Below are positions 1 through 64,000 of a stretch of 64,000 nucleotides of DNA, one piece after another. Below the pieces are notes generated by a model, which saw nothing but the letters and a program-made list of their open reading frames with translations, was not told where the DNA came from and ran no database searches. Location of the stretch: the NCBI GenBank assembly GCA_048885925.1, contig JBHLLG010000004.1:19503-83502 (forward strand), written 5' to 3'. Within the stretch, counting starts at the first letter, position 1. The number at the start of each line of letters is the position of its first letter. The translations under genes were made by a program, and so were the position numbers. Source of the stretch: Candidatus Hermodarchaeota archaeon. Lineage in GTDB: Archaea; Asgardarchaeota; Lokiarchaeia; Sigyniarchaeales; SOKP01.

Positions 1-1774
1 AAAAGGATCTATCCAATAAAAATAAAGAATTAACAATCATTCCTATTGCTAAACTAAGAAATAAAGATGGGATTAAAACAAAGAACGACTCTAAGAAGAG
101 GATTTTCTTTAATGATCTCGTTTTTGATCCAATAGCTCGCATAATTAAAAAATCTCTTGCTTTTTCCATTATTCCGTTTTTCTGATAGTTATACAATGAT
201 AAAATGCTAATTATAGCTAGAATAATTATCAAGAATAATGGGTATAAAGAAATAATTGATAAGAAATCCAAGTTTGCTTTAAAAATGTTATTTAAATTTA
301 GATGTGTAAAATTTTGACCTAATTTATTCGTGATATTTGTTAGTTGAGGGGTAATCTCATTATATGCTCCATTCTTTAACTTTAACATTAAAAGATTGAT
401 CTCTGTTGTTAAATCAAGTTCCTGTTGAATTATATTTAAGTCAATATAAGCTGCCCATCCAGAATAAAAACTATCAAATATGATACCAGATATATGAAAA
501 GTCCTGCCAATGTTAATTAATTCTAAACTTTGATAAAGAGCATTATCAAAAAGATTATTAGCTAAACTATCTCCAATAGTTATGTTATCATAGGCATCTT
601 CCTTGGTGAAAAAACTTCCTTCGGTCTCAAAATTTTGAATTACATTATCAGGATTAACACCTATAATAGGAATAAGCGCATCTCGATTTTGTCCAATAAC
701 TGTATATGTACCATCCTCAGAAATATAAAGTCCTGGATTTTCTTCTACACTATAAAAATTAATTAAGCGATCATCTATTTTTTCTATTTCTTCAATATAA
801 TTTAAGTCATTTAAGTCAGTTAGGTTGAACAAATAATCTGATTTTACAAAATTAATGTGAGTATCATCAATTAATATTGAAGAATCAGAAAACATCTTAT
901 ACATCAATGAATAGTTATAAACAACATCCTTATGGCCGATTATCACAATATTTTCATTTTGAGATTTAACAATCCATTCTTTTGAAGAAATATTTATAAC
1001 AATTACTCCCAAGCCTAATGTAAAAATTATCAATCCTATTATTGAAAAAACAATAATATATCTCTTAAATTCACCTTTTCTCCGTAATGTATTAACAACT
1101 GCTATTTTTATATTGATGCCAATCAAGGTTAACCATTTTGGTATAAATTTAATTGGTTTAGAAGCATCATAGTTATAAGGAATATCTTTCGAGAAGGTTT
1201 TAATTATTTCCTGTCTACCAATTTTTCTTATCGTATACCCCGTAATAATAAAAATTCCTATTATACAAGCCATAAATATAATTGGGGTAAAAAACAGATC
1301 AAATTGAAAAAATATAGAAAAATTTAAAAAATGCATGATTAAAGCAAACAAACCGAAGCTTATTAAGCCAAAAATCCATCCAAATAGAAATCCAATGAAA
1401 TATAATAAATAAACTTCGTATAAATAAAAACTATATAATTTTTGGGGAAGAGTTCCTAAGGATTTCATAATAGCAATATCTTTTTTTTTAGAAATAACAA
1501 GTGAAGTTGTAACAGTAATAACTATAACAACTGTTAGAATAACAAGTAAAATTTGAATCAATGCACTAAACTGCTTAAAAATTAAATTAATTCCACCTGA
1601 AAAAAAATATTTATTCACAAATGAAGTCTGTATAAATATATTAATACCAAAAGAGGATGTAAAGTATATTAAAAACTCTGTAAATGCAACAATTAATATT
1701 ATGATCAATAAAAATGGGTAATTTGAATGTCTCTTCCTATATAAATCTTTTAAGGCAAAATCAAATGATGTCAT
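1..1774 (-). CDS. ABC transporter permease, FtsX/MacB-like (C-terminal part runs off the window edge)
   Basis: ATG at 1774 lies 1 nt downstream of the ATPase stop (1776-1778). Hand translation gives MTSFDFALKDLYRKRHSNYPFLLIIILIVAF... and the frame is still open at position 1 (...FLVLAIGMIVNSLFLLDRSF). It is absent from the ORF track, presumably because it is edge-open. I did not check every codon. Confidence 0.6.
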   Translation of the reverse strand, partial: MTSFDFALKDLYRKRHSNYPFLLIIILIVAFTEFLIYFTSSFGINIFIQTSFVNKYFFSGGINLIFKQFSALIQILLVILTVVIVITVTTSLVISKKKDIAIMKSLGTLPQKLYSFYLYEVYLLYFIGFLFGWIFGLISFGLFALIMHFLNFSIFFQFDLFFTPIIFMACIIGIFIITGYTIRKIGRQEIIKTFSKDIPYNYDASKPIKFIPKWLTLIGINIKIAVVNTLRRKGEFKRYIIVFSIIGLIIFTLGLGVIVINISSKEWIVKSQNENIVIIGHKDVVYNYSLMYKMFSDSSILIDDTHINFVKSDYLFNLTDLNDLNYIEEIEKIDDRLINFYSVEENPGLYISEDGTYTVIGQNRDALIPIIGVNPDNVIQNFETEGSFFTKEDAYDNITIGDSLANNLFDNALYQSLELINIGRTFHISGIIFDSFYSGWAAYIDLNIIQQELDLTTEINLLMLKLKNGAYNEITPQLTNITNKLGQNFTHLNLNNIFKANLDFLSIISLYPLFLIIILAIISILSLYNYQKNGIMEKARDFLIMRAIGSKTRSLKKILFLESFFVLIPSLFLSLAIGMIVNSLFLLDRSF

Positions 1775-1775
1775 A

Positions 1776-2585
1776 TTAACTAATTTTTTCTAAGTTCTTA
1801 AGTTCTGTTATAATTTCTTCTTGAATTATACTTCCATTATCAAAGGAAATAATTTTATCAGCTAAGCTTATTAAATAATCATCATGAGTCACCACAATTA
1901 TTGTCCTTACTCTATTTTTTAAACTTTTAAAAAGATCTCTAATAAATTGGCTAGTTTTTTTGTCTAAATTAGCAGTTGGTTCATCGGCGATAATAATCGT
2001 GGGATCATTTGCAAGAGCTCTTGCTATCGCTACTCTTTGTTGTTCTCCTGCAGATAATTGAAAAGGTAGATGTTCCTTTCGATCACCAAGGCCCATATCT
2101 GTTAATAACCTCTGAGCACGTTTTCTTTGCTCTTTAAACTCTAAACCTGAAAGATTCATGGGAAACATAACGTTTTCCTCAGCAGTAAGAGTACTAATAA
2201 GATTATAATTTTGAAAAACAAATCCTGTATTTAACAATCGCCAAGTGGTTAATGATTCCGCTTTCATATCTGAGATTTTAACACCAAAACTATAAATGAT
2301 TCCACTATTAGGAGAATCTAATCCGCTCAATAAATTTAATAATGATGTTTTACCTGCTCCACTGGGTCCTTTTATAACTAAAAACTCACCACGATATATT
2401 GTTAAAGAAACATCATCAACAGCACGTACAATAAAATCTCCAATTTCGTAATCTTTAACTAAATGTTTAGCAATTAATGCTTGGTCTCTAATCTTTTCTT
2501 CAATAATATCAGCTTTAATTGCATTTTCAAAATCTTCTTTTGAGTTTTCATTTAATTCTTTAGATGAATTTTCTTTTTCTAGCAC
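1776..2585 (-). CDS. ABC transporter ATP-binding protein (MacB/LolD-type)
   Basis: Walker A GPSGAGKTS, ABC signature LSAGEQQRVAIARAL, Walker B IIIADEPT, H-loop VVTHD. Confidence 0.95.
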   Translation of the reverse strand: MLEKENSSKELNENSKEDFENAIKADIIEEKIRDQALIAKHLVKDYEIGDFIVRAVDDVSLTIYRGEFLVIKGPSGAGKTSLLNLLSGLDSPNSGIIYSFGVKISDMKAESLTTWRLLNTGFVFQNYNLISTLTAEENVMFPMNLSGLEFKEQRKRAQRLLTDMGLGDRKEHLPFQLSAGEQQRVAIARALANDPTIIIADEPTANLDKKTSQFIRDLFKSLKNRVRTIIVVTHDDYLISLADKIISFDNGSIIQEEIITELKNLEKIS

Positions 2586-3042
2586 ATTTTAAATAATTGT
2601 CCTTATTTTAAATTTTTAGTTTAAAATTAAATTAAGTGTATGAATATCAAAAAATTGATTTTAATATTTTAGATTATATTATCATCTTATTTGTAAGGAG
2701 GATAATATGTTTTTCTAAGGAGTTGTATTTAAGATAATTTGTCTCCAGAATTGGACTAAAAATAAGTTTAAATATTAAAGTATCATATTTATAATCTAGA
2801 GGGAAGATTGAGAAAATACAAATAATATCCCCTAATTTCCTAATTAAAATGGTAACTAAAATTTTGTGAAATCTTTGACTTTAAGATTTTACTTTTTTCT
2901 CATTCTCCCTCCTCTCATTTTTGAGTTTTAAATCCTATTAAATTCAAATTTCTTTTTTTTCTATTAAAATAAGATTTATAGGATAACTTTAATTTTACCT
3001 TAATAACACTTTACATACATATGGAAAAAGAAGTAGATACTT

Positions 3043-3678
3043 ATGGATTTTGAAAAACTAACTGAGTTAGTTATTGAATTAGAAGTAGATGATATTGCAG
3101 ATGCGGTAAAAGAAGCTCTGGATGAAGGAAAAGATGCTTTTGATATAATGAACTCTTTAACAAAAGGTATGGACGAGGTTGGACGTCGATACGAAGAGAA
3201 GGAATATTATTTAACAGAACTTGTCTTAGCTGGGGAAACAATGAAAGAAGCATTTAACATTTTAAGACCCGCTTTAGCAGCTGCAGATAAAACGGAAGAT
3301 AAGGTAAAAATAATTCTGGGCACCGTAAAAGGGGATAGTCATGATATTGGAAAGAACATATTAGGTTCTTTGCTCTTAAGTTCTGGTTTTGAACTTTATG
3401 ACTTAGGAATGGATGTAGATGAGAATACAATAATAGAAAAAGTAAAGGAGACAGGAGCAACAATAGTTGCATTAAGTTCATTACTTACTATGACAGTAGA
3501 GCAAATAAAAGTTGTTCACGAAGCTTTAAAAGCTGCGGGAATTCGTGAAAAAGTAAAACTGATAGTAGGAGGAGCTCCCTTAAATATGGAACTGGCAAAA
3601 AAGCTTGGAGCTGATGATTTTGCCGATGATGCGGTTGATGGTGTGAGGCATATAAAAAAATTAGCAGGCATAGAATAA
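3043..3678 (+). CDS. Cobalamin-binding corrinoid protein (MtaC/MtbC/MttC-like)
   Basis: B12-binding DxHxxG motif (GDSHDIGKN) followed by ALSSLL and IVGGAP, with an N-terminal helical cap. About 210 aa, typical of methyltransferase corrinoid proteins. No partner methyltransferase is adjacent. Confidence 0.85.
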   Translation: MDFEKLTELVIELEVDDIADAVKEALDEGKDAFDIMNSLTKGMDEVGRRYEEKEYYLTELVLAGETMKEAFNILRPALAAADKTEDKVKIILGTVKGDSHDIGKNILGSLLLSSGFELYDLGMDVDENTIIEKVKETGATIVALSSLLTMTVEQIKVVHEALKAAGIREKVKLIVGGAPLNMELAKKLGADDFADDAVDGVRHIKKLAGIE

Positions 3679-3904
3679 TTGATATAAATTCTAAACGTAT
3701 AATTTTTATCCAATTTTCAAATTTATTTTGCCTAATTTGCTTTTATTTATAAATTATAATCGTCTTTTTCTATGTATTTTATAGATATTTCTTACTTGAG
3801 AATAATGTTCATTAAATTATAATAAAAACATTTATACTCTTTTTAAATTGTTTATATCTTAAGAATTGAAATAATAAAAGAATCCTTTTTAGGAGGTTTT
3901 TAAT

Positions 3905-4159
3905 TTGAATAATGACCAATGTGAAGGTATTGAAATTGAAGAGACTCTAGACACCAGAGGTCTTTATTGTCCCGAACCCTTGTTTGAAGTAAGAAATTTA
4001 AGTGAAACTTTAAATGTAGGACAGTGTTTTAAGGTTATTGCTGATGATCCCGCAGCAGAAGAAGATCTTAAAAGATGGGCTAAAAGAACGGATACTAAGG
4101 TTGTGGAATTTAGTAAAGATGGTGATGATTTAATATTTATATTTAAGAAAATGAAATGA
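3905..4159 (+). CDS. tusA: TusA/SirA-like sulfur carrier protein
   Basis: CPxP active-site motif (RGLYCPEPL) in an 84-aa protein. TTG start is preceded by AGGAGGT. Confidence 0.8.
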   Translation: MNNDQCEGIEIEETLDTRGLYCPEPLFEVRNLSETLNVGQCFKVIADDPAAEEDLKRWAKRTDTKVVEFSKDGDDLIFIFKKMK

Positions 4160-4177
4160 AAGAAGAGGTAAAAATAT

Positions 4178-5368
4178 TTGAGTGTTTATTTAGATTACCA
4201 AGCAGCTAAACCTGTAGATAACCGAGTATTTGAAGCTATGAAACCTTATTTTGGTACACAATTTGGTAATCCATCTTCATTACATAATTATGGTTATATC
4301 GCTACTAATGTTTTAGAAGAGTCTAGGCTTAAAATTGCTGATTTTATAAATGCTCCTAACGCTGAAGACATCATTTTTACTGCTGGTGCAACAGAATCAA
4401 ATAATTTAGGAATTATCGGCGCCGCATTACGTAATAAAAAAAAAGGTAATCATATTATTATATCAGAAATTGAACATATATCAATATTAAATATAGGTAA
4501 ATATTTAGAAAAAGAAGGATTTAGAGTAAGTCGAGTTCCTGTAGATCGATTTGGTATTATTAATCTCGACAAATTAGAACGCTTAATAACTGGTGAGACT
4601 ATTTTAATTTCGATTTCTACTGCAAGTAATGAAATTGGCTCACTTCAACCTGTAAAAGAAATTGCGGAACTTGCTCAAAAGAAAAAAGTCTGGTTTCATT
4701 CCGACGCCGTAGCTAGTGAAAGTACAATACCTATTGATGTACAAGAGGTTCCTTTTGATTTACTAACTTTATCTTCAAATGATATTTACGGACCACGTGG
4801 TATTGGAGCTTTATATCTTAAGAAAGGGGTAAGAGTTAATCCAATTATTATTGGGGGTGGTCAGGAAAAGGGAATGAGGTCTGGATCTGAAAACATGCCT
4901 GGTATAGTAGGTTTTGCCAAAGCGGCTGAAATAATGAAAGCAGAAATAATTGAAGAAGCTGCAAAATTAAAATTTTTAAGGGATAGATTAATTAGGGAAA
5001 CTTTAAAGATACCTAAGTCGCATCTGAATGGGCATCCTGAGAAAAGAACCCCTGATAATGCTAATTTTCGATTTGATTATATTGAAGGTGAATCATTGCT
5101 TTTATCATTGAAAGATGAAAAAGTGGAAGTGGCAACAGGTTCTGCTTGCTCGTCTAAGACCTTAGAACCTTCTCATACGCTCATTTCATGTGGATTATTA
5201 CATGAAGAGGCACATGGGAGTTTATTATTAACCTTAGGAAGATTTACTGCGGAAAAGGATATTGATAAAATTTTAGAAGTATTACCTAGAATAGTAAGAA
5301 GATTGAGAATTTTATCGCCACTCACACCTTCAGATTTGTTAAAACAACTTAAAGAGGAGGAAAACTAA
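4178..5368 (+). CDS. iscS: IscS/NifS-family cysteine desulfurase homolog lacking the PLP-binding lysine
   Basis: Class-V aminotransferase fold motifs TAGATESNN, HSDAV, IYGPRGIGALY, and the catalytic loop ATGSACSSKTLEPSH. The position of the Schiff-base SGHK reads SSND. Confidence 0.9.
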   Translation: MSVYLDYQAAKPVDNRVFEAMKPYFGTQFGNPSSLHNYGYIATNVLEESRLKIADFINAPNAEDIIFTAGATESNNLGIIGAALRNKKKGNHIIISEIEHISILNIGKYLEKEGFRVSRVPVDRFGIINLDKLERLITGETILISISTASNEIGSLQPVKEIAELAQKKKVWFHSDAVASESTIPIDVQEVPFDLLTLSSNDIYGPRGIGALYLKKGVRVNPIIIGGGQEKGMRSGSENMPGIVGFAKAAEIMKAEIIEEAAKLKFLRDRLIRETLKIPKSHLNGHPEKRTPDNANFRFDYIEGESLLLSLKDEKVEVATGSACSSKTLEPSHTLISCGLLHEEAHGSLLLTLGRFTAEKDIDKILEVLPRIVRRLRILSPLTPSDLLKQLKEEEN

Positions 5369-6172
5369 ATGAGTGTACATAAATATACCGAAAAGGTAAT
5401 GGAACATTTTAGGAACCCCAGGAATATGGGAGAAATTGAAAATGCTGACGGTTTTGGTAAGGTAGGAAATCCTGTATGTGGAGATTTAATGTTTATGTAT
5501 ATCAAAGTTGCCAAGAATGACAAAAATGAGGAGATTATTGAAGATATAAAATTTAAAACCTTTGGTTGTGGTTCTGCTGTGGCAACTTCTTCAATGATAA
5601 CTGAAATGGCTAAAGGTTTAACATTAGATGAAGCTTACAAGATAACAAGACAAGATGTAGCTGATGAATTAGAAGGACTTCCACCAATTAAAATGCATTG
5701 TTCAAATCTTGCAGCAGATGCTTTAAAGGCAGCAATTGATAACTATAGAACTGGTGCTGAACCAGAAGTTGAAGTTCCAACGTCATGTCAACTAGAAATC
5801 AGTGTTATACTTGGTTTTGAGGATTTTCTTGGAAAAGGAGCTTATAAAGAAATCCCAAAGAATTTAGAGGGACTAAGAGATAAGAGAGTTTTAATTGTAG
5901 ATTCTGGTGATAATTCTTTAGAGCTTGCATTAAAATTAACAGAATATACAGGCCGTGTAATTATTGTGACATCATCAAAAGAACTACCTGGAAGAGAAGA
6001 GATCGCTAAAAGTTTAAAGAAGTCAGATGTTAAGATTTTACAACAATCTGAGTTAATAGAAATCAAAGGAGAACTTGGTGAAGTAGAAAAAGTAGTGATA
6101 CATGATTACGATGAAGATGAGAATTATGAATTATTTGTGGATGTTGTTATATATTTAGATTATAGAGGATAG
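5369..6172 (+). CDS. iscU: IscU/NifU-type Fe-S scaffold fused to a degenerate thioredoxin-reductase-like NAD(P)-binding domain
   Basis: N-terminal part has the three scaffold Cys (GNPVCGD, FGCGSAVA, MHCSNLAADAL). The C-terminal ~130 aa is colinear with the TrxR central domain (KRVLIVDSGDNSLELALKL...VIIVTSS...VDVVIYLD) but lacks the CxxC. ATG overlaps the iscS stop region. Confidence 0.85.
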   Translation: MSVHKYTEKVMEHFRNPRNMGEIENADGFGKVGNPVCGDLMFMYIKVAKNDKNEEIIEDIKFKTFGCGSAVATSSMITEMAKGLTLDEAYKITRQDVADELEGLPPIKMHCSNLAADALKAAIDNYRTGAEPEVEVPTSCQLEISVILGFEDFLGKGAYKEIPKNLEGLRDKRVLIVDSGDNSLELALKLTEYTGRVIIVTSSKELPGREEIAKSLKKSDVKILQQSELIEIKGELGEVEKVVIHDYDEDENYELFVDVVIYLDYRG

Positions 6173-6292
6173 ATTTTTTTAGAATATTTTACTTATTTTT
6201 TTAATTTTATTATATTAATAGAGATAGATCTATTAGTAGTATCGAATAGTATTCATAACCAATAAAAATCATAATAAATTTTTTAGTTACTT

Positions 6293-8653
6293 ATGACAAG
6301 AATCGTAATTATAGGAGGTGTTGCTGGAGGAGCCTCAACAGCAGCACGATTAAGAAGATTAAGAGAAGATTTTGAGATTATAATGCTGGATAAAGGACAA
6401 TATGTTTCGTTTGCTAACTGCGGACTTCCATATTATGTAGGTAATGTCATAAAAGAAAGAGAATCACTTGAATTAGTTACTCCTCGTAGATTCAAAAGCT
6501 GGTTTAATATTGATGTAAGAGTTAATAATGAGGTAGTTTCAATTGATACTAAAAATAAAAAAGTCCTTGTAAGAGATTTATCTAAAATTGAAGATTATAA
6601 TCTTGACTATGATTTTCTTGTATTAGCCACGGGATCTAATCCTATTGTACCTAATTTTCCTGGTCTTGAGAATGTTCCTTACCATACAATCTGGACTATT
6701 CCTGATGCACTTAAAATAAGAAGTTTTGTTGATAATTATCAAATAAAAAAAGCGGTGATTGTTGGCGGAGGATTTATAGGCCTTGAAATGGCAGAAAATT
6801 TGGTTAAAAAAGGTGTCAAAGTTAAAATTGTGGAAATGTTAGATCAAGTAATGCCTCCTTTAGATAAGGAAATGGCGCAATTTATACATCAAGAATTAAT
6901 TTTAAACGGAGTTTGTCTGATACTTGAAGATCCAGTAGAATCTTTTGATAAAACTAGAGAAGGGAAACCAATTGTAAAAACTAAAAGTAAGCGTGAAATT
7001 GAAACAGATTTAGTGGTTTTATCTATTGGGATAAGACCTGTGAACAGTTTAGCTAAGGAATCTGGTTTAGAATTAAGCCCTAAAGGATATATAAAAGTAA
7101 ATGAATTTATGCAAACATCAGATCCCAATATATATGCTGTTGGAGATGTAATTCAAATTAATCATTTTCAAACAAAAAAGCCTATTGCAATTGCTTTAGC
7201 GGGACCTGCAAATAAGCAAGGAAGAATTGCTGCAGACAATATAACTGGGAGAAAAATTAAATATAAAGGCATCATAGGGGTATCAGTTGTAAAAGTATTT
7301 GATGCTACCGTTGCTACTGCGGGATTAACAGAGAAACAATTAAAAGAAACAGATTTTAAGTATGAAAAAATATATGTTCATCCAAATAATCATGCTGGCT
7401 ACTACCCGGGAGCAACACCAATCACTTTAAAGTTGTTATTTGAAGTGCCAAGTGGTATCGTTCTAGGTGTACAAGCTGTAGGGGGTCCTGGAACAGAGAA
7501 AAGAATTGATGTGATAGCTACAGTTATAAAATTTGGGGGAACCGTCTTTGATTTAGAAGAATTAGAATTAGCCTATGCCCCACCTTTTAATTCAGCTAAA
7601 GATCCGGTAAATATGGCAGGATTTGTTGCTTCTAATTTTTTAAGGGGCGATATGCCTATATGGCAGTGGCAGGATATTGAAATGCTAAAACAAAAAGATA
7701 ATATCCTCTTAGATGTCAGAACAAAAAAAGAATATGAAGCTAGAAATATCCATGGTTCAATAAATATACCCATTCACGAATTACGTCAAAAAATTCACGA
7801 ATTATCAAAAGATAAACCAATTTTTACATATTGTGAAGTGGGCTATAGGAGTTATTTAGCATCACGCGTTTTAATGCAAACTGGTTTTGAGAATGTTCAT
7901 AGCCTTACGGGAGGATATAAAATTTTCGAGATGGCCAATGCTAAAACAGAAGATATCGTAGCTGCATGTGGTAGTTCAGAATCTATTGTAGAAGAATATG
8001 TAAAACAAAAATCTACTGAAAATGATGAATTTGTTACAGTTGATTGCAGTGGATTAGCTTGTCCAGGACCATTGAATGCAATGATCAAATCACTTGAAAC
8101 TTTGCCTGAAAATAAAAAATTAAAAGTTTACGCTACTGACCCAGGATTTAAATCTAGTGTTGAAGCATACTCAAAACTAAACGAAGCTGTCAAATTGTTA
8201 TATATAGGAAAAGAAGAAGGAAAGTTAATCGCAACTATCGAAAAAGTTCAGCCTCCTATAGAAGTTATATCTCCTTTAAAACCTAAAACACGAAGAGAAT
8301 TACGAGCTCCCGGTGCTTTTCCAATTTCAGATATTAGTGCGGAAGAACTATATGAACGTCTTGAAACGGAGGATGAACCACCACTCCTAATTGATGTTCG
8401 AACACCTCAAGAATATTCACAAGGGCATATAAAGAATACCAAACTACTTCCTTTGGGTGAATTATTAAATAATACTGATGTCATAGCTAATTACATAGAC
8501 AAAGAGATCATTGCTATTTGCCATTCCGGTTCACGTTCTATGATGGCCGCTCAAATTTTAGCACAATCAGGTTTTAAAGATATCAGAAACTTAACGGGTG
8601 GAATGACACTTTGGAACAAGAGAGGCCTACCAATAAAAATGGGTAAAAATTAA
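6293..8653 (+). CDS. CoA-disulfide/persulfide reductase fused to rhodanese, TusA-like and second rhodanese domains
   Basis: FAD motif IVIIGGVAGGAS, redox Cys SFANCGLPYY, NAD motif VIVGGGFIGLE. Then rhodanese YCEVGYRS, TusA-like CPGP (GLACPGPL) and rhodanese ICHSGSRS. Confidence 0.9.
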   Translation: MTRIVIIGGVAGGASTAARLRRLREDFEIIMLDKGQYVSFANCGLPYYVGNVIKERESLELVTPRRFKSWFNIDVRVNNEVVSIDTKNKKVLVRDLSKIEDYNLDYDFLVLATGSNPIVPNFPGLENVPYHTIWTIPDALKIRSFVDNYQIKKAVIVGGGFIGLEMAENLVKKGVKVKIVEMLDQVMPPLDKEMAQFIHQELILNGVCLILEDPVESFDKTREGKPIVKTKSKREIETDLVVLSIGIRPVNSLAKESGLELSPKGYIKVNEFMQTSDPNIYAVGDVIQINHFQTKKPIAIALAGPANKQGRIAADNITGRKIKYKGIIGVSVVKVFDATVATAGLTEKQLKETDFKYEKIYVHPNNHAGYYPGATPITLKLLFEVPSGIVLGVQAVGGPGTEKRIDVIATVIKFGGTVFDLEELELAYAPPFNSAKDPVNMAGFVASNFLRGDMPIWQWQDIEMLKQKDNILLDVRTKKEYEARNIHGSINIPIHELRQKIHELSKDKPIFTYCEVGYRSYLASRVLMQTGFENVHSLTGGYKIFEMANAKTEDIVAACGSSESIVEEYVKQKSTENDEFVTVDCSGLACPGPLNAMIKSLETLPENKKLKVYATDPGFKSSVEAYSKLNEAVKLLYIGKEEGKLIATIEKVQPPIEVISPLKPKTRRELRAPGAFPISDISAEELYERLETEDEPPLLIDVRTPQEYSQGHIKNTKLLPLGELLNNTDVIANYIDKEIIAICHSGSRSMMAAQILAQSGFKDIRNLTGGMTLWNKRGLPIKMGKN

Positions 8654-8818
8654 TTTTTTTTTTTATTTAATTAATTTTTCATTTTGACATATTCTATTTA
8701 TCTTAATTGCTTCTTTAAATTATAAGTATAAAAGTTATAAGAAAGGCGAAATGTTATAAATCCAAATATATTCATATATAACGAATTTCCAATTTATAAA
8801 ATGGAGGTTAAAAAAAAT

Positions 8819-9409
8819 ATGAAAGAAACCGCTAAAAAATTATTTACTGCTTATGTTGGTGAATCACAAGCACGCAACAGGTATACATTCTTTTCAAGCA
8901 TAGCCAAAAAAGAAGGTTATGTATTAATTTCTAATGTATTTCAAGAAACCGCAGATCAAGAAAGAGAACATGGTTCACATTTTTATAAGATGCTCCAAGG
9001 GTTCAAAAAAGAAGAGAAATTCGATGAAATGAAAGTTCTCCCTGATGCACAATTTCCAACAACACATGGTACGACTATTGAAAATTTAAAATCAGCTATA
9101 GCGGGAGAAAATATGGAATGGCAAACACTTTATCCCGATATTGCTAAAACCGCTGAAAAAGAAGGGTATCCCGACATCGCTAAAAGAGTAAATGCGATTA
9201 TAAAAGCCGAAAAACATCATTCGGAGCGATATGGAAAGCTCTTAAAGTTAGTTGGTGATGATGTTTTCTTTAAGCGAGGAGAAAAAATCGTGTGGGTATG
9301 TATGGAGTGCGGTTATGAAGTAGAAATGAAGGAATTACCAGCTAATTTTGTCTGCCCATCATGCGACCATCCAAGAGCATACTATAGAAAGAAATGTGAG
9401 GATTTTTAA
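8819..9409 (+). CDS. rbr: Rubrerythrin
   Basis: Diiron four-helix motifs (GESQARNRYTFF, EREH, EKHH) plus a C-terminal rubredoxin-like CMECG...CPSCDHP. The ATG at 8819 has GGAGGT about 8 nt upstream. The ORF-track start at 8801 would make that RBS coding. Confidence 0.9.
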   Translation: MKETAKKLFTAYVGESQARNRYTFFSSIAKKEGYVLISNVFQETADQEREHGSHFYKMLQGFKKEEKFDEMKVLPDAQFPTTHGTTIENLKSAIAGENMEWQTLYPDIAKTAEKEGYPDIAKRVNAIIKAEKHHSERYGKLLKLVGDDVFFKRGEKIVWVCMECGYEVEMKELPANFVCPSCDHPRAYYRKKCEDF

Positions 9410-9500
9410 AAAACCAATTAAATTTTTAATTTAAAACCAATAGGATTAAATATTAAATTAAAGGATTTAAAAACAAAAAAAATTTTGAAGTGAAAGTATC

Positions 9501-9893
9501 ATGAAACAGAAAGAGATCTATAAATGTAATGTATGTGGAAAAGTTATAGAAATTCTTAATCCAACAGCTGAAGAAACAATGTGTCATGATAAAGCTATGC
9601 AGTTAATGACACCACAATGGAAAGAATGGAAAACTGAGAAACACGTACCTAAAATTACAATTGAAGGCAATAAAGTTACAGTTGATGTTGGAATTTCAAT
9701 GGGCACTCCACATCCTATGACAAATGAACATTGGATAATGTGGATTGAGATTATATGCAAAGATGGATGCTATGAAAGACGATTTTTAAAGCCTGGAGAT
9801 GAACCGAAAGCAACTTTTACTTTAGCTAAACCTGAAGGTCTTATTGCTAGAGAATATTGCAATTTACATGGATTATGGATTTCTCAGAAATAA
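9501..9893 (+). CDS. dfx: Superoxide reductase (desulfoferrodoxin-type)
   Basis: EKHVP motif, HPMTNEHWIMWIE and YCNLHGLW centre-II ligands. The N-terminal desulforedoxin-like domain has CNVCG and a single Cys (MCHD) where Dfx has CC. Confidence 0.9.
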   Translation: MKQKEIYKCNVCGKVIEILNPTAEETMCHDKAMQLMTPQWKEWKTEKHVPKITIEGNKVTVDVGISMGTPHPMTNEHWIMWIEIICKDGCYERRFLKPGDEPKATFTLAKPEGLIAREYCNLHGLWISQK

Positions 9894-9999
9894 AAATAAA
9901 TTTTTTTTATTTTTTTTTTATTATATCAATTAAATGTAATTAAACCTGTATACGTATTAAATTAATAAAAAATGCATCAGAATTTATCAGATTAATCAA

Positions 10000-11355
10000 A
10001 TGTCCTTACCTTTACAAATTTTTGTCATTCTTTGTTTTGCTGTCATTATAATTGCTCTTTTCCGCGAAAAAACTGATTTTTTAGCATATAGTATAGTGTC
10101 TATGTTAGCTGCAGGTACAGCTACATATCTTTTTTCACCAACTAAAATACAAATTGAGGACTTTTTTCAGGCAATAGACTGGACTGTAATTTTTTTTTTA
10201 ATTTCAATGTTTACTATTGTAGCAATATTAGAGGATAAACATATTTTTAATGAAATTGCATTACGAATAACTAAAAAATTCCATACTAACACCCGAAGGT
10301 TTTTTTGGGTAATTTGTTTAATTTCAACATTATCCGCTGCCTTTATTGAAGATATTTCAGTTGCAGTAATTTTTATTCCCATGATAATAAATACTAGCCA
10401 AAAAATGCGAATTAATCCTACTCCTATATTAATGGGAATGACAATTTGCATCAATCTTGCTGCTACATTGACTCCTTTTGGATCTGCTCAAAATATTTTA
10501 ATTGCCGATAAATTTGGTTTAACTTCAATCTGGTTTTTTGTTAACTTAGGATTATATTTTATTTTTACAGTTTTTATAACACTATTTCTACTAGATAAAT
10601 TTTTTCTTAAAAAGCATTTAAAAGAAATTTGGGATCCATATTGCGATGAATTTGGAGTACCAATACCTCAAAAATATATAAAAGAGCACGAATTAATAAT
10701 CATGGAGAATTCCATTAACTCCAAAGCGTTTTATAAAAATTTATTTGCTTTGTTAATATTATTTGCCTTATTAATTCTTATACCAAATATTTTATTTGTA
10801 GGTCTTTTTGGAATGTTGCTTTTTGTTTTTATTAACCCCCGATTAAAAGAATCGGGGAGAAAGCAACCAGATATATCTCATTACCTCAAAAAAGTAGACT
10901 TTAAGCTAATCTTTTTCTTTATATGTTTATTTGTTTTAGTCTATTGTTTTGAGGTTACTGGAATTATTGGTATTATTGAAGAATTTATAAATTTCATTGC
11001 TCCAGAACATATTTTTTTATTATCTATCTTCGTTTTAGTCTTTACATCTATTCTTTCTGGATTTCTTGACAATGTCCCTGTGACAGTAATTTTTATCCCA
11101 GTTATACATCTATTAGTTTCTTCTGGATTTTCCGCTGCACCTCTCTTAATTGCATTTATATTAGGTATTAATTTAGGAGGTAATTTCTTACCTCAAGGAT
11201 CCGCAGCAGACATGATGACTTTAGAACTTTCTACTAAATATTGTGTTGATGGTATGAATTATAAGAGACTATTGAAAATAGGAGGTTTATTTGCGTTATT
11301 TCACATTATATTAGGAATTGTTTATCTTGCTGTAATCACTTTCTTATTTTACTAA
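10000..11355 (+). CDS. Polytopic anion/ion permease, ArsB/NhaD (CitMHS-like) superfamily
   Basis: 451 aa and highly hydrophobic, with two repeated halves separated by a hydrophilic loop. Family assignment is by overall pattern only. Confidence 0.55.
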   Translation: MSLPLQIFVILCFAVIIIALFREKTDFLAYSIVSMLAAGTATYLFSPTKIQIEDFFQAIDWTVIFFLISMFTIVAILEDKHIFNEIALRITKKFHTNTRRFFWVICLISTLSAAFIEDISVAVIFIPMIINTSQKMRINPTPILMGMTICINLAATLTPFGSAQNILIADKFGLTSIWFFVNLGLYFIFTVFITLFLLDKFFLKKHLKEIWDPYCDEFGVPIPQKYIKEHELIIMENSINSKAFYKNLFALLILFALLILIPNILFVGLFGMLLFVFINPRLKESGRKQPDISHYLKKVDFKLIFFFICLFVLVYCFEVTGIIGIIEEFINFIAPEHIFLLSIFVLVFTSILSGFLDNVPVTVIFIPVIHLLVSSGFSAAPLLIAFILGINLGGNFLPQGSAADMMTLELSTKYCVDGMNYKRLLKIGGLFALFHIILGIVYLAVITFLFY

Positions 11356-11389
11356 ATTTGCTTTAATTTTGAAATAGAGGTATTAAAAG

Positions 11390-11938
11390 TTGGCAAAAAA
11401 CAAAGCAATAATTTTGGATAGAGATGGAACATTAATTGAAGATAAGGATTATGCTTATAAAGTCGAAGATTTTGAATTATTACCCGGAGTTATTGAAGGG
11501 TTAAGATTACTTAGCAATCTATTTCTCCTTTTTATAGTAACCAATCAATCAGGTATAGGAAGAGGTTATTATACTATTCAAGATTTTCATAATTTTAATA
11601 ATCATTTATTAAAGACTTTAAAAAGTGAAAAAATTAACATTCTAAAAACTTATTTTTGTCCTCATATAAGAAAAGATAATTGTGAATGTCGAAAACCTAA
11701 AACTAAATTTATTGATGATATAATTAATGAATTTGATATTGATACTAAAAGATCATGGATGATTGGTGATCATCCATCAGATATAGAATTTGGTATAAAT
11801 GCTGGTTGTAAAACGATTTTCCTTACTACCGGACATGGCGATAAACACATAGATGAATTAGAAACTCTTGGAATAAAGCCAACTATGATATGTAATAATT
11901 TTTTAGAAGCCGCAAAACAAATTCTAAAGAATTCTTAA
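11390..11938 (+). CDS. gmhB: HAD-IIIA phosphatase, GmhB / histidinol-phosphatase-like
   Basis: DRDGTLIED, TNQSGIGRGY, Zn motif CPH...CECRKPK, MIGD. TTG start. Confidence 0.8.
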   Translation: MAKNKAIILDRDGTLIEDKDYAYKVEDFELLPGVIEGLRLLSNLFLLFIVTNQSGIGRGYYTIQDFHNFNNHLLKTLKSEKINILKTYFCPHIRKDNCECRKPKTKFIDDIINEFDIDTKRSWMIGDHPSDIEFGINAGCKTIFLTTGHGDKHIDELETLGIKPTMICNNFLEAAKQILKNS

Positions 11939-12027
11939 GTCTTAACTCTTATAAGAGATTATTATAAAAGTACAGGATGATACTATTATATCATAATTAG
12001 ATGTAAGAATATAATGTCATTCTAGTA

Positions 12028-12516
12028 ATGTTCTTTAAGAAATTAAATAATGCTGGTTTATGGGATAAAATTCAAAAGTTACGGGAATTAATTAAGGTCG
12101 AACAGCATTTTAAGAAAAGAATATGCTGGAATTGTAAGAAAGATTTGAATATTTATGATTTTCTTAGTGATAATGTTAATTTAACTCCCGAATATATTCT
12201 AAGATTATGGCAAACACACATTTTAGAGTTTCATTGTTGTGAATGTTTTAGATATCTTAAAATCCATGAATTAAAGAACATTGAAAAAGAGTTGAGTGAA
12301 AGAAATTGTTTATTTTGTGAAACTCCAATGGATATATATAAGTTTAGTAAATTCCATAGTTATTTGAAAATTCATGAGATCAAAGCTCTATGGTTAGATA
12401 CAAATTTTCAAGTTTTTTGCGATAACTTATGCCAACGCAAATATTATAAAACTTATTACGATTTTCTTAACAAAAGGAAATTAGAAAAACAGAACCAATT
12501 AAAAAATAAAAATTAG
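12028..12516 (+). CDS. Hypothetical Cys-rich protein with two zinc-ribbon-like modules
   Basis: Internal repeat CWNCKK...CCECFRYLKIHELK and CLFCET...YLKIHEIK...CDNLC. No family recognised. Confidence 0.4.
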   Translation: MFFKKLNNAGLWDKIQKLRELIKVEQHFKKRICWNCKKDLNIYDFLSDNVNLTPEYILRLWQTHILEFHCCECFRYLKIHELKNIEKELSERNCLFCETPMDIYKFSKFHSYLKIHEIKALWLDTNFQVFCDNLCQRKYYKTYYDFLNKRKLEKQNQLKNKN

Positions 12517-12548
12517 AAATAAAAAATTAATATTTTTAAGATTTTCTT

Positions 12549-13727
12549 TTAATTTCTCTTTTTCCCAAGAAAAGGCATAGCATGCTCATACTGTTTCATA
12601 ACAAATCGTGAGATAACAATTCTTTGAATCTCACTTGTTCCTTCATAAATTTGATAGAGTTTTGCATCTCTAAATAATTTCTCGACAGGATATGTCCTTA
12701 AGTAACCATAACCCCCAAATATTTGAACTGCTTCCGTTGTTACGTTCATAGCGACATCCGAAGCGAAAGCTTTAGCTATTGAGGAACTCAAATTATTATC
12801 CATACCTTGATCAGCTTCCCATGCTGCTTTATAAGTCAATAACCGAGCAGCTTCAATATCTTTATACATGTTAGCTATTTTTTCTTGAATAACTTGATAA
12901 TTTCCAATTGGTCTTCCAAAAGCTTCTCTCTTTTGAGCATAATCGAGAGAATATTCCATCGCGGAACGAGCACAACCACATGCAAACGCACCTATTGCAG
13001 GGCGAGTATGAGCAAATGTTTGCATAGCCAAAACAAATCCTCTTCCTGGTTTAGCTAGAATATTTTCTTTTGGGATCCTTACATCTTTTAAACCAACTGA
13101 TACCGTGTTTGACGATCTTTGACCTAATTTAGGGATATGTTTACCTAATCTTACTCCTTCGCTTTTCGTATCTACAATAAAAGCTGCGATCCCTTTATGT
13201 TTTTTTTCAGGATCTACAGTCGCAAACACGGTAATATAATCAGCAAATCCTCCGTTAGTAATCCAAAACTTATTTCCATTTAATATAAATTCATCTCCAT
13301 CTTTTTCTGCTAGACATTTCATTCCAGCAACATCAGAACCCATCGTTGGTTCAGATGTAGCAAAAGCAATCAATTTAAACTCATTAACTAATTCACTTAA
13401 AATCCTTTTTTTTTGCTCTTCATTCCCTCCTATAACAATAGGTTCAGCACCTAGGTTATTATCAAAGATTGAAGTTGCAATTCCAGGACATGCCGAAGAT
13501 ATTTCCTCAACAACAAGACAGGAGCTTAATAAACCAAGGCCAGGACCACCATACTCTTTGGGTATTCCTAAATTTAATAATTTTTCCTCCCAAGCTTTTT
13601 TAATAACTGGTAATGGAAATTCTTCAGATTCATCATATTTTTGCGCTACTGGTAAAACTTCGCGAATTGCAAACTCTCTTGCTTTTTTTTGTAATGCTTT
13701 TTGCTCCTCATTTAGCATGAAATCCAT
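12549..13727 (-). CDS. Acyl-CoA dehydrogenase (short/medium-chain type)
   Basis: Full-length ACAD pattern: FATSEPTMGSDVAG, KFWITNGG, QIFGGYGY, YEGTSEIQR. Confidence 0.9.
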   Translation of the reverse strand: MDFMLNEEQKALQKKAREFAIREVLPVAQKYDESEEFPLPVIKKAWEEKLLNLGIPKEYGGPGLGLLSSCLVVEEISSACPGIATSIFDNNLGAEPIVIGGNEEQKKRILSELVNEFKLIAFATSEPTMGSDVAGMKCLAEKDGDEFILNGNKFWITNGGFADYITVFATVDPEKKHKGIAAFIVDTKSEGVRLGKHIPKLGQRSSNTVSVGLKDVRIPKENILAKPGRGFVLAMQTFAHTRPAIGAFACGCARSAMEYSLDYAQKREAFGRPIGNYQVIQEKIANMYKDIEAARLLTYKAAWEADQGMDNNLSSSIAKAFASDVAMNVTTEAVQIFGGYGYLRTYPVEKLFRDAKLYQIYEGTSEIQRIVISRFVMKQYEHAMPFLGKKRN

Positions 13728-13743
13728 TATTATTTCTCTCCTT

Positions 13744-14949
13744 TTACCCCATTTTCTTTATTAATTTATCCACAATATTCTTAAAGTCCAAATCTTCTGG
13801 TCTTGGAACAAATTTTATTTCGATTATTTCTTCCATCACATCAATTTTAGCAGCTTTCATTAATTCAACAATTTCTTTTACTGCTCCTCCACCCCAACCA
13901 TATGAACCAAAAGCCAACCCAACTTTATTCATTGGCTTTAAACCTTTTTGATAAGATAAGTATTCTGCAACAGTTGGATATAATCCGTTATTTAGGGTAG
14001 GACTTCCAACTAAGATAGCTTTAGCTTTCATAGCCTCCGTAATTACATCTGAATAGTCAGCATTAGTTAATCTATACCTTTTTACTGGAATTCCTCGAAG
14101 TTTAATTTCATTTGTTAATGCTTTAGCTATTTTTGCAGTACTTTCCCACATTGAATCGTATACAATGAGGACGCTTTTTACATCAATTTCTCCCTTACTC
14201 CATTTTGTATATCTCTCCAATATCTCTGGAATATGACTTCTCCAACAAATCCCGTGAGATGTACAAATAACTTCAATTGGTAAGGATCCAACTTTAGGTA
14301 AAGCTTTTGCTATTAACCCAGAAAGATGTTGTAATATATTGGCATAATATTTCTCTGCTTCTTGAAACACTTCACTAAGATCATTTTCATCATCCCAACG
14401 TTTTGATGTTGCATAATGTTGTCCAAATGCATCATTTGAAAACAATACATTTTTACCATGCTCATCACTCATAAAAGAGACCATAGAGTCAGGCCAGTGT
14501 ATCATAGGAATAGGTACAAATGTAAATTTCTTACCATTTCCAATGTCTAAAGTATCTCCTTCCTCAACAGCTCTAATTCTTTTAAATAATTCATCATCTA
14601 CTTCGTCATGATAATGAGCTTTTAATATATCAACCCCTCGCTTCGAAGCAATTAGCTCGGCATTAGGAAGATACTTAATAATTAATGGAAATGACCCAGA
14701 ATGATCCATCTCAACGTGATTTGTTATAAAATAATCAATCTCAGAAGGATCACATATTTCTTTAATATTATGTAAAAAATATTCAAAGTAAGGACGCTTA
14801 ATAGTATCAATCAATACTGTTTTTTTTCCTTTTACAATATATGCATTATAAGAACTAGCTCGATGTGTAGAATATCCATGGAAATTTCTCACTTCCCAAT
14901 CTACATAACCAACATAATAGATATCTTTCATCATTTCTAAATGTTCCAT
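13744..14949 (-). CDS. fprA: Flavodiiron protein (FprA / rubredoxin:oxygen oxidoreductase type)
   Basis: Metallo-beta-lactamase-like diiron motif HVEMDHSGS plus a C-terminal flavodoxin domain (ILVGSPTLNNG). Confidence 0.9.
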   Translation of the reverse strand: MEHLEMMKDIYYVGYVDWEVRNFHGYSTHRASSYNAYIVKGKKTVLIDTIKRPYFEYFLHNIKEICDPSEIDYFITNHVEMDHSGSFPLIIKYLPNAELIASKRGVDILKAHYHDEVDDELFKRIRAVEEGDTLDIGNGKKFTFVPIPMIHWPDSMVSFMSDEHGKNVLFSNDAFGQHYATSKRWDDENDLSEVFQEAEKYYANILQHLSGLIAKALPKVGSLPIEVICTSHGICWRSHIPEILERYTKWSKGEIDVKSVLIVYDSMWESTAKIAKALTNEIKLRGIPVKRYRLTNADYSDVITEAMKAKAILVGSPTLNNGLYPTVAEYLSYQKGLKPMNKVGLAFGSYGWGGGAVKEIVELMKAAKIDVMEEIIEIKFVPRPEDLDFKNIVDKLIKKMG

Positions 14950-15097
14950 TTCAATTTCACCTTTTTATAATAGGATTTGATAATTATTTCGTAATAGTAA
15001 TTCAAATCAAATTAAAAACTTATATTCTATTTATTATAAAATTTTTTTAGAAATTTTGCAATGAAAAAAAAATTAAAAAGAAGTAAGATTTTATAGA

Positions 15098-15235
15098 TTA
15101 TTCGATTTTCTCAAACAGATCCTTTCCCACACCACAAACAGGACAAGTCCAGTCATCTGGTAAATCTTCAAACTTGGTTCCCTCAGCTTCTTCATCATAC
15201 ACATATCCGCAAGCTTGACATTCCCATTTTCCCAT
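15098..15235 (-). CDS. rub: Rubredoxin (45 aa, below ORF-track size cut-off)
   Basis: Hand translation gives [45 protein letters not shown]. Canonical CxxCG...CPxCG with the DLPDDW motif. Confidence 0.85.
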
Positions 15236-15494
15236 CAATATCACTTTCACTTAATTTTAAGTTGTACTATATAATTTTATGGATTGTAATTGAATGTATA
15301 TAAAAAATATTAATTTAATATTTTATAAATATAAAACTATTCTTTTAGTGTTTCTAATTTAGGTTTTTTATTGATATTCGGGGTATAATCTATTGTTCTT
15401 CCTTAGAAAATCACAAAATTTTATGATTAAATTAATTAAATTAGATAAGAATTAGATTTATCTATTTTTATAAATAATGTTTTTTTTCATTTTA

Positions 15495-15644
15495 CTATTT
15501 TGGTAATTCTTTTTTAAGGAAGAAATTTTTTGATGATCTGCATTTTGGGCAACTATAATCATCGCTTACCTGTTCAAATGGAACTTCCCTTTCTTCATCA
15601 ATATAAAGGTAATTACATCTTCTACAACGGTATATAGGAATCAA
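15495..15644 (-). CDS. Rubredoxin-like small zinc-ribbon protein (49 aa)
   Basis: Hand translation gives (TTG)IPIYRCRRCNYLYIDEEREVPFEQVSDDYSCPKCRSSKNFFLKKELPK. Rubredoxin spacing of CxxC...CxxC. It lies 12 nt downstream of the NROR stop. Only a TTG start is available. Confidence 0.5.
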   Translation of the reverse strand: MIPIYRCRRCNYLYIDEEREVPFEQVSDDYSCPKCRSSKNFFLKKELPK

Positions 15645-15655
15645 TAATCATCTCT

Positions 15656-16999
15656 TTATTCTTTTCTTTTATACCTACTTTTAGAAGCACCACATTCACA
15701 TTTAAAATCGTCTGGGAGATCCTTAAAAAGAACGTCCATTTTAATTTCATCGTATTCTTTGCCACAATTTTCACATTTATAAACATATAATTCTAATAAT
15801 TTTCTCAATTCATCTCTATCTACATCTTGTTCCATCTTTTTATTAACATATGAATTAGCTTTAGTTTCTCCAAATAAAATTGCTCCTTTAAGTTTATTAT
15901 CTTTTAAAATTATTTTTTGGTAGCAACAGTCTTTTTTATCTGCTTTTTTTAATATTTCCCATCCTCCACCATGTTCTTTTGAAGGATCGATTACCCCAAT
16001 TGAAGTTAAATCAAGACCTACAATTTTCAAAGTGTTCTTAGGAGTGGTTCCTTCATACTTTACTTTTTTTGCTCCAAGTACAGATGCTGCTACTATTTTT
16101 GATTGCTCCATACATGCTGGAATAATACCCCATATCTGATTTTTATATTCTATGCAATCTCCAACAGCGAATATATCTTTTATATTAGTCTCTAAGAATT
16201 CATTTACAATAATACCTCTGTTTGTTTCAATATTTGCATCTTTAGCGATATCTATTGTTGGGGTAATTCCGGCTTGTATTAAAACAAGATCTGCTTCTAA
16301 TTTCTTTCCACCTTTTAACTTTATTCCAGAAACTTTCCCATCTCCGAGGATTTCCTCTGTTACCGCATCTAAAACCACCATTATTCCTCTATTTTCAATT
16401 TCTTCTTTTAACATAGTACCACATTCAGCATCTAATTGCCTGGGAAGCAATTGAGGAAAAAATTCAACTACAGTTGTATCTAACTTACAAAATTTTATTT
16501 GGTTTGCCAATTCTAAACCAAGTAATCCGCCTCCAATTATAATAGCCTTCTTAACTTCATTTTTTTTAATATGATTTTTTATTTCAAGCGCATCATCAAT
16601 ATTTCGTAGTGTAAATACTCCTTTTTTGTTAATATTCATTTCAATTGCATTTTTAATTGGAGGTATATTTGGAGTACTACCTAAAGCTAAAATTAACTTA
16701 TCATATCCAATAGAATTATTTTCTCCATTGAGATATATTTCTTTAACCTTAGGATCAATGCTATTAACTTTTTTATTTAAATATAAATTCAATTCTTTAT
16801 TTTTATACCAATCTTCTTTGAAAACAATTAAATCTTCAATCTTTACATTATCGGAGATTAATTCGGGTAATTTAACTCGAGTATAATATGGATAGCTCTC
16901 TTGAGTATAAATTTCAATTTCAACATGATTATTAAGATAACGGATATTTTGAGCGGTAAAGGTACCCGCTACATTATTCCCTATTATAATAACTTTCAT
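15656..16999 (-). CDS. NAD(P)H:rubredoxin oxidoreductase-like FAD protein with C-terminal rubredoxin-like domain
   Basis: KVIIIGNNVAGT (FAD), AIIIGGGLLGLELA (NAD), AVGDC. The C-terminus has YKCENCGKEY...LPDDFKCECG. Confidence 0.85.
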   Translation of the reverse strand: MKVIIIGNNVAGTFTAQNIRYLNNHVEIEIYTQESYPYYTRVKLPELISDNVKIEDLIVFKEDWYKNKELNLYLNKKVNSIDPKVKEIYLNGENNSIGYDKLILALGSTPNIPPIKNAIEMNINKKGVFTLRNIDDALEIKNHIKKNEVKKAIIIGGGLLGLELANQIKFCKLDTTVVEFFPQLLPRQLDAECGTMLKEEIENRGIMVVLDAVTEEILGDGKVSGIKLKGGKKLEADLVLIQAGITPTIDIAKDANIETNRGIIVNEFLETNIKDIFAVGDCIEYKNQIWGIIPACMEQSKIVAASVLGAKKVKYEGTTPKNTLKIVGLDLTSIGVIDPSKEHGGGWEILKKADKKDCCYQKIILKDNKLKGAILFGETKANSYVNKKMEQDVDRDELRKLLELYVYKCENCGKEYDEIKMDVLFKDLPDDFKCECGASKSRYKRKE

Positions 17000-17156
17000 A
17001 GAATAATTAGTTTATACATCTTATTTTAAAGTTTTCTTTATATATTGTAATCTCAAATTATATTCTTTATGAACAAGTTCTAAATCAAATTTAAATCAAA
17101 ATGAATTATAATTTAAATTAATTAATTTTAAAAAAACTGTAAAAAAGTGGTAATTT

Positions 17157-19093
17157 ATGAAAAACGATAGAATTTCTTATCATAAGTCTGTTCAAAAAGC
17201 TTATGAAAGACTTAAAAAAGATGGCATGAATAACATTTGGGATCGCTTTGAAGCACAAGGATTTGGAGGTGTCCCTGATAAGCGATGTCCATTTTGCTTA
17301 AAAGGAGCTCGCTGTGATTTATGCTCTAATGGTCCATGTAGAGCAGATTCCTCAATTGATAAACATGGTGTATGTGGTATTACTGCAGATGGGATGGCTA
17401 TGCGGATGATGCTCCTTAGAAATGTTATGGGTGCATCTACTTACCATTATCATACTGAAACGACTTTGAAGACCTTAAAGGCAACGGTAGAAGGTCAAAC
17501 TCCATTTAAAATTGCTGAACCTGATAAATTGAAAAGTTTTACCGAACGATTAGGGTTGGATACATCTGGTTCAGAGAAAGAAATTGCATTAAGCCTATAT
17601 AACTTTGTAAAGGAAGATTTCAATAGATCCTATGATGAACCAAGTAAAATTGTAGAGAAATTAGCACCACTTGAAAGACAAGAAGTATGGAAAAAATTAG
17701 GAATTTTTCCAGGTGGACTATATGGCGAAATGATGTTCTCAACAAGCTCTTGCCTTACAAATGTAGATGGATATTATGCAAGTTTAGCTCTCAAAGCAAT
17801 GAGACTTGGGATTGCGATGGCTTACCAAAGCCAAATTGTCAATGAATTCACTCAGGATATTTTATTTAATATTCCCAGACCTCATATTATGAGAGTGAAT
17901 CTTGGGGTATTAGACCCAGATTATGTAAATGTACTCCCTAATGGCCATGAACCATTCTTAGGGTTTGCAATGGTTCAACTTGCACGTAAATCTGAATGGC
18001 AAGAAAAAGCAAAAGCCGTTGGTGCAAGAGGTCTAAGAATAATCGCAAATATTGAAACTGGGCAGGAAATGATACAAAGATGGGAAATGGATGATGTATT
18101 TTATGGATTTACGGGAAATTGGATCATGCAAGAAGCAATTTTGGCAAGTGGTTGTATTGATGCTTTTGTTTGTGATATGAATTGCTGTATGCCAATTGAT
18201 CCTATATATGCAAAAAAATATAAATTCAAATTAGTCCCAGTCTCTGAAGTTGTAGCCTTTGAGGGCATAACTGAAAGAGTAGATTATAAACCCGATAAAG
18301 GTGAAGAACAAGCTGCAATGTTACTACAAATGGCAATAGATAATTTTAAGGAGCGCAGAGCAAACATAGAACCTATTACTGGTTTAGATATGAATGAAGC
18401 AGTAGTTGGTTTTTCAAGTGAAAGTATTGTTGCAGCTCTCGGAGGTACACTTGGACCATTACTCGATCTAATAAAGAATGGAACTATACGAGGAGTTGCT
18501 GGATTAATATCATGCACAACGCTTAGGGATTATGGACAAGATGTACATACAATTGACGTGGCTAAAGAATTAATTAAACGAGACATTTTGGTATTATCAA
18601 TGGGGTGCGGTAATGGTGCATTACAAGTTGGAGGATTATGTTTACCAGAAGCTAAAGACTTGGCAGGTCCCGGTCTTAAAGCAGTTTGTGAAAAACTTGG
18701 AATTCCTCCAGTTCTTAGCTATGGAACATGTACAGATACAGGGAGAGTTGCTGATTTATTAGGCTCAATTTCCGCTGCACTTGGCGGAGTCCCAATTCCA
18801 GATTTACCCGTTGTAGCTGCAGCTCCAGAATATATTACTAATATTTTCTAGATTAGTAAGTTCCAATGGAGCAAAAAGCGTCGATAGATGCTCTCTTCGC
18901 ACTGGCTTTCGGATTATATACCTACGTAAATCCTGTTCTCACAATCACGGGCGGTGCAGATTTAATGAAGTTATTAACTGAAGACTTGAAGCATCTCACA
19001 GGTGGAGTATTACATATGGAACTTGACACAAAAGAAGCGATAGAGAATATGTTAAAGCATATTGAAGCAAATAGGAAGAAGTTAGGTATTTAA
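17157..19093 (+). CDS. cooS: CooS-family (Ni-CODH / CooS-V-like) protein, interrupted; proposed join(17157..18833,18866..19093)
   Basis: N-terminal Cys cluster CPFCLKGARCDLCSNGPCRA...GVCGITA. C-cluster-region motifs NGHEP, CDMNCCMP, GLISCTT, SMGCGNG, YGTCTDTGR. The C-terminal 75 aa (MEQKASIDA...TGGVLHMELD) lie in another frame, 32 nt downstream of APEY. Confidence 0.85.
18834..18865 (+). other. Putative BHB (bulge-helix-bulge) intron, 32 nt, within the cooS-like gene
   Basis: Outer helix 18822-27/18867-72 (6 bp); bulge CAA 18864-66; 4-bp helix 18828-31/18860-63; bulge AUA 18832-34; inner 8-bp helix 18835-42/18852-59; 9-nt loop carrying the TAG. Excision restores the frame. 18835..18866 gives the identical product. 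Confidence 0.6.
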
Positions 19094-19583
19094 AATCAAA
19101 TTTCTAAATAATTAATTTTTTTTTTTCATTTTCTTTTTTCTTTAATTTTGGTTTTTGCGGTAATTATTTACAAAATCATCAACTTATTGCTGCGAATCAC
19201 CATAGAATTTATAGATGACTTTATCTTTAGAATATTCTTTTTCAACTCGAAGACTTAACTCTCTAGCTTCGAACTCAAGCATTTCTTTACTCTATTCGGT
19301 AATATAAGTGGAAAAATTCCTTCCTTTTGAAATAACACATAAATAGTGAGGGTGTATAAGAAGTTCATCTCCATCAATATTTCGATAGCGGCATCACTAC
19401 CCTTCAGACGGTGATGGAGATGGAGAAGTTGCCATCAATGGATATAATGTAATGCTAATGTTCAGTATTATAACTGGGATTAGTTTCCTTTTAATTAAGA
19501 AATTAAAGCACAAATAAATTTCTAAAATTTTTTTTCCTATTTTCTTAAGAAGATGTTATTTATACTAAATTTTTAAACTTCCC

Positions 19584-21065
19584 CTAATTATATTTAAATT
19601 TCTTGCTTTCTTGATATCCTGTTCCAATTATTTTACCAATTTTATAATAACGATTATCTAATGCGTAGATAATTGGATCTAATTTTGTCATATCTGCAAT
19701 TGTCTGGTCTTCTTCGCTTTTAATCACAAAATCTTTACTAACATAAGATTGTACAACATCTCCAATAAAAATCTGTCTATGCTGAATTGAGAATTCCTTG
19801 ATAACTTTGCATTCTAAATTCACAGGGCATTCCCGAATCATGGGTGCTGTATTTAGGTCACCATAGAAAATTTTAAATAGTTGTGACTTATCCACCTCTT
19901 TTCCAGATACTACACCGCAATAATCAGTTTTTACCAGAAGCTGAGTTGTTGGAAAATTAATACTAAAGGTTCTTTGTTCGAGAATTCCTTGATTTGTATA
20001 ATGATCTTGACCTGATGAAATGTAAACAAGAGGAGGTTTAATACCCATTATTCCGACGTCTCCCAATGTCTCAAAATTAGGTTGATTATTAACAAGTGCT
20101 CCAGCAAGAATGATCGGGACAGGATAAACTAAAGGAACTTTTCCAAATTTAACTTTTTCAGCAGAGGATAATGTTTTTATGATGAAATTATCCATTTGAT
20201 TTATTAGCCAACTTTTCAAAGGATCTTGAATGGGAACCTTTTTAAGATCTTCTGGATCCTCATAACGAGCTGTAATCAATTTATTAACATTTTTAGCTCG
20301 ATAAACAAATGGGCAATTGTAATATAGATTTAATGGATAATTGTAATCAAAAGGGAGTTCATAAAGTTCAATTCTTTCCATGGTCGAGAGAATCACACCT
20401 GATAAGATTGCTTGATGGATGAAAATAGCATAAATGTAGTTCTTATTGTAATAATCGTTAAAACATTGTTCATTATATAATTCTCTATAAGAATTCCACC
20501 ATGATTGAAGTAGTCCTTTCTCTGGTCTAACAATCAAACAACCCGCATTAAAATAAGGTCGAATCTTGTTATGGTCAACATGTGTTTTCATTGGAAAAAT
20601 CTGTTCTTTAGAGATATTACATTTTTGATACACTTGTTCCCAAAATGGATCCATTGGTTCATCATAGAATGACCCAATATTGACGTGATGAACTGGTCGA
20701 TAACCTAAATTCTTATCATCATCTAAAATGAAGTGTTTTGGCTCATTAAAAATAATTGTATTTGAACCAAGCCATGCAAGAAGTCTTGCTTTTTTTTTTG
20801 CTAATGATTCAGCCTTTGCAGCAGCAAAAACATAGTTAATAAAGGGAAATTTTGGCTCATCCTCAGTTGCAAAAGGAATAAGATCAACATTCAGTGATAA
20901 AAATAAATTTTTTAGCTCTTTATTGATATTCTCTTCCAATTCTGGGATTAACACCCAAATTGGATAATCTGATAAAGATTCTCCAAATTTACGAATACTT
21001 GCTGCAAGGATTAGATCTTTTGGGTCTGAACAATCAGAGATATAAGCAAAAATTAATTTTTCCAT
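19584..21065 (-). CDS. Two-domain protein: unknown N-terminal domain (~300 aa) fused to flavin reductase-like (flavoredoxin/HpaC-type) FMN-binding domain
   Basis: The C-terminal ~190 aa follows the flavin-reductase split-barrel pattern (PVPIILAGA...NFETLGDVGIMG...FSINFPT...CPVNLECKV). The N-terminal part has no motif I recognise. Confidence 0.6.
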   Translation of the reverse strand: MEKLIFAYISDCSDPKDLILAASIRKFGESLSDYPIWVLIPELEENINKELKNLFLSLNVDLIPFATEDEPKFPFINYVFAAAKAESLAKKKARLLAWLGSNTIIFNEPKHFILDDDKNLGYRPVHHVNIGSFYDEPMDPFWEQVYQKCNISKEQIFPMKTHVDHNKIRPYFNAGCLIVRPEKGLLQSWWNSYRELYNEQCFNDYYNKNYIYAIFIHQAILSGVILSTMERIELYELPFDYNYPLNLYYNCPFVYRAKNVNKLITARYEDPEDLKKVPIQDPLKSWLINQMDNFIIKTLSSAEKVKFGKVPLVYPVPIILAGALVNNQPNFETLGDVGIMGIKPPLVYISSGQDHYTNQGILEQRTFSINFPTTQLLVKTDYCGVVSGKEVDKSQLFKIFYGDLNTAPMIRECPVNLECKVIKEFSIQHRQIFIGDVVQSYVSKDFVIKSEEDQTIADMTKLDPIIYALDNRYYKIGKIIGTGYQESKKFKYN

Positions 21066-21444
21066 TTAAAAACCAAGCTCATATTATTTCATTTTAAAAT
21101 GAATATTAAAACACTAATTAGTAATTAAATTATTCTGATGAATTAAATTCATTAATGAATATCATAAAAAAAGAAAATAATGAACTTATTCTTCTAGTTA
21201 AATCTTTTTAATCTTATCAATTAAAGCTGGAATGGGTTCTTGTAGATCTCCAAATATCCCATAATAAGCCCAATTAAAGATAGATATTTTTAGATTATTT
21301 ATCCGAGATATAGATTACCAATTATAGAAGATTTGAATCTCTTGAAATTCATTTTTTATATAATATGTATTTTAAATTCATTTCAATTTCTATTTGAACA
21401 TGTTCGAAATTAAAAATATATAATGACTGCCTTTTCATTTAATC

Positions 21445-22230
21445 ATGACTGAAGCAAAACAATATAAAATAGTAAAAAGAAAAATAATTAAGATCGATGA
21501 AGATCTGTGTACAGGATGCGGAAATTGTGTAGTTGATTGTGCAGAAGGAGCTTTAAAAGTAATTGATGGAAAAGCTAGGGTTATAAATGAAATATTCTGC
21601 GATGGTCTTGGTGCATGCATTTCTGGGTGTCCTGAGGGTGCACTTGAAATAATCGAAAGAGAGGCTTTAGAGTTTGATGAGGAAGCTGTGGAAAAACATT
21701 TAGAATCCATGAAAGATAACAAATCTGCTGAAACTGAACAAATAAAGCAAATTGTTTCTGAACATGCCCACCAATGTGGTTGTCCTTCTGCTCAAACAAT
21801 GGTTTTTGACGAACCTGAGGTACAATCTGAAGTTGCAGGAAAGATACCTTCAGCTCTACGACAGTGGCCTGTTCAAATGCACTTAATCAATCCACGAGCT
21901 CCATATTATCAAGGTGCAGATGTTCTTCTTTCAGCTGACTGTGTAGGATTTTCATATGGAGATTTTCATAGAGACTTCTTGAAGCATAAATCCATTGCTA
22001 TTGCATGTCCTAAGCTTGATCAAGGAAAAGAAGTCTACATTGAAAAAATTAAATCTTTAATAGATGATGCTAAAATTAACACACTTACAGTTACCATTAT
22101 GGAAGTGCCCTGCTGTGGAGGACTATTAGCCTTAGCTCAAGAAGGCGCTAAGAGAGCAACCCGAAAAGTTCCTATAAAATATATGGTTGTAGGGATTCAA
22201 GGAAATATAATAAAAGAAGAATGGATCTAA
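21445..22230 (+). CDS. 4Fe-4S dicluster domain protein with conserved Cys-containing C-terminal domain
   Basis: CTGCGNCVVDCAEGAL and CDGLGACISGCPEGAL ferredoxin motifs. C-terminal part has ADCVGF, ACPKLDQ, VPCCGG. Confidence 0.75.
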   Translation: MTEAKQYKIVKRKIIKIDEDLCTGCGNCVVDCAEGALKVIDGKARVINEIFCDGLGACISGCPEGALEIIEREALEFDEEAVEKHLESMKDNKSAETEQIKQIVSEHAHQCGCPSAQTMVFDEPEVQSEVAGKIPSALRQWPVQMHLINPRAPYYQGADVLLSADCVGFSYGDFHRDFLKHKSIAIACPKLDQGKEVYIEKIKSLIDDAKINTLTVTIMEVPCCGGLLALAQEGAKRATRKVPIKYMVVGIQGNIIKEEWI

Positions 22231-22247
22231 TTTTTTTTTAATAATTT

Positions 22248-22901
22248 TTATTTTTTAAGCAAAACTTTTTTCTTAATGATTTTTCTTAACATTACTGATA
22301 AAGCTGCCTTAGATTTCCCTATTTGGTTAGCTAATTCTTCTAATGAAATCTTTCGAGGAACTTCGAAAAATCCTGAAGTGATGGCTTTATCGAGAATACT
22401 CAATTCATCATAAGTCAATTTGTTTTTATCATTTTCAAGGATGTATGGGGAAACACCAATCCTTAATAATTCAAAATCAATTCTTTTTTGTTCAAAAAGA
22501 GTTAATAGCTGATCTATCCGTTCTCTACTTGCTATCAACCTCCAATAAGCAAATCCCTCTTCAACTCTTACGGGAAAGTCTACAAGAACACCACACTTTA
22601 TTATGGCATACAACAAATAAGGATCCTTTGTTTTAACATTGAATTTAACTCGACTTTCTTCCTTTTCTATGATATTCAGTTCAAAAACTGAGGGATGATT
22701 TCTAACTTGTTCAAGAATAGAATCAATATTATAATGCAGAATTTCAATTACACTGTTACCAATAGATTTTTCAAGATCATAAGGAAGAAAATGTGAAATC
22801 TCCATCTTGATATCAGGAAAATTTTTGAAAATTTCAGAAATCCATATTTGTTCTGGAAACTTAATCTTTATTCTTGCTAAGCTTGGTTTTTCCGTAGCCA
22901 T
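22248..22901 (-). CDS. Bat-like HTH-10 family transcriptional regulator
   Basis: C-terminal LTYDELSILDKAITSGFFEVPRKISLEELANQIGKSKAALSVMLRK matches the archaeal HTH_10 (bacterio-opsin activator type) pattern. Confidence 0.7.
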   Translation of the reverse strand: MATEKPSLARIKIKFPEQIWISEIFKNFPDIKMEISHFLPYDLEKSIGNSVIEILHYNIDSILEQVRNHPSVFELNIIEKEESRVKFNVKTKDPYLLYAIIKCGVLVDFPVRVEEGFAYWRLIASRERIDQLLTLFEQKRIDFELLRIGVSPYILENDKNKLTYDELSILDKAITSGFFEVPRKISLEELANQIGKSKAALSVMLRKIIKKKVLLKK

Positions 22902-22987
22902 CTTGAAATATTAATGTTTAAGATTTTAAAACTTTATTTTTATACATAATGATTAATTATTAATAAAAACAATTTAAATGCATTATT

Positions 22988-23587
22988 ATGGTAGAAAAGA
23001 AGAATTTATTACTTGGAATATCTGGTAGCCCAAGAAAACAGGGGACTGAATATGCTATCCAATATGCTTTAAATTATGCTGCTGAAAAGTTTGGATTTGA
23101 AACGGAATTTTGGACTGTCAGAAATAAGGATATTAAGTTTTGTCTACATTGTGATTATTGCATTCGAGAAAAAAAGGGGTGTGTAAATAAAGATGATATG
23201 GAGGAACTCTATACTAAATTAGAACAAGCTAATTTTTTTCTGTTTGGAACTCCTGTTTTCCAAGGAAACTTATCAGGACAAATTAAAACCGTTTTAGATC
23301 GATGTCGTGCAATGGTCGCTAAAACTCCCAACGTATTCAAGAATAAAATTGGAGCAGCACTAGCTGTTGGGGGAGATCGAAGTGGAGGACAAGAAATTGC
23401 AATTAGAGGTATTTTAGATTTTTTTCAACAAAATCATATAATAAGTGCTTCTGGTGGTGCTTTTGGGGCTAATTTAGGTGCTAGTCTGTGGAGTAGAGAT
23501 ATGGGAAAAGAAGGGATTGAAAAAGATGAAGAAGGTTTACGCACCATCCGAAAGGTAATAAAAAGATTAGTAGAATTTAAAAAATAA
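22988..23587 (+). CDS. Iron-sulfur flavoprotein (Isf) / NADPH-dependent FMN reductase family
   Basis: GISGSPRKQGT flavodoxin-like start and the compact Cys motif CLHCDYCIREKKGC typical of Isf. Confidence 0.8.
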   Translation: MVEKKNLLLGISGSPRKQGTEYAIQYALNYAAEKFGFETEFWTVRNKDIKFCLHCDYCIREKKGCVNKDDMEELYTKLEQANFFLFGTPVFQGNLSGQIKTVLDRCRAMVAKTPNVFKNKIGAALAVGGDRSGGQEIAIRGILDFFQQNHIISASGGAFGANLGASLWSRDMGKEGIEKDEEGLRTIRKVIKRLVEFKK

Positions 23588-23637
23588 TATTGAATTTTCC
23601 TAATTTATATTTAAATTAGAATTTTTGTATTCAAATA

Positions 23638-24108
23638 ATGGAGAATGTGAAAGAAAAACAAAAAAAAAAGAAGTATCAGATAAAGATTCTTTTGTTAATA
23701 GAATCAATTTTATTGATTATAGGGATATCATTTACAATGATCTCTAATATCTTGGACAATGAGTCAATTTTTCATAAATTATGTGGAGTTACATCCGGAT
23801 TAATTCTTTTTATATTTATAACCACTTGTGTTTTTTATATAGACATTAGATCACCAGAAGAAGTGAAAGTACCAATTGATAAGAAGAAAAATTTAACAAA
23901 AAATATTATTGTTGCAACTCTAGTCTTTAGCGGATTTGGACTAATGATAATAACAGTATATTTAAATATTTTTATCGAAGATCATCCAACTATTGCTCAA
24001 TTTTGTTCTTATGGAGGGGAACTGGGTTTTATTATTATGATTTCTGGATATGTTTTAGCGATAATTCTTTTTATAGAAAAACCAAAAAAAGAAAAACCAA
24101 AAGAATAA
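23638..24108 (+). CDS. Hypothetical membrane protein (about 4 TM)
   Basis: Hydrophobic segments flanked by Lys-rich termini. No family recognised. Confidence 0.4.
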   Translation: MENVKEKQKKKKYQIKILLLIESILLIIGISFTMISNILDNESIFHKLCGVTSGLILFIFITTCVFYIDIRSPEEVKVPIDKKKNLTKNIIVATLVFSGFGLMIITVYLNIFIEDHPTIAQFCSYGGELGFIIMISGYVLAIILFIEKPKKEKPKE

Positions 24109-24149
24109 ATAAAGAATTAGATAAAAAATTTCAATGTATTTAAAAAAAT

Positions 24150-24443
24150 CTATTTCACTCCGAATAATTTTTTTGCTTCTTTTTCTCTAAGACCAGAAAC
24201 ACCCCAGAGTTCTTTAAACCAATATTTTCCTTTATGTATTACCACTGGTGTGTTCACAATACATCCATCAACATCACAGAAGGTTTTTAGAAAGTTGTCA
24301 TCATGTAATAGCTCATGTACAAATTCCTCATCATTTATGTCTCGTTCAATATATCTAACTTCATTCTTATTTAACCAGTCCTTTAGATCATGACAAAGGT
24401 GACAGTCCTCTTTTGTTATTACGATAGGTGTTTTAGCTTCCAT
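24150..24443 (-). CDS. Glutaredoxin/NrdH-like small thioredoxin-fold protein
   Basis: CHLC active-site motif near the N-terminus in a 97-aa protein with a TPVV...G cis-Pro region. Confidence 0.65.
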   Translation of the reverse strand: MEAKTPIVITKEDCHLCHDLKDWLNKNEVRYIERDINDEEFVHELLHDDNFLKTFCDVDGCIVNTPVVIHKGKYWFKELWGVSGLREKEAKKLFGVK

Positions 24444-24656
24444 ATTAAAAAGATAACTAAAAATAATAAAAAAGCTTTTTCTTCTGAATTATAAATTGTA
24501 TAAGGTAAAATTGATTAGTTAAAAAATTTTAAAATAAATCTTATTGAAATTAAAAATAAACCATGAATTTTTACTTTTTTTTTACTTCATTTTCGAATAA
24601 ATTTAATAAATTATTATAATTAGATTCTTATTTCTTATTCTTATTTTTATCTTAAG

Positions 24657-25106
24657 ATGGATCAAAAAACTCGGAATGAAGTATTTAATAGTCATATAAA
24701 AATACTATTTCATAGTACTGATTGGAAAGAAAGAGCATTCGCAGCGCAAAATCTTGGTCAATTAGGAGAAGCTAGGGCGACTAATATGTTAACAAGAGCT
24801 TTAAAGTCTGAAAAAGATGCTGGTGTCATTAATCAAATTATTAAAGCGATGGGTGAGATTGGTGATTCAAAAGCTACTATGATAATAATAGATTATTTGA
24901 AAAAAGAATTGGAAAAACCCGAAAAAGAACAAGATAAAACGAGGCTATTTATTATCTTAGAGAGTCTTATGAAAATTGGAGATAAGCGAGCGCTTGAACA
25001 TTTAGGAATACTATTAGATTCTTGTCATAGTGATATTAGAAAACTCACAGAAGAGGCTTTTGATTGTATCGATCCAAAATGGAAACTTAATATTAAATCC
25101 ATTTAA
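24657..25106 (+). CDS. HEAT-repeat (PBS-lyase-type) protein
   Basis: Repeated R.AA..LG.LGD..A...L pattern (AAQNLGQLGEARA, KAMGEIGDSKA, LMKIGDKRA). Confidence 0.7.
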   Translation: MDQKTRNEVFNSHIKILFHSTDWKERAFAAQNLGQLGEARATNMLTRALKSEKDAGVINQIIKAMGEIGDSKATMIIIDYLKKELEKPEKEQDKTRLFIILESLMKIGDKRALEHLGILLDSCHSDIRKLTEEAFDCIDPKWKLNIKSI

Positions 25107-25144
25107 TTCAAAAATTTTTTAAAAAATGAGGAGAAAATAAAAGT

Positions 25145-25456
25145 ATGTCTGAAATTATTAATAAATTAGCACAAACCGTTGATGGTTCCAAGAAAAGTAG
25201 AGATATTACTATTTTAACATTATCTACTTGTATGTGGTGTAAGAAATGCAAGGCGTGGTTAAATGAGCGTGATGTTAAATATAGATATGTTGATGTTGAT
25301 AAAATAAATTTTGATGATAAATCAAAAATAATGGATTACTTAATAAATAAATACAATTCTCGTGTGTCTTATCCATTTATGATCTGTGATGGTGAGATTG
25401 TAGTAGGCTATAATCCAAATAAATACGAAGAATTATTAAAAGCTGGAGGAAATTAA
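25145..25456 (+). CDS. Glutaredoxin-like protein (CxxC), partner of the FTR-like subunit
   Basis: CMWCKKC motif, thioredoxin-fold length, YPFMICDGEIVVGY. The stop lies 1 nt before the next ATG. Confidence 0.7.
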   Translation: MSEIINKLAQTVDGSKKSRDITILTLSTCMWCKKCKAWLNERDVKYRYVDVDKINFDDKSKIMDYLINKYNSRVSYPFMICDGEIVVGYNPNKYEELLKAGGN

Positions 25457-25457
25457 G

Positions 25458-25823
25458 ATGGATATGAAAACTAAGGAAGGAATGAAAGAGTATTGTAATA
25501 AGGTATGTAAAACCAATAATTGGATATTAAATAAAGATCAAGAAACACTCAATAATTTAATCGATGGTTTAGTAGATAATAAGAACAATATTGGTTACCA
25601 ATCCTGTCCTTGTCGTCTTGCCTCAGGTAATCGAGATTTAGACAGGGATTTAATATGTCCTTGTGATTATGCTCCATTAGATATAAAGGAATATGGCGCA
25701 TGCTACTGCAATTTATATCTGCGTTCAGATTTCTATGATACAATAGGAAAAAAGTATATCGTTGTTCCTGAAAGAAGACCTTTAGAGAAAGAAAAAGCTG
25801 TTTTAAATTATTTTAAAAAATAA
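25458..25823 (+). CDS. Ferredoxin:thioredoxin reductase catalytic-subunit-like protein (FTRc/FDR family)
   Basis: Signature CPC-x16-CPC-x8-CYC (CPCRLASGNRDLDRDLICPCDYAPLDIKEYGACYCNLY). Confidence 0.85.
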   Translation: MDMKTKEGMKEYCNKVCKTNNWILNKDQETLNNLIDGLVDNKNNIGYQSCPCRLASGNRDLDRDLICPCDYAPLDIKEYGACYCNLYLRSDFYDTIGKKYIVVPERRPLEKEKAVLNYFKK

Positions 25824-26184
25824 ATCTCAATAATATTTCCCTTTTTTTCGGTTAATGTGATATAACTAATTTTAAATTCACTTTTTTTCTATAAATAAAA
25901 TCCTTAAATATTACATTTTCTCTTTGTTAATTATGCCAGATAAAGAAATTACTGATGATGAATTAGAAAAGGAACTCGATAAAGCATTTAAAGAAAGCGA
26001 AAGATTAAGAGATCATTGTGGAACCCCTTTACCAAGTAATAAAGAGGTGGGTGTTCAAAGAACAGATGTAAAATTGAAAAAGGATAAGTAAATATTAATA
26101 TAATTTAATTTTTGTTTATTTTTTTATCTTGTCTATCTTGATTCGACATTTGAATTTTAAAAAAAAGAATTTAATAAAAAAGCT

Positions 26185-27234
26185 TCAATCTATCTTTTCA
26201 ACAATTTTTAATTTAGTAATAGCACCAATCTCATTAAATTCACTAGGACTTAGTTCAATATTTTTTCCTGTTAAAGTATTTGCTATTGTAGCTGCTAATA
26301 TTCCCCATGGACATATAGAGTTAATTAATTCTTCAGGTTTCATATAAGATCTAACAACTGATGTAGAACAGTTTATTGATTCGACAGTAAATTCATGTTC
26401 AGAGATCCATTTTATTTTTAATTTCTCAGCCATACCGATTTTTTCAAATTTAGTCATTGCGATTTCCATAGCTTCATTTAAATTATGGCTTTTTAATTCC
26501 TCTAGATTTAATCCAATTTTTTCAGCATATCTTTCCAAAAATTCATAAGTTTTTGGAAAAACATATTTATATAGTACTGGAGTTCCAACTAACTCCTTAG
26601 CACTCCCTTCATAGCCAAATGTAATTCCGTGCAAAATCATAGAAACACCATGTAAATTTCTCATTTTTTCAGGTCTTCCAAATATTGTTCTTCTAAATAA
26701 AGATATAAGGAATAGACAAGTTCCGCCTAAAAATGGAATGAGAGCTGTCCATAGAAATGAATCAGGGACTAAGCCTAATGTAATTGGATAGATATAAATT
26801 TTTGCATCATAATAATTATAAATACTTGTCCAATAGGACATACTCCATCCAATTACACCTAATGGTCCAATAATATGCCCATATTTGTAGATCTCATCTT
26901 TTTTAAATTTAGCGATAATTATTTTTATGGTAATTAATACTAACGCACCAAAACCCCCGATCCAAGTGTGTGCCCATAGTCCAGAAGGTGTAAATAAATA
27001 TGGATTATTAGATTTTATATAAGAATCTAACATAATTAAACATAATATCATTGCTACGTAAAAGATAATAATTTCGATTCGCCCATACCATTTATGAAAT
27101 TTTATTAAGGGAATATCTCCCTTCATATTGTTTAAATCTCTGATATTCGAGAGTCCAATTAAAGAATTTGCAATAACAAAACAATAGCCTATTAATGACA
27201 TGAAAACCATAAATTCTATTAAAACTTCTGACAT
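26185..27234 (-). CDS. Membrane protein (about 6 TM) with C-terminal V4R-like soluble domain (tentative)
   Basis: N-terminal 200 aa are hydrophobic. The C-terminal ESINCST...INSICPWGILAATIANTLTG resembles V4R small-molecule-binding domains. Pattern-level call only. Confidence 0.35.
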   Translation of the reverse strand: MSEVLIEFMVFMSLIGYCFVIANSLIGLSNIRDLNNMKGDIPLIKFHKWYGRIEIIIFYVAMILCLIMLDSYIKSNNPYLFTPSGLWAHTWIGGFGALVLITIKIIIAKFKKDEIYKYGHIIGPLGVIGWSMSYWTSIYNYYDAKIYIYPITLGLVPDSFLWTALIPFLGGTCLFLISLFRRTIFGRPEKMRNLHGVSMILHGITFGYEGSAKELVGTPVLYKYVFPKTYEFLERYAEKIGLNLEELKSHNLNEAMEIAMTKFEKIGMAEKLKIKWISEHEFTVESINCSTSVVRSYMKPEELINSICPWGILAATIANTLTGKNIELSPSEFNEIGAITKLKIVEKID

Positions 27235-27367
27235 TTTCCATCTCTCAAGTACATTTTAGATTTTTTAAAATTTAATCAAATAATTTTTAATTAATAACTA
27301 TGTTTTACGACAATATTAAGGTTATATCTATAATTTATGTAGTTAAAATAAAAATCAAGAGAATGTT

Positions 27368-28471
27368 CTAAAACTGTTTAAAAATAGAAAAACATAAGTT
27401 TTGAATTACTTCAAAATTGTTATAATCTTCAACATTTCCTATCAATATCAACGCATAATTATTTAAGTTCAAACAAATCGTAGTAATCCTTTCTCCTCCT
27501 ATAGAAGCATTATATAATGTTCTATTATATATTTCTTCACTAGTTTTTTTTGAGGCGGTTAAAAAACTGATAGTTTCAGGAATAAAATTAGAACAATCAT
27601 ATGTAGAATCAAAAATTCTAGAAAATAATATTTTCCCTAATAAATCAACTAAAAAAACTTGCTTAATTTTAGTATCCCATTTAACACTCTCGAATTTTTC
27701 TTCTAATTTCTTTGGTTTTTTAATGTATTTTTCCTTAGCTCTAAAAAAATCCAAAGATAAATATTGATTTTCATAATTTTCTAACAATTGATATTGTCTA
27801 ATGATTAAAATTGCATCTCGTTTCTCAACAAGTAGATTCTCATTTCGAACAGTATTAAGTAAGATCCATTTTAACTTCTCATTTAGATTATTATAATATA
27901 ATAAGTTTGCAGAATTTATAATAAGAGGAATAAGAAAACTTAATCTATCTTTATTAATATATTGTTTAGCATATATATAGTAAATGATTCCACTTTTATG
28001 TTCAAGAAAAATAATTGATTTTAAAATTCCAAGTTTTTGGATCTTTTTTATAGAGTCTTCTAAAACATCAATTCCATGTGAGTATAAAATATCTTCTACA
28101 TTTTTATCAAATTTTTGAAATTCAGAAATTTCACCATCAAATTCTCGATTTAGTATTGAACTAAATTCTATTGTAAAATCATCCATAATTTTATGGATTA
28201 AAGAATGTAATAGTTCAATAAATTCTTCATTTTTAGTTGTTACTACAAAGGTCAGTTTTTGGTGATATTTTTCAAATTTCTCAAAAATTATTTGAGTTTC
28301 TTTTAATTTTAAAGATTTGATATCTTCTCCTCTTTCAAAGACTGCAAATGTATTTATTGCGGTTAAAAAACCGCTAAATAAATCATCATCAGTAGAAGTT
28401 CCTTTTCCTGAAGGATGCCAATTATATAATAATGTTCCCGCTTCATTGAAAATTAATAAATCTTCAATCAT
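27368..28471 (-). CDS. Hypothetical protein with longin/roadblock-like domains at both ends
   Basis: N-terminal MIEDLLIFNEAGTLLYNW...LFSGFLTAINTFAVF...LTFVVTT and C-terminal QVFLVDLLGKILFSRIF...ALILIGN follow the beta-beta-alpha-beta-beta-beta pattern of longin/roadblock folds. No catalytic motif. Confidence 0.4.
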   Translation of the reverse strand: MIEDLLIFNEAGTLLYNWHPSGKGTSTDDDLFSGFLTAINTFAVFERGEDIKSLKLKETQIIFEKFEKYHQKLTFVVTTKNEEFIELLHSLIHKIMDDFTIEFSSILNREFDGEISEFQKFDKNVEDILYSHGIDVLEDSIKKIQKLGILKSIIFLEHKSGIIYYIYAKQYINKDRLSFLIPLIINSANLLYYNNLNEKLKWILLNTVRNENLLVEKRDAILIIRQYQLLENYENQYLSLDFFRAKEKYIKKPKKLEEKFESVKWDTKIKQVFLVDLLGKILFSRIFDSTYDCSNFIPETISFLTASKKTSEEIYNRTLYNASIGGERITTICLNLNNYALILIGNVEDYNNFEVIQNLCFSIFKQF

Positions 28472-28642
28472 TTCATTTGGTATATATGATTTTTCTATTA
28501 AAAATTATCCTTAATTTTGGATAAAATTTTAATTTAATAATTAATAACAATGATCTTTTTAAATCAATAATTAAAGCTTTTCTTAATAAACTTTTAAGTT
28601 TTAAAAATAAGTATTCTAAGGATTAATAATTGTTAATTAATT

Positions 28643-29632
28643 GTGATATTCATGGAAGAGAGAATAAAAGGAAGAAAGAATTATCCTACTGATGAAATAG
28701 ATCCGAAAAACTTTCTAAGTGATGAGCTTGTAAAGGATATGATTAATAAGAAAGATAATATTCATTTTAATTCAAATGATTTTTATAAACTCTACAATTG
28801 TGTCCATTGTGGAGAATGTGAAACTGAAATGGAGCGAATTTCATTAAAAGAAAAATATATCGAAGAAGGAAATATATTTGAAGGAGTTGATGAGATGAGA
28901 GATTATTTTAACGAATTTAGATCACCATATCCTAGTAATAAGATGCGAATTAAAAGACTAAAGGGAATTTCTAGAGATTCTGATACTCTCTTTTTCATGG
29001 GTTGTCTCTCCACGATAAGGATTCCTCAATATACTCAACATGCACTTCAATATTTAATACAACAAGAGGTAGATTTCACTATTTTAAATACCGAAATTTG
29101 CTGTGGATGGCATCTTAAGATTAGTGGATTAAAAAAGGAATTTGAAACATGTATAAATGAAAATATAAATATTTTTAATTCAAAAAAATTCAAAGAGATA
29201 ATTTGTTTATGTCCTGCGTGTTTTTATCTATTTAAAAATGAAATGGATGGTTTAAACGCAGAAGTAAAATATATTTCTGATTATATAAAACCTTCAAATC
29301 TACATAAATCAGGTAGAGTAGGAGTGCAACATTTGTGTCAATTAATGAACAGAGATAAAGAAGGAATAGATAAATTTATAGTTGACATACTTAAAAGTGC
29401 AGGTTACAAAGTTGTAGATATCCCCCATTGGTGCTGTGGTGGAGGATCTGGTTGGATGGGACGAACAGATGTAATAGAAAAGATTGCTCAAAAAAGAATG
29501 TCTGATTTTGATCGAGAAGATCTTGACTACGTTACAAGTTATTGTCCTTCTTGCTGGTGGATATTAAGGAGATTTAGTAAACAATGTAAAATTCACCCTA
29601 AAGCTATCGATCTTTTTGAATTATTACTCTGA
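28643..29632 (+). CDS. HdrD/GlpC-like Fe-S oxidoreductase with two CCG domains
   Basis: CVHCGECETE ferredoxin-type motif. Two Cys-rich CCG units (MGCLS...CCGW...CPAC and HLCQL...WCCGGG...CPSC). Confidence 0.75.
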   Translation: MIFMEERIKGRKNYPTDEIDPKNFLSDELVKDMINKKDNIHFNSNDFYKLYNCVHCGECETEMERISLKEKYIEEGNIFEGVDEMRDYFNEFRSPYPSNKMRIKRLKGISRDSDTLFFMGCLSTIRIPQYTQHALQYLIQQEVDFTILNTEICCGWHLKISGLKKEFETCINENINIFNSKKFKEIICLCPACFYLFKNEMDGLNAEVKYISDYIKPSNLHKSGRVGVQHLCQLMNRDKEGIDKFIVDILKSAGYKVVDIPHWCCGGGSGWMGRTDVIEKIAQKRMSDFDREDLDYVTSYCPSCWWILRRFSKQCKIHPKAIDLFELLL

Positions 29633-29674
29633 AACCAAAAAAATACGGTATTATATATTAATATAAGAAAATTT

Positions 29675-29913
29675 CTATTTATATACCTCAGGAATTACAA
29701 TAATAAAATAAATACCTTGTCTATAATTATTTTCAATACGATTTTTAACCCAAATTTTACCATGATAACTTTCTATTATCTTCTTTACTAAGGTTAGTCC
29801 AATTCCCATTCCTCTTACACTATTTTCTTTCTTATATCCTTTTTGAAAGATTAACTCTTTTTTTTATCTGTAATCCCAATTCCATAATCCTTAATTTCTA
29901 ATTTGATTTTCAT
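29675..29913 (-). pseudogene. Histidine kinase remnant (HATPase_c C-terminal fragment, frameshifted)
   Basis: Hand translation gives MKIKLEIKDYGIGITDKKK / ELIFQKGYKKENSVRGMGIGLTLVKKIIESYHGKIWVKNRIENNYRQGIYFIIVIPEVYK. The frame breaks in the T8 run at 29858-29865. No HisKA or sensor part lies upstream. Confidence 0.6.
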
Positions 29914-30219
29914 CAAAGAGGAATAAAGAAACACAGTCTGCTTTGGTTAGATTACCTATGTCTTCAAAGGAGAAATTGATAGCTTTATCAAGATTTATTC
30001 TAACTACAAATCGAGAAGAAATTATAGATATGACTTTTTCAAATTTTAATCGACTTTTAAGCGACACTTTAGTACATCTTGATGAAGAGATTTAAAAATA
30101 AATCTGATATTATTAATAGTCTATAGATAAAGCTTAATCTGAAAATATGATATAGTAAATATTTTTAAATTTGTTGAGAGGTAAAAATGGTTTTTTAAAA
30201 AGGAGAATCTCTCAATAGA

Positions 30220-31437
30220 TTGTTAGTATTAGAAATTAATTTAAGAAATTTAATAAATTTAGGAAATTTTTTAAATTTGATTGGTGTGGAAACTAATAAT
30301 AATATTATAGAAAAAACTGTTGAAAAAAAGTCGAAAAAGTTTACTTTAAGAGAATTTGGTGGTGCATTTGGAGATTGGGGTACTTTAATTCCATTTGTGA
30401 TTGGTTATATTTCAATAGTAGGATTAAGCCCCGCTGGAATATTCTTGACATTAGGTTTAACCAATATCGTAATGGGGATAAAATTTGACCTTCCTCTTCC
30501 AGTACAACCGCAAAAAACAATTGGGACTGTTGCTATATCAAAAAAATGGGATCCAAATATAGTCATCTCAACAGGATTTGGTACTGGAGTAGTATGGTTT
30601 ATTCTGGGATTTTCAAAAAAACTCAATCAAATTGTGAGTAAAGTTCCAATTATTGCGGTGAGAGGTATACAACTAGGATTAGCATTGATATTAGGATGGA
30701 CGGGAATTAAATTATTCTCAGATAATCTAATACTTGGGTTTATCTCAATTCTAATAATATTAATTTTAATTAAAAATAAACCTATTCCATCTGCCATTAT
30801 TCTTACCTTTGGAGGAATATTATTAATGTTCTTTTCTGGTGTTGTTAATTTTTCAGAATTAGAATTTGGGGTCCCATTGTTAACTTTTCAGATCCCTTTA
30901 TGGAATAATCTTTTAATTGGGATGTTATATGCAGGAATTGCGCAAATATTTCTAACTCTGACAAATGTTATGGTTGCAACGGTTGTATTAATTAAAGAAC
31001 TCTTTCCAGAGAAAGAGTTTGTTGATGCAAATACTTTAGCTTTTAATATGGGTGCTATGAATTTGATAAATCCCTTTTTAGCGGGAATGCCTTTATGTCA
31101 TGGATCAGGCGGATTAATGGCACAATACGCTTTTGGAGCTAGAACTGGTGGTTCTATGATATTGGAAGGAATAATGGAAATTATTCTAGGATTATTTTTT
31201 TCTGAAACGTTACTTTTACTTTTTATAAAGTTTCCAATGGCAATTTTAGGAGCTATGTTAATTTATACCGCTATTTTATTAGGAAAAATAGCATTTAAGG
31301 ATTTTAATATAAAATCATTCCCTATTGTATTAATCTCTGCTTTAATATGTCATTTCTTAAATATTGCTTTAGGTTTTTTAATTGGACTGATATTGTTCTA
31401 CATTTTTAAAAACAAAATTGAATCTCCAAAAAATTGA
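30220..31437 (+). CDS. Putative sulfate/molybdate transporter (MOT/SulP-related)
   Basis: LREFGGAFGDWGTLIPF motif near the N-terminus and about 10 TM. The true start is probably internal, for example GTG at 30286. Confidence 0.6.
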   Translation: MLVLEINLRNLINLGNFLNLIGVETNNNIIEKTVEKKSKKFTLREFGGAFGDWGTLIPFVIGYISIVGLSPAGIFLTLGLTNIVMGIKFDLPLPVQPQKTIGTVAISKKWDPNIVISTGFGTGVVWFILGFSKKLNQIVSKVPIIAVRGIQLGLALILGWTGIKLFSDNLILGFISILIILILIKNKPIPSAIILTFGGILLMFFSGVVNFSELEFGVPLLTFQIPLWNNLLIGMLYAGIAQIFLTLTNVMVATVVLIKELFPEKEFVDANTLAFNMGAMNLINPFLAGMPLCHGSGGLMAQYAFGARTGGSMILEGIMEIILGLFFSETLLLLFIKFPMAILGAMLIYTAILLGKIAFKDFNIKSFPIVLISALICHFLNIALGFLIGLILFYIFKNKIESPKN

Positions 31438-31576
31438 TTATTAAAATTGATCTTTTAAAATATTAATGTGATTTTATCTCATTTTATTCAATAATAAATT
31501 AGAAATATGTTTTTTTATAATTTAAACGAAAAATTCTTTTAAGTATGAAAGCAAATATTCATAATAGAATGAATTA

Positions 31577-32281
31577 ATGGGTGATTTTATGTTATTTTCT
31601 GAAAATGAGATAGGTAATATTAAAAGAGAAATGGGTAAATTAAAGGATAAAGTTATTTTAAAATTGTTTACTGATTTCAAAATCCAAGAGGATGGAAAAA
31701 AAGTAAGAAAATGTATGGCTTGTGAAGGAGCATATGAGTTATTGAAAACTTTAGAAGATCTATCTGATGGTAAATTAAAAATAGAGGAAATATCCACGGA
31801 AGAAAATGAGGAAGAAGCAAAAAAGTATAATGTAACCAGAATTCCTGCTATATTATTTGTTGATGAAAATGATAAAGAAATAATTCGATACTCCGCTTAT
31901 CCGACTGGATCAGAATTTGTTCCTTTTCTTAACAGCATTCAATACTTCTCAGGTGTTAGACCTTATTATGCAGATCAAATCATTACACATCTAAAAAAGA
32001 TAGATAATTCGAAAATGAAGATTTTTATTACTCCAACTTGCCCGTATTGTCCCGCAACAGTACCAGTTCTTACATTATTTGCGATAATTAGTAAAGGAAA
32101 GGTTTCAGCCGAAGTAATTGATGTTGACTTAAATCCTGATATTGCTATGAAATATCAAGTTCAAGGAGTTCCGCACACAGTTATAAATGAGAAGGATCAT
32201 ATTTATGGAATGTTTACCCCTCAAGATCTTTTAGATAAACTTACAAAAGGTCAGAGAGATTTTGGAGGGATGTATGCTTAG
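31577..32281 (+). CDS. Protein disulfide oxidoreductase (PDO, two thioredoxin folds), paralog 1
   Basis: N-unit CMAC and C-unit CPYC (TPTCPYCP). About 230 aa, as in Pyrococcus/Sulfolobus PDO. Confidence 0.8.
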   Translation: MGDFMLFSENEIGNIKREMGKLKDKVILKLFTDFKIQEDGKKVRKCMACEGAYELLKTLEDLSDGKLKIEEISTEENEEEAKKYNVTRIPAILFVDENDKEIIRYSAYPTGSEFVPFLNSIQYFSGVRPYYADQIITHLKKIDNSKMKIFITPTCPYCPATVPVLTLFAIISKGKVSAEVIDVDLNPDIAMKYQVQGVPHTVINEKDHIYGMFTPQDLLDKLTKGQRDFGGMYA

Positions 32282-32300
32282 GAAAGGTGATTCATAAAAA

Positions 32301-32984
32301 ATGCTTTCAGATGAGAAATATAAAGAAATAATTAGAAGAGAGATTGCTAAACTAAAAAAGCCTGTAAGATTAAAAGCTTTCACCTGTAAAAGAAGACCCC
32401 CCAATGGAAGTCCAATTAGAGAATGCATGGATTGTGGTCAAATTATGTCCTTGTTAAAGATCTATGAGGAAAATTCAAATGGGATGCTTAAAATCGAAGA
32501 AATGTGTATAGATGACAATCCTGAGTTTTCCAAAATGTATGACATTCAAAGAGTTCCAACAATTCTCTTCATTGATGAGAATGGGAAAGAAATAATCCGT
32601 TATTTGGCAGCACCTCAAGGGGGAGAGATTCAACCTTTTGTTCAAGCCATTTTTGCTTTTGCTGGAGGGAACAATTATTATGAAGCAACAATTAAGCAAA
32701 ATTTAGATCGAATCCAACCAAGTACCATTAAGATTATGCTCACAATGTCTTGTCCTTATTGTCCACAAGTTGCATCTATAGCTAATTTATTTGCGATTGC
32801 CTCAAGAGGAAAGATAAGATCTGTCATTGTAGATATAATGGCTAACCCGGATATTGGTCAATATTATGACGCGGCAGGTGTTCCATATATAATTATTAAT
32901 GATCAAAAAACTTTAGTTGGAATGGTTGGACCAAATGAAATATTAAGAGCTCTGATTGGAGGTAATATACGTGTTCAATATTGA
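32301..32984 (+). CDS. Protein disulfide oxidoreductase (PDO), paralog 2
   Basis: N-unit CMDC and C-unit CPYC (MSCPYCP). Colinear with paralog 1. Confidence 0.8.
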   Translation: MLSDEKYKEIIRREIAKLKKPVRLKAFTCKRRPPNGSPIRECMDCGQIMSLLKIYEENSNGMLKIEEMCIDDNPEFSKMYDIQRVPTILFIDENGKEIIRYLAAPQGGEIQPFVQAIFAFAGGNNYYEATIKQNLDRIQPSTIKIMLTMSCPYCPQVASIANLFAIASRGKIRSVIVDIMANPDIGQYYDAAGVPYIIINDQKTLVGMVGPNEILRALIGGNIRVQY

Positions 32985-32985
32985 T

Positions 32986-33915
32986 ATGGATAGTATCGAT
33001 TTAGATAAAATTTATGATCTTATCGTTATAGGAGGAGGACCTTCTGCAATTGGCTGTGCAATCTATGCAGCACGATTTGCTATGGAAGTATTAATTGTTG
33101 GAAAAATATTTGGAGGATTAATTGCTACAACTCATATTGTTGAGAATTATCCTGCGATTACATCAATAAGTGGTCAGGGATTAATGGATATGTTTAAAGA
33201 GCACATGGATTCTTTAAATATCCCATATATATCAGATGAAATAAGGAGTATCAACAAAATTGATGATCATTTCGAACTTTATTCTTTCTTTCAAAAATTT
33301 AAAGCCTATTCTATTTGTATAGCAACAGGTTCAGAGAGGAAAAAACTTGGAATTCCTGGAGAAGAAGAATTTGCGGGACGAGGAGTGTCATATTGTGCAA
33401 CATGTGACGGTCTTTTTTACAAAGATAAAATAGTATGTGTAATAGGAGGAAGTGATTCTGCTGCCAAAGAAGCATTATATTTAGCTCAAAACACGAAAAA
33501 AGTATATATTATTTATAGAGGAGAAGATATTAGAGCTGAACCAATAAATAAAAAACGTGTTCTTGAAAATGAAAAAATAGAGATTATTTACAAAACTAAT
33601 GTTACTGAAATAAAGGGGGAAGGGATTGTAAAATCTATAGTTTTTAATAATGGAAAAGAACTCAAGGTTGATGGTGTATTTATTGAGATTGGATCAATTC
33701 CTAAATCTGATTTAGCTAAAAGAATAGGAGTAGTAATAAATGAAAAGGGAGAAATTAAAATCAATCGTAAATCAGAAACAAATGTTAAAGGTATTTTTGC
33801 TGCTGGAGATGTTGCTGATGCACCTTTCAAACAAGCCATAACGGGTGTAGCTGAAGGAGTTATAGCTGCTTATTCTGCTTTTGATTATGTTAAAGAAATG
33901 AATATCGAATATTGA
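32986..33915 (+). CDS. trxB: Thioredoxin reductase-like flavoprotein
   Basis: DLIVIGGGPSAIGCAIYAAR, redox CATC (SYCATCDG), VIGGSDSAAKEALYL, AAGDVAD. The ATG at 32986 is 1 nt after the PDO2 stop. The ORF-track TTG at 32956 overlaps the upstream gene. Confidence 0.9.
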   Translation: MDSIDLDKIYDLIVIGGGPSAIGCAIYAARFAMEVLIVGKIFGGLIATTHIVENYPAITSISGQGLMDMFKEHMDSLNIPYISDEIRSINKIDDHFELYSFFQKFKAYSICIATGSERKKLGIPGEEEFAGRGVSYCATCDGLFYKDKIVCVIGGSDSAAKEALYLAQNTKKVYIIYRGEDIRAEPINKKRVLENEKIEIIYKTNVTEIKGEGIVKSIVFNNGKELKVDGVFIEIGSIPKSDLAKRIGVVINEKGEIKINRKSETNVKGIFAAGDVADAPFKQAITGVAEGVIAAYSAFDYVKEMNIEY

Positions 33916-33967
33916 TGATATTTGAATATTTTACTTAAATTTAAAATAGAAAAAAGAAAAAATGAAT

Positions 33968-34291
33968 TTACTCAACTTTTATCTCTACACTGTGAAACTC
34001 GGGCTCTTTAAAGGGAACTTCAACTTTTAATAAGCCATTTTTATAAGTTGCTTTTGCTTCTTCTGGGTTTATAGGACAACAAAGACCATAGGAACCTATA
34101 TATATAGTATCTTCAGTTTCTCCTTTTATGAAAAAACTATCATCATGCATCTTAAGTTTAATTGATTCTTTCTCTACTCCAGGTAATTGTATTTCAATTT
34201 TGTAAATATTTTTTTCATCATCAGCCCAAGAACATACCTCTGGAGATGTTAAAAATTTTTCCGTTTCTTTTACTTCAGACAAATTTTTCAC
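33968..34291 (-). CDS. hsp20: Small heat shock protein (Hsp20/alpha-crystallin)
   Basis: IEIQLPGVEKESIKLKM...ATYKNGLLKVEVPF alpha-crystallin domain. Confidence 0.85.
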   Translation of the reverse strand: MKNLSEVKETEKFLTSPEVCSWADDEKNIYKIEIQLPGVEKESIKLKMHDDSFFIKGETEDTIYIGSYGLCCPINPEEAKATYKNGLLKVEVPFKEPEFHSVEIKVE

Positions 34292-34465
34292 CTTAAAAGT
34301 ATAATTTGGAATATATTTATTAATTAATGCAACTAAAATAGCGAATTTAAAAGTTCTTTCTATAGATTATTATGAGATGGACTTTTTCTCACTTATTTTT
34401 TAGACTAAAAGGAAAATTTGTTTTTATTTTATAATATTTTTAAGTTGTTTTTAAGAAGAAACTTT

Positions 34466-35389
34466 TTAATTATGGAGTAAAACTGAGTTTGTAGATAATA
34501 GATCAGATAATTTTTCCCAGTATTCTCTTATTTCCCAATTTTGTCGATCTTTAATTTTTTCAGAGATTTCTTTTAAAATTTCCCTAATTTTAAGAGAATA
34601 AAAATAAGTTAAATTTGAAGAGATTACAGATAACATATATTGCTTTTCTCCATATCTTTCTTTGTTATCAGGAAAAGAATCAAAGAATAAATATCCTTTA
34701 TTTTGAATATTTTCAATATTAAGTAATATACTTTGAGCTTTTGTAATTCGATCATGTCCATAAATTGAAGTGGCAGCATGAAATAATTGCTTACCTATGG
34801 TGTTAATTGAATAAGGGAGATCTTTATCAGGAGGGTAAACTTTTTTTACAATGGGACCTGTAATATCGTCCCAATAGACCAATATTAAACATAAGAGAGG
34901 TTGATCTTTTTTATTAATAGCTGATGTTATTTTAATATTTAATGATGAAAGTAACTTTTTTATCTCTTTGTCAATAAGATTAGATTTTTTAATTCGTTTT
35001 ATTTTTCCAGAAATTGATGCTAGTAAATCTTCTTTATTAAAGGGTTTAGTTATATAATCATCAACTCCTAACATTTTGCCCCATCGAATATCTTCAGGAG
35101 TAGATTTTGCAGTTAGAAATAAGAATGGAATACGATTCCAATGAGGATTATTAGAAACAACACTAAAAAAATCATAACCATCCATTTCTGCCATCATTAT
35201 ATCACTAATAATTAGATCGGGATTTCGTTTTAAGTCCGATAAAAGTTTTAAAGCATCTTTGCCATTTACCGCAGTTTTGACTTCATAATTATTATCTTCT
35301 AATAAGAGTCTTAAATGAAATAGGATATCTTCGTTATCATCAACTACAAGTATTAATGAGTGGGATATATCTTGCATATTGATTTGCAT
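34466..35389 (-). CDS. Response regulator: receiver domain fused to a longin/roadblock-like C-terminal domain
   Basis: Receiver motifs VVDDNED, phospho-acceptor ISDIMM, LTAK, ITKPF. The C-terminal 150 aa (LCLILVYWDDITGPIV...ILLNIEN...GYLFFDSF...YMLSVIS) has no DNA-binding motif. Confidence 0.8.
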   Translation of the reverse strand: MQINMQDISHSLILVVDDNEDILFHLRLLLEDNNYEVKTAVNGKDALKLLSDLKRNPDLIISDIMMAEMDGYDFFSVVSNNPHWNRIPFLFLTAKSTPEDIRWGKMLGVDDYITKPFNKEDLLASISGKIKRIKKSNLIDKEIKKLLSSLNIKITSAINKKDQPLLCLILVYWDDITGPIVKKVYPPDKDLPYSINTIGKQLFHAATSIYGHDRITKAQSILLNIENIQNKGYLFFDSFPDNKERYGEKQYMLSVISSNLTYFYSLKIREILKEISEKIKDRQNWEIREYWEKLSDLLSTNSVLLHN

Positions 35390-35438
35390 AGCACTCTTAT
35401 AGTGAAACTATCAATTAAAATTATATTTAAATTTTACT

Positions 35439-37616
35439 TTATAGATTATCTATTCTTGGAAAAAAAATTGAAAAGGTTGTTTCATTTCCTAAATTGCTTT
35501 CAACAAAAATTTCTCCGTGGTGAAGTTCTATTATATCCTTTGCTATTGATAAACCTAATCCAGTTCCAGAAGTATCTCTAGCATTAGAAGCTCTATAAAA
35601 TCTTTCAAAAATATGAGGGAGTTCTTCTTCACTAATTCCTATACCACGATTTTTAAATTGAAATAAAGTCCCATTTTTTCCTTTAGGATTAAATCTTCCT
35701 TTGTAATTTTCAATCACATTTATCTTGATAATTGTATTTTCATGTGAATATTTTATCGCATTATCAAGAAGAATTCGAAAAACTTGATCAATCCTTTTAA
35801 TGTCCCCTTTCATATTGATATCTTCATTAATATCAATTTGAAAAGAAATGTTTTTTTCTTGAGCAAAAGGAGAAAAGAATAATTCTATATCTTGTAATAA
35901 TTTTAAGGGATTATAGTTTTCTAAATTAAGCTCTATTTTTTTTTCATCAATTTGAGAGAGCATGAGAATATCTTCTGATAAATCTTTTAGAATTGAAATA
36001 TTCTTTTCTTCTATCTCAATAATGTAGTTTTGTAGTTCAGGGGTTAGTGAATCTTGTTTTTGCTTGAATAAATCTAAGGACATCATTAGAACAGTTATAG
36101 GTGTTCTCAATTCATGAGAAACTGTCGATACTAAATTCTTAATTCTTCTTTCTGCTAAAATTCTTTCTGTGATATTAAGACCATAAATATTAAGATATTT
36201 TTTTTCAGTTATAGGGGTTATAGTAAACGAGTAAAATTGATTATTTAGTTCAAGCTCAACCTGTTGAATTATTTGAGTATGAAAGACTTCCTCGACTACA
36301 TTATTTAAACTAAGAGGTAATTTATTCCCAATCTCAATATTAAACAATTTTTGACCAGCATCATTTATATATAGGACAATATCATTACCAACTCTTAATA
36401 TTGGATTTGGATTCTCCGAAGGAAACTTTGCTATACTCTTAATTTCTTCTTCTGCTTTTTTGCGTTCAGTAATATTTCGACCAACTGCAACTATATAATT
36501 AATATCTCCTTGATCATTCATAATAATTGATCCTAAATATTCAAAGGGTATTTTTTTCCCATCCTTCGTAATTAACTCCATTTGAACCGTAGTATTGCCA
36601 GTTTCAATGGCATTACGTATAGCCTCTTCAGCTTTTATTAAATCTTCTTGACTGTAATAAGAATCAGGTGCTTTCATAGATAATATCTCCTCATCAGTAT
36701 ACCCACTAATCTCATTAAAAGCTTTATTCCAGCTTATCGCTTTACCGTTCTTTGGATTAAATACAAAAAAAGTATCCATTTGAGCATTTAATGCAGTTGC
36801 CGTAAATTGCTCACTCTGTTTTAATCTTGTGAATAATGTATTTAAGGGATCTTCAAGTCCCTTTTGGACAATTGCTAAATAAATGAGATAGAAAGAGGTT
36901 ATCTTAAAGAGATGGCCTATTAAATTAGATAGGTCATATACACCAACATAAAAAGTAAAAGCTAACTCTGCTACTATAGTTGATAAAATAGAAAACATTT
37001 TCAGATGAAACGTTGTTAAATTAAGCCCTTTTCTATTTTTATATAATATTATTATAGATACTGCTAAAATTCCAATAATTATATATTCGCTGATTATCTT
37101 AAACTCGGTGAGACCAATCCCTTCAATATAACAAACTGGAAAAACCCTAGCGAAAATTAATATCAGCAAAAGTGTAGTAACAACTGTATATCCAATTAAC
37201 AGATGATTTGGATTAACTTTTTTATGCATTAAAAGAAATGCCATGAGAAATGATCCTGCTTGAAGATATCTAGCAGCGATCCATAATTGAGTAGGTAAAT
37301 TTGCGTTATATCCTTCAATTATATTCATCCCCCTATATGCTAATGTATGGATTAGATCAATTGAGCCTATATATAATAAGCTAACCCCCAGAACTAAAAA
37401 TATTGAGCTCTCTATATTTTTTCGAGTATTCCATCCAATGACAAAAATTCCAAAGGCTATAACTACACTAAATAATTCAGCTATAGTATGAAATAGAAGA
37501 AAACTATAGAAGTTTGTTAGATAAATAAAAAATAATATTAAAGTAAAAACAATTATAGATGATTTACTTTGGTATCGCCTTGGAATTTCTTTTTTTGCTT
37601 CTTGCGACACAAACAC
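35439..37616 (-). CDS. Membrane sensor histidine kinase (multi-TM N-terminus, PAS domains, HisKA, HATPase_c)
   Basis: H-box STVSHELRTPIT, N-box LLDNAIKYS, G-boxes NRGIGI and GTGLGLSIAKD. The N-terminal ~250 aa are hydrophobic. GTG start. Confidence 0.9.
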   Translation of the reverse strand: MFVSQEAKKEIPRRYQSKSSIIVFTLILFFIYLTNFYSFLLFHTIAELFSVVIAFGIFVIGWNTRKNIESSIFLVLGVSLLYIGSIDLIHTLAYRGMNIIEGYNANLPTQLWIAARYLQAGSFLMAFLLMHKKVNPNHLLIGYTVVTTLLLILIFARVFPVCYIEGIGLTEFKIISEYIIIGILAVSIIILYKNRKGLNLTTFHLKMFSILSTIVAELAFTFYVGVYDLSNLIGHLFKITSFYLIYLAIVQKGLEDPLNTLFTRLKQSEQFTATALNAQMDTFFVFNPKNGKAISWNKAFNEISGYTDEEILSMKAPDSYYSQEDLIKAEEAIRNAIETGNTTVQMELITKDGKKIPFEYLGSIIMNDQGDINYIVAVGRNITERKKAEEEIKSIAKFPSENPNPILRVGNDIVLYINDAGQKLFNIEIGNKLPLSLNNVVEEVFHTQIIQQVELELNNQFYSFTITPITEKKYLNIYGLNITERILAERRIKNLVSTVSHELRTPITVLMMSLDLFKQKQDSLTPELQNYIIEIEEKNISILKDLSEDILMLSQIDEKKIELNLENYNPLKLLQDIELFFSPFAQEKNISFQIDINEDINMKGDIKRIDQVFRILLDNAIKYSHENTIIKINVIENYKGRFNPKGKNGTLFQFKNRGIGISEEELPHIFERFYRASNARDTSGTGLGLSIAKDIIELHHGEIFVESNLGNETTFSIFFPRIDNL

Positions 37617-37728
37617 CTTTTTTGAATCTGAAATTTTATTATTCTTAGATCATATTTAATATTTTTTTCTATAATATTAAAAAATTCTTACATATTAAAA
37701 AAAGCTGAAATTAATTACTGAAAATGAT

Positions 37729-38277
37729 TCAACTAATTGTAGATTTTTCAAACATAGCGTATATTGTTGTCTTATGAATCGAATAAATAAACTCTGGAGG
37801 AATAGTCTCTTTTAACTTTTTTATAAAATCGTTAATAACTTTTTCATTAAACTTATCATCATATGCCAAATCAGGGTCAAATTTGTGCAGAAAAATAGAA
37901 AAATCGAAGCTACCAATTTCATTAACTGAATTAATCACCTTTTTCAAATAATCAAGTGCAATATTATAACGCTTGACGTCTTGAATATCAATAACATATA
38001 TAATTTTATTAGCGCCCTTTACATATTTACTAAAATTATTAAAATAATCATCAAAGTAGGCCTTCTGACCTCCAAGATCCCAAATTGCATAATTTGAATT
38101 TAAAGCTTCAAATTCTTGTACATTAAGACCTTTTGTAGGCATCGGAGAATTAAAAGCAGATATACGTTTAATACCCTTTAAACAATTTAAAATTGATGTT
38201 TTCCCACTATTATCTAATCCTATTAAAACAATTTTTATAGAACCTTCAGCAAAATCGTTATTTTTTAATCTCTTCAT
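37729..38277 (-). CDS. Arf/Arl/Sar-like small GTPase
   Basis: G1 GLDNSGKTS, G2 PTKG, G3 WDLGGQ, G4 HKFD (Arf has NKQD). 182 aa. Confidence 0.85.
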   Translation of the reverse strand: MKRLKNNDFAEGSIKIVLIGLDNSGKTSILNCLKGIKRISAFNSPMPTKGLNVQEFEALNSNYAIWDLGGQKAYFDDYFNNFSKYVKGANKIIYVIDIQDVKRYNIALDYLKKVINSVNEIGSFDFSIFLHKFDPDLAYDDKFNEKVINDFIKKLKETIPPEFIYSIHKTTIYAMFEKSTIS

Positions 38278-38318
38278 CCTTTTTAAAAAAGATTTTCAAA
38301 CTTTATATTTTCAATGAG

Positions 38319-38654
38319 TTAAGTTAAAGTATCAATAACATCGACATCTCTTATATCTTTGAATTTTTCTTTGTAAAGAGTTCCTACTATTGAATTTATG
38401 CTCGATAGAAGAGTAAAAACATCCAAATTCTTTATCTTATAATATTTTACATTATCCTTCTTCTCAAAATCTATAATATTGTTTTCTGAGAGCATATTAA
38501 GATGTTTAGAAATAGTTGATTGAGATCTTCTTAATTCTTTTTGAATTTCTGATGAATTTTTATTATTTTTTCTTAATATGTCTAAAATTTTTAATCTTGT
38601 TGGATGGGCTAACAGCTTCAAAAATTCAATAGTATATTTTCTTAATTCACTCAT
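38319..38654 (-). CDS. ArsR/SmtB-family winged-HTH regulator
   Basis: LKLLAHPTRLKILDIL...SQSTISKHLNML. Confidence 0.85.
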   Translation of the reverse strand: MSELRKYTIEFLKLLAHPTRLKILDILRKNNKNSSEIQKELRRSQSTISKHLNMLSENNIIDFEKKDNVKYYKIKNLDVFTLLSSINSIVGTLYKEKFKDIRDVDVIDTLT

Positions 38655-38846
38655 CGATTTATTATAAGATTTTTTTTACTAGTTTTTAAAGCTTATTTTA
38701 ATGGTTTATTAATGTTGCTTTATTAATAGGAGAAACACAAAGATTTAAATATGATGAAATCGTAATATTCTTATATCGTGGTATCGCGATTTATGAATAC
38801 CTTATCTTCAATATTAAATGAAGAAAAAAAACTATTTTGAGAGAAA

Positions 38847-39374
38847 ATGATAAGCGAGAAAATAGGAATTGATGATATTGATTGCAAAATTATGGATTTA
38901 ATTCAGAGAGCGCCAAATCTTACTCACACAGAAATAGCAGAACATGTGAATCGTAGTCAACCAACTGTAGGTATGAGAATTAAGAAGCTTGAAAAATTAG
39001 GTGTTTTAAAATATCAAGCGGGTATAAACATAAAAGAAGCAGATCTCTGTTTTGCAAGGATTGAACTTCAAACAAAGAATCCAGATAATGCTATTGAAAA
39101 AATAAAGAAATGTCCTTTTCTTTTAAATGCATTTCGATTATCCGGAGACTCAAATATTAGTATTTTAACTATAGGCTTAAATGTTAAAGATCTTGATAGA
39201 ATTGTAAATCAAAATTTTAGAAATGACCCTGATGTTATTGATGTCCATATTGATGTAATTTCTGATATTGTAAATGATTTTGTCTTGCCAATGGACCTAC
39301 AGCTTGAATATGGAGAATTAGTATTACATAAGAATTGCTGTGGTAAATGTAATTGTAAAAGCAGAATTTGTTAA
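38847..39374 (+). CDS. Lrp/AsnC-like regulator with C-terminal Cys-rich tail (paralog A)
   Basis: HTH NLTHTEIAEHVNRSQPTVGMRIKKLE, RAM-like domain CPFLLNAFRLSGD, tail CCGKCNCKSRIC. Confidence 0.8.
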   Translation: MISEKIGIDDIDCKIMDLIQRAPNLTHTEIAEHVNRSQPTVGMRIKKLEKLGVLKYQAGINIKEADLCFARIELQTKNPDNAIEKIKKCPFLLNAFRLSGDSNISILTIGLNVKDLDRIVNQNFRNDPDVIDVHIDVISDIVNDFVLPMDLQLEYGELVLHKNCCGKCNCKSRIC

Positions 39375-39389
39375 AAGAATTCAATAAAT

Positions 39390-39520
39390 TTAATCTATTT
39401 TTAAATCTTTAAATTTATATAACGTATTACAGATGTGATATTTTTCAGATCCATCCTTAAGATTTTCAACTATAATAGATTTGGGTGTAGAATCTTTATC
39501 AATATATCTTGGTTGTCTAA
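39390..39520 (-). pseudogene. Decayed copy of the small 2x[4Fe-4S] ferredoxin gene
   Basis: The DNA aligns with 41517-41640. Translation ...YIDKDSTPKSIIVENLKDGSEKYHICNTLYKFKDLKID compares with intact ...INKDSTPKCVVVEDREDRCVKCHICTTACKLKALRID. Five of six Cys are lost, and there is no start or N-terminal half. Confidence 0.45.
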
Positions 39521-39578
39521 TTTACTCATTAAGATTATTCAAATAAAAGATTTTAACAATAAACAACAAATCTGACTG

Positions 39579-40676
39579 TTAGAAGAAGTTACATCCATAA
39601 CATCTCTCATTACTATATGCTTCACATCTTAAGCAATTTCTACCACATGGAGTATCTCGATTATCAATGTCAAATAAATTAATCGGGAAAAATTCTGGTT
39701 TAGATAAATCAGATGCAAATATAATTTCTGTTGAATTAATTTGGTTTTTATCAACTAATAGACAATAATTAATAAAACTATTCAAATCATCAATATTTCT
39801 CCCAATTATTCCAAATTTTAGATGAAATCGTCCTGTTATTCTTGATATTAGAAACACTCTGGGACATTTTGTAAATATGCTAACGAACTTTTCAATATAG
39901 TCATAATTTTTTAATTCAATATTAACATAAGCTGCTCTAATACCAAGCGAATTAAAATTAATATTTCCTTGAATTTTCAATGTATTAGATTCTGTTAACT
40001 TTTTAATTCGGTTTTGTATGCCTGTATGACTCATTTCTAAATTTTTTGCCATTAAAGGTTTGCTTTCTCTTCCATCTAAATGTAATTGAAGGAGAATATG
40101 TTTATCAATATTATCTAATTTTATCACTTTATCTTCCCAATCTCTTTTTTTTTTAAGTTTTTTCAGTTCTTCTAATTGCTTTTTTCCCTCTAATCTGGCA
40201 TATAAAATAGGAGAAATATATTCTGCAATTTTCTCTAATCCTTTAACATCTTCTTTTGTATAATTTGATTTCTTATTAGCTACACTAATCATTCCAATAA
40301 CTCTCTTTTGATATAATAAAGGTACTGCTATCGCCCGATTCATAGGAATATGGCCTTCAGGTGGATTCAAAGGTTGATTGGATTGAAATGTTTTTCCCTG
40401 TACTATAGATCTAGCCCAAAGTCCGTTACTATTAGCCCAATCTCCACGAGGAAAAGCAATGTCTTTACTAGGAATTTCGCATCTTTCCCATACTTCCTTA
40501 GTAAATGAAGGTAAAACCAAATCACCATCTTCCTTTATATAACCAAAAATACCATAATCGCTCTCAATTACAGAAAGTATAATGGTTAAAACTTTAGAAT
40601 AAACTCGATCATCCTCAAATCTAGTAAATGTTTCAATAATTTTATCTCTGATTTTTATTCCTAATTTTGGACTCAT
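39579..40676 (-). CDS. GAF domain fused to Lrp-like HTH/RAM module with Cys-rich tail (paralog E)
   Basis: The N-terminal ~165 aa is GAF-like (GIFGYI...AVPLLYQKRVIGMISVANK). Then the HTH (SHTGIQNRIKKL), CPRVFLISRITG, and tail PCGRNCLRCEAYSNERCYGC. Confidence 0.75.
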   Translation of the reverse strand: MSPKLGIKIRDKIIETFTRFEDDRVYSKVLTIILSVIESDYGIFGYIKEDGDLVLPSFTKEVWERCEIPSKDIAFPRGDWANSNGLWARSIVQGKTFQSNQPLNPPEGHIPMNRAIAVPLLYQKRVIGMISVANKKSNYTKEDVKGLEKIAEYISPILYARLEGKKQLEELKKLKKKRDWEDKVIKLDNIDKHILLQLHLDGRESKPLMAKNLEMSHTGIQNRIKKLTESNTLKIQGNINFNSLGIRAAYVNIELKNYDYIEKFVSIFTKCPRVFLISRITGRFHLKFGIIGRNIDDLNSFINYCLLVDKNQINSTEIIFASDLSKPEFFPINLFDIDNRDTPCGRNCLRCEAYSNERCYGCNFF

Positions 40677-40984
40677 TTATTGAAATTGCTCTTTTATCAC
40701 TTTTATAAAATATAGACAAGAGTGTTACTTTTCATCATTTAAAAAAGATTTATGTTAATATAAATAAGTAAAGTAATTATATAAAGACATTAATTTAGAC
40801 AATCTTACCGACATTTTTGAGTTAATAATTTTTGACAAAAAGTTCAACTTAGGCATAATGAAGCTTTTTCTTTTTTTTTAGTTTCATTTTGAAAGTAAAA
40901 AATGAATAAAGCTTTATAAATGAAAGCGATCTATATTTTAAATAATAAGTCAAAGTTTTTACTCACAAAATTAAGTGATTGTTG

Positions 40985-41506
40985 ATGATAGCTGAAAAAA
41001 TGGGCGTAGATGATATCGATTGCAGAATAATCGATTTACTACAGAAAGAACCAAATCTTACACATTATCAAATTGCAGAATATGTAAATCGTAGTCAACC
41101 TACGGTAGGAACACGAATAAAAAGGCTTGAAAAAATTGGAGTATTAAAATATCAAGCTGGAATAAATTTGAAAGAAGCAGATCTCTGTTTTGCTCGAATT
41201 GAGCTTCAATCAAAAAAGCCAGAAAGAACAATTGAAATCGTGAAAAATTGCCCATTTTTACTGAATGCTATAAGGTTGAGTGGTGATATAAATATTAGTA
41301 TTATAAGCGTAGGATTAAATTATCTAGATATCGACCATATTGTTAATTGCCATTTTCGAAATGACCCAGATGTGGTTAGCGTCCACATCGATATAATCGC
41401 TGATGTTCTTCATGACCTTGTTTTACCAATAGACTTAAATCTTGAATATGGAGAATTAGATTTACGAAATATGTGTAATGAAAGATGTAGGTACTATTCT
41501 TTATAA
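40985..41506 (+). CDS. Lrp/AsnC-like regulator with C-terminal Cys tail (paralog B)
   Basis: About 70 percent identical by eye to paralog A. The ATG at 40985 matches the paralog N-termini (MIAEKMG vs MISEKIG). Confidence 0.8.
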   Translation: MIAEKMGVDDIDCRIIDLLQKEPNLTHYQIAEYVNRSQPTVGTRIKRLEKIGVLKYQAGINLKEADLCFARIELQSKKPERTIEIVKNCPFLLNAIRLSGDINISIISVGLNYLDIDHIVNCHFRNDPDVVSVHIDIIADVLHDLVLPIDLNLEYGELDLRNMCNERCRYYSL

Positions 41507-41516
41507 TAATAGGAAT

Positions 41517-41756
41517 TCAATCTATTCTTAACGCCTTCAATTTACATGCTGTAGTACAGATGTGACATTTTACACATCTATCTTCGCGATCTTCAACTAC
41601 AACACATTTAGGTGTAGAATCTTTATTAATAACCTCATAGATTCCTCTAAAACATGCTTCTTCGCAAGAAAAATCTTTGCATTGTTCACATTTGGAGGTA
41701 TCTATATGATGGAATTTATAACTTTCAATAGTGACTGGATCGTCTGCTTCACTCAT
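41517..41756 (-). CDS. Small 2x[4Fe-4S] ferredoxin-like protein
   Basis: CEQCKDFSCEEAC and CVKCHICTTAC motifs, 79 aa. Convergent with paralog B, with stops 10 nt apart. Confidence 0.75.
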   Translation of the reverse strand: MSEADDPVTIESYKFHHIDTSKCEQCKDFSCEEACFRGIYEVINKDSTPKCVVVEDREDRCVKCHICTTACKLKALRID

Positions 41757-41877
41757 TATGATTATTCAAATAAATAACTCTTTTTATCTATTAAGGTTAT
41801 ATTCAATAACAAAGTCTCTTAATTTAAGAATAAGTTTAACCTTAATATTATTGATTACAGATTTTAAAACAAGATTC

Positions 41878-42546
41878 ATGGAATATTGTAAAAAAGTTCT
41901 TTTTGAAATACCAAACCTTATGAAAGGTAAATTTGTATCAAGACCAAATAGATTTATAGGAGAAATTATGTACAACGGACAGATTGAAACTGCTCATATA
42001 CATGATCCTGGCAGATTGAAGGAATTACTTATTAAAGGAGTGGAAGTGTTATTTACACATTCACAGGGTAAATTGAAATATTATATTAAAGCTGTTCATA
42101 CCAACAACGAATGGGTCCTTATTGATACCGCATTACATTCCAAGATTGCAATGAAAGTATTTGAGTATTTACCCGAAATTTCAAATGTGAAAGAAATTAA
42201 AAAAGAAGTAAAAATAGGTAATAGTAGATTAGATTTTTTACTTGACCACACACCATTAGAAGTAAAAGGTGTAACATTAGTAAAGGATGATATAGCCCTT
42301 TTTCCTGATGCTCCTACTGAGCGTGGAGCAAGACATGTAAAAGAAATTATAGAGCATAATGGAATTATATTATTTTTAATTCTACGTAAAGCTAAAAAAT
42401 TCAAACCATATCTAAAGATGGATCCTAAATTTTCAAAAATTTTAAGCCAAGCAAGAAAAAAACGTATTAAAATTTTTGCCGTTCGAGTCAGTTTTGATGG
42501 AAAAACTATCTATTACAATGGGAGAATACCCTTAGATGATTTTTAA
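41878..42546 (+). CDS. sfsA: SfsA-family nuclease/DNA-binding protein
   Basis: GKFVSRPNRF, AHIHDPGRLKELL, SRLDFLL, LEVKGVTL, FPDAPTERGARHV. The start is taken at the in-frame ATG 41878, because the longer ORF-track start overlaps the ferredoxin gene. Confidence 0.85.
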   Translation: MEYCKKVLFEIPNLMKGKFVSRPNRFIGEIMYNGQIETAHIHDPGRLKELLIKGVEVLFTHSQGKLKYYIKAVHTNNEWVLIDTALHSKIAMKVFEYLPEISNVKEIKKEVKIGNSRLDFLLDHTPLEVKGVTLVKDDIALFPDAPTERGARHVKEIIEHNGIILFLILRKAKKFKPYLKMDPKFSKILSQARKKRIKIFAVRVSFDGKTIYYNGRIPLDDF

Positions 42547-42693
42547 TCAGCTTGTAAAAAAAATTGTTCATTTATTTGTGATTAGAACTTAAAATAATAA
42601 ATACTAATTTTTTATAAATTTATACTAATATTTTATAAATTGTAACCATTATAAATTATTAGAAAAGAAAGAAAATTATCTTTCGTGATTTTT

Positions 42694-43242
42694 ATGATTT
42701 CAGAAAAATTAAAGCTTGATGATATAGATAGGCAAATTATTTCTCTTGTTCAAGAGGATCCAAACCTGACACACACAGAGATAGCTACTAAAATAAATAG
42801 ATCGCAACCAACTGTCGGTATGCGTATAAAGAAGCTGGAAAAAAACGGAATATTGCAATTCCAGCCGGGAATCAATTTTAAGAAAGTTGATTTAAATCTC
42901 GCCACAGTTGAGATAAATTCTAATAATCCTGAAGAAATTATGGATATGGCTAAACACTGTCCTTTTATGCTCAATGCATTTAAACTCACTGGTGATCATA
43001 ATGTTTGTATTTTACTTGCTAGTTCAAAGCTTCAAAAGCTTGATAATATTGTAAATTACCATTTTCGGAATAATCCTGATATAAGCAGTGTTTCTATGGA
43101 AATTGTCCTTGATTTTGCAAAGGATTTCGTTTTACCAATTGATTTTGATTCGGAAGAACATGATCCAACCTTGGAAAATGGTTGTGGGGAAGCATGTAAA
43201 TATAAAATTGCCAAAGCAAAAGGTTTGGTAAAAAATTCTTAA
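42694..43242 (+). CDS. Lrp/AsnC-like regulator with C-terminal Cys motif (paralog C)
   Basis: NLTHTEIATKINRSQPTVGMRIKKLE, CPFMLNAFKLTGD, tail GCGEAC. The ATG at 42694 matches the paralog N-termini. Confidence 0.8.
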   Translation: MISEKLKLDDIDRQIISLVQEDPNLTHTEIATKINRSQPTVGMRIKKLEKNGILQFQPGINFKKVDLNLATVEINSNNPEEIMDMAKHCPFMLNAFKLTGDHNVCILLASSKLQKLDNIVNYHFRNNPDISSVSMEIVLDFAKDFVLPIDFDSEEHDPTLENGCGEACKYKIAKAKGLVKNS

Positions 43243-43316
43243 GAGTTAATATGTTTTATTAACTTTTTATGATTTTATTTAATTTCCATAATAAAGTAAA
43301 TTAGAATAAAAAATAG

Positions 43317-43892
43317 TTAATCTACTTCTTCCTTATCTTCTTGAGTAAATTTAAATTTTGGAAGATCAGCTTTCATCGAGCAATCTGGCCCACAATATCT
43401 TCCATCGAAATTCTCAATTTGAAAATCTATAGGGACAACAAAATCATGAATTGCTTCAATCAAGATGTTTGTTTTTACATTAATCACATTTTTATCTCTT
43501 CGAAAACATAAATCTACAAGTTTTTCAATAGTTTGTAAGTCTGAAGCAGCGATAAAGCATAGTAGGTTAAACTCCCCAGAAATTTTAAATGCGTGATTGA
43601 TAAATGGGCAGTTTTCAATCTTTTTAACGATATTGTCAACATCTTTAGTAGATATGTAAACAATCGCAACTTTTATATCAACTTTCCTTATATTGAAACC
43701 TACTTGTTTAGTAAGCAAATTCTTTCTCTCTAATTTAATAATCCGAGCACCTACAGCTGGTTGAGATTTATCTATTTCTTTAGCAATATCACTATGAGTT
43801 ATATCTGGATTTTTTTCAATCATTTCGATGATTTTCTTATCGTCATTGTCTATGCTTAGTAACTCATTAAAATTTTTTTTCTTCATATCCAT
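43317..43892 (-). CDS. Lrp/AsnC-like regulator with C-terminal Cys motif (paralog D)
   Basis: DITHSDIAKEIDKSQPAVGARIIKLE, CPFINHAFKISGE, tail YCGPDC. Confidence 0.75.
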   Translation of the reverse strand: MDMKKKNFNELLSIDNDDKKIIEMIEKNPDITHSDIAKEIDKSQPAVGARIIKLERKNLLTKQVGFNIRKVDIKVAIVYISTKDVDNIVKKIENCPFINHAFKISGEFNLLCFIAASDLQTIEKLVDLCFRRDKNVINVKTNILIEAIHDFVVPIDFQIENFDGRYCGPDCSMKADLPKFKFTQEDKEEVD

Positions 43893-44050
43893 TATATTTC
43901 ATAACCTCAAATTAATTTAAACTTAGTTTTAATAAATATAAATCTTTATAAAGAGTCCAATTTAAGTAAATAAGAAAACTCATACTATTTATTTTGTTTT
44001 ATAAATTTCAGATTTTTACACGACTTTAAGATTAAAACTATTGTATTTAA

Positions 44051-45013
44051 TTACAAAACATTTGTAAAGATGTTAATAATAATTATTATTGTAGAAAATC
44101 CAATTAATCCAATTAAGAATTTCATTGGATTTCCCTTCTCTTTTTCAGGGATGACTTCCCTTACAATAACATATAAAATTACCCCAGAGATGAAAGAATA
44201 GAATATAAACAGAAGTTCTAAATTAACGGGTATAAATGAATTTATTATTAATCCAATTAAAATACCGGTTAGCGCGGAACCACAGGATATGTACATAAGA
44301 ATCGGTTTTTTCTCAAGTCTTTTTTCTTCATAGATTTCCAAATCGGTAAATATAAGATGTGCTTCAGATCTTTTTGTAACAACAGTTCTAAAAAAGGCAT
44401 AGATAAAGAAAAGTATGCCTCCAACAAGCTCAATGATTAATAATCCTATTAAAATAATACCAACAAGAAAGTGGTAAATATAGTCTGTTATAAATCTAAA
44501 TCTCGTTAAATCTTCATTAACATGGTTTTGAATTTTTATTTTGTAATTGTTTATTTCTATTTTCATTCCTTCTTCTTGTTCATTTAATTCAGATAATGTT
44601 CGAGCTATTTCTTTTAATGCGGGTTCGTCTAAATTTTCGCGTGTTAATTCTTGAGTTAGAATTTTTTCCATATTTCGCTCAACACTTTCTAATACTTTTT
44701 CTTTTGCGAGCAATTTCCTCATTTTTTTTTGAGTATGTATTTCAACTTTCTGTAGAATAAGCTTTTCACTTAGATGAATAAAAGAAAACCCAATTAGTAC
44801 AAAGAGATATTCGAATAATTTTAATTCGAAAGGAAAAACTGGTAATCTTTCGGCAATTTCAGGAAGGACTATAAGGAAAAAATACGACACTGATATTCCG
44901 GCAATTAAAGACGCATGTGCTTGAATAAGTTTTTGCTCAAAATAATCTGCGATAAAAAAAAAAATACCAAATACTATAGCAAGAATTGTAACTATTATTA
45001 AATTAACACTCAT
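44051..45013 (-). CDS. Hypothetical membrane protein with central coiled-coil loop (possibly ZIP-like metal transporter)
   Basis: Hydrophobic N- and C-terminal bundles around a charged ~90-aa loop. The family call is weak. Confidence 0.35.
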   Translation of the reverse strand: MSVNLIIVTILAIVFGIFFFIADYFEQKLIQAHASLIAGISVSYFFLIVLPEIAERLPVFPFELKLFEYLFVLIGFSFIHLSEKLILQKVEIHTQKKMRKLLAKEKVLESVERNMEKILTQELTRENLDEPALKEIARTLSELNEQEEGMKIEINNYKIKIQNHVNEDLTRFRFITDYIYHFLVGIILIGLLIIELVGGILFFIYAFFRTVVTKRSEAHLIFTDLEIYEEKRLEKKPILMYISCGSALTGILIGLIINSFIPVNLELLFIFYSFISGVILYVIVREVIPEKEKGNPMKFLIGLIGFSTIIIIINIFTNVL

Positions 45014-45126
45014 TAATATTGAAAATAGATTTAAAATTTTATAAATGTGTAGTAATAAATTAAATTATAATATTTGTTCTGATTTTAATAAAAATATAGG
45101 AAATAAAGTTTCACAGGTGTAATTTC

Positions 45127-46002
45127 ATAGAGTTCCTAATAATCACTTCAGCTGAAGATAAAGCGTCAATGAATATACGAAAAAATTTTTTAAACTCTAA
45201 ATTCTACAATTTCGAAGATATGAATTTTACCTGGCATAACAATCCAGTCTTTAAATTGAAAACTGATGTTCCTGAAAATAAAATATTTCTTGGGCTTACA
45301 GATGATTCTTTGATATTTTTAAATTCTCTAAAGTTAGATGATTCCGAGTTAAATCCAGATTTACTTATTTTTGCTAGTCGCCACACCTCAGAAACAGGTC
45401 GACCAGCATTTTTAGTACATACAACGGGGAATTGGAGCACAGAAGCGGATTTTGGAGGAGATCCTCGTGAATTATCAAAAACAAGCGCATTATTACAGAA
45501 AGCGGCAGTTTTTTCATTTGCTGAACAAGAATTTCCAACACAATTAAAAAATTTCTCTCTTGATATTGAAGTCACACATCATGGACCTACAAATTTGGAG
45601 AAACCATTGATATTTATGGAATTGGGAAGCAGTGAAGTTGAATGGATTATGAATAACGCCGGAGAGTTAATTACAAAATCAATCATTACTACCATATTCA
45701 AATATTTAGAATGTAGGGAAAGAAGGATTGGAAATATCGGATTAGGATTCGGTGGAACTCATTATGCTCCAAATTTTCATCGATTGATTAAAAATAAAGA
45801 CGTAGCAATGTCATTTATTTGTCCTAAATATTATATACAACAATTGGATGAAGAATTAATAAATAAAATGATTAATAATACTCTTGAAAAGGTTGATTAT
45901 TTCATAATAGATTGGAAAGGTACTAATTCTGATGATAAGAAATATCTAATACCTCTTTTGGAAAATTTCAAAATCCCGATAAGGAAGACAAAAGAGTTCT
46001 AA
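45127..46002 (+). CDS. dtdA: D-aminoacyl-tRNA deacylase, archaeal DTD2 type
   Basis: FASRHTSETGRPAFLVHTTGNW, EVTHHGPT, FMELGSSEVEW, GGTHYAP. The first ATG is at 45169, but the conserved N-terminal strand (FLIITSAEDKAS) is encoded in frame upstream. 45127 is an ATA preceded by AGGTG. Confidence 0.8.
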   Translation: MEFLIITSAEDKASMNIRKNFLNSKFYNFEDMNFTWHNNPVFKLKTDVPENKIFLGLTDDSLIFLNSLKLDDSELNPDLLIFASRHTSETGRPAFLVHTTGNWSTEADFGGDPRELSKTSALLQKAAVFSFAEQEFPTQLKNFSLDIEVTHHGPTNLEKPLIFMELGSSEVEWIMNNAGELITKSIITTIFKYLECRERRIGNIGLGFGGTHYAPNFHRLIKNKDVAMSFICPKYYIQQLDEELINKMINNTLEKVDYFIIDWKGTNSDDKKYLIPLLENFKIPIRKTKEF

Positions 46003-46045
46003 ATGTTTAGAATTAATAAAATTTACCTAGGATTATTTTCTTCTT

Positions 46046-46924
46046 CTACTTCTTTTTCTCTTGTTCTTCCTTAATTTTTTCAAAATATTTTACTAAATTT
46101 TTAAAAACATAATTAGTTGCTGAAAAACCTTGAGTGGCCGTTCTTAGTAGAATTTTCTGAAGAAAATCATAATATGGCACATCCTGATCTAGAGTAACAT
46201 TTAATTCTCTAATATTGAAAAAACTCCTATAAAATAACGTTGGCCAGTCCACTAATGGTTGAAGTACTTGACTATAATGTTTTTTTCCTTCTTTACTTAG
46301 CTCTAATTCTTTTTTTAACTGATAATGATATTCATTTCCTTTTTTATTAATAAATATTATGCCATCAGATTCAATTTCTTTCATAAGATTATTAAAATCA
46401 GTTAATTTTATATCTGAAATGTTCAATTTTTTTAAATTCTCTAGTATTTCGTTGTTTGTCATACCAATTGACTTAATCATTTGATAATGTCTAGCTATTA
46501 TATTGTATTTCAATGGGACGGATTCATGATCTAATTTATTATATTGTATTAGATTGCCTAGGATTTCTTTTGATATTAGATATTTTAAAATAAGTTGATC
46601 TTCTTCCGAAAAATCCTTTTTGAATAAATCAGAATTAAGATATATACCATATAAAGTTTGTAATAATGTCTTAACTGCATAAAATCCATCAAGTGTTGCT
46701 TGTTCAACGATTTTTAAAACATTAATTCTGTATTCTATATCATTTAAGAATTTATCTTTATCAAGCGGTATTTGACGGACAATATGAGGTTTTTCATTTA
46801 AAGGCTGTAAATATTCTTCCCATTTTTTTTTTAAACGAGGAGATTGGGTTTTTACGATGGTAGAGAGTTTATATACAACATCTAAAAGTTTATTTAGAAA
46901 TTCCATTTCAGAAACCTGAGTCAT
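46046..46924 (-). CDS. Hypothetical protein with possible winged-helix segment
   Basis: Long ORF with uniform composition. No recognised catalytic motif. Confidence 0.4.
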   Translation of the reverse strand: MTQVSEMEFLNKLLDVVYKLSTIVKTQSPRLKKKWEEYLQPLNEKPHIVRQIPLDKDKFLNDIEYRINVLKIVEQATLDGFYAVKTLLQTLYGIYLNSDLFKKDFSEEDQLILKYLISKEILGNLIQYNKLDHESVPLKYNIIARHYQMIKSIGMTNNEILENLKKLNISDIKLTDFNNLMKEIESDGIIFINKKGNEYHYQLKKELELSKEGKKHYSQVLQPLVDWPTLFYRSFFNIRELNVTLDQDVPYYDFLQKILLRTATQGFSATNYVFKNLVKYFEKIKEEQEKKK

Positions 46925-47270
46925 CCTCTAAATACCTTAACCATATTTCTATTTTTTTAAATTACTAAGAATATTATCATTTATATGTTTTATAAATTTT
47001 CAATAAAAACTATAATTAATATTAATTTGAATAAACAATTATATTATTGTAGTTATTATAGAAATATTACATAATTTAAACGCCTTTTCCTTAGAAATCT
47101 TGATCAATTTTTCGCAAAATTTTATTATATATTCAATTTACAATATTTACTTTTAATTTTAAAAAATGATATAAATTATATACTAAGATCTTAAATAAAT
47201 CAATATCTGATTTTTGTCTTTATATAAATTAGGAAAAAATGAAAATTATATTAGATAAGGATTAGTTAGT

Positions 47271-47669
47271 ATGAATGAAAAAACTTTAGAACATATAGCT
47301 ATTGCTTCAAATAACGAATTTGAATCTGATAAGTTTTTTATTGAATTATTAGGTTTTGAAAAAATTAGAACTTTCACAGTCTCAGCTGAGTTGATAGAAA
47401 AATTTTTTGGTATAAGTAAAGAACATAAAATTTTAAGATATGAAAAAGGATCTCTTAGTTTTGAAGTCTTTATAACTAATGATAAAAGTAGATCAAATGA
47501 CATTTTTACACATTCTTGTTTATTAATAGAAAATCGAGATGAGTTTGTTATTAAAGCAAAATCAATGGGATTTGAGGCTATTAAAGTTCCGAGAAAAGAT
47601 AGCGATAACTATTATCTTTTTATTAAAGATAACTTTCATAATCTTTATGAAATAAAGGAAAAGGTATAA
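47271..47669 (+). CDS. Glyoxalase/VOC-family protein
   Basis: LEHIAIASNN...FFIELLGFEK and HSCLLIENRDEF follow the paired beta-alpha-beta-beta-beta VOC pattern. Confidence 0.55.
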   Translation: MNEKTLEHIAIASNNEFESDKFFIELLGFEKIRTFTVSAELIEKFFGISKEHKILRYEKGSLSFEVFITNDKSRSNDIFTHSCLLIENRDEFVIKAKSMGFEAIKVPRKDSDNYYLFIKDNFHNLYEIKEKV

Positions 47670-47680
47670 TTGGATTAATT

Positions 47681-48100
47681 CTATTTATTTAAAATTCCTG
47701 AGGTTTTAATTATTTCCATATGATCAAAAGCTAGTTTCAAAGAAGCAATATTTGATATGGAAATAATTTCTAGAGCAGCAGCATCGTCTTTAGCTTTTGG
47801 CTTTTCATTTTTTGTCAATGGTTCACATAGAAAAGCAATAGTTATGGTGTGACCCCTTGGATCACGTTTAGGGTCTGAAAAAACACCTATAAGTTTAACG
47901 ATTTTAACATTTATATTAGTTTCTTCTTCTACTTCACGGATACAGGCATCTTCTACTGTTTCTCCAATATCTACAAATCCACCGGGTAAAGCATATTCTC
48001 CTTGGAAAGGAGGATACTTTCTACGTATTAAAATAATATTATTTTTCTCATATAAAATTACAGCATCAACAGTTAACAAAGGTGTCTTAGGGGGAGGCAT
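47681..48100 (-). CDS. NUDIX hydrolase
   Basis: Nudix box GGFVDIGETVEDACIREVEEETNI. Confidence 0.9.
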   Translation of the reverse strand: MPPPKTPLLTVDAVILYEKNNIILIRRKYPPFQGEYALPGGFVDIGETVEDACIREVEEETNINVKIVKLIGVFSDPKRDPRGHTITIAFLCEPLTKNEKPKAKDDAAALEIISISNIASLKLAFDHMEIIKTSGILNK

Positions 48101-48142
48101 ATTATATCCTTTAGTTAAATAACCTCTTATTACTTTTTAATA

Positions 48143-48964
48143 TTATTCATCCCAGACCTTAGATGCGAGTAAATGTTCAATTCTAGCTTTCCTTGGTCTT
48201 ATGAATTCTGTATGATGTTCTTTACGTTCTAATAATAAACTCTTCTCTAGATTAACAGAATTAACCATATAAACTTCCAAGTCTCCTTCATTCAGATAAA
48301 TATGATTAAAACTTGGTGTATCATCTGCGCGAACCTTATTTGATGTAGAAGTGCCACAATAAAGAAAGGTGGTATTGAATGAATTTTTCCAATTTATTAC
48401 ATACGCATGAGGAACATGACGATGTCCCATTAATACTAAATCTATTCCAAATACTTGAGTAAATTCTATAATTTCTCCAGCATCACGAACAGTCGTGAAT
48501 TTTTGGCCAGACATTGGAATTGGGATTAAATGATGATGTAGTGCCAGAATTCTATTTTCTAAATTCTTATTAAAACATCTTCCAGCCCAATCCAATTGCT
48601 CGTCACCAATCATTCCCTCACTCATATCATCTCGAGAAGAATTCAGTCCTACTATAATCGTATCTTTATCATCAAGAAGTAATCGTGAACGTCTTGGGCC
48701 AATAAATTTTTCAAAAAAGATTAATCCTGAATTTTTAGAATCATGATTTCCTGGTATTGCTAAAAAGTTAGTAATTTCTTTAATTTTGTCAAGATATGGA
48801 CGAGCTGCTTGAAATTGAACAACTCTACCCTTGTGAACTATATCTCCAGTACAGACAACAACATCAGGTCGAGTTTGTTTAACATATTGAATTACATTCT
48901 CAATATACTGTACTACAAAATCACTTCCAAAATGTAAATCTGAGATTTGTATTATTTCAATCAA
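48143..48964 (-). CDS. Calcineurin-like metallophosphoesterase
   Basis: ISDLHFG, CTGDIVH, PGNHD, LHHH, GHRHVPH. Confidence 0.85.
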   Translation of the reverse strand: MIEIIQISDLHFGSDFVVQYIENVIQYVKQTRPDVVVCTGDIVHKGRVVQFQAARPYLDKIKEITNFLAIPGNHDSKNSGLIFFEKFIGPRRSRLLLDDKDTIIVGLNSSRDDMSEGMIGDEQLDWAGRCFNKNLENRILALHHHLIPIPMSGQKFTTVRDAGEIIEFTQVFGIDLVLMGHRHVPHAYVINWKNSFNTTFLYCGTSTSNKVRADDTPSFNHIYLNEGDLEVYMVNSVNLEKSLLLERKEHHTEFIRPRKARIEHLLASKVWDE

Positions 48965-49126
48965 TTTCTTACACCCTCTTCATTTAAATTCATAGTCAAA
49001 ATGAAAGTTTCTATTATTTATAAACTAAATTTAATAATAACTATTAAATTTAAAATCTTTTTAGTGCTGAATTTAAAATTAATTAAAACTGAAAAATAAG
49101 AATAGATAAATCCAAATAAAAAAATA

Positions 49127-49273
49127 TTAAGAAGTTTGTAGTAAATTTTTACGTTCATATATTATTTGTTCAAGGTCATTTTTGGTTCGACAACTAGAAC
49201 AAATACCCTCAACGTAAATAAAACGATTTGTTCTACATTGAGGACAATAAAACTCTTCATAAATTGCTTTCAT
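49127..49273 (-). CDS. Small zinc-ribbon protein (48 aa)
   Basis: Hand translation gives MKAIYEEFYCPQCRTNRFIYVEGICSSCRTKNDLEQIIYERKNLLQTS (CxxC...CxxC). Below the ORF-track cut-off. Confidence 0.4.
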   Translation of the reverse strand: MKAIYEEFYCPQCRTNRFIYVEGICSSCRTKNDLEQIIYERKNLLQTS

Positions 49274-49402
49274 ACTTAATTAGATCAAGAGAGTAAAAAA
49301 ATTTAAGCTCTTTCGATATAATATATAAAGAATATATAATCTATATAGAGAAAATTAAAGAATTTTTTAGAAAATTCAAAAAACTTTACGAATGAATATA
49401 GA

Positions 49403-52390
49403 TTATCTTTTTCCTGTTTCCTTTTCCTTTTCAAAAAATCTTTTATAAAAATGATTTATAATATCATTAGTTGGGCCATTTTCCTTATCAATAAATCCTT
49501 GACCATAATCGTATTTTCCCCCTCCTTTTCCCTTAAAATGAGCAGTCTCTTCCTTAATAAAGTCACCCATATTAAAATTAGTAAGTTTTGCAGCTGTTCG
49601 ATCAACCATTCCTGTTACGGCTGTACCTTTATTACTTTCATTAAAGAATAGAGTTATTGTATTATCTGAATATTTCATTACATTGGAGCTAATATTTTGA
49701 ATATCCTTTTGATCTAAATTAGTAAAAGTTGCAGTTATTAATTTCGAATTCTTGAAAACTTTACTATCTTTAATTAATTTATCTGCATAGTCTTTACTTA
49801 AATATTCTTCAACTTTTCTTAATTTGTTAATTGCTTCATTCCATTCAGAATAAAATTTTCGTACTTTATTTGGAATACTTTCTTTTTTTGTATTTAAAAA
49901 TTGAGAAACTTCTGACAACACATCACCTTCAAATGTTTCTGAAGAAGTTAAAAGTAAATCTTGCTCATCTACTTTGCCAGATTTAAGTGCTTTATTGACA
50001 TTTTTCCACTTTTCAAGTAACTCTTTTACACGTCCTACAAGTTGTTTACGATCAACTTTTAATATACCTTTTAGTTCCTCAAGAATCCTTTTATGTTTTT
50101 CTTTTAGCTTATCAGTGGCGCTCCCTGCGACAAATGTTAACCTAACAATACCATCTTGAATCTTTTGTGATTTTGTAATATGAATATAGCCTGTTTCTGA
50201 AGTATTATTTAAATGAGTACCTCCACATGCTTCAACATCTACTCCTGGAATATCAACGATTCTTAAGTTCTTACCTGGTACTGCACCACCTTGATATATA
50301 GTCATGCCATATTTTTTTTCTGCTTCTGAACGTGGAATAAAACTTAGATTAAGATCTAATTTTTGTTCTACTATTTTGTTTGCTTTTTTTTCAATTTCAA
50401 GAATTTTTTCTTTTGGAATCTGTTCATAGTGAGTTATATCTAAATGTGAGTTTTTTAAAGTCTTTCGAGCACCTGCTTGATTAACGTGACTACCTAAAAC
50501 TTCACGAGCGGCAGCATTAACGATATGTGTGGCAGTGTGATGTTGAGATAGTTGTTGACGCCATTTTTTATCTACCTCTAACTTTACTATATCACCAACT
50601 TTAAATGTAGGTTTGTTATTTAAGACATGTACAACATAATTACCTTGCTTGAACACATCATTGAATTTTTGATTATTTATTTTTCCTACATCATGTAACT
50701 GACCACCAGAAGTAGGATATGCTACAGATTGATCTAAAATAACCATATTATCAAATATTTTCAATACTTTTGCTTCATTAGTAGTTTCGGTATAATCATA
50801 ATAGTATAGCGATCTTGTTTCAGGAATATCTTTCAAGTCAAGTTCAATTTCCTTTCCTGTGGCATGAATTTGTTCTAACTTTTCATGTTTTTCAACAACT
50901 AAATTATAGAAATTCTCAGGGATTTTGACTTTTACTCCATATTTTCTAGCTGTTATCTTGACCATATCAGGACTTATACCGTTAGAATCATATAATTCTA
51001 TCAAAAGATCATTAGAAATTTCCCCTTTCTCCAATACTTTTTCTAAAATTTTTCCTGCTTTTTCTTTTGTAGCATAAAATTTATCTTTTTCCACATTTAA
51101 GATCTCTCTTATTTCACTTAAATGTTCTGATACTTCAGGAAATAAGTCTTTTAATTCTTCGGCGTGCCATACACATACATCAGCCATATCAATATTCCAT
51201 TTGAATTTGTCAATGTAACTGATTGCTCGCCTAAAAATAACTCTTAAATTATATCCACCTCCTACGTTCGAAGGTAATTTTCCATCATTTATTCCGAAGA
51301 GTAAAGTTCTAGCATGTTCTGCAATAGAATAAACTGCTGTCATTGGCATAATCTTACTTTTAAGATCTTTTACACCTAGATTTAGTTCAACAGCCACGCG
51401 ATTCCATGCTTCATCCATGTCCTCGACTTCATCAACATTCAAATAAGCAGAATATTTAGAGAATTTATTATATAATTCTAAATCTAATTCTATATTTGTA
51501 ATCTCTCTTAACTTTGATAATACAAATGGAAAAATAGCTTCATACATATTTGGAGTTCCTTGAGAAAACCATGCAACACGTTCTTGACCTAAACCCATAT
51601 CAAGAACTTTGAGTTTCAATTCTCTTGGTCCATCTGGAGTTTGTTCAAACATTGTATAAACTTGATTAAATAATTCTACACCCCTACTAAAGAATTCAAG
51701 ACTACAACCGAAAGATCCTCCACCTGCCCATGAATCTTCATGGATGGTAATCTCTTCTTTAGCAAGTCCTACTCCTTTATGTATGAAATCGTGTATATCC
51801 ATGAAAAGTTCACTTTGATTCCATTCTTCAGGTGTTACAAATGTGTGTTGCCCAATCATTACGAAACCAGTGTTATGGGCCCCTGTTATCCCAACATTTT
51901 CGATATCATTAAATCTCAAACAAAATTGAGGTATTATTAACTTTTTAGCTGGGGGTTCTACTTCACCAGTTATGACATAAGGTTGAAAGGCTGAAATTGA
52001 TGCAATAGTGAATTCCGACGTAGGGTTCCATCTAGCTACACAGGGATACCTTTTAATAGGAACGTAACCCCGAGGTTCTAAAATCTCAACAATTTTCTCC
52101 CAAACTCCAATAAAGGAGAGTTTTACCTCAGAGGGATTATCTATAACGACATTAAAACCTCCTGAACAAGTGGGATCTCCACATACCTTTCGTAGCTTAA
52201 GAGTTGTCCAAAAGAATTTCCCACAGCATTCACAGTTCTTTCTCATATATCCTAGCTCTCGAAGTTCCTTTGTAGGAAAATAAGCGTCAGGATTTTTTGA
52301 AGCAATCTTTTTAAAAATTTGCTTTAACTCTTTATCAGTATGAGCGTTCTTTAGTTCTAACTTTTCTTTTTCTGAGAGCACTTTAATCAA
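49403..52390 (-). CDS. alaS: Alanine--tRNA ligase, archaeal type
   Basis: N-terminal Cys cluster CECCGKFFW...CGDPTC, class-II core, editing-domain HHTATHIV and CGGTH, C-terminal DHHA1 GKGGGKYDYGQG. Confidence 0.95.
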   Translation of the reverse strand: MIKVLSEKEKLELKNAHTDKELKQIFKKIASKNPDAYFPTKELRELGYMRKNCECCGKFFWTTLKLRKVCGDPTCSGGFNVVIDNPSEVKLSFIGVWEKIVEILEPRGYVPIKRYPCVARWNPTSEFTIASISAFQPYVITGEVEPPAKKLIIPQFCLRFNDIENVGITGAHNTGFVMIGQHTFVTPEEWNQSELFMDIHDFIHKGVGLAKEEITIHEDSWAGGGSFGCSLEFFSRGVELFNQVYTMFEQTPDGPRELKLKVLDMGLGQERVAWFSQGTPNMYEAIFPFVLSKLREITNIELDLELYNKFSKYSAYLNVDEVEDMDEAWNRVAVELNLGVKDLKSKIMPMTAVYSIAEHARTLLFGINDGKLPSNVGGGYNLRVIFRRAISYIDKFKWNIDMADVCVWHAEELKDLFPEVSEHLSEIREILNVEKDKFYATKEKAGKILEKVLEKGEISNDLLIELYDSNGISPDMVKITARKYGVKVKIPENFYNLVVEKHEKLEQIHATGKEIELDLKDIPETRSLYYYDYTETTNEAKVLKIFDNMVILDQSVAYPTSGGQLHDVGKINNQKFNDVFKQGNYVVHVLNNKPTFKVGDIVKLEVDKKWRQQLSQHHTATHIVNAAAREVLGSHVNQAGARKTLKNSHLDITHYEQIPKEKILEIEKKANKIVEQKLDLNLSFIPRSEAEKKYGMTIYQGGAVPGKNLRIVDIPGVDVEACGGTHLNNTSETGYIHITKSQKIQDGIVRLTFVAGSATDKLKEKHKRILEELKGILKVDRKQLVGRVKELLEKWKNVNKALKSGKVDEQDLLLTSSETFEGDVLSEVSQFLNTKKESIPNKVRKFYSEWNEAINKLRKVEEYLSKDYADKLIKDSKVFKNSKLITATFTNLDQKDIQNISSNVMKYSDNTITLFFNESNKGTAVTGMVDRTAAKLTNFNMGDFIKEETAHFKGKGGGKYDYGQGFIDKENGPTNDIINHFYKRFFEKEKETGKR

Positions 52391-52624
52391 ATTATGATAA
52401 TCAATACTACATTATAAAATAATTAAGAAAATTATAATTCTCGTATAATAATTTCAATAAAAATTTCATTTCTTAACAATTTTACTATAAATTATCTTAA
52501 TAAAGCCTCTAATAAAAAAATGAACCGTTATCTATATTACTCTACTGATAAAGCTTTTAAACTATTGAATTAATGTTTACATACAAAATATCTAATTTTG
52601 AATTATAAATAAGGTAGAAATCAA

Positions 52625-52927
52625 ATGGCTCATATGTTAGTTACAGCTTGGTATCCACCAAATAAGGCGCAAGAATTACTGAAGGTCTATATGTCTAAAG
52701 ATAAACCAAAATACCCTGATTTCGTAAAGAAAATTCATCACTGGACTGTAGTCGCATCAGATGGGCATTATAAAACGTATGCTGTTTATGAATACCCAGA
52801 TGATAAAATGAAGGAAACATTTAAGGCAATTGGAAAGAGATACACTTTATATGCAACAGTGGAAGGTTACAGATACTATCCTGAATTACTAATGGATGCT
52901 GAAGAAATGATTAAGATTTTTCTTTAA
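52625..52927 (+). CDS. Hypothetical protein (100 aa)
   Basis: Clean ORF in an otherwise empty interval. No motif recognised. Confidence 0.35.
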   Translation: MAHMLVTAWYPPNKAQELLKVYMSKDKPKYPDFVKKIHHWTVVASDGHYKTYAVYEYPDDKMKETFKAIGKRYTLYATVEGYRYYPELLMDAEEMIKIFL

Positions 52928-52994
52928 AATTAATAAATTATTCTTTAATTAAACATTAAATTTTTTTTTATGTTTTAAGTAAAATCGGATATCT

Positions 52995-53537
52995 TCAGAA
53001 AATACTCGATTTAAATTTATTATCAATATTATTTAGATTTATATTTTCGATAAAGTCAATCTCACCAGAATTCTTTAATGTTAGCACTGTGTTTGGTTTA
53101 ATTACATATTTCGAAATCTCAATACTCGTAAATAAATTTGGTAAAATATCTATAATTTTATTCCCATAAATCATATTCCATTCATAAAATCTCAAAAATA
53201 TTATATTGGTTAGAAATTTTAATCCTTTTTCTCTTGATTCGATTGGTTTTTCTCGGTCTAAAAAATAGAATTTATAATCTGAGGATGGAAATATGTAAAT
53301 TCCATGTACTCTCTTATCTATTTTATAAGTTTCTTTTGCTTTAAATACCTGTAATGAAATAATTACATTCTTATTCCTTTCGTCAAAGAGCTTTCCATCT
53401 TCTTCTACAAATATAATACAATCATTTTTAAGGGCAATATAATGCTTTCGAGAGGTATCATCAGTAATTTTTTGAACGAGGAGATCATAATATGAACTAT
53501 ATATTTTATTATTATAGACAATTTCAATATCATTCAT
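52995..53537 (-). CDS. Hypothetical protein (180 aa)
   Basis: ORF only. Confidence 0.3.
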   Translation of the reverse strand: MNDIEIVYNNKIYSSYYDLLVQKITDDTSRKHYIALKNDCIIFVEEDGKLFDERNKNVIISLQVFKAKETYKIDKRVHGIYIFPSSDYKFYFLDREKPIESREKGLKFLTNIIFLRFYEWNMIYGNKIIDILPNLFTSIEISKYVIKPNTVLTLKNSGEIDFIENINLNNIDNKFKSSIF

Positions 53538-53667
53538 TACTTTTAAGACTCCATTATCTTTTGACTACTTTATAATAATTAAAAAAAGGATTAAGATAAA
53601 GTTAATTAAATATAGAAAAAAATATGTTATTTAGGTTAAAGTTTATGCTAGAAAAACTTGTGAAGAT

Positions 53668-53814
53668 TTAAAAGTCATCATCTTCAAAATCCATTTCTTC
53701 GTCTAATAAGGATTTTTTTGGACTAGAAATAGGTTTTTTTGCCTCTTTCTTTTGTTGAGGCTTCTGTGGTTCTTTTTTAATTTGTTTTTTCTTATCGTCA
53801 AATTTTTTTGACAT
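53668..53814 (-). CDS. Small Lys-rich protein with acidic-aromatic C-terminal tail (48 aa)
   Basis: Hand translation gives MSKKFDDKKKQIKKEPQKPQQKKEAKKPISSPKKSLLDEEMDFEDDDF. Below the ORF-track cut-off. Confidence 0.3.
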   Translation of the reverse strand: MSKKFDDKKKQIKKEPQKPQQKKEAKKPISSPKKSLLDEEMDFEDDDF

Positions 53815-54247
53815 ATTTTTCACCCTATTTTTATTTAATAGAGTTATAATAAAATAATTTAACCTGCTATTTAAAGATTTTCCTCAACTATTTCTTCATT
53901 TAGGTTAATCTCTGGGCGAATAGTTTGCCCTTCCTAAATCTAATTTACTCTACTCTAGTTTATATTTCAGAGAGTTTTGTTCATTCGTAGAATGTTTATT
54001 AAGGCTAACTTTAGATATAAAATAAACATTTCTTAAATTTTATTTAAATTCTGAACAAACTTAGAAAAATATTAATCTCTTTTAGCCTAAAGAATTCAAT
54101 TTTCAAAGAATTTTTGTTTCTAAGATATTATATTTTCAATTATCTACAATAAAGCAAATTGATGATCAAAATCCTATAATAGAAAATATAAAGATTATAA
54201 ATTTATAAAAAAAATTAATAATATTAACCAATTTTTTCAATTTTTTA

Positions 54248-54694
54248 TTATAATTCTAGAGATTGAAGTCGTGCATATCCTTTCTTAAGAAAATCATAAT
54301 CAAGTAATTCTATTTTCTCTGGAATAATTTTTAGTATTAATTTTCTCTTTCCCCTAACAATTTTTTGAGCGGTTTCGAATTCTTTATCTCCTTCTCTTAA
54401 AAAAATTAATCTATCTTTACCAGAAGCAGTGATTTGCATGCCTTGAACTTTACCTTCGGATAATGGTGTATATATACCAATACTAATATTTGGATTTTCT
54501 TCTATATTTTTTACTTTTCTTCCAGGAGTAGGAGCTATATAAATGTTAAAGTTATCTTCTTCTATATAAAAGTCCATGGGAGTTGCTCGAGGGATATTAT
54601 TGCTACAAGTGCAAAGAACTAGTTCTTTCCTTTTGTTTAAAAATTTACTTATTTCTTTTTTTAGGTCTTCCTTTGGCATTTTCTGCTGGCTCAT
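54248..54694 (-). CDS. Pyridoxamine 5'-phosphate oxidase-like FMN-binding split-barrel protein
   Basis: 148 aa. LVLCTCSNNIPRATPMDFY...IYIAPTPGRKVKNIEENPNISIG pattern. Confidence 0.65.
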   Translation of the reverse strand: MSQQKMPKEDLKKEISKFLNKRKELVLCTCSNNIPRATPMDFYIEEDNFNIYIAPTPGRKVKNIEENPNISIGIYTPLSEGKVQGMQITASGKDRLIFLREGDKEFETAQKIVRGKRKLILKIIPEKIELLDYDFLKKGYARLQSLEL

Positions 54695-54791
54695 TTAGAG
54701 ATCACTGACTTTTTCAATTTTATTAATAATTAAAAGTAAAGAATTGAAAATAAATCTTTAAAGAATAAGAAGAAAATAGTTACTCTTGGGT

Positions 54792-55943
54792 TTAAAATCC
54801 AACTATATTAATGGGTGTAGAATCATTATTTGAATCTACAGCAGCTCTAACATACGGAGAAACGGGACCATTAGCAAGAACCATTATTTTTATTTTTGAG
54901 CCCATATCAGGTTTATTTTGAACTCCAAACTTTAATTGGGCTTGTTCAGGGATTTGATGCGAAATAGTAGAAACTACTTTATCAACTTTTGATAAAGTTA
55001 ATGTGTGATCACCAGTAACAGATACTAAGCATCTATTTACCTGGTTTGGATCTGGCTTAAGAAGGGGATTATTTAATGCTAATTTTGCTTTATCGATTAA
55101 ATCTGGTTCTTCACCTAAGGATTCGGCAATACCAACTAACCCCGAAGGATATTTTCCATGCGGATTTTCCAGCAATGTTTTTTTCACATCTGCAAAATCT
55201 ATATTTACCAAACCGCAATTATTAATTAAATTGACAACTTCTCCTATATTTCTTATTAATATTTCATCCATAATTTTGAATCCGGTTATCATAGGAATCT
55301 TACCAACAATTTCTAGTAAATTGTCATTTGGAATTGGAATTAGAAAGTCAGAGTATTTAGCGAGGTTTTTTAGACCCAGATTCGCTCTTACTGATCGTTG
55401 TTTGCCCTCAGAGTTAAATGGAAGTGAGCAAAAAGTAACAACTATTGCATTATTTTGCTTTGCTTCTTCCGCAATAATAGGAGCCGCTCCAGTACCAGTA
55501 CCACCACCTAAACCACAAGTCAAAAAGATGATATCTCCATTTAATGCTTGATTTATCCTTTTTCGGTCTTCTTCTGCTGCTTCAGCACCGATAATAGGAT
55601 CATTTCCAGAACCCAATCCATTACATCGTTCCTTTCCTATTAATATTTTATATTTTGAATTTGAGTAATATAAATCATGAGCATCAGTATTGATATTTAT
55701 AGTTTCGGCATTTTCTATACCCATATCTTCTAATCGTGAAACTGTATTATTTCCCGCACCTCCAACACCAACCACTAATGTTTTAATTTTTAAAACTTTT
55801 AATAAATCTGCTAAATACTTATCATCATCACAATTTGGATTTGAATTAGGATTTTGATTGTATTGAGCTATTTGGTTAAATCGATCTCTTACTGATGCTC
55901 GGGATTTTGCCAATTCAACTAAATCAAATATATCATCTGTCAT
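54792..55943 (-). CDS. ftsZ: Cell division protein FtsZ
   Basis: GVGGAGNN, NTDAHDL, GLGSGNDPIIG, tubulin signature GGGTGTGAAP, T7 NIDFADV. Confidence 0.9.
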   Translation of the reverse strand: MTDDIFDLVELAKSRASVRDRFNQIAQYNQNPNSNPNCDDDKYLADLLKVLKIKTLVVGVGGAGNNTVSRLEDMGIENAETININTDAHDLYYSNSKYKILIGKERCNGLGSGNDPIIGAEAAEEDRKRINQALNGDIIFLTCGLGGGTGTGAAPIIAEEAKQNNAIVVTFCSLPFNSEGKQRSVRANLGLKNLAKYSDFLIPIPNDNLLEIVGKIPMITGFKIMDEILIRNIGEVVNLINNCGLVNIDFADVKKTLLENPHGKYPSGLVGIAESLGEEPDLIDKAKLALNNPLLKPDPNQVNRCLVSVTGDHTLTLSKVDKVVSTISHQIPEQAQLKFGVQNKPDMGSKIKIMVLANGPVSPYVRAAVDSNNDSTPINIVGF

Positions 55944-56147
55944 AAGACATAATCACAAAAAATAAGTTTTATACCTTATAATACGAGAAAGATATCAGAA
56001 TAATATAATTGAGAAATATCTAGATAATATGAAGGGAATACCTTAGCTACAAAAAAGCATAAGGTTTTAAATACCATTCTTAATATTTACTTACAACAAT
56101 AAATTTCATTTAAGAAATTCAATACTAAAACAATCAAATTGATTTAA

Positions 56148-56702
56148 ATGAAAGCTAAATGGGAAATTTTACTGATTTTAATTTTTTTCGTAATTTTATT
56201 ATTAATCGTAGTTCTAATATCGGTGTTGATTGATTGGCCTCTTATAACAGAAAATTCTACTTATCTTTCAGAAGCTACATTTGATTTTTGGAGTTTAGGA
56301 CATTTTCTAGCGGGATTGGGAATGTTTATGCTTGTCTTTACATTATATTTTATAATAAAAAATGTAATAGATAAACCTGGAGAACCTCCTGGTTTAGAAA
56401 TTCCATCATCAAAAAATATTCGCATTACATGGTTGATTACACTAGTTGCATCAATATTATGGGAGATTATAGAAAATACTTTACTTTTTGCTTTAGGTAT
56501 TAAAGCTAAATTTGATAGTATTATTAATGCAACTACAGATATTCTTATATGGGGTATTGGAGGTCTTATCGCATGGTATCTTACCCATTTGATGTTTGTT
56601 AGTCATGATGACGTACACGCATACTACTTATTTACTTTCATAAATTTAGCTGCCTTCTTCATAGTTTTCATTCTTTTTGGGTATCTGACATTCAATATTT
56701 AA
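56148..56702 (+). CDS. Hypothetical membrane protein (about 5 TM)
   Basis: Hydrophobic ORF. No family recognised. Confidence 0.4.
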   Translation: MKAKWEILLILIFFVILLLIVVLISVLIDWPLITENSTYLSEATFDFWSLGHFLAGLGMFMLVFTLYFIIKNVIDKPGEPPGLEIPSSKNIRITWLITLVASILWEIIENTLLFALGIKAKFDSIINATTDILIWGIGGLIAWYLTHLMFVSHDDVHAYYLFTFINLAAFFIVFILFGYLTFNI

Positions 56703-56841
56703 ATCTTTATTTTTATTCTTTTTTTTTATTAAATTGAGAACAATAGAGTAATTTTTATATTACCTGATCTATTAAATCTTTTTTTTGTTTGAAAAATAAG
56801 ACAAATCCTTGTAGAGATTAAATTTATAAACTATTATTTTC

Positions 56842-57108
56842 ATGACTATCATGCTTGGGGTTAAAAATATGGAAATTGATAATACAAAAAATAGTAGCGA
56901 TAAATCTATAACCGCTTCTGAAAGCGATGATTTAATTAAAGTAAGAGCTACAATTACGTGTCCAAATGGCGATTACAAAAAGAAGTTTAGAAATCAATTT
57001 CTAAGGAAAGAGATTGATCTATTAATCCCTTGTCTAAAAATATTCGATTGGTTAACATGTAATAAATGTGGTGAACTCTTAAGATTAGATTTAGAGTTCA
57101 ATATTTAA
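56842..57108 (+). CDS. Hypothetical small protein with zinc-ribbon-like Cys pairs
   Basis: CPNGD...CNKCGE. ORF only. Confidence 0.3.
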   Translation: MTIMLGVKNMEIDNTKNSSDKSITASESDDLIKVRATITCPNGDYKKKFRNQFLRKEIDLLIPCLKIFDWLTCNKCGELLRLDLEFNI

Positions 57109-57180
57109 AATCTCAAAAATCTGGACTAATTTTTTTATCATTACTTATTTTAGGTTAAGATTTTAACTTTTAGTTCTTCT

Positions 57181-58491
57181 TTATATTTTAATATTAATAT
57201 GACCATAAGTGCCACCACCTCCAGGAGTATATTCAATTTCATTATTTCTGAGAGCTTTTACGACTAAAGCTATATTAACGTCAAGTTTTTCAATTTTACT
57301 TATTGGAATATCTATTAAAATTTCAAATTCAGTTCCTAGTTCTCTGATAATTTTATTATATTCGTTTAAAACCGTCTTACTTGTTAAGCTTTTAATGTTT
57401 TTAATAGAACGGATAATATCTATTAATGGAACTGCATTAATATATGGAGGTCTATGATCGGGATGTCTAGGCTCTTTATATGTAGAAATTTTTTCAATCC
57501 TTTCACTAACTCCTAATTTAATTTTAAATGATTTATTTAATTGTTCTTTACAAGCTGAACAGATCATCTTACTATTTGAAACTTTTTCTAAATAATCTAA
57601 TCTTGAAGCTATAGGATCTACTGAGTAGTAAGTAATAAAATTATCATTAATTGAATATTGATTAAAAATCAAATCCGTTTGTTTTTTTGTTTTCTTAAAC
57701 ATTATCCTTCTCCTACATTTACTACAGAACATAACATAATATTTCCCTAGTTTAGGATTTAAACCAACATTTAATATTATTTTTCTTCCATTTTTTCTCT
57801 CTATTGCTTGTACAACTTCAACAAATGATGGATTATCAATATCAAACCTATTAAATTCTCTTCCCAAAGATCGTGGATCTTGTGAATGTGCATCACTATT
57901 ACTTAGAAATGTGACATTTTTTAGACATTCTAATCTGTCTGCAAGTTCAGTATTGGCAGAAAGTCCTAACTCAATAAATTTAATTTTCTGAGCAGCATTA
58001 GAATAACAATCCTCAAGAGTTTTGAATTTATTTTGTCGAAAGATTGCTTTAAAAGGTGTGAAAGCATGAGCAGGACCAATCAACCCCCCCTCATCCGAAA
58101 TAATATCAGTTAATTCTGCTGGAGATAGATTTACTCTTGGTCGCCCACCCCACTCACCTAAAATATTACTTGAATAAGGTTCTAATTTTTTTTGAATAGC
58201 CTCTACCATATTGAAATCTTCGAAAAATATTACTTCATGAACATTTTCTTTATCCTCTATTTCAGTTTGAAGAATAAAATAAATATCCTTATAATAATAA
58301 GCTCCATCTCTATTTTTTTCCAAATTACTTTTTAAGTGTTTAAGCCAATTTGGTTGTAAGACATCACCCGTACCTAGAATATGCAAACCTTTTTTTTTAC
58401 AAGTATCGAACATTGTATCTAGATTTAATGATTTCGACACTCCTATTGAATGTGGAGAATGTATATGTAAATCTGCGTTAAAAAAATCCAT
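57181..58491 (-). CDS. endQ: Endonuclease Q (PHP-domain deaminated-base endonuclease)
   Basis: ADLHIHSPHS, GTGD, GPAHAFTP, LSNSDAHS, LGREFNRF, Zn-finger CSKC...CSACK, C-terminal PGGGGTYG. Colinear with my recollection of Pyrococcus EndoQ. Confidence 0.8.
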   Translation of the reverse strand: MDFFNADLHIHSPHSIGVSKSLNLDTMFDTCKKKGLHILGTGDVLQPNWLKHLKSNLEKNRDGAYYYKDIYFILQTEIEDKENVHEVIFFEDFNMVEAIQKKLEPYSSNILGEWGGRPRVNLSPAELTDIISDEGGLIGPAHAFTPFKAIFRQNKFKTLEDCYSNAAQKIKFIELGLSANTELADRLECLKNVTFLSNSDAHSQDPRSLGREFNRFDIDNPSFVEVVQAIERKNGRKIILNVGLNPKLGKYYVMFCSKCRRRIMFKKTKKQTDLIFNQYSINDNFITYYSVDPIASRLDYLEKVSNSKMICSACKEQLNKSFKIKLGVSERIEKISTYKEPRHPDHRPPYINAVPLIDIIRSIKNIKSLTSKTVLNEYNKIIRELGTEFEILIDIPISKIEKLDVNIALVVKALRNNEIEYTPGGGGTYGHINIKI

Positions 58492-58559
58492 TTAATTCAT
58501 GAACTATTAATTTTATTTATATTTTTATTTTAATATAATTAAGATTCTTTTATTTACGT

Positions 58560-59606
58560 TTAAATAATGATCATTTTATCATAGATAGGATCAGTTAATA
58601 GAATTCTAAAATAAGATAATGTATTTTTATAATTTATTTGTTCTAACTTACCTTCAACTAATACATCCTCACCTTTTTTTGCATGTTCGCAAAAACGACC
58701 CCTGAATGATATAATTTCAATTATATCTTTTTCACGTATTTGATTTAATTTAAATTTGGTTTCGAGCATTTTTTTAGTATTTATTTTATATGAGCAAGGT
58801 GTAAAAAGAGAGTCTGTTGAATCTAAGATATTCGCTTTGAGTTTCACATGTCCATAATTTTTAAACTGATAATCATAAAAATTTCCTTTCCAGTCTCTAG
58901 GGTTTTTTATATATCTAATAAAAAAATTACGATCCATAAATTTACCTTGATGTTGCTTCCTTTGTTCAATTTTCAGAAAATTTTCAAATGAAATACTGGA
59001 TCCACCAGCTCTCCATTGATAATGAGATTTATATTCATCTAAATTATACTTCCGAAAATTACCTGATTTTTTAAATAATTCTGTCAATTTATCTTGAAAG
59101 TTCAAACTGGTTTCAGTACCATATATGATTACATCTATATCTGAATTGTTAGTATCTAACCCAACCATTGTTGACCCAGTAATTCCTATTGAATTCTGAG
59201 AAAGGTTCCCTTCATTAATAAAAAACTCGCATAAATCTTTAGAAATTTTTTGAATTATAGATAAATTTTTTTCATTTAATAATTTTTTAAAGAAGCTGCT
59301 TGGAGTATAAATTTTTTTGATATCTTTTATTTTAACTCCTTGGACCTCCATATCGAGTTCTTTAGAAAAAAAAAGATATTTTGGATATTTCTCTCTTAAA
59401 AAATCATATCTTTCGTATAAGTTGTAAATTTTTTGAAACTTTATACCATCTTTCTCTCTATCTCCATCTGGATGAGGATAAAATCTTAAAAAGCAAATCT
59501 TACGTTCTTTTGGATGAAGTAAACCTTTTACATCAAAAAATAAGTTATCTTTTTTTGTTTCTATATAATCCCCTTCAATACCTTTGATAATTTTCATTAA
59601 TTTCAC
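58560..59606 (-). CDS. Predicted Pol-beta-superfamily nucleotidyltransferase with C-terminal OB-like domain
   Basis: GITGSTMVGLDTNNSDIDVIIYG (GS...DxD NTase motif). C-terminal RGRFCEHAKKGEDVLVEGKLE. Confidence 0.5.
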   Translation of the reverse strand: MKLMKIIKGIEGDYIETKKDNLFFDVKGLLHPKERKICFLRFYPHPDGDREKDGIKFQKIYNLYERYDFLREKYPKYLFFSKELDMEVQGVKIKDIKKIYTPSSFFKKLLNEKNLSIIQKISKDLCEFFINEGNLSQNSIGITGSTMVGLDTNNSDIDVIIYGTETSLNFQDKLTELFKKSGNFRKYNLDEYKSHYQWRAGGSSISFENFLKIEQRKQHQGKFMDRNFFIRYIKNPRDWKGNFYDYQFKNYGHVKLKANILDSTDSLFTPCSYKINTKKMLETKFKLNQIREKDIIEIISFRGRFCEHAKKGEDVLVEGKLEQINYKNTLSYFRILLTDPIYDKMIII

Positions 59607-59617
59607 AATAAATCTGA

Positions 59618-60754
59618 TTAATATTTTGAAGGAGTTTTCGATTTAATTTTATGCTTTGGTATAGTTTTAGTTTTCTTTATTTCCCTTTCAAAGTTTCTTT
59701 TTTCATTTAGAAATCTTTGCTTATCCTGTTCTAATTTTTCTCTTTCACGTCTGATGATACTTTTCTCATTTTCTAAGTATGACTTTTCTTTTTCTAATTG
59801 TCTATAATCATTATTTAATTTACTAAATTTTTCTTCTAATTTTGGGATTTTAGAGTTTAAGGAGTGATAAGTACTTTCTGCTCGAGGTAGCTTTTTCTCT
59901 AATTCATTTAATCTTGCTTCATGTTGCTTTCTTCTTTTTTCTAAATCTTTTACATCTTTTTCCATCTTTTCTTTAGCTTTTCGGAGATCTGCATTCTTTT
60001 TATCAATTTCACGAGCTTTTAGATCTAAATCTTGTTTTCTATAACGAGTTTTTTCTCTTTCTTCTTTCAATTTTTTTTTCTCGTCAGAGATTCGATTTTT
60101 TTCATCATTAATTTCCCTTTTTAAATTACTAATTTCTCTATCTAAATTATCTCTCTCTTTAGTTAAGTGTTTAATTTCATTTCTCAAATCCATTAACTTA
60201 TCTTCTAAATTATTTATAGTTCTATTTAAAGCATCCTCTCTTCTTTCCATTCCGGGAAGTTTTGTTTTAATTTCTTTAATGCGATTTTCTGTGTTTTCTT
60301 TTTCTTTCTCTAATAAATTCTTTTCTTTTCCTATTTGTTCTCGAACTTTATTTAATTTTTCTTGGAATGTTTCTAATTCAGCTTTTTTTTGATTTAACTC
60401 TTCATTTCTTCTTCTGAATTTTTCTTTAAATTGTCTTTCTTTATTAGTTAAATCATCATTTTGCTGTTGAATTTTACTCTTTAGATAATTTAATTCTTTT
60501 TCTAGCTTATCGCGTTTTTCAAGAAGATCTTTGATTTCTAATTCTCGATTTTTTCTTTTTTTTTCAAGATCTTGGACATTATCTTTATAATCTTGAATTT
60601 GTCTAACAACTTTTTCCCATTCGGTTTTTTCTTTATCTAATTTAACTCTTTCTTTTTTTATTTTTTTAAGTAGTTTTTTATCGGAAATTACTTCAATTTC
60701 CTCTTCGGGTGTTTTTTCTCGAATTTGATATTTAGGAATAGTTTCGTCATTCAT
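59618..60754 (-). CDS. Long coiled-coil protein (K/E/R-rich)
   Basis: 378 aa, almost entirely heptad-like charged repeats. No enzymatic motif. Confidence 0.5.
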   Translation of the reverse strand: MNDETIPKYQIREKTPEEEIEVISDKKLLKKIKKERVKLDKEKTEWEKVVRQIQDYKDNVQDLEKKRKNRELEIKDLLEKRDKLEKELNYLKSKIQQQNDDLTNKERQFKEKFRRRNEELNQKKAELETFQEKLNKVREQIGKEKNLLEKEKENTENRIKEIKTKLPGMERREDALNRTINNLEDKLMDLRNEIKHLTKERDNLDREISNLKREINDEKNRISDEKKKLKEEREKTRYRKQDLDLKAREIDKKNADLRKAKEKMEKDVKDLEKRRKQHEARLNELEKKLPRAESTYHSLNSKIPKLEEKFSKLNNDYRQLEKEKSYLENEKSIIRREREKLEQDKQRFLNEKRNFEREIKKTKTIPKHKIKSKTPSKY

Positions 60755-60964
60755 AATAATTTTATACTATTCTTACTTTTTTAATAAAATTATATAATTA
60801 CTAACTCTAAAGTGTTTGCAATCTAAAATCTTAATATTTATTTTTTCTGCTCTATGGAATCTATTTATATATTATAATTTCTATTATCCTCACAACAGAA
60901 AATAGAAAAAAAACCATAAAAATAATATCTAAAATTATTAATTCTAAAACTTGGTGTTGAATAT

Positions 60965-61366
60965 ATGGGTTTTGATGATGATTTTGATGAAGATTTTGAT
61001 GAAGAGCTAGACGAAGATTTGGATGAGGATTTGGATGAAAAAATAGAAGAACCTGCTTCAAAAGCTCCTACAGAAGTAGTTGAATCAAAAACTCCTGCAA
61101 CTAAAGTTATTGTTGAGGGAAAAAAGATATCATTATATTTTATGTCGACAATAGGACCTGGAGAAAAAAAGCAAAAATTACTCGTAAATACTGGAAATAA
61201 TGTTGGAGATGTTAAAGAAACTGTAGCAAACTTATTTGGATTAGATCCTGCTGATTTTCATTTATCATCTGGTGGAGTTACAATGGATGAGAATTCATAT
61301 TTAAAAGATTATAATATAAGTGATGGTGACGATATACTTTTAATTCCAGCGAGTACAGCTGGTTAA
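60965..61366 (+). CDS. Ubiquitin-like beta-grasp protein with acidic N-terminal extension, C-terminus ...STAG (Ubl1)
   Basis: The C-terminal ~75 aa is colinear with 63233..63565 (LYFMSTIGPGEKK, DFHLSSGGVTMDEN, KDYN, GDDILLIPASTAG-stop). It ends on Gly with no extension. Confidence 0.7.
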   Translation: MGFDDDFDEDFDEELDEDLDEDLDEKIEEPASKAPTEVVESKTPATKVIVEGKKISLYFMSTIGPGEKKQKLLVNTGNNVGDVKETVANLFGLDPADFHLSSGGVTMDENSYLKDYNISDGDDILLIPASTAG

Positions 61367-61411
61367 ATATTTAAGTTAAAATCAGTATATTTAAAATAAA
61401 AAATCTTTTTT

Positions 61412-62206
61412 TTAACTCTTTTCTTTTCTTGAGGGAATTAGAGCAATTTCATCATCTTCGCTTATATCATAATCTTTTATTTGTAAGGTTTCATTCAATA
61501 ATATTCCTCCAGAAGAAAGAAGAAAAGATTCTAGATCATAATCAAACAGTTTACCAATTCTCTCCTTAATTAAACTTAGTAATTCCATTCTCTCAATGAT
61601 AATTATTTTTGTTTTTTCTCCAGGTTCAAGTAAAGACCTTACATAAACGCGGGTTTGATCTTCAAGGTCAATAGGATTTATAGGTGGTGTATATACAATA
61701 TCTTCATCAACTCTATCTCTATTCTTTAGCATATTTTCAATCAATACTTTTCTTTCATGTGAATTAAAATAAATCATTTCTCTAATAAACAAAATCTTAT
61801 CCATTTTTGATAATCCGAGAAGATTTATCTTATCCAATTCTTCTTGGCTAAAAATTGAAAAAATATATTTATCAATTATCGGCTTATCCTTATATGATTC
61901 ATTCGATTCAATATATTCTTCTATTGAAGGCATAGCTTCAATATAATCATCAAAAATGCTAGTAGGTATCCTTTTAATTGATTTTTTTTCTGCAATAAAC
62001 TTTTTTTTTCGTACCTTGTCACCCCAATTATCTTGAGATTGAATAATAGTATAAATGGTACTTGTAGATAATATTGCTACACTCCCAATTGTGAGAGAAA
62101 AAAATAATGGAATACTGTCTATACGATAAAAGAAAAAAGCTACATAAGCTAAAATAAAAAAAATATAAAGTGCAAAAACACTAAAAATTCTATATTTTTT
62201 CCTCAT
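61412..62206 (-). CDS. Membrane-anchored protein with C-terminal ubiquitin-like beta-grasp domain
   Basis: Two N-terminal TM segments. C-terminal VYVRSLLEPGEKTKIII...FLLSSGGILLNETLQIKDYDISEDDEIALIPSRKEKS is homologous to the Ubl genes but has no terminal Gly. Confidence 0.6.
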   Translation of the reverse strand: MRKKYRIFSVFALYIFFILAYVAFFFYRIDSIPLFFSLTIGSVAILSTSTIYTIIQSQDNWGDKVRKKKFIAEKKSIKRIPTSIFDDYIEAMPSIEEYIESNESYKDKPIIDKYIFSIFSQEELDKINLLGLSKMDKILFIREMIYFNSHERKVLIENMLKNRDRVDEDIVYTPPINPIDLEDQTRVYVRSLLEPGEKTKIIIIERMELLSLIKERIGKLFDYDLESFLLSSGGILLNETLQIKDYDISEDDEIALIPSRKEKS

Positions 62207-62291
62207 AATTTTTTAAATAGATTTTGTTCTGAATTCTAAATATTTAATTTGACATATAAATTCCATTGGAATAAATTTGAAGTTTTAATAT

Positions 62292-62963
62292 TCATACTCC
62301 TTGAATTGATTTTTTAACTTGAGAATATTTTTCTCTATCTAACCTAAATAACTTTCTTTTTCCATCTTCTTCGATTCTTATCAATTTCAGATCTTTTAGA
62401 ATATCTAAATATTTTTTTATAATATTATGATTTTTTTTCAAATTGACAGATATTTCTGTAATTTTCAGTTCTTTATTTGCTTCTTCCATAAAATTAATTA
62501 TTTTTTGAACGATTTTCTTCTTCAAATAATAATATAATTCATCAAATTCAGGATTTGAATCAAATTTAAAGAAAATTCTGTGATTATTGATTTTTTTTGA
62601 TCTAACAAAATTAAATTTTTCTAAGCAGGATAAATGCCATAAAACTTGGTTGCTTCCGATATTTAAAACTTTCATTATTTTGTTAATATTAGATGGATTC
62701 TTTTTAATATAATTTAGGATCTCATTTCTAGTAGGATTTTCAACTATATTATTTTTCATTAGTCTAGTTCCAGGGATAATAATACGTCTTTTTAGTAACT
62801 TCTTTAAAATTAACTCTATACTATTTTCGTTAATATTAGGATTATATTTTACCCTATTATTTATATAGGATATAATGTCTCTTATCGAAAAAAAGCTCTT
62901 TTTTGTTAAATACTCCTCTACTAATTCAAGAACAATAGGTTCAATATTATTAAGAGAAGTCAT
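62292..62963 (-). CDS. Winged-HTH (ArsR-like) transcriptional regulator, two wHTH units
   Basis: NPTRNEILNYIKKNPSNINKIMKVLNIGSNQVLWHLSCLEKFNFV, plus a second wHTH-like C-terminal unit. Confidence 0.6.
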   Translation of the reverse strand: MTSLNNIEPIVLELVEEYLTKKSFFSIRDIISYINNRVKYNPNINENSIELILKKLLKRRIIIPGTRLMKNNIVENPTRNEILNYIKKNPSNINKIMKVLNIGSNQVLWHLSCLEKFNFVRSKKINNHRIFFKFDSNPEFDELYYYLKKKIVQKIINFMEEANKELKITEISVNLKKNHNIIKKYLDILKDLKLIRIEEDGKRKLFRLDREKYSQVKKSIQGV

Positions 62964-63232
62964 AATCCTATATTATTAATATGTTGAAATTTAATGGGTT
63001 TTATAATTAAATATTCTCTCTAATACAACATTTTATATTTTATATATATTAATAGGCATTCATACAATTTATAATATAATTTATTGAAATTCATAATTTC
63101 TCCATTTTATTCGGGATAAAGATCTGAAAAAACTTCAAAATCATTCCAAAGGGTTTTATAATATTTTTTTAACGCTATTTTATTAAATTTAACAAAATTA
63201 AAAAATCAAATAATTAAAAAAAAGTGATATGA

Positions 63233-63565
63233 ATGAGTTTTGATGAATTTGATGAGGATTTAGGGATGGAGGAACCAGTAAAATCTAAAACTCCCGCTAC
63301 TAAAATTCCTTCCGCAGGAAAGAAATTGACTTTATATTTCATGTCTACCATCGGACCTGGTGAAAAAAAGGAAAAATTAACTGTTAACGATAACAATCGT
63401 ATAAGAGATATTAAAAATACATTAGGAAATTTATATGGACTTGATCCTAATGATTTTCATTTATCTTCGGGTGGAGTTACAATGGATGAAAATAGTACAT
63501 TAAAAGACTATAATCTTAATAATGGTGATGATATTCTTTTAATTCCTGCTAGCACAGCTGGATAA
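63233..63565 (+). CDS. Ubiquitin-like beta-grasp protein, C-terminus ...STAG (Ubl2)
   Basis: 110 aa. Short acidic N-terminus (MSFDEFDEDLGMEEP), KTPATK motif, beta-grasp core shared with Ubl1. It lies directly upstream of the E1-like gene. Confidence 0.7.
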   Translation: MSFDEFDEDLGMEEPVKSKTPATKIPSAGKKLTLYFMSTIGPGEKKEKLTVNDNNRIRDIKNTLGNLYGLDPNDFHLSSGGVTMDENSTLKDYNLNNGDDILLIPASTAG

Positions 63566-63597
63566 ACTTATATAATTTTTTTCATAAACTATAATGT

Positions 63598-63630
63598 AAG
63601 GGCTTTAAGCCCTTAAATTTTTTTTATTTT
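63598..63630 (+). terminator. GC-clamped hairpin plus oligo-T tract between Ubl2 and the E1-like gene
   Basis: AAGGGC (63598-603) pairs with GCCCTT (63609-614) around a 5-nt loop, followed by a T-run from 63618. It is the only GC-rich stem in this AT-rich spacer. Confidence 0.4.
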
Positions 63631-63646
63631 ATAATGATTATTATTG

Positions 63647-64000
63647 GTGTTTATATTGAAAAATAGGTCAGATTTTTTTAGTAAAGAGCTAACAACGGAA
63701 GAGAAAAAATTATACGACCGCCAATTTAGGCTTGAAGGATGGTCGCAAAAATTAGTAAAGAATTCTCGCGTTTTAATGATAGGTGTAGGAGGATTAGGGT
63801 GCGAAATTGCAAAGAATCTAGCAATGCTAGGAGTAGGGCATTTAGATTTAGTAGATCTTGATATCATTGAACATTCAAATCTAAATCGCCAAATCTTATT
63901 TGCTGGAGCAAAAGTAGGAGAATCAAAAGCACTTGTTGCAGCAAGAAAATTAACTGAAATTAACCCTAATACTATAATAAAAGGTTATCAAACTTCCCTA
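63647..64000 (+). CDS. E1-like ubiquitin-activating / ThiF-MoeB-UbaA family protein (N-terminal part, continues past window)
   Basis: YDRQFRLEGW, GVGGLGCEIAKNLAMLGVG (GxGxxG), DLDIIEHSNLNRQILF. The start is uncertain (TTG 63644, GTG 63647 or TTG 63656). The listed antisense ORF 63613..63867 is a shadow. Confidence 0.85.
   Translation, partial: MFILKNRSDFFSKELTTEEKKLYDRQFRLEGWSQKLVKNSRVLMIGVGGLGCEIAKNLAMLGVGHLDLVDLDIIEHSNLNRQILFAGAKVGESKALVAARKLTEINPNTIIKGYQTSL

What the first reader, a model, noticed from the sequence alone, without database searches (positions are those of the whole stretch)
18822..18872. 32-nt insert splitting the cooS-like gene folds into a canonical BHB splicing motif: candidate endonuclease-spliced mRNA intron
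ORFs 17157..18851 and 18866..19093 are the first 564 aa and last 75 aa of one CooS-family protein, but they lie in different frames. Deleting exactly 32 nt (18834..18865, or equivalently 18835..18866) joins ...AAAPEY to MEQKASIDA.... That join is gap-free colinear with the ...SAAEAMHEKAVAIG... segment of characterised CooS proteins, as I recall for C. hydrogenoformans CODH-II. The RNA around the insert pairs as follows. The outer exon-exon helix is GCUCCA (18822-27) with UGGAGC (18867-72). Next is a 3-nt bulge CAA (18864-66). The central 4-bp helix is GAAU (18828-31) with GUUC (18860-63), including one G-U pair. Next is a 3-nt bulge AUA (18832-34). The inner 8-bp helix is UUACUAAU (18835-42) with AUUAGUAA (18852-59). 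The 9-nt loop contains the in-frame TAG. Two 3-nt bulges on opposite strands separated by 4 bp is the recognition motif of the archaeal tRNA-splicing endonuclease. The bulges are exactly 32 nt apart, so symmetric cleavage gives the frame-restoring junction GAATAT|ATGGAG. BHB introns in protein-coding genes are, to my knowledge, described essentially only for cbf5 in Crenarchaeota. A small frame-shifting intron with an internal stop would also allow an unspliced (truncated) versus spliced (full-length) switch. This is conceptually like HAC1/XBP1 unconventional splicing, and it is notable in a lineage with eukaryote-like signature genes.
Basis: partly seen in the sequence, partly recalled or inferred. 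Interest (0 to 1): 0.92.

Follow-up and report, generated by a model that had tools for sequence, protein, structure and literature searches.

The report
Endonuclease-type mini-intron splitting Asgard cooS gene
A 32-base insert that breaks an otherwise intact CO-dehydrogenase-family gene of an Asgard (Promethearchaeota) archaeon has the exact RNA shape cut by the archaeal tRNA-splicing enzyme, and relatives keep that shape through compensating mutations, so it is very probably a spliced mRNA intron, a class known so far essentially from one gene (cbf5) in another archaeal phylum.

Summary
Window 18834-18865 is a 32-nt insert between codons Tyr (TAT) and Met (ATG) of a CooS/CODH-V-like gene. 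Removing it gives a 634-aa protein that aligns without a gap across the join to solved CODHs (7b7q, E 4e-200).

The flanks form a canonical hBHBh' motif: 6-bp exon-exon helix, 4-bp exon-intron helix, two 3-nt bulges, 8-bp inner helix and a 9-nt loop.

The insert is not an artefact or a decaying pseudogene.
- An independent Logan assembly carries it.
- Nine further distinct alleles in other Promethearchaeota assemblies have a 32-nt insert at the same site.
- 97.8% of base-pair cells are kept, against 21-46% in slid controls, and four pairs show double compensatory changes. One of these couples a synonymous exon change to an intron change.
- Exon 2 is under strong purifying selection.
- Exon flanks are frozen only where the insert is present.

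Most orthologues, including a 95%-identical one, lack the insert, and carriers are scattered in the gene tree.

Best explanation (about 0.85): a BHB pre-mRNA intron cut by EndA and ligated by RtcB. It is the first found here in an Asgard protein-coding gene. No transcript evidence was obtainable, and the regulatory-switch idea is untested.

The parts
17157..18833 (+). Exon 1 of the CooS/CODH-V-like gene (559 codons, ends ...GCT CCA GAA TAT = APEY)
   Evidence: ORF list. The spliced translation aligns to residues 4-629 of 7b7q, with the join gap-free.
18834..18865 (+). 32-nt BHB intron (phase 0). If unspliced it adds ITNIF then TAG to exon 1.
   Evidence: Nine further distinct alleles in other assemblies have the same length and site. 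It is single copy in the window.
18866..19093 (+). Exon 2 (75 codons plus stop, begins ATG GAG CAA = MEQ)
   Evidence: It is under purifying selection among intron-bearing lineages: pN 0.05-0.18 against pS 0.64-0.83.
18822..18827 (+). Outer helix h, 5' strand (GCUCCA, exon 1). Pairs with 18867-18872.
   Evidence: 98% of cells are paired across 10 alleles. The exact exon flank is present in 5 of 6 intron lineages against 2 of 39 intronless Asgard alleles.
18867..18872 (+). Outer helix h, 3' strand (UGGAGC, exon 2)
18828..18831 (+). Central 4-bp helix H, 5' strand (GAAU, exon 1). Pairs with 18860-18863.
   Evidence: 95% of cells are paired. In L090 the exon change GAA->GAG pairs with the intron change U->C.
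18860..18863 (+). Central helix H, 3' strand (GUUC, intron)
18832..18834 (+). 5' three-nucleotide bulge AUA. Predicted cut is after 18833 (AU|A).
   Evidence: The bulge is invariant in 10 alleles. The cut position after the second bulge nucleotide follows from the tRNA BHB geometry described in PMC4090602.
18864..18866 (+). 3' three-nucleotide bulge CAA. Predicted cut is after 18865 (CA|A).
   Evidence: It is CAA or UAA in all alleles.
18835..18842 (+). Inner helix h', 5' strand (UUACUAAU). Pairs with 18852-18859.
   Evidence: 98.8% of cells are paired, and 3 of 8 pairs have double compensatory changes.
18852..18859 (+). Inner helix h', 3' strand (AUUAGUAA)
18843..18851 (+). 9-nt loop of the intron. 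Its sequence varies between alleles. It contains the in-frame TAG at 18849-51.

Best explanation
The 32 nt at 18834-18865 is an archaeal bulge-helix-bulge (BHB) intron inside the coding region of a CooS/CODH-V-like gene of a Promethearchaeota (Asgard, Lokiarchaeia-like) archaeon.

**Inferred mechanism**
1. In the primary transcript, exon 1 (GCUCCA) pairs with exon 2 (UGGAGC).
2. The last exon-1 bases (GAAU) pair with the 3' end of the intron (GUUC).
3. The intron body forms an 8-bp hairpin.
4. This presents two 3-nt bulges, 4 bp apart, to the tRNA-splicing endonuclease EndA. In Asgard archaea EndA is the broad-specificity (alpha-beta)2 type.
5. EndA cuts after the second nucleotide of each bulge (AU|A and CA|A).
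6. The RtcB-type ligase joins GAAUAU to AUGGAG and probably circularises the 32-mer.
7. The mRNA then encodes the full 634-aa enzyme.
8. Unspliced RNA would give a 564-aa protein that lacks the last 75 residues.

**Shown here**
- The sequence, the fold and the exact frame restoration.
- Conservation of length and site, and covariation.
- Selection on exon 2 and on the exon flanks.
- Patchy distribution confined to Promethearchaeota.

**Inferred, not shown**
- Cleavage, ligation and circularisation in vivo.
- Presence of EndA and RtcB in this particular genome.

**Evolution (inferred)**
The intron was probably gained once within the Promethearchaeota cooS clade and then lost repeatedly, or exchanged by recombination between alleles. 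All copies share the site, the length and recognisable sequence, but carriers are interspersed with intronless sisters.
For: 1. **Exact geometry and frame restoration.**
2. **Ten distinct alleles.** All are 32 nt and sit at the same codon boundary: window, L074, L081, L082, L083, L090, L091, L093, L097 (the same in 4 assemblies, L097-L100) and L101.
3. **Covariation under the BHB structure.**
   - 97.8% of 180 pair cells are standard pairs, against 21-46% when partners are slid by 1-3 columns.
   - 0 of 500 shuffles reach the observed pairing or covariation score.
   - Double compensatory changes occur at columns 23/41 (C-G to U-A), 25/39 and 26/38 (A-U to G-C, in the L082 group and again in L101 on a window-like background), and 15/46.
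   - At 15/46, L090 has exon GAA->GAG opposite intron C, while its relative L082 has an A.C mismatch there and L091 has A-U.
4. **Independent fold prediction.** RNAalifold and single-sequence MFE recover helices h and h' in all alleles.
5. **Not a pseudogene.** Spliced ORFs are intact at 634 aa in all lineages. Among intron-bearing lineages exon 2 has pN 0.05-0.18 against pS 0.64-0.83.
6. **Exon synonymous sites that build h and H are frozen only with the intron.** The exact flank GCTCCAGAATAT|ATGGAGC occurs in 5 of 6 intron lineages against 2 of 39 intronless Asgard alleles (p about 1e-4).
7. **The intron is conserved but not as coding sequence.**
   - Intron identity is 72-88% among five lineages, at or above the flanking exons (65-84%).
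   - The read-through peptides differ: IAN*, ITN*, ISN*, ITGI*, ITNIF*, IVGGFGTNKL*.
8. **The 32 nt is read-supported.** An independent assembly of raw reads reproduces it (L092).
9. **Negative controls.** 75-aa exon-2-like ORFs in GC-rich contigs (L094-L096) arise from unrelated frameshifts, with no insert at the junction.
10. **Lineage fit (literature).** Asgard EndA is (alpha-beta)2 with the L1 loop, the type associated with pre-mRNA and non-canonical introns (PMC5829648). cbf5 mRNA introns are 16-44 nt (PMC2738675).
Against: - **No transcript, circular-intron or peptide evidence** could be obtained. The exact spliced proteins are absent from the 15-billion-protein collection. This is uninformative rather than negative.
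- **EndA and RtcB genes were not seen in the window,** and the rest of the genome is not available.
- **Independent compensatory events are few.** Roughly three to five branches carry them.
- **Some alleles carry one mismatch:** A.C in helix H of L082 and L083, G.A in h of L093, U.C in h' of L097. These would be relaxed BHBs.
- **BHB-like motifs with short helices are frequent by chance** in this AT-rich DNA (348 loose hits in the window). The motif alone would not be convincing.
- **Exon 2 begins with ATG,** so separate translation cannot be formally excluded.
Confidence: 0.85

Rival explanations
1. Split gene without splicing. The insert supplies a stop codon, and exon 2 is translated separately from its own ATG. 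A 564-aa and a 75-aa polypeptide then assemble non-covalently. The conserved hairpin would serve translational coupling or mRNA stability.
For: - Exon 2 starts exactly with ATG and is under purifying selection.
- Gene callers annotate two ORFs in every carrier.
Against: - It does not explain the constant 32-nt length, the invariant pair of 3-nt bulges 4 bp apart, or the compensatory change linking an exon codon to the intron.
- It does not explain the freezing of exon synonymous sites that pair with each other across the insert.
- U and G of the ATG lie inside helix h (18867-72).
- No Shine-Dalgarno-like motif precedes the ATG in any allele. This is weak evidence, because only 9 of 46 genes in the window have one.
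- The ATG is simply the conserved Met of all CooS orthologues.
Confidence: 0.06
2. Inactivating insertion, with a pseudogene or a neutral indel hitch-hiking. The BHB-like fold is a coincidence of an AT-rich palindromic insert.
For: - NCBI records give no protein accession for the truncated ORFs, consistent with pipelines treating them as disrupted.
- Most orthologues lack the insert.
- Loose BHB motifs are common by chance.
Against: - No second lesion occurs in any of the six or more diverged carrier lineages, although synonymous sites are saturated.
- Exon 2, downstream of the frameshift, has dN/dS of about 0.03-0.16.
- There is covariation.
- The insert is as conserved as the coding sequence.
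- Truly decayed copies (L094-L096) look different.
- The chance of a BHB in register with a predetermined indel is about 2e-5 or less.
Confidence: 0.03
3. EndA-type cleavage without productive ligation. The BHB is a processing or decay site that down-regulates, or separates, the mRNA rather than an intron.
For: The same structural evidence as for the intron. A BHB in the 5'UTR of Haloferax HVO_1309 shows that EndA acts on mRNAs outside coding joins (PMC7714728).
Against: - The excision product is exactly in frame and colinear with all homologues.
- Exon 2 remains under protein-level selection in the CooS frame.
- From general knowledge, archaeal RtcB ligates BHB-cleaved ends generically.
Confidence: 0.03
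4. Translational recoding across the insert, by programmed frameshift or ribosomal bypass.
For: An in-frame stop lies soon after the junction, with a hairpin. This is superficially like T4 gene 60.
Against: - Stops block every single-shift path. Frame 0 stops at 18849-51. The exon-2 frame has TAA at 18839-41 and TAG at 18854-56 (read).
- No matching take-off and landing codons would keep ...PEY-MEQ... The CCA...CCA pair in the window would delete E-Y and is absent in the L082 group.
- Homologues have no extra residues at the site.
Confidence: 0.01
5. Assembly or sequencing artefact.
For: None beyond the a-priori possibility.
Against: - The window region is identical in an independent Logan assembly.
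- Homologous inserts occur in NCBI, ENA, JGI and Logan assemblies from different projects.
Confidence: 0.005

Closest known systems
BHB introns in cbf5 (pseudouridine synthase) pre-mRNA of Crenarchaeota (Watanabe 2002; Yoshinari 2006; Yokobori 2009, PMC2738675)
   Same: - A short intron (cbf5: 16-44 nt; here 32 nt) inside a coding region.
- hBHBh' structure built from exon-exon and exon-intron pairing.
- No encoded protein.
- Presence or absence is patchy among related lineages (gain and loss).
- The hosts have hetero-oligomeric (alpha-beta)2 EndA.
- The gene is mis-annotated as two ORFs or a frameshift.
   Different: - A different gene: a metabolic Prismane/CODH-family enzyme, not an RNA-modification enzyme.
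- A different phylum: Promethearchaeota/Asgard, mesophilic and 29% GC.
- No sequence relationship is expected between the two introns.
- Splicing was demonstrated experimentally for cbf5 but not here.
Archaeal tRNA and rRNA BHB introns (EndA/RtcB pathway)
   Same: - The same recognition motif: two 3-nt bulges separated by 4 bp.
- The same predicted cut after the second bulge nucleotide.
- The same expected ligation and intron circularisation.
   Different: - The substrate is an mRNA, and the exon helix is made of codons. It therefore competes with synonymous drift, which is visible as frozen codons.
- There is no tRNA body.
BHB intron in the 5'UTR of Haloferax volcanii HVO_1309 mRNA (Schwarz 2020, PMC7714728)
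   Same: EndA acting on an mRNA.
   Different: That element lies in the untranslated leader and does not interrupt the reading frame. Here excision is needed to make the protein.
HAC1/XBP1 unconventional cytoplasmic mRNA splicing (IRE1 plus tRNA ligase/RtcB)
   Same: - Spliceosome-independent removal of a small intron (26 nt in XBP1) that changes the reading frame.
- Ligation by a tRNA-type ligase.
   Different: - The nuclease is IRE1, which recognises two 7-nt loops, not EndA recognising 3-nt bulges.
- Regulation by stress is established there and entirely hypothetical here.
- This is an analogy only.

Membership tests
Archaeal BHB (EndA-dependent) intron | Two 3-nt bulges on opposite strands separated by a 4-bp helix | tested here: met
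   AUA (18832-34) and CAA (18864-66) flank GAAU/GUUC. The geometry is kept in all 10 alleles, and H cells are 95% paired.
Archaeal BHB (EndA-dependent) intron | Flanking helices h (exon side) and h' (intron side) that stabilise the motif | tested here: met
   6-bp h and 8-bp h' are present in the MFE of every allele and in the RNAalifold consensus.
Archaeal BHB (EndA-dependent) intron | Cleavage after the second nucleotide of each bulge yields a functional mature RNA | tested here: met
   The join GAAUAU|AUGGAG gives a 634-aa ORF colinear with 7b7q and 6t7j without a gap. The cut position is deduced from PMC4090602.
Archaeal BHB (EndA-dependent) intron | Structure maintained in evolution (covariation) | tested here: met
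   4 pairs have double-sided changes. 97.8% of cells are paired against 21-46% in slid controls, and 0 of 500 shuffles reach the observed score. The number of independent events is small.
Archaeal BHB (EndA-dependent) intron | Host encodes splicing endonuclease EndA and RNA ligase RtcB | not testable with these tools
   Neither gene was seen among the ORFs examined in the window (partial annotation only), and the rest of the genome is unavailable. The literature reports (alpha-beta)2 EndA with the L1 loop in Asgard archaea (PMC5829648).
Archaeal BHB (EndA-dependent) intron | Excision and exon ligation observed in RNA (spliced junction, circular intron) | not testable with these tools
   No transcript data could be reached. 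An exact look-up of six spliced proteins found none.
cbf5-type archaeal pre-mRNA intron (as a homologous family) | Located in the cbf5 gene of Crenarchaeota at the catalytic-residue codon | tested here: not met
   The host gene is in the Prismane/CooS family and the lineage is Promethearchaeota. It is the same mechanism class but not the same intron family.
HAC1/XBP1-type unconventional splicing | Splice sites in twin 7-nt loops recognised by IRE1 | tested here: not met
   The splice sites lie in 3-nt bulges of a BHB, and the only loop is the 9-nt intron loop. IRE1 is not an archaeal enzyme (general knowledge).
Pseudogene | Relaxed selection: further frameshifts or stops, and dN/dS approaching 1 downstream of the lesion | tested here: not met
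   No other lesion occurs in any carrier. Exon 2 has dN/dS of about 0.03-0.16 with saturated dS. Decayed copies L094-L096 differ.
Miniature repeat or mobile element (MITE-like palindromic insert) | Multiple copies in the genome | tested here: not met
   There is a single match in the 64-kb window at up to 3 mismatches, and the arm pattern is not enriched. Only the window was searched, not the genome.

The most novel reading that the evidence does not exclude
The intron is a regulated switch. Under some conditions the cooS-like mRNA is left unspliced, giving a truncated inactive protein. EndA/RtcB splicing turns the enzyme on post-transcriptionally. This would be an archaeal counterpart of HAC1/XBP1-type frame-switch splicing in the lineage related to the eukaryotic host. 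Such mRNA BHB introns could be one visible case of a wider, unannotated set in Asgard genomes. The patchy distribution could then reflect intron mobility (reverse splicing or allele recombination) rather than only loss.
Probability: 0.12. Interest if true: 0.88.

Novelty: new member of a known kind. Interest (0 to 1): 0.7.

Why it matters
Endonuclease-spliced introns inside archaeal protein-coding genes have rested for over twenty years on essentially one gene, cbf5, in Crenarchaeota. One further mRNA case lies in a Haloferax 5'UTR.

This would be a second coding-gene case. It is in a metabolic enzyme and in Asgard archaea, the prokaryotic lineage closest to eukaryotes.

- **Scope of the pathway.** It shows that the tRNA-splicing machinery can be used for mRNA maturation well beyond TACK archaea.
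- **A natural series for intron gain and loss.** Carriers and intronless sisters are up to 95% identical.
- **Annotation.** Pipelines silently discard such genes as pseudogenes or split them into two ORFs. Metabolic reconstructions of Asgard MAGs may therefore under-call functional genes.
- **An experimental substrate.** It gives a concrete, short, easily synthesised RNA for testing Asgard EndA and RtcB.

Tried and rejected
**Searches that led nowhere**
- **JGI metagenome pattern scan.** The pattern TGCTCCAT N{20,50} ATATTCTGGAGCNGC returned six unrelated chance matches.
- **Exact look-up of six spliced 634-aa proteins,** hoping for cDNA-derived contigs. None was found.
- **Shine-Dalgarno test for independent translation of exon 2.** It is uninformative, because few genes here have such motifs.
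- **tRNA and Rfam scans of the window.** Nothing was found, so there is no local tRNA intron to compare.
- **Literature searches.** No report of BHB introns in Asgard protein-coding genes. One Asgard paper reports only abundant tRNA introns (PMC11291895).

**Other BHB candidates examined and rejected**
- **32271-32310.** Fusing the ORFs merely joins two complete tandem paralogues across a 19-nt spacer.
- **12514-12552 (- strand).** It lies at the very end of an acyl-CoA dehydrogenase gene.
- **7474-7530.** It is in frame, but inside a Pyr_redox_dim domain that matches the profile without an insertion.
- **Scan of about 670 kb of fetched loci for further BHB-split genes.** Only the cooS intron survived. 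A recurrent hit downstream of cooS in several loci is a convergent intergenic region.

**Exon-2-like ORFs in long GC-rich contigs**
- The 75-aa ORFs P0238, P0212 and P0230 come from other frameshifts and have no insert at the junction. The count of about 45 clusters of exactly 75 aa therefore cannot be read as 45 intron alleles.

**Mechanisms rejected by direct reading**
- Frameshifting and ribosomal bypass were considered and rejected (see the rival explanations).
Full report
**1. The observation**

The sequence at 18700-19000 and the ORF list confirm two + strand ORFs. One is 17157..18851 (564 aa) and the other is 18866..19093 (75 aa). They lie in different frames.

Removing 18834-18865 (32 nt, ATTACTAATATTTTCTAGATTAGTAAGTTCCA) gives a single 634-aa ORF.
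- It is a Prismane/CO-dehydrogenase family protein (Pfam E 3e-135).
- It aligns over its whole length to solved CODHs. The best match is the CODH-V type 7b7q (E 4e-200).
- The join ...DLPVVAAAPEY|MEQKASIDALFALAFG... aligns without any gap to ...DLPVAVTAPMYMEQKATIDALFALAYG... of 7b7q, and likewise to 6t7j.

- Helix h: GCUCCA with UGGAGC.
- Helix H: GAAU with GUUC.
- Bulges: AUA and CAA.
- Helix h': UUACUAAU with AUUAGUAA.
- Loop: 9 nt, holding the in-frame TAG.

RNAfold puts h and h' in the minimum-free-energy structure (-19.4 kcal/mol, z = -3.4). The complete BHB lies 0.9 kcal/mol above it.

In tRNA BHBs, anticodon nucleotides 34 and 35 lie in the 4-bp helix and the splice site is 37/38 (PMC4090602). 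The cut is therefore after the second bulge nucleotide. Here that gives AU|A and CA|A, and so GAAUAU|AUGGAG. This is the frame-restoring join.

**2. Is it more than chance?**

Taken alone, the motif would be weak evidence. A scan of my own finds 348 loose BHB-like motifs (h and h' of at least 4 bp, H 4/4, intron length 12-150) in this 28.6% GC window.

The rate per fixed position and length is only about 2e-5. It is about 1e-7 at the stringency seen here, and a similar rate holds in 670 kb of other loci.

Here the position and length are dictated independently by the protein alignment. This is also the only motif in the window whose excision repairs a split gene. The other fusions were examined and rejected.

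**3. Lineage and relatives**

The closest proteins are annotated as Promethearchaeota (Asgard), with up to 95% identity. The genome scan confirms this placement.

Most orthologues are uninterrupted 634-aa genes. Several predicted proteins, however, stop just after APEY, with different tails: IAN, ITN, IVGGFGTNKL and others.

Fetching their DNA, plus loci found through a search with the exon-2 peptide, gave ten distinct alleles with an insert. These are the window, L074, L081, L082, L083, L090, L091, L093, L097 (identical in four assemblies) and L101.
- Every insert is exactly 32 nt.
- Every insert lies between the same TAT and ATG codons.

A Logan assembly of run SRR30758828 is 100% identical to window 18623-19554, including the insert. 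The insert is therefore not an assembly artefact.

**4. Structure conservation**

The ten alleles were aligned as A3 and scored against the BHB structure.
- 97.8% of 180 pair cells are standard pairs. The figure is 21-46% when the 3' partners are slid by 1-3 columns.
- No shuffle out of 500 reaches the observed pairing or covariation score.
- Four pairs show changes on both sides:
  - C-G to U-A at columns 23/41.
  - A-U to G-C at columns 25/39 and 26/38. This occurs in the L082 group and also in L101, which otherwise has a window-like intron.
  - Column 15/46 in helix H. L091 has A-U, L082 has A.C, and L090 has G-C through a synonymous exon change (GAA to GAG) opposite the intron C.

RNAalifold independently recovers h and h', and every allele's MFE contains them.

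Caveats:
- The independent events are few.
- Four alleles carry a single mismatch.

**5. Not a pseudogene**

All carriers have intact spliced ORFs of 634 aa. Between carrier lineages synonymous sites are saturated (pS 0.64-0.83). Non-synonymous divergence in exon 2, downstream of the frame break, is only 0.05-0.18.

The intron itself is 72-88% identical among five lineages. This is at least as conserved as the flanking exons, at 65-84%. The peptides it would encode differ, so the selection acts on the RNA.

The exon bases that form h and H are frozen in carriers. The exact flank GCTCCAGAATAT|ATGGAGC occurs in 5 of 6 carrier lineages, against 2 of 39 intronless Asgard alleles (Fisher p about 1e-4).

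Genuinely decayed or error-ridden copies in GC-rich contigs (L094-L096) also yield 75-aa ORFs. These come from unrelated frameshifts, with no insert at the junction.

**6. Distribution**

In a neighbour-joining tree of 80 CooS sequences, the carriers fall only within the Promethearchaeota clade. They occupy at least five separate positions, each next to intronless sisters.

Shared site, length and sequence argue for a single origin. Repeated precise loss, or exchange by recombination, would follow. This resembles the gain-and-loss pattern described for cbf5 (PMC2738675).

**7. Mechanism**

Best explanation, confidence about 0.85: a BHB pre-mRNA intron, cleaved by EndA and ligated by RtcB.

The literature supports plausibility.
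- Asgard archaea have the (alpha-beta)2 EndA with the L1 loop (PMC5829648). This is the type linked to pre-mRNA and non-canonical introns.
- cbf5 introns are 16-44 nt.

Cleavage, ligation and circularisation are inferred, not shown.

Rivals, all disfavoured, with reasons given in their own sections:
- A non-spliced split gene.
- A pseudogene.
- Cleavage without ligation.
- Translational recoding.
- An assembly artefact.

**8. Context**

The gene sits among redox genes:
- A CoA-disulfide-reductase-like protein with rhodanese domains.
- A flavodiiron-type protein.
- An NADH:rubredoxin-reductase-like gene, divergently upstream. This arrangement is also conserved in L097.
- A flavin reductase.
- A ferredoxin-like protein.
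- An FMN reductase.

**9. Comparison and novelty**

The mechanism class is known: tRNA, rRNA and cbf5 BHB introns. Within the searchable literature, coding-region BHB introns are reported only for cbf5 in Crenarchaeota. One 5'UTR case is reported in Haloferax (PMC7714728).

No paper reporting one in Asgard protein-coding genes was found.

I therefore rate it a new member of a known kind, of fairly high interest. The HAC1/XBP1-like switch remains an untested analogy.

Noticed in passing
window 32271-32310 (+), between ORFs 31577..32281 and 32301..32984: A weak BHB-like motif (h 5 bp, h' 4 bp, 40 nt) whose excision would fuse two adjacent ORFs of 234 and 227 aa. The two ORFs are complete tandem paralogues (both begin M..(S)E.E...I.RE..KLK), separated by 19 nt. 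The fusion is therefore coincidental.
   Followed up: yes
window 7474-7530 (+), inside ORF 6293..8653: An in-frame 57-nt BHB-like motif with 7-bp h and h', rich in G-U pairs. It lies in a 786-aa Pyr_redox_2 / Pyr_redox_dim / TusA / rhodanese protein. The region sits inside the dimerisation domain, which matches the Pfam profile without an insertion. It is not an intron.
   Followed up: yes
window 1-64000: ARAGORN finds no tRNA gene and Rfam finds no family at gathering threshold in the whole 64 kb. Given reports of heavily intron-disrupted tRNA genes in some Asgard genomes (PMC11291895), disrupted tRNAs could be missed by these tools.
   Followed up: no
window 6293-23587: The cooS-like gene is embedded in a cluster of flavin and redox genes. 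These are a CoA-disulfide-reductase-like protein with rhodanese domains, a flavodiiron-type ODP plus flavodoxin protein, an NADH:rubredoxin-reductase-like gene, a flavin reductase, a ferredoxin-like protein and an FMN reductase. The closest solved relative is the CODH-V type (7b7q) rather than a canonical Ni-CODH.
   Followed up: partly
intronless loci such as L006 4665-4684 and L032: 2 of 39 intronless Asgard alleles carry the exact exon flank GCTCCAGAATAT|ATGGAGC. On its own this would form a 6-bp hairpin with a 7-nt loop. It could be either a footprint of precise intron loss or a ready-made insertion site.
   Followed up: partly
L094 (JGI Ga0105922_10000003, 4.1-Mb contig), L095, L096: GC-rich genomes carry cooS-V-like genes broken by one or several frameshifts upstream of the APEY|MEQK site. 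The cause is either real pseudogenes or long-read indel errors. These produce 75-aa ORFs that mimic exon 2 in protein databases.
   Followed up: partly
L081 2092-2634 and 5310-7400: Next to the intron-bearing cooS of GCA_030620005 lie an Arf/Ras/Roc-type small GTPase gene and a 696-aa ORF with a LAGLIDADG_3 domain, possibly intein-containing.
   Followed up: no
L101 (ENA ERZ23499022 scaffold_49295): This allele's exon 1 is closest to L093, at 83% over the last 230 nt. Its intron and the start of its exon 2 resemble the window's. This hints at recombination between alleles around the intron. The scaffold also contains a short run of N inside cooS.
   Followed up: partly

Follow-up and report, generated by a model that had tools for sequence, protein, structure and literature searches.

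A Promethearchaeota gene of probable CooS-V type split by a predicted bulge-helix-bulge intron

The gene at positions 17157-19093 of the window (the whole 64,000-nt stretch of DNA analysed, from a Promethearchaeota MAG with 29% GC) probably encodes a prismane/CODH-family protein of CooS-V type (clade D) without a working Ni,Fe CO dehydrogenase function, and is probably split by a bulge-helix-bulge (BHB) intron. The enzyme is a new member of a group already described; what stands out is the intron.

Coding layout of the cooS-V gene

The first-pass annotation gave the gene as the interval 17157-19093 and mentioned no interruption. The motifs that it quoted are all there, but the interval is no continuous reading frame. 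The interval has 1937 nt, which is no multiple of three, and its reading frame is broken by a 32-nt insert at 18834-18865, with 559 and 75 codons on either side.

17157-18833, + strand: exon 1, comprising codons 1-559 of the CooS-V-type gene; it ends in ...AAAPEY
18834-18865, + strand: 32-nt predicted intron of the hBHBh' type; read-through adds ITNIF and a TAG stop
18866-19093, + strand: exon 2, 75 codons and a stop, first residues Met560-Glu561

The stop codon of ORF A is the TAG at 18849-18851, and the first base of ORF B is 18866. Exon 1 matches the Pfam Prismane profile at positions 3-458 and TIGR01702 at positions 1-548. It aligns with residues 4-555 of the solved structure 7B7Q, CooS-V of Carboxydothermus hydrogenoformans (HMMER, E 1.3e-176), and relatives are collinear with it from residue 1 on. 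Exon 2 takes up the two profiles at positions 458-512 and 547-621, respectively, and aligns end to end with residues 555-629 of 7B7Q. Joined, the exons give a 634-codon ORF that is collinear with 87 distinct uninterrupted homologous alleles, which read ...GAATAT|ATGGAG... without a break. The MEQKA sequence at the start of exon 2 is present in all loci read except one. A sequencing or assembly artefact was considered and ruled out, as DNA contigs of two studies contain the insert.

Cluster ligands and enzyme class

The best solved match of the protein is 7B7Q, with 591 bits versus at most 337 for every other solved CODH. The positions that carry cluster ligands are as follows.

17286-17297, + strand: Cys44-Pro-Phe-Cys47, CxxC D-cluster motif, probably of the [2Fe-2S] type, aligned with CooS-V Cys38/Cys41
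17313-17375, + strand: B-cluster Cys53, Cys56, Cys61 and Cys73, aligned with CooS-V C47-x2-C50-x4-C55-x12-C68; invariant
17946-17948, + strand: His264, equivalent to CooS-V His259 and CODH-II His261; invariant
18051-18056, + strand: Ile299-Glu300, at the site of CODH-II Cys294-Cys295; Glu300 corresponds to CooS-V Glu295
18183-18731, + strand: span of the cluster cysteines Cys343 (18183-18185), Cys453 (18513-18515), Cys484 (18606-18608) and Cys525 (18729-18731)
18869-18871, + strand: Glu561 codon, second codon of exon 2, equivalent to CooS-V Glu556 (M1-E2 of ORF B lie opposite M555-E556)

The motifs quoted in the first-pass annotation were found at residues 44 (CPFC), 53 (CDLC), 262 (NGHEP), 298 (NIETGQ), 342 (NCCMP), 451 (ISCTT), 482 (MGCGNG) and 523 (GTCTD). 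Its central claim, a glutamate in place of a C-cluster cysteine, is confirmed by HMMER alignments to solved CODHs. The segment 'iianIEtgqemiqr' lies opposite 'vvgmCCtgnevlmr' in 6T7J, 'agiCCtgnevlmr' in 6ELQ (CODH-IV) and 'ygsIEsgqevvqr' in 7B7Q (CooS-V). From these three alignments, Glu300 occupies the position of Cys295, the Fe1 ligand. The alignments were also inspected for a cysteine at the Fe1-ligand position; Glu300 is found there, with no cysteine within 25 residues of it, and the glutamate is present in 91 of 91 relatives. Retention of the other C-cluster ligand contexts proved correct as well. His264 is present, as are Cys343, Cys453, Cys484 and Cys525, which lie opposite CooS-V Cys338, Cys449, Cys480 and Cys521 and are invariant; ligand positions of exon 1 in general do not vary among the 91 relatives.

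At the N-terminus, the CxxC reading of the D-cluster motif stands. Cys44-x2-Cys47 lies opposite the CxxC of CooS-V, Arg52 is at the position of CODH-II Cys47, and both cysteines are invariant in 91/91 sequences. In CooS-V, the Cys295-to-Glu change is linked to a second change, Gly41-to-Cys, through which the D-cluster is a [2Fe-2S] cluster bound by CxxC (PMC9311411, Jeoung et al. 2022); Cys41 is a ligand of this bridging [2Fe-2S] cluster (PMC9311411). By analogy, the D-cluster of the window protein would be of the [2Fe-2S] type. The seventh CooS-V cluster ligand, Glu561 here, is part of the protein only when the two exons are joined. Its CooS-V counterpart, Glu556, coordinates the hybrid cluster, and the equivalent residue in HCP is Glu494 (PMC9311411).

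CODH-II (1SU8), CODH-IV (6ELQ) and the CODH of Thermococcus AM4 (6T7J) have the fold and the B-cluster in common with the window protein, which also keeps five of the six ligand positions of their C-cluster. In contrast to their Cys-Cys, the window protein has Ile-Glu and has lost the Fe1 ligand. Where they read MHEKA or MSEKA it reads MEQKA, with a glutamate at the HCP-like ligand position, and their D-cluster motif is Cx7C whereas it has CxxC (as does the D. vulgaris CODH). The complete C-cluster set of a Ni,Fe-CODH, five cysteines and one histidine, is not found, the equivalent of Cys295 being Glu300. The window locus also differs from canonical CODHs in its lack of maturation genes: Pfam searches of the 18 neighbouring ORFs (10000-27000) gave no CooC-, CooJ- or CooT-like protein, and no match indicating a CooF, hydrogenase or ACS context.

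The standard models name the protein differently. With TIGR01702 (NCBIfam, anaerobic CODH catalytic subunit) it scores 619 bits, above the cut-off of 478. This score and the five conserved ligand positions would suit a genuine Ni,Fe CO dehydrogenase in which Glu300 or another residue stands in for the Fe1 cysteine. We regard such an enzyme as very improbable. CooS-V_Ch, with an equal ligand set, contains a hybrid cluster that morphs, [4Fe-3S-nO], is inactive in both CO oxidation and CO2 reduction, and reduces NH2OH only slowly (PMC9311411). Moreover, substitution of Cys295 in CODH-II by Glu or Ala (C295E, C295A) leaves the enzyme Ni-deficient, and C295E is inactive (PMC9311411). The absence of a cysteine near Glu300 and of maturation genes among the ORFs scanned also argues against it. 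Finally, the genome encodes a separate, bona fide CdhA that serves carbon metabolism, as expected of clade D carriers.

The marks of CooS-V named in the first-pass annotation (Cys-to-Glu substitution, hybrid-cluster cofactor, loss of CO oxidation) agree with the published description (PMC9311411), and the window protein has both residue changes. The closest known system is CooS-V itself (CODH-V, CHY_RS00160, 7B7Q), with which it shares the scaffold, the Cys295-to-Glu and Gly41-to-Cys changes, the His/Cys ligands, the glutamate at 556 and the B-cluster motif. Both proteins are named CODH by standard models and both occur in genomes with another CODH. The window gene differs in its archaeal (Promethearchaeota) host and in the BHB intron beside the codon equivalent to that of Glu556. 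By extrapolation from this single characterised homolog, the window protein would carry a similar cofactor, have a similar activity and not turn over CO. In the literature, a physiological role for clade D has yet to be proven (PMC13056359).

As to hybrid cluster proteins, the chemistry expected of the window protein, a redox-dependent Fe/S/O cluster with glutamate ligands, would be shared with HCP classes I-III, as would a suspected role in nitrosative or oxidative stress. The sequence itself is firmly CooS. Within PF03063 it does not fall in the HCP branch: NCBIfam gives CooS (TIGR01702) and no HCP model, and its solved matches are all CODHs.

Structure and predicted splicing of the intron

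The insert and the adjacent exon bases can be folded into a BHB made of the following elements.

18822-18827, + strand: 5' strand of outer helix h, GCTCCA (exon 1), pairing with 18867-18872, TGGAGC (exon 2)
18828-18831, + strand: exon strand of the central 4-bp helix H, GAAT, pairing with intron positions 18860-18863, GTTC
18832-18834, + strand: 5' 3-nt bulge ATA, predicted cut at 18833/18834
18835-18859, + strand: inner helix h' with a 9-nt loop; 18835-18842 pair with 18852-18859 (8 bp), loop 18843-18851
18864-18866, + strand: 3' 3-nt bulge CAA, predicted cut at 18865/18866

The cut positions follow the rule for the canonical tRNA 37/38 BHB. Such cuts rejoin ...PEY|MEQKA... in frame (18833|18866). 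The layout corresponds to the definition of a BHB as a 4-bp helix flanked by two 3-nt bulges (PMC6379350; also bioRxiv 10.64898/2026.10.13.758758). The outer helix has six Watson-Crick pairs out of six and is invariant in all four alleles that contain the intron. The central helix has three Watson-Crick pairs and one G-U pair, with 15 of 16 cells paired across the four alleles; for the inner helix this is 100% of cells. The minimum free energy fold of the insert (z-score -3.7) draws the outer and inner helices. Note that the central 4-bp helix is missing from this nearest-neighbour fold; the putative BHB is accepted on its geometry and on comparative counts, not on energy.

The genome encodes the enzymes for such a reaction. 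EndA is found at C22 (198 aa, PF01974 101.7 bits, TIGR00324) and RtcB at C12 (570 bits). A point against splicing is that only one EndA homolog was found here, versus two in many Asgard genomes. Most likely, the pre-mRNA would be cut by EndA in both 3-nt bulges and then rejoined by RtcB. This predicted removal of the intron from the mRNA would join Tyr559 to Met560 in frame, with the intron located one codon upstream of Glu561. Without splicing, translation would stop after 564 residues, and the product would have neither Glu561 nor the rest of the 75 residues of exon 2.

A stop codon and a hairpin after a take-off region might also recall translational hopping over the 32 nt, as in T4 gene 60. 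This can be set aside as extremely improbable. The landing codon is unlike the take-off codon (TAT, then ...TTCCA|ATG), the structure suits a BHB and not a take-off hairpin, and we know of no description of translational bypassing in archaea.

Genome-wide motif scan and a second insert

The whole genome was scanned for the strict BHB motif on both strands and at 117 lengths. Of 41,864 raw hits, 30 scored at least 20; over about 9e8 positions this gives a chance of about 3e-8 per site and length. Filtering for restoration of an ORF left 364 candidates, mostly ordinary gene-gene junctions, from which ranking by helix quality set two apart. These two top ORF-restoring hits are the cooS-V insert and an insert in a ferredoxin gene, also of 32 nt. 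The latter interrupts a codon halfway through the CxxCxxCxxxC motif, and no start codon is found at its boundary. The strict scan did not recover the EF-2 insert, whose motif is relaxed. Its hits do not coincide with the introns that ARAGORN calls in 19 of 31 tRNAs, taken as a positive control, though ARAGORN boundaries are unreliable for non-canonical Asgard introns and the control says nothing either way. A blastn-short search for a second copy of the cooS-V insert in the genome gave only short AT-rich matches, the longest of 16 nt. Thus, the insert is no repeated element in this genome.

Distribution and evolution of the intron

Three other Asgard alleles (L053, L060 and L157) have a 32-nt insert at the same site. 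The comparison covers only these four alleles, two of them near-identical. Across them, 98.6% of the structure cells are paired, versus 21-47% for slid controls. Three pairs, all in the inner helix h', change on both sides, and the observed covariation score was reached in 3 of 500 shuffles. In L060, one pair of the central helix is mismatched. The read-through peptides vary among the intron alleles. All of them have the same 20 motif-forming exon bases, a set found in only 5 of the 87 intronless alleles. A pattern scan of metagenomes gave 27 loci, of which one is a cooS-V allele (L157) and the others are chance matches.

These data bear on the possibility that the gene is split. ORF A (564 aa) and ORF B (75 aa) could be translated by termination-reinitiation, coupled by the hairpin, and associate non-covalently in a working CooS-V-type enzyme. 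The ATG of ORF B is indeed exactly at the exon boundary, at a conserved methionine and 14 nt downstream of the ORF A stop, and both parts are intact and under purifying selection. We nevertheless hold a split gene to be unlikely, because all alleles lack a Shine-Dalgarno-like sequence ahead of the ATG and the break would fall one residue ahead of a cluster ligand. Nor would it account for a BHB in exact register, for the compensatory changes, for a length fixed at 32 nt or for the constraint on the exon bases. For the ferredoxin insert, inside a codon and without a boundary start codon, it is unworkable.

The intron is missing in the closest relatives, and its carriers fall on separate branches of the gene tree. 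In this genome, exon 2 has diverged to an unusual degree, with about 70% nucleotide identity to relatives versus about 85% for exon 1. It is open up to the homologous stop, and its dN/dS versus relatives is about 0.065. Since dS is raised along with dN, this points to a different ancestry and not to relaxed selection. Absence of the insert from most relatives and the much higher divergence of exon 2 would also be seen in a decaying pseudogene, in which the insert would be an inert insertion or a small mobile hairpin, of fortuitously BHB-like shape, that put the gene out of function. Decay is, however, quite improbable in our view, less expected still than a split gene. Neither exon has any further stop or frameshift in any of the four alleles, and distant alleles share the site, the length and compensatory helix changes. 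The low dN/dS of exon 2 together with its raised dS, and the rarity of a strict BHB by chance, argue in the same direction.

With the intron as the preferred reading, a wider and tentative scenario, which we consider possible though doubtful, is that the 32-nt element is an mRNA intron of Promethearchaeota that is specific to its site and spreads laterally. It would have been gained or lost at least three times at the same cooS-V codon boundary, would here be accompanied by a foreign 3' exon, as in homing co-conversion, and its splicing would gate completion of the active site.

To our knowledge, the only endonuclease-type splicing of a protein-coding mRNA in print is that of cbf5 in Crenarchaeota. 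The cbf5 pre-mRNA BHB intron (Watanabe 2002; Yokobori 2009, PMC2738675) is 16-44 bp long, compared with 32 here. In both cases a short endonuclease-type intron lies in the coding sequence, beside a functionally essential residue, with a patchy distribution among relatives. In contrast to the cbf5 intron, that of the window is in an Asgard genome and in a non-housekeeping gene, its length is fixed at 32 nt and its splicing is predicted. Haloferax HVO_1309 has a BHB intron in its 5'-UTR (PMC7714728).

Gene neighbourhood and proposed enzyme mechanism

The redox-stress neighbourhood described in the first-pass annotation is real, as judged from Pfam and NCBIfam matches and from rubredoxin motifs.

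13744-14949, - strand: flavodiiron protein (FprA-type), Pfam ODP/Lactamase_B and Flavodoxin_1
15098-15644, - strand: two rubredoxin-like small ORFs (15098-15250 and 15495-15644), CxxC...CPxC in their translations
15656-16999, - strand: NROR-like flavoprotein, divergent from cooS-V, Pfam Pyr_redox_2 and Rubredoxin_C, with a C-terminal rubredoxin-like CxxC...CxC
21445-22230, + strand: Fer4 and AF_0155-type 4Fe-4S protein, Pfam Fer4; its nearest atlas clusters carry PF27217 AF_0155

Against the NCBIfam flavorubredoxin models, the flavodiiron protein scores 393 bits, which is under the cut-off. An FMN reductase, glutaredoxins and a ferredoxin:thioredoxin reductase subunit are further neighbours. 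An NROR homolog adjoins cooS-V in 33 of 90 unique loci, each of which carries an Asgard or unclassified archaeon label. The Fer4-AF_0155 protein, a candidate electron-transfer partner, lies beside cooS-V in 31/90, from several phyla, and its gene is directly downstream of cooS-V in the closest relatives.

By homology with CooS-V, the enzyme would be a homodimer bridged by a [2Fe-2S] cluster on Cys44 and Cys47. Each subunit would hold a [4Fe-4S] B-cluster on Cys53, Cys56, Cys61 and Cys73 and a redox-morphing [4Fe-3S-nO] hybrid cluster, with His264, Glu300, Cys343, Cys453, Cys484, Cys525 and Glu561 as ligands. Its likely job would be the low-potential reduction of small oxidised N- or O-species. 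Homology and gene context suggest a stress reductase that may be part of an oxidative or nitrosative stress module, with electrons supplied by the neighbouring redox proteins: the Fer4-AF_0155 protein, and NROR with rubredoxin.

Implications

Under the name given by standard models, "anaerobic CO dehydrogenase catalytic subunit", this locus would be taken, wrongly, as a sign of CO metabolism in the organism. The gene belongs to the one CODH clade known to be without CO chemistry. Its linkages with NROR, rubredoxin and the flavodiiron protein in Asgard archaea, and with the Fer4-AF_0155 protein in several phyla, provide concrete partners and substrates to test.

The predicted intron lies in an Asgard metabolic gene, its structure is kept by compensatory changes and its distribution resembles that of a mobile element. 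It bears on the entry of introns into protein genes in the lineage closest to eukaryotes. Genes of this kind are mis-annotated by gene callers as truncated or frameshifted. In the tentative scenario given above, splicing by the tRNA machinery would gate the formation of a complete active site, because the intron is one codon before Glu561. If this were true, a stress enzyme would be under a post-transcriptional switch in those prokaryotes that are most closely related to eukaryotes.

Organization of the cooS-V gene

The CooS-family gene, which the first-pass annotation had taken as a single frame from 17157 to 19093, is in fact broken into two ORFs:

17157-18851, + strand: ORF A, 564 residues, C-terminal end ...AAAPEYITNIF
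18866-19093, + strand: ORF B, 75 residues, starting with MEQKASIDALF

ORF A matches the Pfam Prismane/CODH model over profile positions 3-458 and NCBIfam TIGR01702 over positions 1-548; ORF B continues both models, at positions 458-512 and 547-621, respectively. Because the coverage is consecutive in both models, ORF A and ORF B are successive parts of one gene. The two parts, named below exon 1 (17157-18833, ORF A minus its read-through tail) and exon 2 (ORF B), are separated by 32 nt (18834-18865), a length that is no multiple of three. The host assembly (G000) has 3.9 Mb, 29% GC and 181 contigs. Among public genomes, the nearest homologous loci are in MAGs labelled as Promethearchaeota (Asgard).

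CooS-V-type signatures

Residues are numbered according to the joined protein. All the motifs quoted in the first-pass annotation were found in the translation. HMMER alignments to solved structures place Ile299-Glu300 opposite the Cys-Cys pair of Thermococcus AM4 CODH (6T7J) and of CODH-IV (6ELQ), and opposite Ile-Glu295 of CooS-V from C. hydrogenoformans (CooS-V_Ch, 7B7Q), confirming the proposed Ile-Glu at the C-cluster CC pair. CooS-V 7B7Q is by far the top match (E 1.3e-176, 591 bits; runner-up 337 bits). The position of the C-cluster Fe1 ligand is held by Glu300, and inspection of the protein sequence revealed no cysteine within 25 residues of it. At the N-terminus, the CxxC-type D-cluster motif also holds: Cys44-x2-Cys47 lies opposite the CooS-V CxxC, and Arg52 stands in place of CODH-II Cys47. 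Cys53, Cys56, Cys61 and Cys73 correspond to the B-cluster motif.

The Cys295-to-Glu exchange is a synapomorphy of the CooS-V subclade and, in CooS-V_Ch, is accompanied by a Gly41-to-Cys exchange leading to a bridging [2Fe-2S] cluster (Jeoung et al. 2022, PMC9311411). The active site of CooS-V_Ch contains a hybrid cluster ([4Fe-3S] <-> [4Fe-2S-S*-2O-2(H2O)]) with His259, Glu295, Cys338, Cys449, Cys480, Cys521 and Glu556 as ligands; the enzyme neither oxidises CO nor reduces CO2, and its NH2OH reduction is slow. CODH-II carrying C295E or C295A is inactive and Ni-deficient (PMC9311411). The first-pass statement that Cys-to-Glu marks CooS-V with its hybrid-type cofactor agrees with that study, and the present protein has the same ligand set. 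His264, Glu300, Cys343, Cys453, Cys484 and Cys525 are the equivalents of the first six ligands and are invariant in 91 related sequences. ORF B residues 1-75 align with 7B7Q residues 555-629, M1-E2 being opposite M555-E556, so that the seventh ligand corresponds to ORF B residue 2 (Glu561 after joining). In canonical CODHs, this residue is His or Ser. This shared ligand set supports, at the sequence level, a CooS-V-type (clade D) hybrid-cluster protein and not a CO dehydrogenase, as first proposed, with Glu561 as a further signature. The genome also encodes a true CdhA (982 bits to TIGR00314), in keeping with the general co-occurrence of CooS-V-type genes with another CODH. A survey calls the function of CooS-V (clade D) unknown, a stress role being suspected but unproven (PMC13056359).

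Genomic neighbourhood

Three neighbours of cooS-V are considered in particular:

15656-16999, - strand: NROR-like flavoprotein (Pyr_redox_2 and Rubredoxin_C), divergent from cooS-V
19584-21065, - strand: 492-aa ORF with a flavin-reductase domain at its C-terminus only; the first ~300 residues have no family match
21445-22230, + strand: Fer4 protein of 261 aa with an N-terminal Fer4 domain (atlas clusters Fer4 and AF_0155, PF27217)

The divergent side also carries two rubredoxin-like ORFs and one flavodiiron protein. On the downstream side, the flavin-reductase-domain and Fer4 proteins are accompanied by an HTH_10 regulator, an FMN reductase, two glutaredoxin-like proteins and one ferredoxin:thioredoxin reductase subunit. 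Domain searches and sequence motifs bear out the O2/ROS-type neighbours and the divergent NROR-rubredoxin-flavodiiron string described at first, and the redox-stress setting stands. No CooC-, CooJ- or CooT-like protein was found among the scanned neighbouring ORFs. Besides the two rubredoxin ORFs downstream of it, the NROR-like protein carries a rubredoxin-like CxxC...CxC motif of its own at the C-terminus.

Neighbours were counted in 90 unique homologous loci with 1.5-kb flanks. An NROR homolog adjoins cooS-V in 33 of them, all labelled Asgard or unclassified archaeon. The Fer4 protein adjoins it in 31/90 loci, spread over Asgard lineages, Methanobacteriota, Thermoplasmatota, WOR-3 and Chloroflexota. 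As a conserved electron-transfer partner of the CooS-V-type protein, the Fer4 + AF_0155 protein is the strongest candidate. The closest relatives have the Fer4 gene directly after cooS-V; here the 492-aa ORF intervenes, and no homolog of it was found in any relative's cooS-V flank.

A 32-nt insert with bulge-helix-bulge geometry

All 29 homologs in the relatives' genomes are uninterrupted, with 635-648 codons and a continuous ...GAATAT|ATGGAG... junction. The same is true of 77 of the 79 loci with a readable junction in public genome contigs. De-duplication left 87 distinct intronless alleles. The 32 nt and their flanks form an exact hBHBh' motif (bulge-helix-bulge, BHB):

Outer helix, exon-exon: GCTCCA/TGGAGC, 6 bp
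Central helix, exon-intron: GAAT/GTTC, 4 bp including one G-U
Bulges, on opposite strands: ATA and CAA, 3 nt each
Inner helix: 8 bp, with a 9-nt loop

BHB motifs are cut between bulge nucleotides 2 and 3, after the canonical tRNA 37/38 case. The cuts predicted in this way join 18833 to 18866 and give a 634-codon ORF collinear with every homolog. A strict-motif scan of both strands of the whole genome, covering 117 intron lengths, yielded 41,864 raw hits, just 30 of them scoring at least 20 (~3e-8 per site and length tried). After filtering for ORF restoration, two hits stood clear of noise: the cooS-V insert and a second one, also of 32 nt, which interrupts a ferredoxin gene of contig C31. Both EndA, the archaeal splicing endonuclease (198 aa), and RtcB are encoded in the genome.

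A 32-nt insert at the same codon boundary is present in two Promethearchaeota MAGs (L053 and L060) and in a metagenome contig (L157). Two studies yielded DNA contigs that contain the insert, and in a co-occurring relative precisely these 32 nt are missing. It is therefore real DNA, and an assembly artefact is ruled out. Across the four aligned alleles, standard pairs make up 98.6% of structure cells, versus 21-47% with slid partners. Three inner-helix pairs have changes on both sides; the single central-helix mismatch, in L060, is at a position that is paired in L157. With no more than four alleles, two of which are near-identical, this apparent covariation is supportive rather than conclusive. 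The 20 motif-forming exon bases are identical in the three intron alleles found without reference to them, and occur in only 5/87 intronless alleles. The read-through peptides are unlike between intron alleles, so the insert is not coding.

On the comparative evidence, a 32-nt tRNA-type intron probably has to be excised before cooS-V can encode its last cluster ligand and its C-terminal domain. Inactivation of the gene by the insert is improbable: exon 2 is intact in all four intron alleles, and in G000 its dN/dS versus relatives is ~0.065. A split gene producing ORF A and ORF B as two polypeptides is slightly less improbable, but this arrangement would be unworkable for the C31 ferredoxin gene, whose insert sits inside a codon of a CxxCxxCxxxC motif. 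Splicing is thus favoured as the common explanation.

In the searchable literature, a BHB intron within a coding region is documented only for cbf5 of Crenarchaeota, and one more mRNA BHB intron lies in a 5'-UTR of Haloferax (PMC7714728, PMC2738675). A 2026 preprint on Asgard tRNA introns leaves mRNAs outside its treatment (10.64898/2026.10.13.758758).

Other interrupted genes and candidates

The second insert is the following:

C31 18957-18988, - strand (L112:1458-1489; also L113): 32 nt with strict BHB geometry, in a 185-residue 4Fe-4S ferredoxin gene

It falls in the second CxxCxxCxxxC motif, and excision restores ...KCNGCAFC-IRACDFG.... The gene is uninterrupted at 27 loci in relatives. 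In the congeners G017 (L138) and G024 (L139), 32 nt of different sequence interrupt this codon too, and the central helix is slightly relaxed. Seven inserts were thus seen in total, three in the ferredoxin gene and four in cooS-V; each is exactly 32 nt long, and their sequences differ. Paralogous ferredoxin matches with 1-2 internal TAA stops in relatives (G011:C49, G028:C60, G007:C119, G008:C71, G056:C142) may represent further mini-introns.

AORs are about 600 aa long. The split ferredoxin gene lies downstream of an AOR-like ORF (C31, L112:1801-2931, - strand) of 376 aa, which begins at the expected start of AOR domain 2; a further interruption may cut it off from its N-terminal part. An aEF-2 paralog (C2 54835-57015, - strand; L176) has one in-frame TAA within a hairpin-forming stretch, whose flanks include GCTCC...GGAGC, as at the cooS-V insert. 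A second, intact aEF-2-like gene is located on C14. Two 22-nt hairpin inserts, on C2 (+ strand, near 18450) and C1 (+ strand, near 36313), have a common ACCAAT...TTGGT core and a poor BHB register. Their excision joins long open frames of 380+284 and 79+54 codons. ARAGORN found only 31 tRNA genes in this 95%-complete genome, 19 of which appear only with introns allowed; a doubtful tRNA-Met with a 146-nt intron lies at 3161-3402 of the window (C4:22663-22904). The tRNA genes are heavily interrupted.

Intron history and ancestry of exon 2

A gene tree was built from exon 1 only. Each of the three intron-bearing genes has intronless sisters with strong support, and a single clade of intron-bearing genes is rejected (AU test, p = 0.0023). 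Thus, gain, precise loss or transfer has to be assumed three times or more. Nucleotide identity of the G000 exon 1 to its nearest relatives is ~80-95% along its length. Past the intron site, it is ~77%, 72% and 68% in three 75-nt windows to the stop codon, where the relatives share 87-90% among themselves. Against loci L032-L041, identity is about 85% up to the intron site and about 70% beyond it. In exon 2, dS is raised and dN too. From the fall in identity at the intron site and the joint rise of dS and dN, the 3' exon seems to have an ancestry different from that of the 5' exon, with a boundary at or near the intron. The intron could have been acquired together with the flanking exon by recombination.

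Follow-up and report, generated by a model that had tools for sequence, protein, structure and literature searches.

A conserved Asgard archaeal gene cassette pairs a two-component system bearing a longin output domain with a Rag/Arf-like small GTPase

A small GTPase of eukaryotic type encoded next to a histidine kinase and a response regulator raises the question of whether, and how, phosphotransfer signaling controls it. In the window (the whole 64,000-nucleotide stretch of DNA analyzed), four minus-strand open reading frames (ORFs) encode, in order, an ArsR-type regulator, the GTPase, the kinase, and the response regulator (Table 1). They are separated by 41, 112, and 49 nt, and the ORF list agrees exactly with the gene string described in an earlier, sequence-only reading of this DNA. 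Public gene calls start the kinase two codons later and the regulator four codons later (723 and 303 aa); these alternative starts shift the spacers slightly and leave the overall picture unchanged. The sequence-only reading had interpreted the string as a phosphorelay-controlled GTPase switch, which the fold of the regulator's output domain and the conserved linkage of the genes now support, the interaction between regulator and GTPase being putative. We infer that the cassette is an operon-like signaling unit of Loki-type Asgard archaea.

Table 1. Positions in the window of the cassette genes and of their domains, motifs, and upstream elements
Feature	Position	Strand	Basis
ArsR/SmtB-type winged-helix regulator, 111 aa, cassette gene 1	38319..38654	-	HTH_5 3e-12 (Pfam), HTH_metalloreg 1.6e-18 (NCBIfam)
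Candidate operator and promoter 5' of ArsR gene	38743..38790	-	palindrome, CGAT repeats, TATA-like element
Rag/Arf-like small GTPase, 182 aa	37729..38277	-	Pfam Arf 2.4e-21 (76 bits), Gtr1_RagA 2.6e-15 (57 bits)
G4 motif HKFD, Rag-type HKxD replacing NKxD	37876..37887	-	H131, K132, D134 invariant, n=69 family members
Membrane sensor histidine kinase, 725 aa	35439..37616	-	Pfam MASE3, PAS, HisKA, HATPase_c
MASE3, aa 35-257	36846-37514	-	Pfam 8.8e-83
PAS, aa 275-384	36465-36794	-	Pfam PAS_9 7e-14
HisKA with H501, aa 493-558	35943-36140	-	Pfam 1.4e-10
HATPase_c, aa 604-721	35454-35807	-	Pfam 7e-26
Response regulator, 307 aa (303 aa in public gene calls)	34466..35389	-	receiver domain, linker helix, flexible linker, longin domain
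Receiver (REC) domain, aa 13-126	35012..35353	-	Pfam Response_reg 2.4e-25
Longin output domain, aa 164-307	34469..34900	-	AlphaFold2 model, Foldseek PDB matches, hhalign
W173-D174-D175-I-T-G178-P179 (WD-x3-GP), β1/β2 turn, β2 start	34853..34873	-	invariant in alignments A1, A2
R245 codon, candidate arginine finger, β4-β5 loop (...FFDSFPDNKERYGEKQYM...)	34655..34657	-	invariant in A1, A2

The canonical residues of both two-component proteins are all present. A motif check of the kinase found the H box SHELRTP at residues 500 to 506 together with the N and G boxes, and the receiver has the complete residue set D17-D18, D63 (codon at 35201-35203), T93, and K115.

The GTPase carries G1 (GLDNSGKTS, residues 20 to 28), T48, D67xxG70Q71 (in WDLGGQ, residues 66 to 71), G4 (H131-K-F-D134), and G5 (T170-T-I-Y), among them the three motifs named in the sequence-only reading. 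That reading had called the protein Arf/Sar-like; the HKxD motif and similarity to LokiRagO (8yl2) make "Rag/Arf-like minimal G domain" the better label. The human RagA counterpart of HKFD is HKMD (sequence verified against PDB 6ces_A). The best PDB sequence matches were 8yl2 (1e-23) and 8zla (1e-20), and 8yl2, the RagA-like LokiRagO, was also the top Foldseek match of the GTPase model (TMq 0.75, 39% identity over the G domain). LokiRagO (8yl2, with 8zla/9m28) is thus the nearest solved relative, and both GTPases have an HKFDP G4 and a TTIY G5. LokiRagO, however, is a 342-aa homotetramer with a C-terminal extension, whereas the cassette GTPase consists of the G domain alone and stops 12 residues past G5; the secondary structure of its model shows a truncated α5 and neither an N-terminal amphipathic helix nor a C-terminal roadblock domain. 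Arf and Rag families depend on an arginine supplied in trans. The cassette GTPase resembles them: it has the catalytic Gln (DxxGQ, Q71), and its switch I lacks a conserved Arg of its own, as judged from the family alignment and a motif check.

The regulator had been described as having a longin/roadblock-like output domain without an HTH. Pfam and NCBIfam indeed give nothing on residues 135 to 307, and the C-terminal domain has no PDB sequence match. Its AlphaFold2 model (pLDDT 79.6 overall, about 85-96 in the core of this domain) has the order β1-β2-α1-β3-β4-β5-α2-α3, which is that of a longin by the topology definition that we used (PMC10933270). Foldseek searches of the PDB matched it to a GATOR1 chain in 9v0j, an NPRL2-containing entry (3e-4), 6ulg_N (3.4e-4), the Loki longin 8yqg_B (8e-4, TM 0.55/0.60), Npr2 8adl_S, and Lst4 4zy8. 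The best matches are therefore NPRL2/Npr2, folliculin-complex chains, Lst4, and a Lokiarchaeal longin (chain identities partly confirmed), and the similarity is moderate (E about 3e-4, TM 0.43-0.55). By hhalign, the profile matched the C9orf72 longin over the whole domain (128 columns, probability 71%, E 3.6e-5), with the probability at 44% against a low-diversity C9orf72 profile and 10% against NPRL2, and no significant match to FLCN. From the predicted structure, we confidently assign the domain as a longin and not a roadblock, which settles the earlier either-or label in favor of its first half. Liu et al. independently labeled domains of this kind NPRL2-like.

Within this domain, residues 172 to 179 read YWDDITGP. 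The WD-x3-GP spacing equals that of C9orf72 (W33-D34/G38-P39), the two motifs are in register in the hhalign alignment, and the motif is widely kept in 110 diverse family representatives (W in 104, G in 102, P in 101). By the published definitions of the GP and WD motifs (PMC12290439, PMC8213707), GP occurs in GAP longins and is absent from other longins, including the GEF type (PMC12290439), and the ARF GAP activity of C9orf72 requires W33/D34 (PMC8213707). R245 is kept in 67 of the 68 regulator-longin ORFs from the fetched loci and in 76/110 of the wider family, about 30% of which lack it. Its loop context is like those of NPRL2 R78 (KKYSRNALLF) and FLCN R164 (PDB-verified sequences); the sole local hhalign match to FLCN, which is not significant, aligns R245 with R164. 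By the sheet topology of longins, R245 would lie close to the GP motif. We propose that the longin acts on the GTPase, most likely as an arginine-finger GAP, although R245 could instead have a structural role.

The same cassette and the same direct longin-GTPase contact would also suit a GEF or a nucleotide-state-specific scaffold/effector platform, in which case phosphorylation would turn the GTPase on or relocate it. Longin/roadblock platforms of the TRAPP, Mon1-Ccz1, DENN, and Ragulator types are exchange factors or scaffolds, DENND10 and TRAPP-type SEDL are among the Foldseek matches of the regulator's domain, and the linkage data are neutral on the direction of regulation. Most longin/roadblock platforms are in fact GEFs or scaffolds (PMC12290439), and studies differ in whether they give MglB-type partners a GAP, GEF, or effector role. 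We nevertheless consider this alternative unlikely: besides a GP motif, which GEF-type longins are reported to lack (PMC12290439), the domain has a WD like that of C9orf72 and an almost invariant Arg in the loop, and its top structural matches are GAP-complex longins.

Linkage was counted over the 47 loci from GTDB species representatives in which the upstream DNA was long enough. In 44 of these, all four genes were present with order and shared strand unchanged, and given this conservation the arrangement is not due to chance; median spacers were 39, 78.5, and 61 nt (n = 48 loci). The linkage is reciprocal, with two further GTPase orthologues pointing back to the same cassette. All loci lie within one class-level group (Promethearchaeia/Lokiarchaeia-type MAGs), and the entire region is syntenic in the subgroup with at least 58% identity, so these closer loci weigh little as independent evidence. 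Below 58% identity, the cassette is kept in 15/18 loci and the downstream flank in none of the 15 loci with at least 4 kb downstream. The single class-level group, the synteny of the closer loci, and the missing Pfam match might be taken to mean that the adjacency serves no function, the genes being neighbors by descent in one clade, and that the C-terminal domain has a fold peculiar to the lineage and only superficially longin-like. This is very improbable, and the Foldseek, linkage, and hhalign results largely refute it: the cassette survives where every downstream neighbor is lost and in a locus of 35% identity (L066, ArsR-GTPase-...-kinase, where the kinase differs and a KaiC gene is inserted), Foldseek gives a probability of 1.00 for many independent longin structures, and the C9orf72 match runs end to end.

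Other variants bear on whether the GTPase is the target. Two loci (L057 and L063) encode a regulator-longin and a kinase with no adjoining GTPase, and elsewhere members of the regulator's longin family are joined to PAS, RsbRD_N, HATPase, and hybrid kinase modules, which fits a general signaling output. The longin might then be a generic protein-protein output acting on ArsR, the kinase, or an unlinked target, and the GTPase a separate kinase input or accessory that is merely co-regulated; accessory proteins do modulate the CvnA kinase in actinobacterial conservons (PMC13343842). We judge this improbable, since the ArsR-GTPase-kinase-regulator order is strictly held where flanking synteny is lost, a complete ORF (P0264) joins a Ras-like G domain to the regulator's longin family, and every known role of this class of longin concerns small GTPases (PMC12290439, PMC8213707).

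The explanation that we favor, and to which as a whole we give an even chance, is that the two-component pair controls the Rag/Arf-like GTPase via a eukaryote-type longin. In eukaryotes, longins of this type switch off Rag and Arf GTPases. The MASE3-PAS kinase would sense a membrane or cytoplasmic cue, autophosphorylate H501, and pass the phosphate to D63. Phosphorylation of REC would change its oligomeric state, most likely by dimerization, and the REC dimer would pair two longins in a cradle as in GATOR1, FLCN-FNIP, and C9orf72-SMCR8. Using the WD-GP surface, the longin pair would bind the GTP-loaded form of the cassette GTPase and insert R245 into the active site beside Q71; because GTP hydrolysis would thereby be stimulated, we propose that the regulator is a phosphorylation-gated GAP. 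If true, this small cassette offers a candidate, open to testing, for a forerunner of GTPase control in eukaryotes.

The eukaryotic complexes, GATOR1 (NPRL2-NPRL3) for RagA/B, FLCN-FNIP for RagC/D, and C9orf72-SMCR8 for Arf, resemble the regulator in the longin fold, the GP at the start of β2 with a C9orf72-type WD five residues upstream, the conserved β4-β5 loop Arg, and a presumed Rag/Arf-type substrate with a catalytic Gln. They differ in that the regulator's longin is a lone domain joined to a receiver, with neither a DENN nor an NPRL2 C-terminal domain, and presumably forms a homodimer instead of an obligate heterodimer. Moreover, the cassette GTPase has no roadblock C-terminal domain, His-Asp phosphotransfer would take the place of amino-acid sensors, and sequence similarity is marginal. 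Eukaryotic pairing of a catalytic with a non-catalytic longin is echoed by L066, where two tandem genes encode REC-longins, one with the Arg and one without.

The sequence-only reading knew of no characterized example, but precedents exist in actinobacterial conservons, in Myxococcus MglA/MglB/RomR, and in Asgard fusions of NPRL2-like longins to two-component domains (Liu et al., bioRxiv 10.1101/2020.10.19.343400, Fig. 5c). The regulator very probably belongs with the latter and with the Asgard GP-motif "FLCN/SMCR8-type" longins (PMC12290439). Those texts give domain architectures and motifs and no conserved GTPase operon, PMC12290439 leaves the GTPase partner family open, and we found no description in the literature of a conserved link to the cassette GTPase; the ArsR-GTPase-MASE3 kinase-regulator cassette thus offers a candidate partner. 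Conservons (AGPS; CvnA kinase, CvnB MglB-type roadblock, CvnC, CvnD GTPase) are likewise four-gene operons in which a roadblock/longin-superfamily protein links a small GTPase of the Ras superfamily to a histidine kinase (PMC13343842, PMC4316618). They are, however, bacterial, lack a response regulator and ArsR, include a DUF742 protein, and pair an MglA-type GTPase with a roadblock that has no Arg finger, the homology being at the superfamily level only. In Myxococcus, receiver proteins feed the MglA/MglB GTPase/roadblock-GAP module with RomR and the Frz pathway (PMC4316618), but there the receiver and the GAP reside on different proteins, encoded by unclustered genes. Thaumarchaeota REC-NitrOD3 proteins fuse a receiver to a roadblock-superfamily output in other archaea (PMC5847659), but this output is roadblock-like, without GP/Arg motifs or a reported GTPase linkage.

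The ArsR gene was found in 44/47 loci, always as gene 1. Its 111-aa product contains no Cys, and a check of its sequence found none of the usual metal-binding motifs. Upstream lie the palindrome ATCGCGAT (38783-38790), more CGAT-containing repeats, and then the TATA-like ATATTTAAAT (38743-38752). The ArsR-type protein probably autoregulates the cassette through the conserved ATCGCGAT/CGAT repeats. In 27 of 48 loci, each of which belongs to the closer subgroup, ATCGCGAT keeps its distance from the ATG (-128 to -151).

The four genes at 34466-38654 were all recovered in the ORF list on one strand, where a sequence-only reading of this DNA had placed them, with spacers of 41, 112, and 49 nt, the last separating the kinase gene from the regulator gene. 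The kinase carries H, N, and G boxes (H501 in SHELRTP, NAIKY, and GTGLGL, located by Pfam and motif positions), and the receiver has all of the residues D17, D18, D63, T93, and K115; with their genes adjacent, the two proteins have the makeup of a canonical two-component system. The ArsR-type protein contains no cysteine and is therefore not a classical metal sensor. An identical GTPase is encoded in MAGs labeled Candidatus Hermodarchaeota at NCBI (GCA_048937855.1 and GCA_048940305.1), in which the public gene calls start the kinase and the regulator slightly later and are otherwise the same.

Features of the cassette and its surroundings (window coordinates)
Feature	Position	Strand	Basis or content
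ArsR-type regulator	38319-38654	minus	ORF list and domain scan (ArsR/SmtB winged helix)
Small GTPase	37729-38277	minus	ORF list and Pfam Arf and Gtr1_RagA
Conserved GTPase tail	37729-37770		IYAxFEKSTI
Histidine kinase	35439-37616	minus	MASE3 (8.8e-83), PAS, HisKA, HATPase_c
Response regulator	34466-35389	minus	Receiver at residues 13-126
Candidate operator/promoter	38743-38790		Palindrome, repeats, TATA-like element
Lrp/AsnC-type paralogue	38847-39374	plus	
Lrp/AsnC-type paralogue	39579-40676	minus	
Lrp/AsnC-type paralogue	40979-41506	plus	
Lrp/AsnC-type paralogue	42685-43242	plus	
Lrp/AsnC-type paralogue	43317-43892	minus	
Redox/sulfur-stress genes	31577-34291		
Redox/sulfur-stress genes	6293-8653		
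Redox/sulfur-stress genes	15656-18851		
Ferredoxin-like ORF	41517-41756	minus	79 aa, Cys-rich
Partial copy of ferredoxin-like ORF	39393-39503	minus	37 residues, 54% identity
ORF, 436 aa	57181-58491	minus	No Pfam match at 1e-5
ORF, 180 aa	52995-53537	minus	No Pfam match at 1e-5
ORF, 184 aa	56148-56702	plus	No Pfam match at 1e-5

About 170 residues of the regulator beyond its receiver had no match in the Pfam or NCBIfam scans, which also bore out the earlier reading that the output domain lacks an HTH. Pfam gave no match to the output domain at E ≤ 0.1 for the window protein or for 19 family members, and a family profile compared with all PDB sequences had none either; the top PDB match of the full regulator, 12aw_A, covers the receiver only and is uninformative on the output domain. 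Residues 137-307, used as a query, gave 161 close relatives, nearly all of them proteins of ~298 aa made up of a receiver and this C-terminal domain and encoded in Lokiarchaeota/Promethearchaeota-type MAGs. When a family profile was run exhaustively against 1.84 billion cluster representatives, only 196 proteins scored E ≤ 1e-3, and the family is thus small and lineage-restricted.

An AlphaFold2 model of residues 135-307, built from a 76-sequence alignment, had a mean pLDDT of 79.6, with 85-96 in the core. Its elements (model numbering) are E33-40, E44-51, H61-76(82), E85-91, E96-106, E114-123, H128-146, and H153-169, that is, β-β-α-β-β-β-α-α; no helix packs on the sheet from the N terminus, and two helices stand at the C terminus. 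Exactly this element order tells longin from roadblock domains (Tran et al., PMC10933270). The output domain, originally described as longin/roadblock-like, therefore resolves to a longin: the modeled topology and the Foldseek matches uphold the first half of that description, and the element order, which is of longin and not roadblock type, rules out the second. Asgard domains of this kind were independently named "NPRL2-like longin" by Liu et al. from asCOG profiles.

Foldseek searches of the PDB ranked a chain of the GATOR1 entry 9v0j first (3e-4) and also returned chains of 9o5a, 9o5d, and 7t3b; every one of these four entries contains NPRL2. Near the top were 6ulg_N from the FLCN-FNIP2-Rag-Ragulator complex (3.4e-4), the longin domain of the Lokiarchaeal Roadblock-Longin protein 8yqg (8e-4; TM 0.55/0.60), yeast Npr2 (8adl_S), and the Lst4 longin, followed at lower rank by C9orf72 (7o2w_A), DENND10, and SEDL. 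The Foldseek probability was 1.00 for GATOR1 chains of the NPRL2-containing entries, Npr2, the Lst4 longin, 8yqg, folliculin-complex chains, and C9orf72 (E, 3e-4 to 5e-2; TM, 0.41-0.60), and PAS/LOV domains appeared at weaker scores only. By this ranking, the nearest structural neighbors of the modeled domain are longins from GAP complexes for Rag and Arf GTPases.

Profile comparisons with hhalign used a family profile of 110 diverse sequences (Neff 6). With the C9orf72 longin as a single sequence, 128 columns aligned end to end with the WD-GP residues in register (E 3.6e-5), at a probability of 71% that fell to 44% with a shallow C9orf72 profile, the homologue search for C9orf72 having yielded vertebrate sequences only (75-100% identity). 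The NPRL2 alignment was confined to β1-β2 (E 0.003). Nothing significant was obtained with FLCN (E 0.56), for which the lone local match sets R245 of the regulator on R164. The sequence evidence for homology to GAP longins is weak but consistent, with similarity at the profile level only.

In GAP-type longins, a GP motif closes the β1-β2 loop or opens β2 and adjoins the catalytic arginine; it is present in FLCN, NPRL2, SMCR8, and C9orf72 and in one class of Asgard longins, but not in FNIP2, NPRL3, or non-GAP longins (PMC12290439). ARF GAP activity requires W33/D34 of C9orf72, and SMCR8 R147 provides the arginine finger (PMC8213707). The human C9orf72, NPRL2, FLCN, and RagA sequences used in the comparisons are each 100% identical to PDB chains. 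Residues W173, D175, G178, P179, and R245 are among those invariant in the close family, and D174 is at least 90% conserved. G178-P179 open β2 in the AlphaFold2 model and align by hhalign with C9orf72 G38-P39 and NPRL2 G20-P21, and W173-D174 stand five residues ahead of G178, which is the spacing of W33-D34 and G38-P39 in C9orf72 (YWDDITGP in the regulator, YWDNILGP in C9orf72). The regulator thus shares two features with GAP-type longins, a GP motif at the start of β2 and an adjoining WD motif.

The β4-β5 loop (FFDSFPDNKE-R-YGEKQYMLSVI) contains R245, which shares its context with NPRL2 R78 (CIEHKKYS-R-NALLFNLGF) and FLCN R164, each arginine standing a few residues ahead of a hydrophobic strand. 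The longin sheet is antiparallel with strand order 2-1-5-4-3, and its β1-β2 and β4-β5 turns are neighbors on one edge; from this topology, R245 is predicted to lie close to the GP motif. Among 110 representatives of the wide family (≤62% identity), W was found in 104, D in 83 (N in 13), G in 102, P in 101, and R in 76, and the arginine often has a glycine next to it, as in FLCN. In the fetched loci, W and G were present in 68/68 regulator-longin ORFs and R in 67/68.

The GTPase is Rag/Arf-like. Its best PDB sequence matches were 8yl2, the RagA-like GTPase LokiRagO of Lokiarchaeota (1e-23), and 8zla (1e-20), and HKFDP and TTIY are common to all three. In Foldseek, its AlphaFold2 model (pLDDT 79.9) again matched 8yl2 best (TMq 0.75, 39% identity), followed by Asgard ArfR and eukaryotic Arl/Arf structures. 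The HKFD that had been noticed in place of NKxD at G4 proved to be invariant among relatives (H131-K-F-D134); HKxD is the Rag G4 motif, and human RagA, in its PDB-verified sequence, has HKMD. The Pfam family Gtr1_RagA matched residues 15-173, nearly the full length, at 56.9 bits (cut-off, 22), and BLASTP aligned the protein with RagA at 23% identity (E 1e-7). Pfam Arf scored higher, at 76.4 bits, in a partial match to profile positions 11-133 of 174, and the G1 (GLDxxGKT) and G3 (WDxGGQ) motifs are of Arf type.

Membership in either family outright was ruled out. A C-terminal roadblock domain that pairs two Rag paralogues is the Rag hallmark; the GTPase ends at residue 182 with no such domain, the cassette contains no second GTPase gene, and the protein is thus no pure Rag. 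The Arf hallmark is an amphipathic helix at the N terminus that is coupled to the interswitch toggle (bioRxiv 10.1101/2024.02.28.582541). The GTPase has no such helix, its N terminus (MKRLKNNDFAEGS) being polar and unstructured (pLDDT <50 for residues 1-8), which rules out pure Arf membership; the pocket-forming C-terminal helix is missing as well. Since the protein stops 12 residues after G5, helix α5 is essentially missing, and the surface exposed by its absence might be covered by a partner. The 69 aligned relatives are 164-199 aa long, mostly 182, and end in a conserved tail in which α5 is missing or reduced to two turns and which AlphaFold2 models as a low-confidence strand. The GTPase keeps the catalytic Gln71 and has no conserved arginine in switch I, so that to hydrolyze GTP efficiently it would depend on an arginine in trans, as for Arf and Rag.

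Scanning one genome per GTDB species for the longin family, we found 61 loci, almost all in Promethearchaeota/Promethearchaeia MAGs and none with a cultured strain in its title. Upstream sequence of at least 4.7 kb was available for 47 loci; in 44 of these, the ArsR, GTPase, MASE3 kinase, and REC-longin genes stand in one order on one strand. Median spacers, over 48 loci, were 39, 78.5, and 61 nt. Loci with longin identity of ≥58% also keep the wider neighborhood (HSP20, thioredoxin reductase, thioredoxin-like, and Lrp/AsnC genes) and are therefore not independent evidence. Below 58% identity, downstream neighbors were kept in 0/15 loci and the cassette in 15/18 (for example, locus L003), and searches from the GTPase side led from two orthologues (P0175 and P0200) to the same cassette; many of the best GTPase matches also sit on contigs equal in length to those of the regulator matches. 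These synteny statistics rule out chance adjacency. The linkage of kinase, regulator, and GTPase is thus conserved in these Asgard genomes, and both computational tests of the earlier reading, the output-domain fold and the linkage in other genomes, came out in its favor.

Three loci depart from this arrangement. Loci L057 and L063 encode the kinase and the regulator-longin with no adjacent GTPase. Locus L066 (1309-8423; 35% identity) encodes, in this order, ArsR, a GTPase with HKAD at G4 and Gtr1_RagA as its best Pfam match, an ATPase of KaiC-like double-RecA type, a PAS kinase lacking MASE3, and two tandem REC-longins, the first with Asn for the arginine and the second retaining it. At this single locus, the two longins look like a heterodimeric pair, perhaps one to which the ATPase gives a clock-like input, and recall the catalytic/non-catalytic pairs NPRL2/NPRL3, FLCN/FNIP, and SMCR8/C9orf72. 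Elsewhere in the family, longins occur in hybrid kinase-REC-longin, HATPase-longin, PAS-longin, and RsbRD_N-longin proteins and as standalone domains, and some REC-longin proteins have an extra C-terminal domain of ~125 aa (fusions and extensions of this kind were seen in P0275, P0286, P0379, P0246, P0258, and P0310). One further protein, P0264, is a complete 378-aa ORF (locus L071, 76-1212) in which a Ras-like G domain is fused to a longin. It keeps WDD..GP and the arginine, its G domain has no catalytic Gln in G3 (WNFSGEE), and it is a fusion-type ("Rosetta stone") link of the longin family to small GTPases.

Given these parts, this fold, and these motifs and linkage, the most parsimonious model is a GTPase switch gated by the two-component pair, for which we infer the contact, its direction, and its dependence on phosphorylation. 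The kinase would phosphorylate D63 of the regulator, receiver dimerization would then pair two longin domains, and the pair would bind the GTPase, most likely giving R245 as arginine finger. We infer homodimerization of the regulator through its receiver domain; the window holds one regulator gene, and its product ends at the longin, with no second longin and no attached DENN or NPRL2 C-terminal domain. A further reading, which we consider possible but somewhat doubtful, is that the eukaryotic Rag-GATOR1/FLCN (or Arf-C9orf72/SMCR8) axis has a minimal prokaryotic counterpart in the cassette, with a homodimeric arginine-finger longin GAP that would be His-Asp-activated via its fused receiver and would have a bare Rag/Arf-like G domain as its target.

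The sequence-only reading had named no characterized example of such a switch; the idea of such wiring does have precedents. Response regulators are coupled to MglA/MglB in Myxococcus. Actinobacterial conservons (AGPS) combine a histidine kinase (CvnA), a roadblock protein of the MglB type (CvnB), a DUF742 protein (CvnC), and an MglA-type GTPase (CvnD) (PMC13343842, PMC4316618), with no response regulator, whereas the cassette has a canonical regulator, an Arf/Rag-like GTPase, and no roadblock or DUF742 gene; their likeness is best regarded as functional analogy only. REC-NitrOD3 regulators of Thaumarchaeota have a roadblock-like output (PMC5847659), and Liu et al. (bioRxiv 10.1101/2020.10.19.343400) proposed growth regulation via two-component systems with eukaryote-like parts in Asgard archaea, in which they had noted NPRL2-like longins fused to two-component domains. 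A conserved operon tying such a regulator to a Rag/Arf-like GTPase and ArsR was not found in the literature searched, outside which most subscription papers lay. The finding is real, and it is not a categorically new system.

To our knowledge, regulator-target pairs are almost entirely undescribed among the many small GTPases and longin/roadblock proteins of Asgard genomes. According to Tran et al. (PMC10933270), no role is known for the Rab and Rag proteins of Asgard archaea, and whether Asgard GP-motif longins partner with ArfR or Rag-type GTPases was posed as a question in PMC12290439. The cassette offers a defined candidate regulator-GTPase pair, backed by conserved linkage and by the natural Ras-like GTPase-longin fusion. 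Its components are small and, except for the membrane-bound kinase, predicted to be soluble, and the proposed on-switch, phosphorylation of D63, is open to mimicry in vitro; the target and control of Asgard GAP-type longins thereby become the subject of a small biochemical experiment. If the cassette is indeed a counterpart of the eukaryotic axis, the Asgard GP-motif longins would have their long-sought GTPase partner, and longin-GAP chemistry would be older than eukaryotes and first wired to two-component sensing. A phospho-gated arginine-finger GAP would mean that the catalytic mechanism of GATOR1, FLCN, and C9orf72-SMCR8 predates eukaryogenesis and would show the coupling of a prokaryotic sensing front-end to a eukaryote-type GTPase module. 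If the regulator is not a GAP, it would caution against inferring function from GP/Arg motifs alone.

Upstream of the cassette, in an intergenic region of ~26% GC, a perfect palindrome (ATCGCGAT) precedes repeats of CGATAT and of TACGAT and a TATA-like element (ATATTTAAAT). The palindrome is kept at -128 to -151 from the ArsR ATG in 27 of 48 loci. This stretch is a candidate operator/promoter of the cassette or of the divergent Lrp gene. The conserved palindrome, CGAT repeats, and TATA-like element at a fixed distance suggest that transcription is autoregulated, with ArsR, whose gene is a constant part of the cassette, or the divergently encoded Lrp/AsnC protein as the regulator.

The window has a GC content of 25-34% throughout, and no tRNA genes or Rfam families at the gathering threshold were found in its 64 kb. 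Among its redox/sulfur-stress genes are two thioredoxin-like paralogues (44% mutual identity), thioredoxin reductase, HSP20, a hybrid-cluster (prismane) protein, a CoA-disulfide-reductase-like protein fused to TusA and rhodanese, and a rubredoxin-reductase-like flavoprotein. The Trx/TrxR/HSP20 block accompanies the cassette in the closer subgroup only, and the nearby redox/stress genes are therefore a weak hint at best to the signal. Directly upstream of the cassette are five Lrp/AsnC paralogues, one with an N-terminal GAF domain; the first is divergent from the ArsR gene and adjoins the cassette in most loci. The C-terminal tails of at least four are Cys-rich (for example, ...CCGKCNCKSRIC and ...CGRNCLRCEAYSNERCYGCNFF), suggestive of variants that sense metals or redox state. 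The Cys-rich ferredoxin-like ORF is conserved near the cassette in the closer subgroup, and its partial copy lies between two of the Lrp paralogues.
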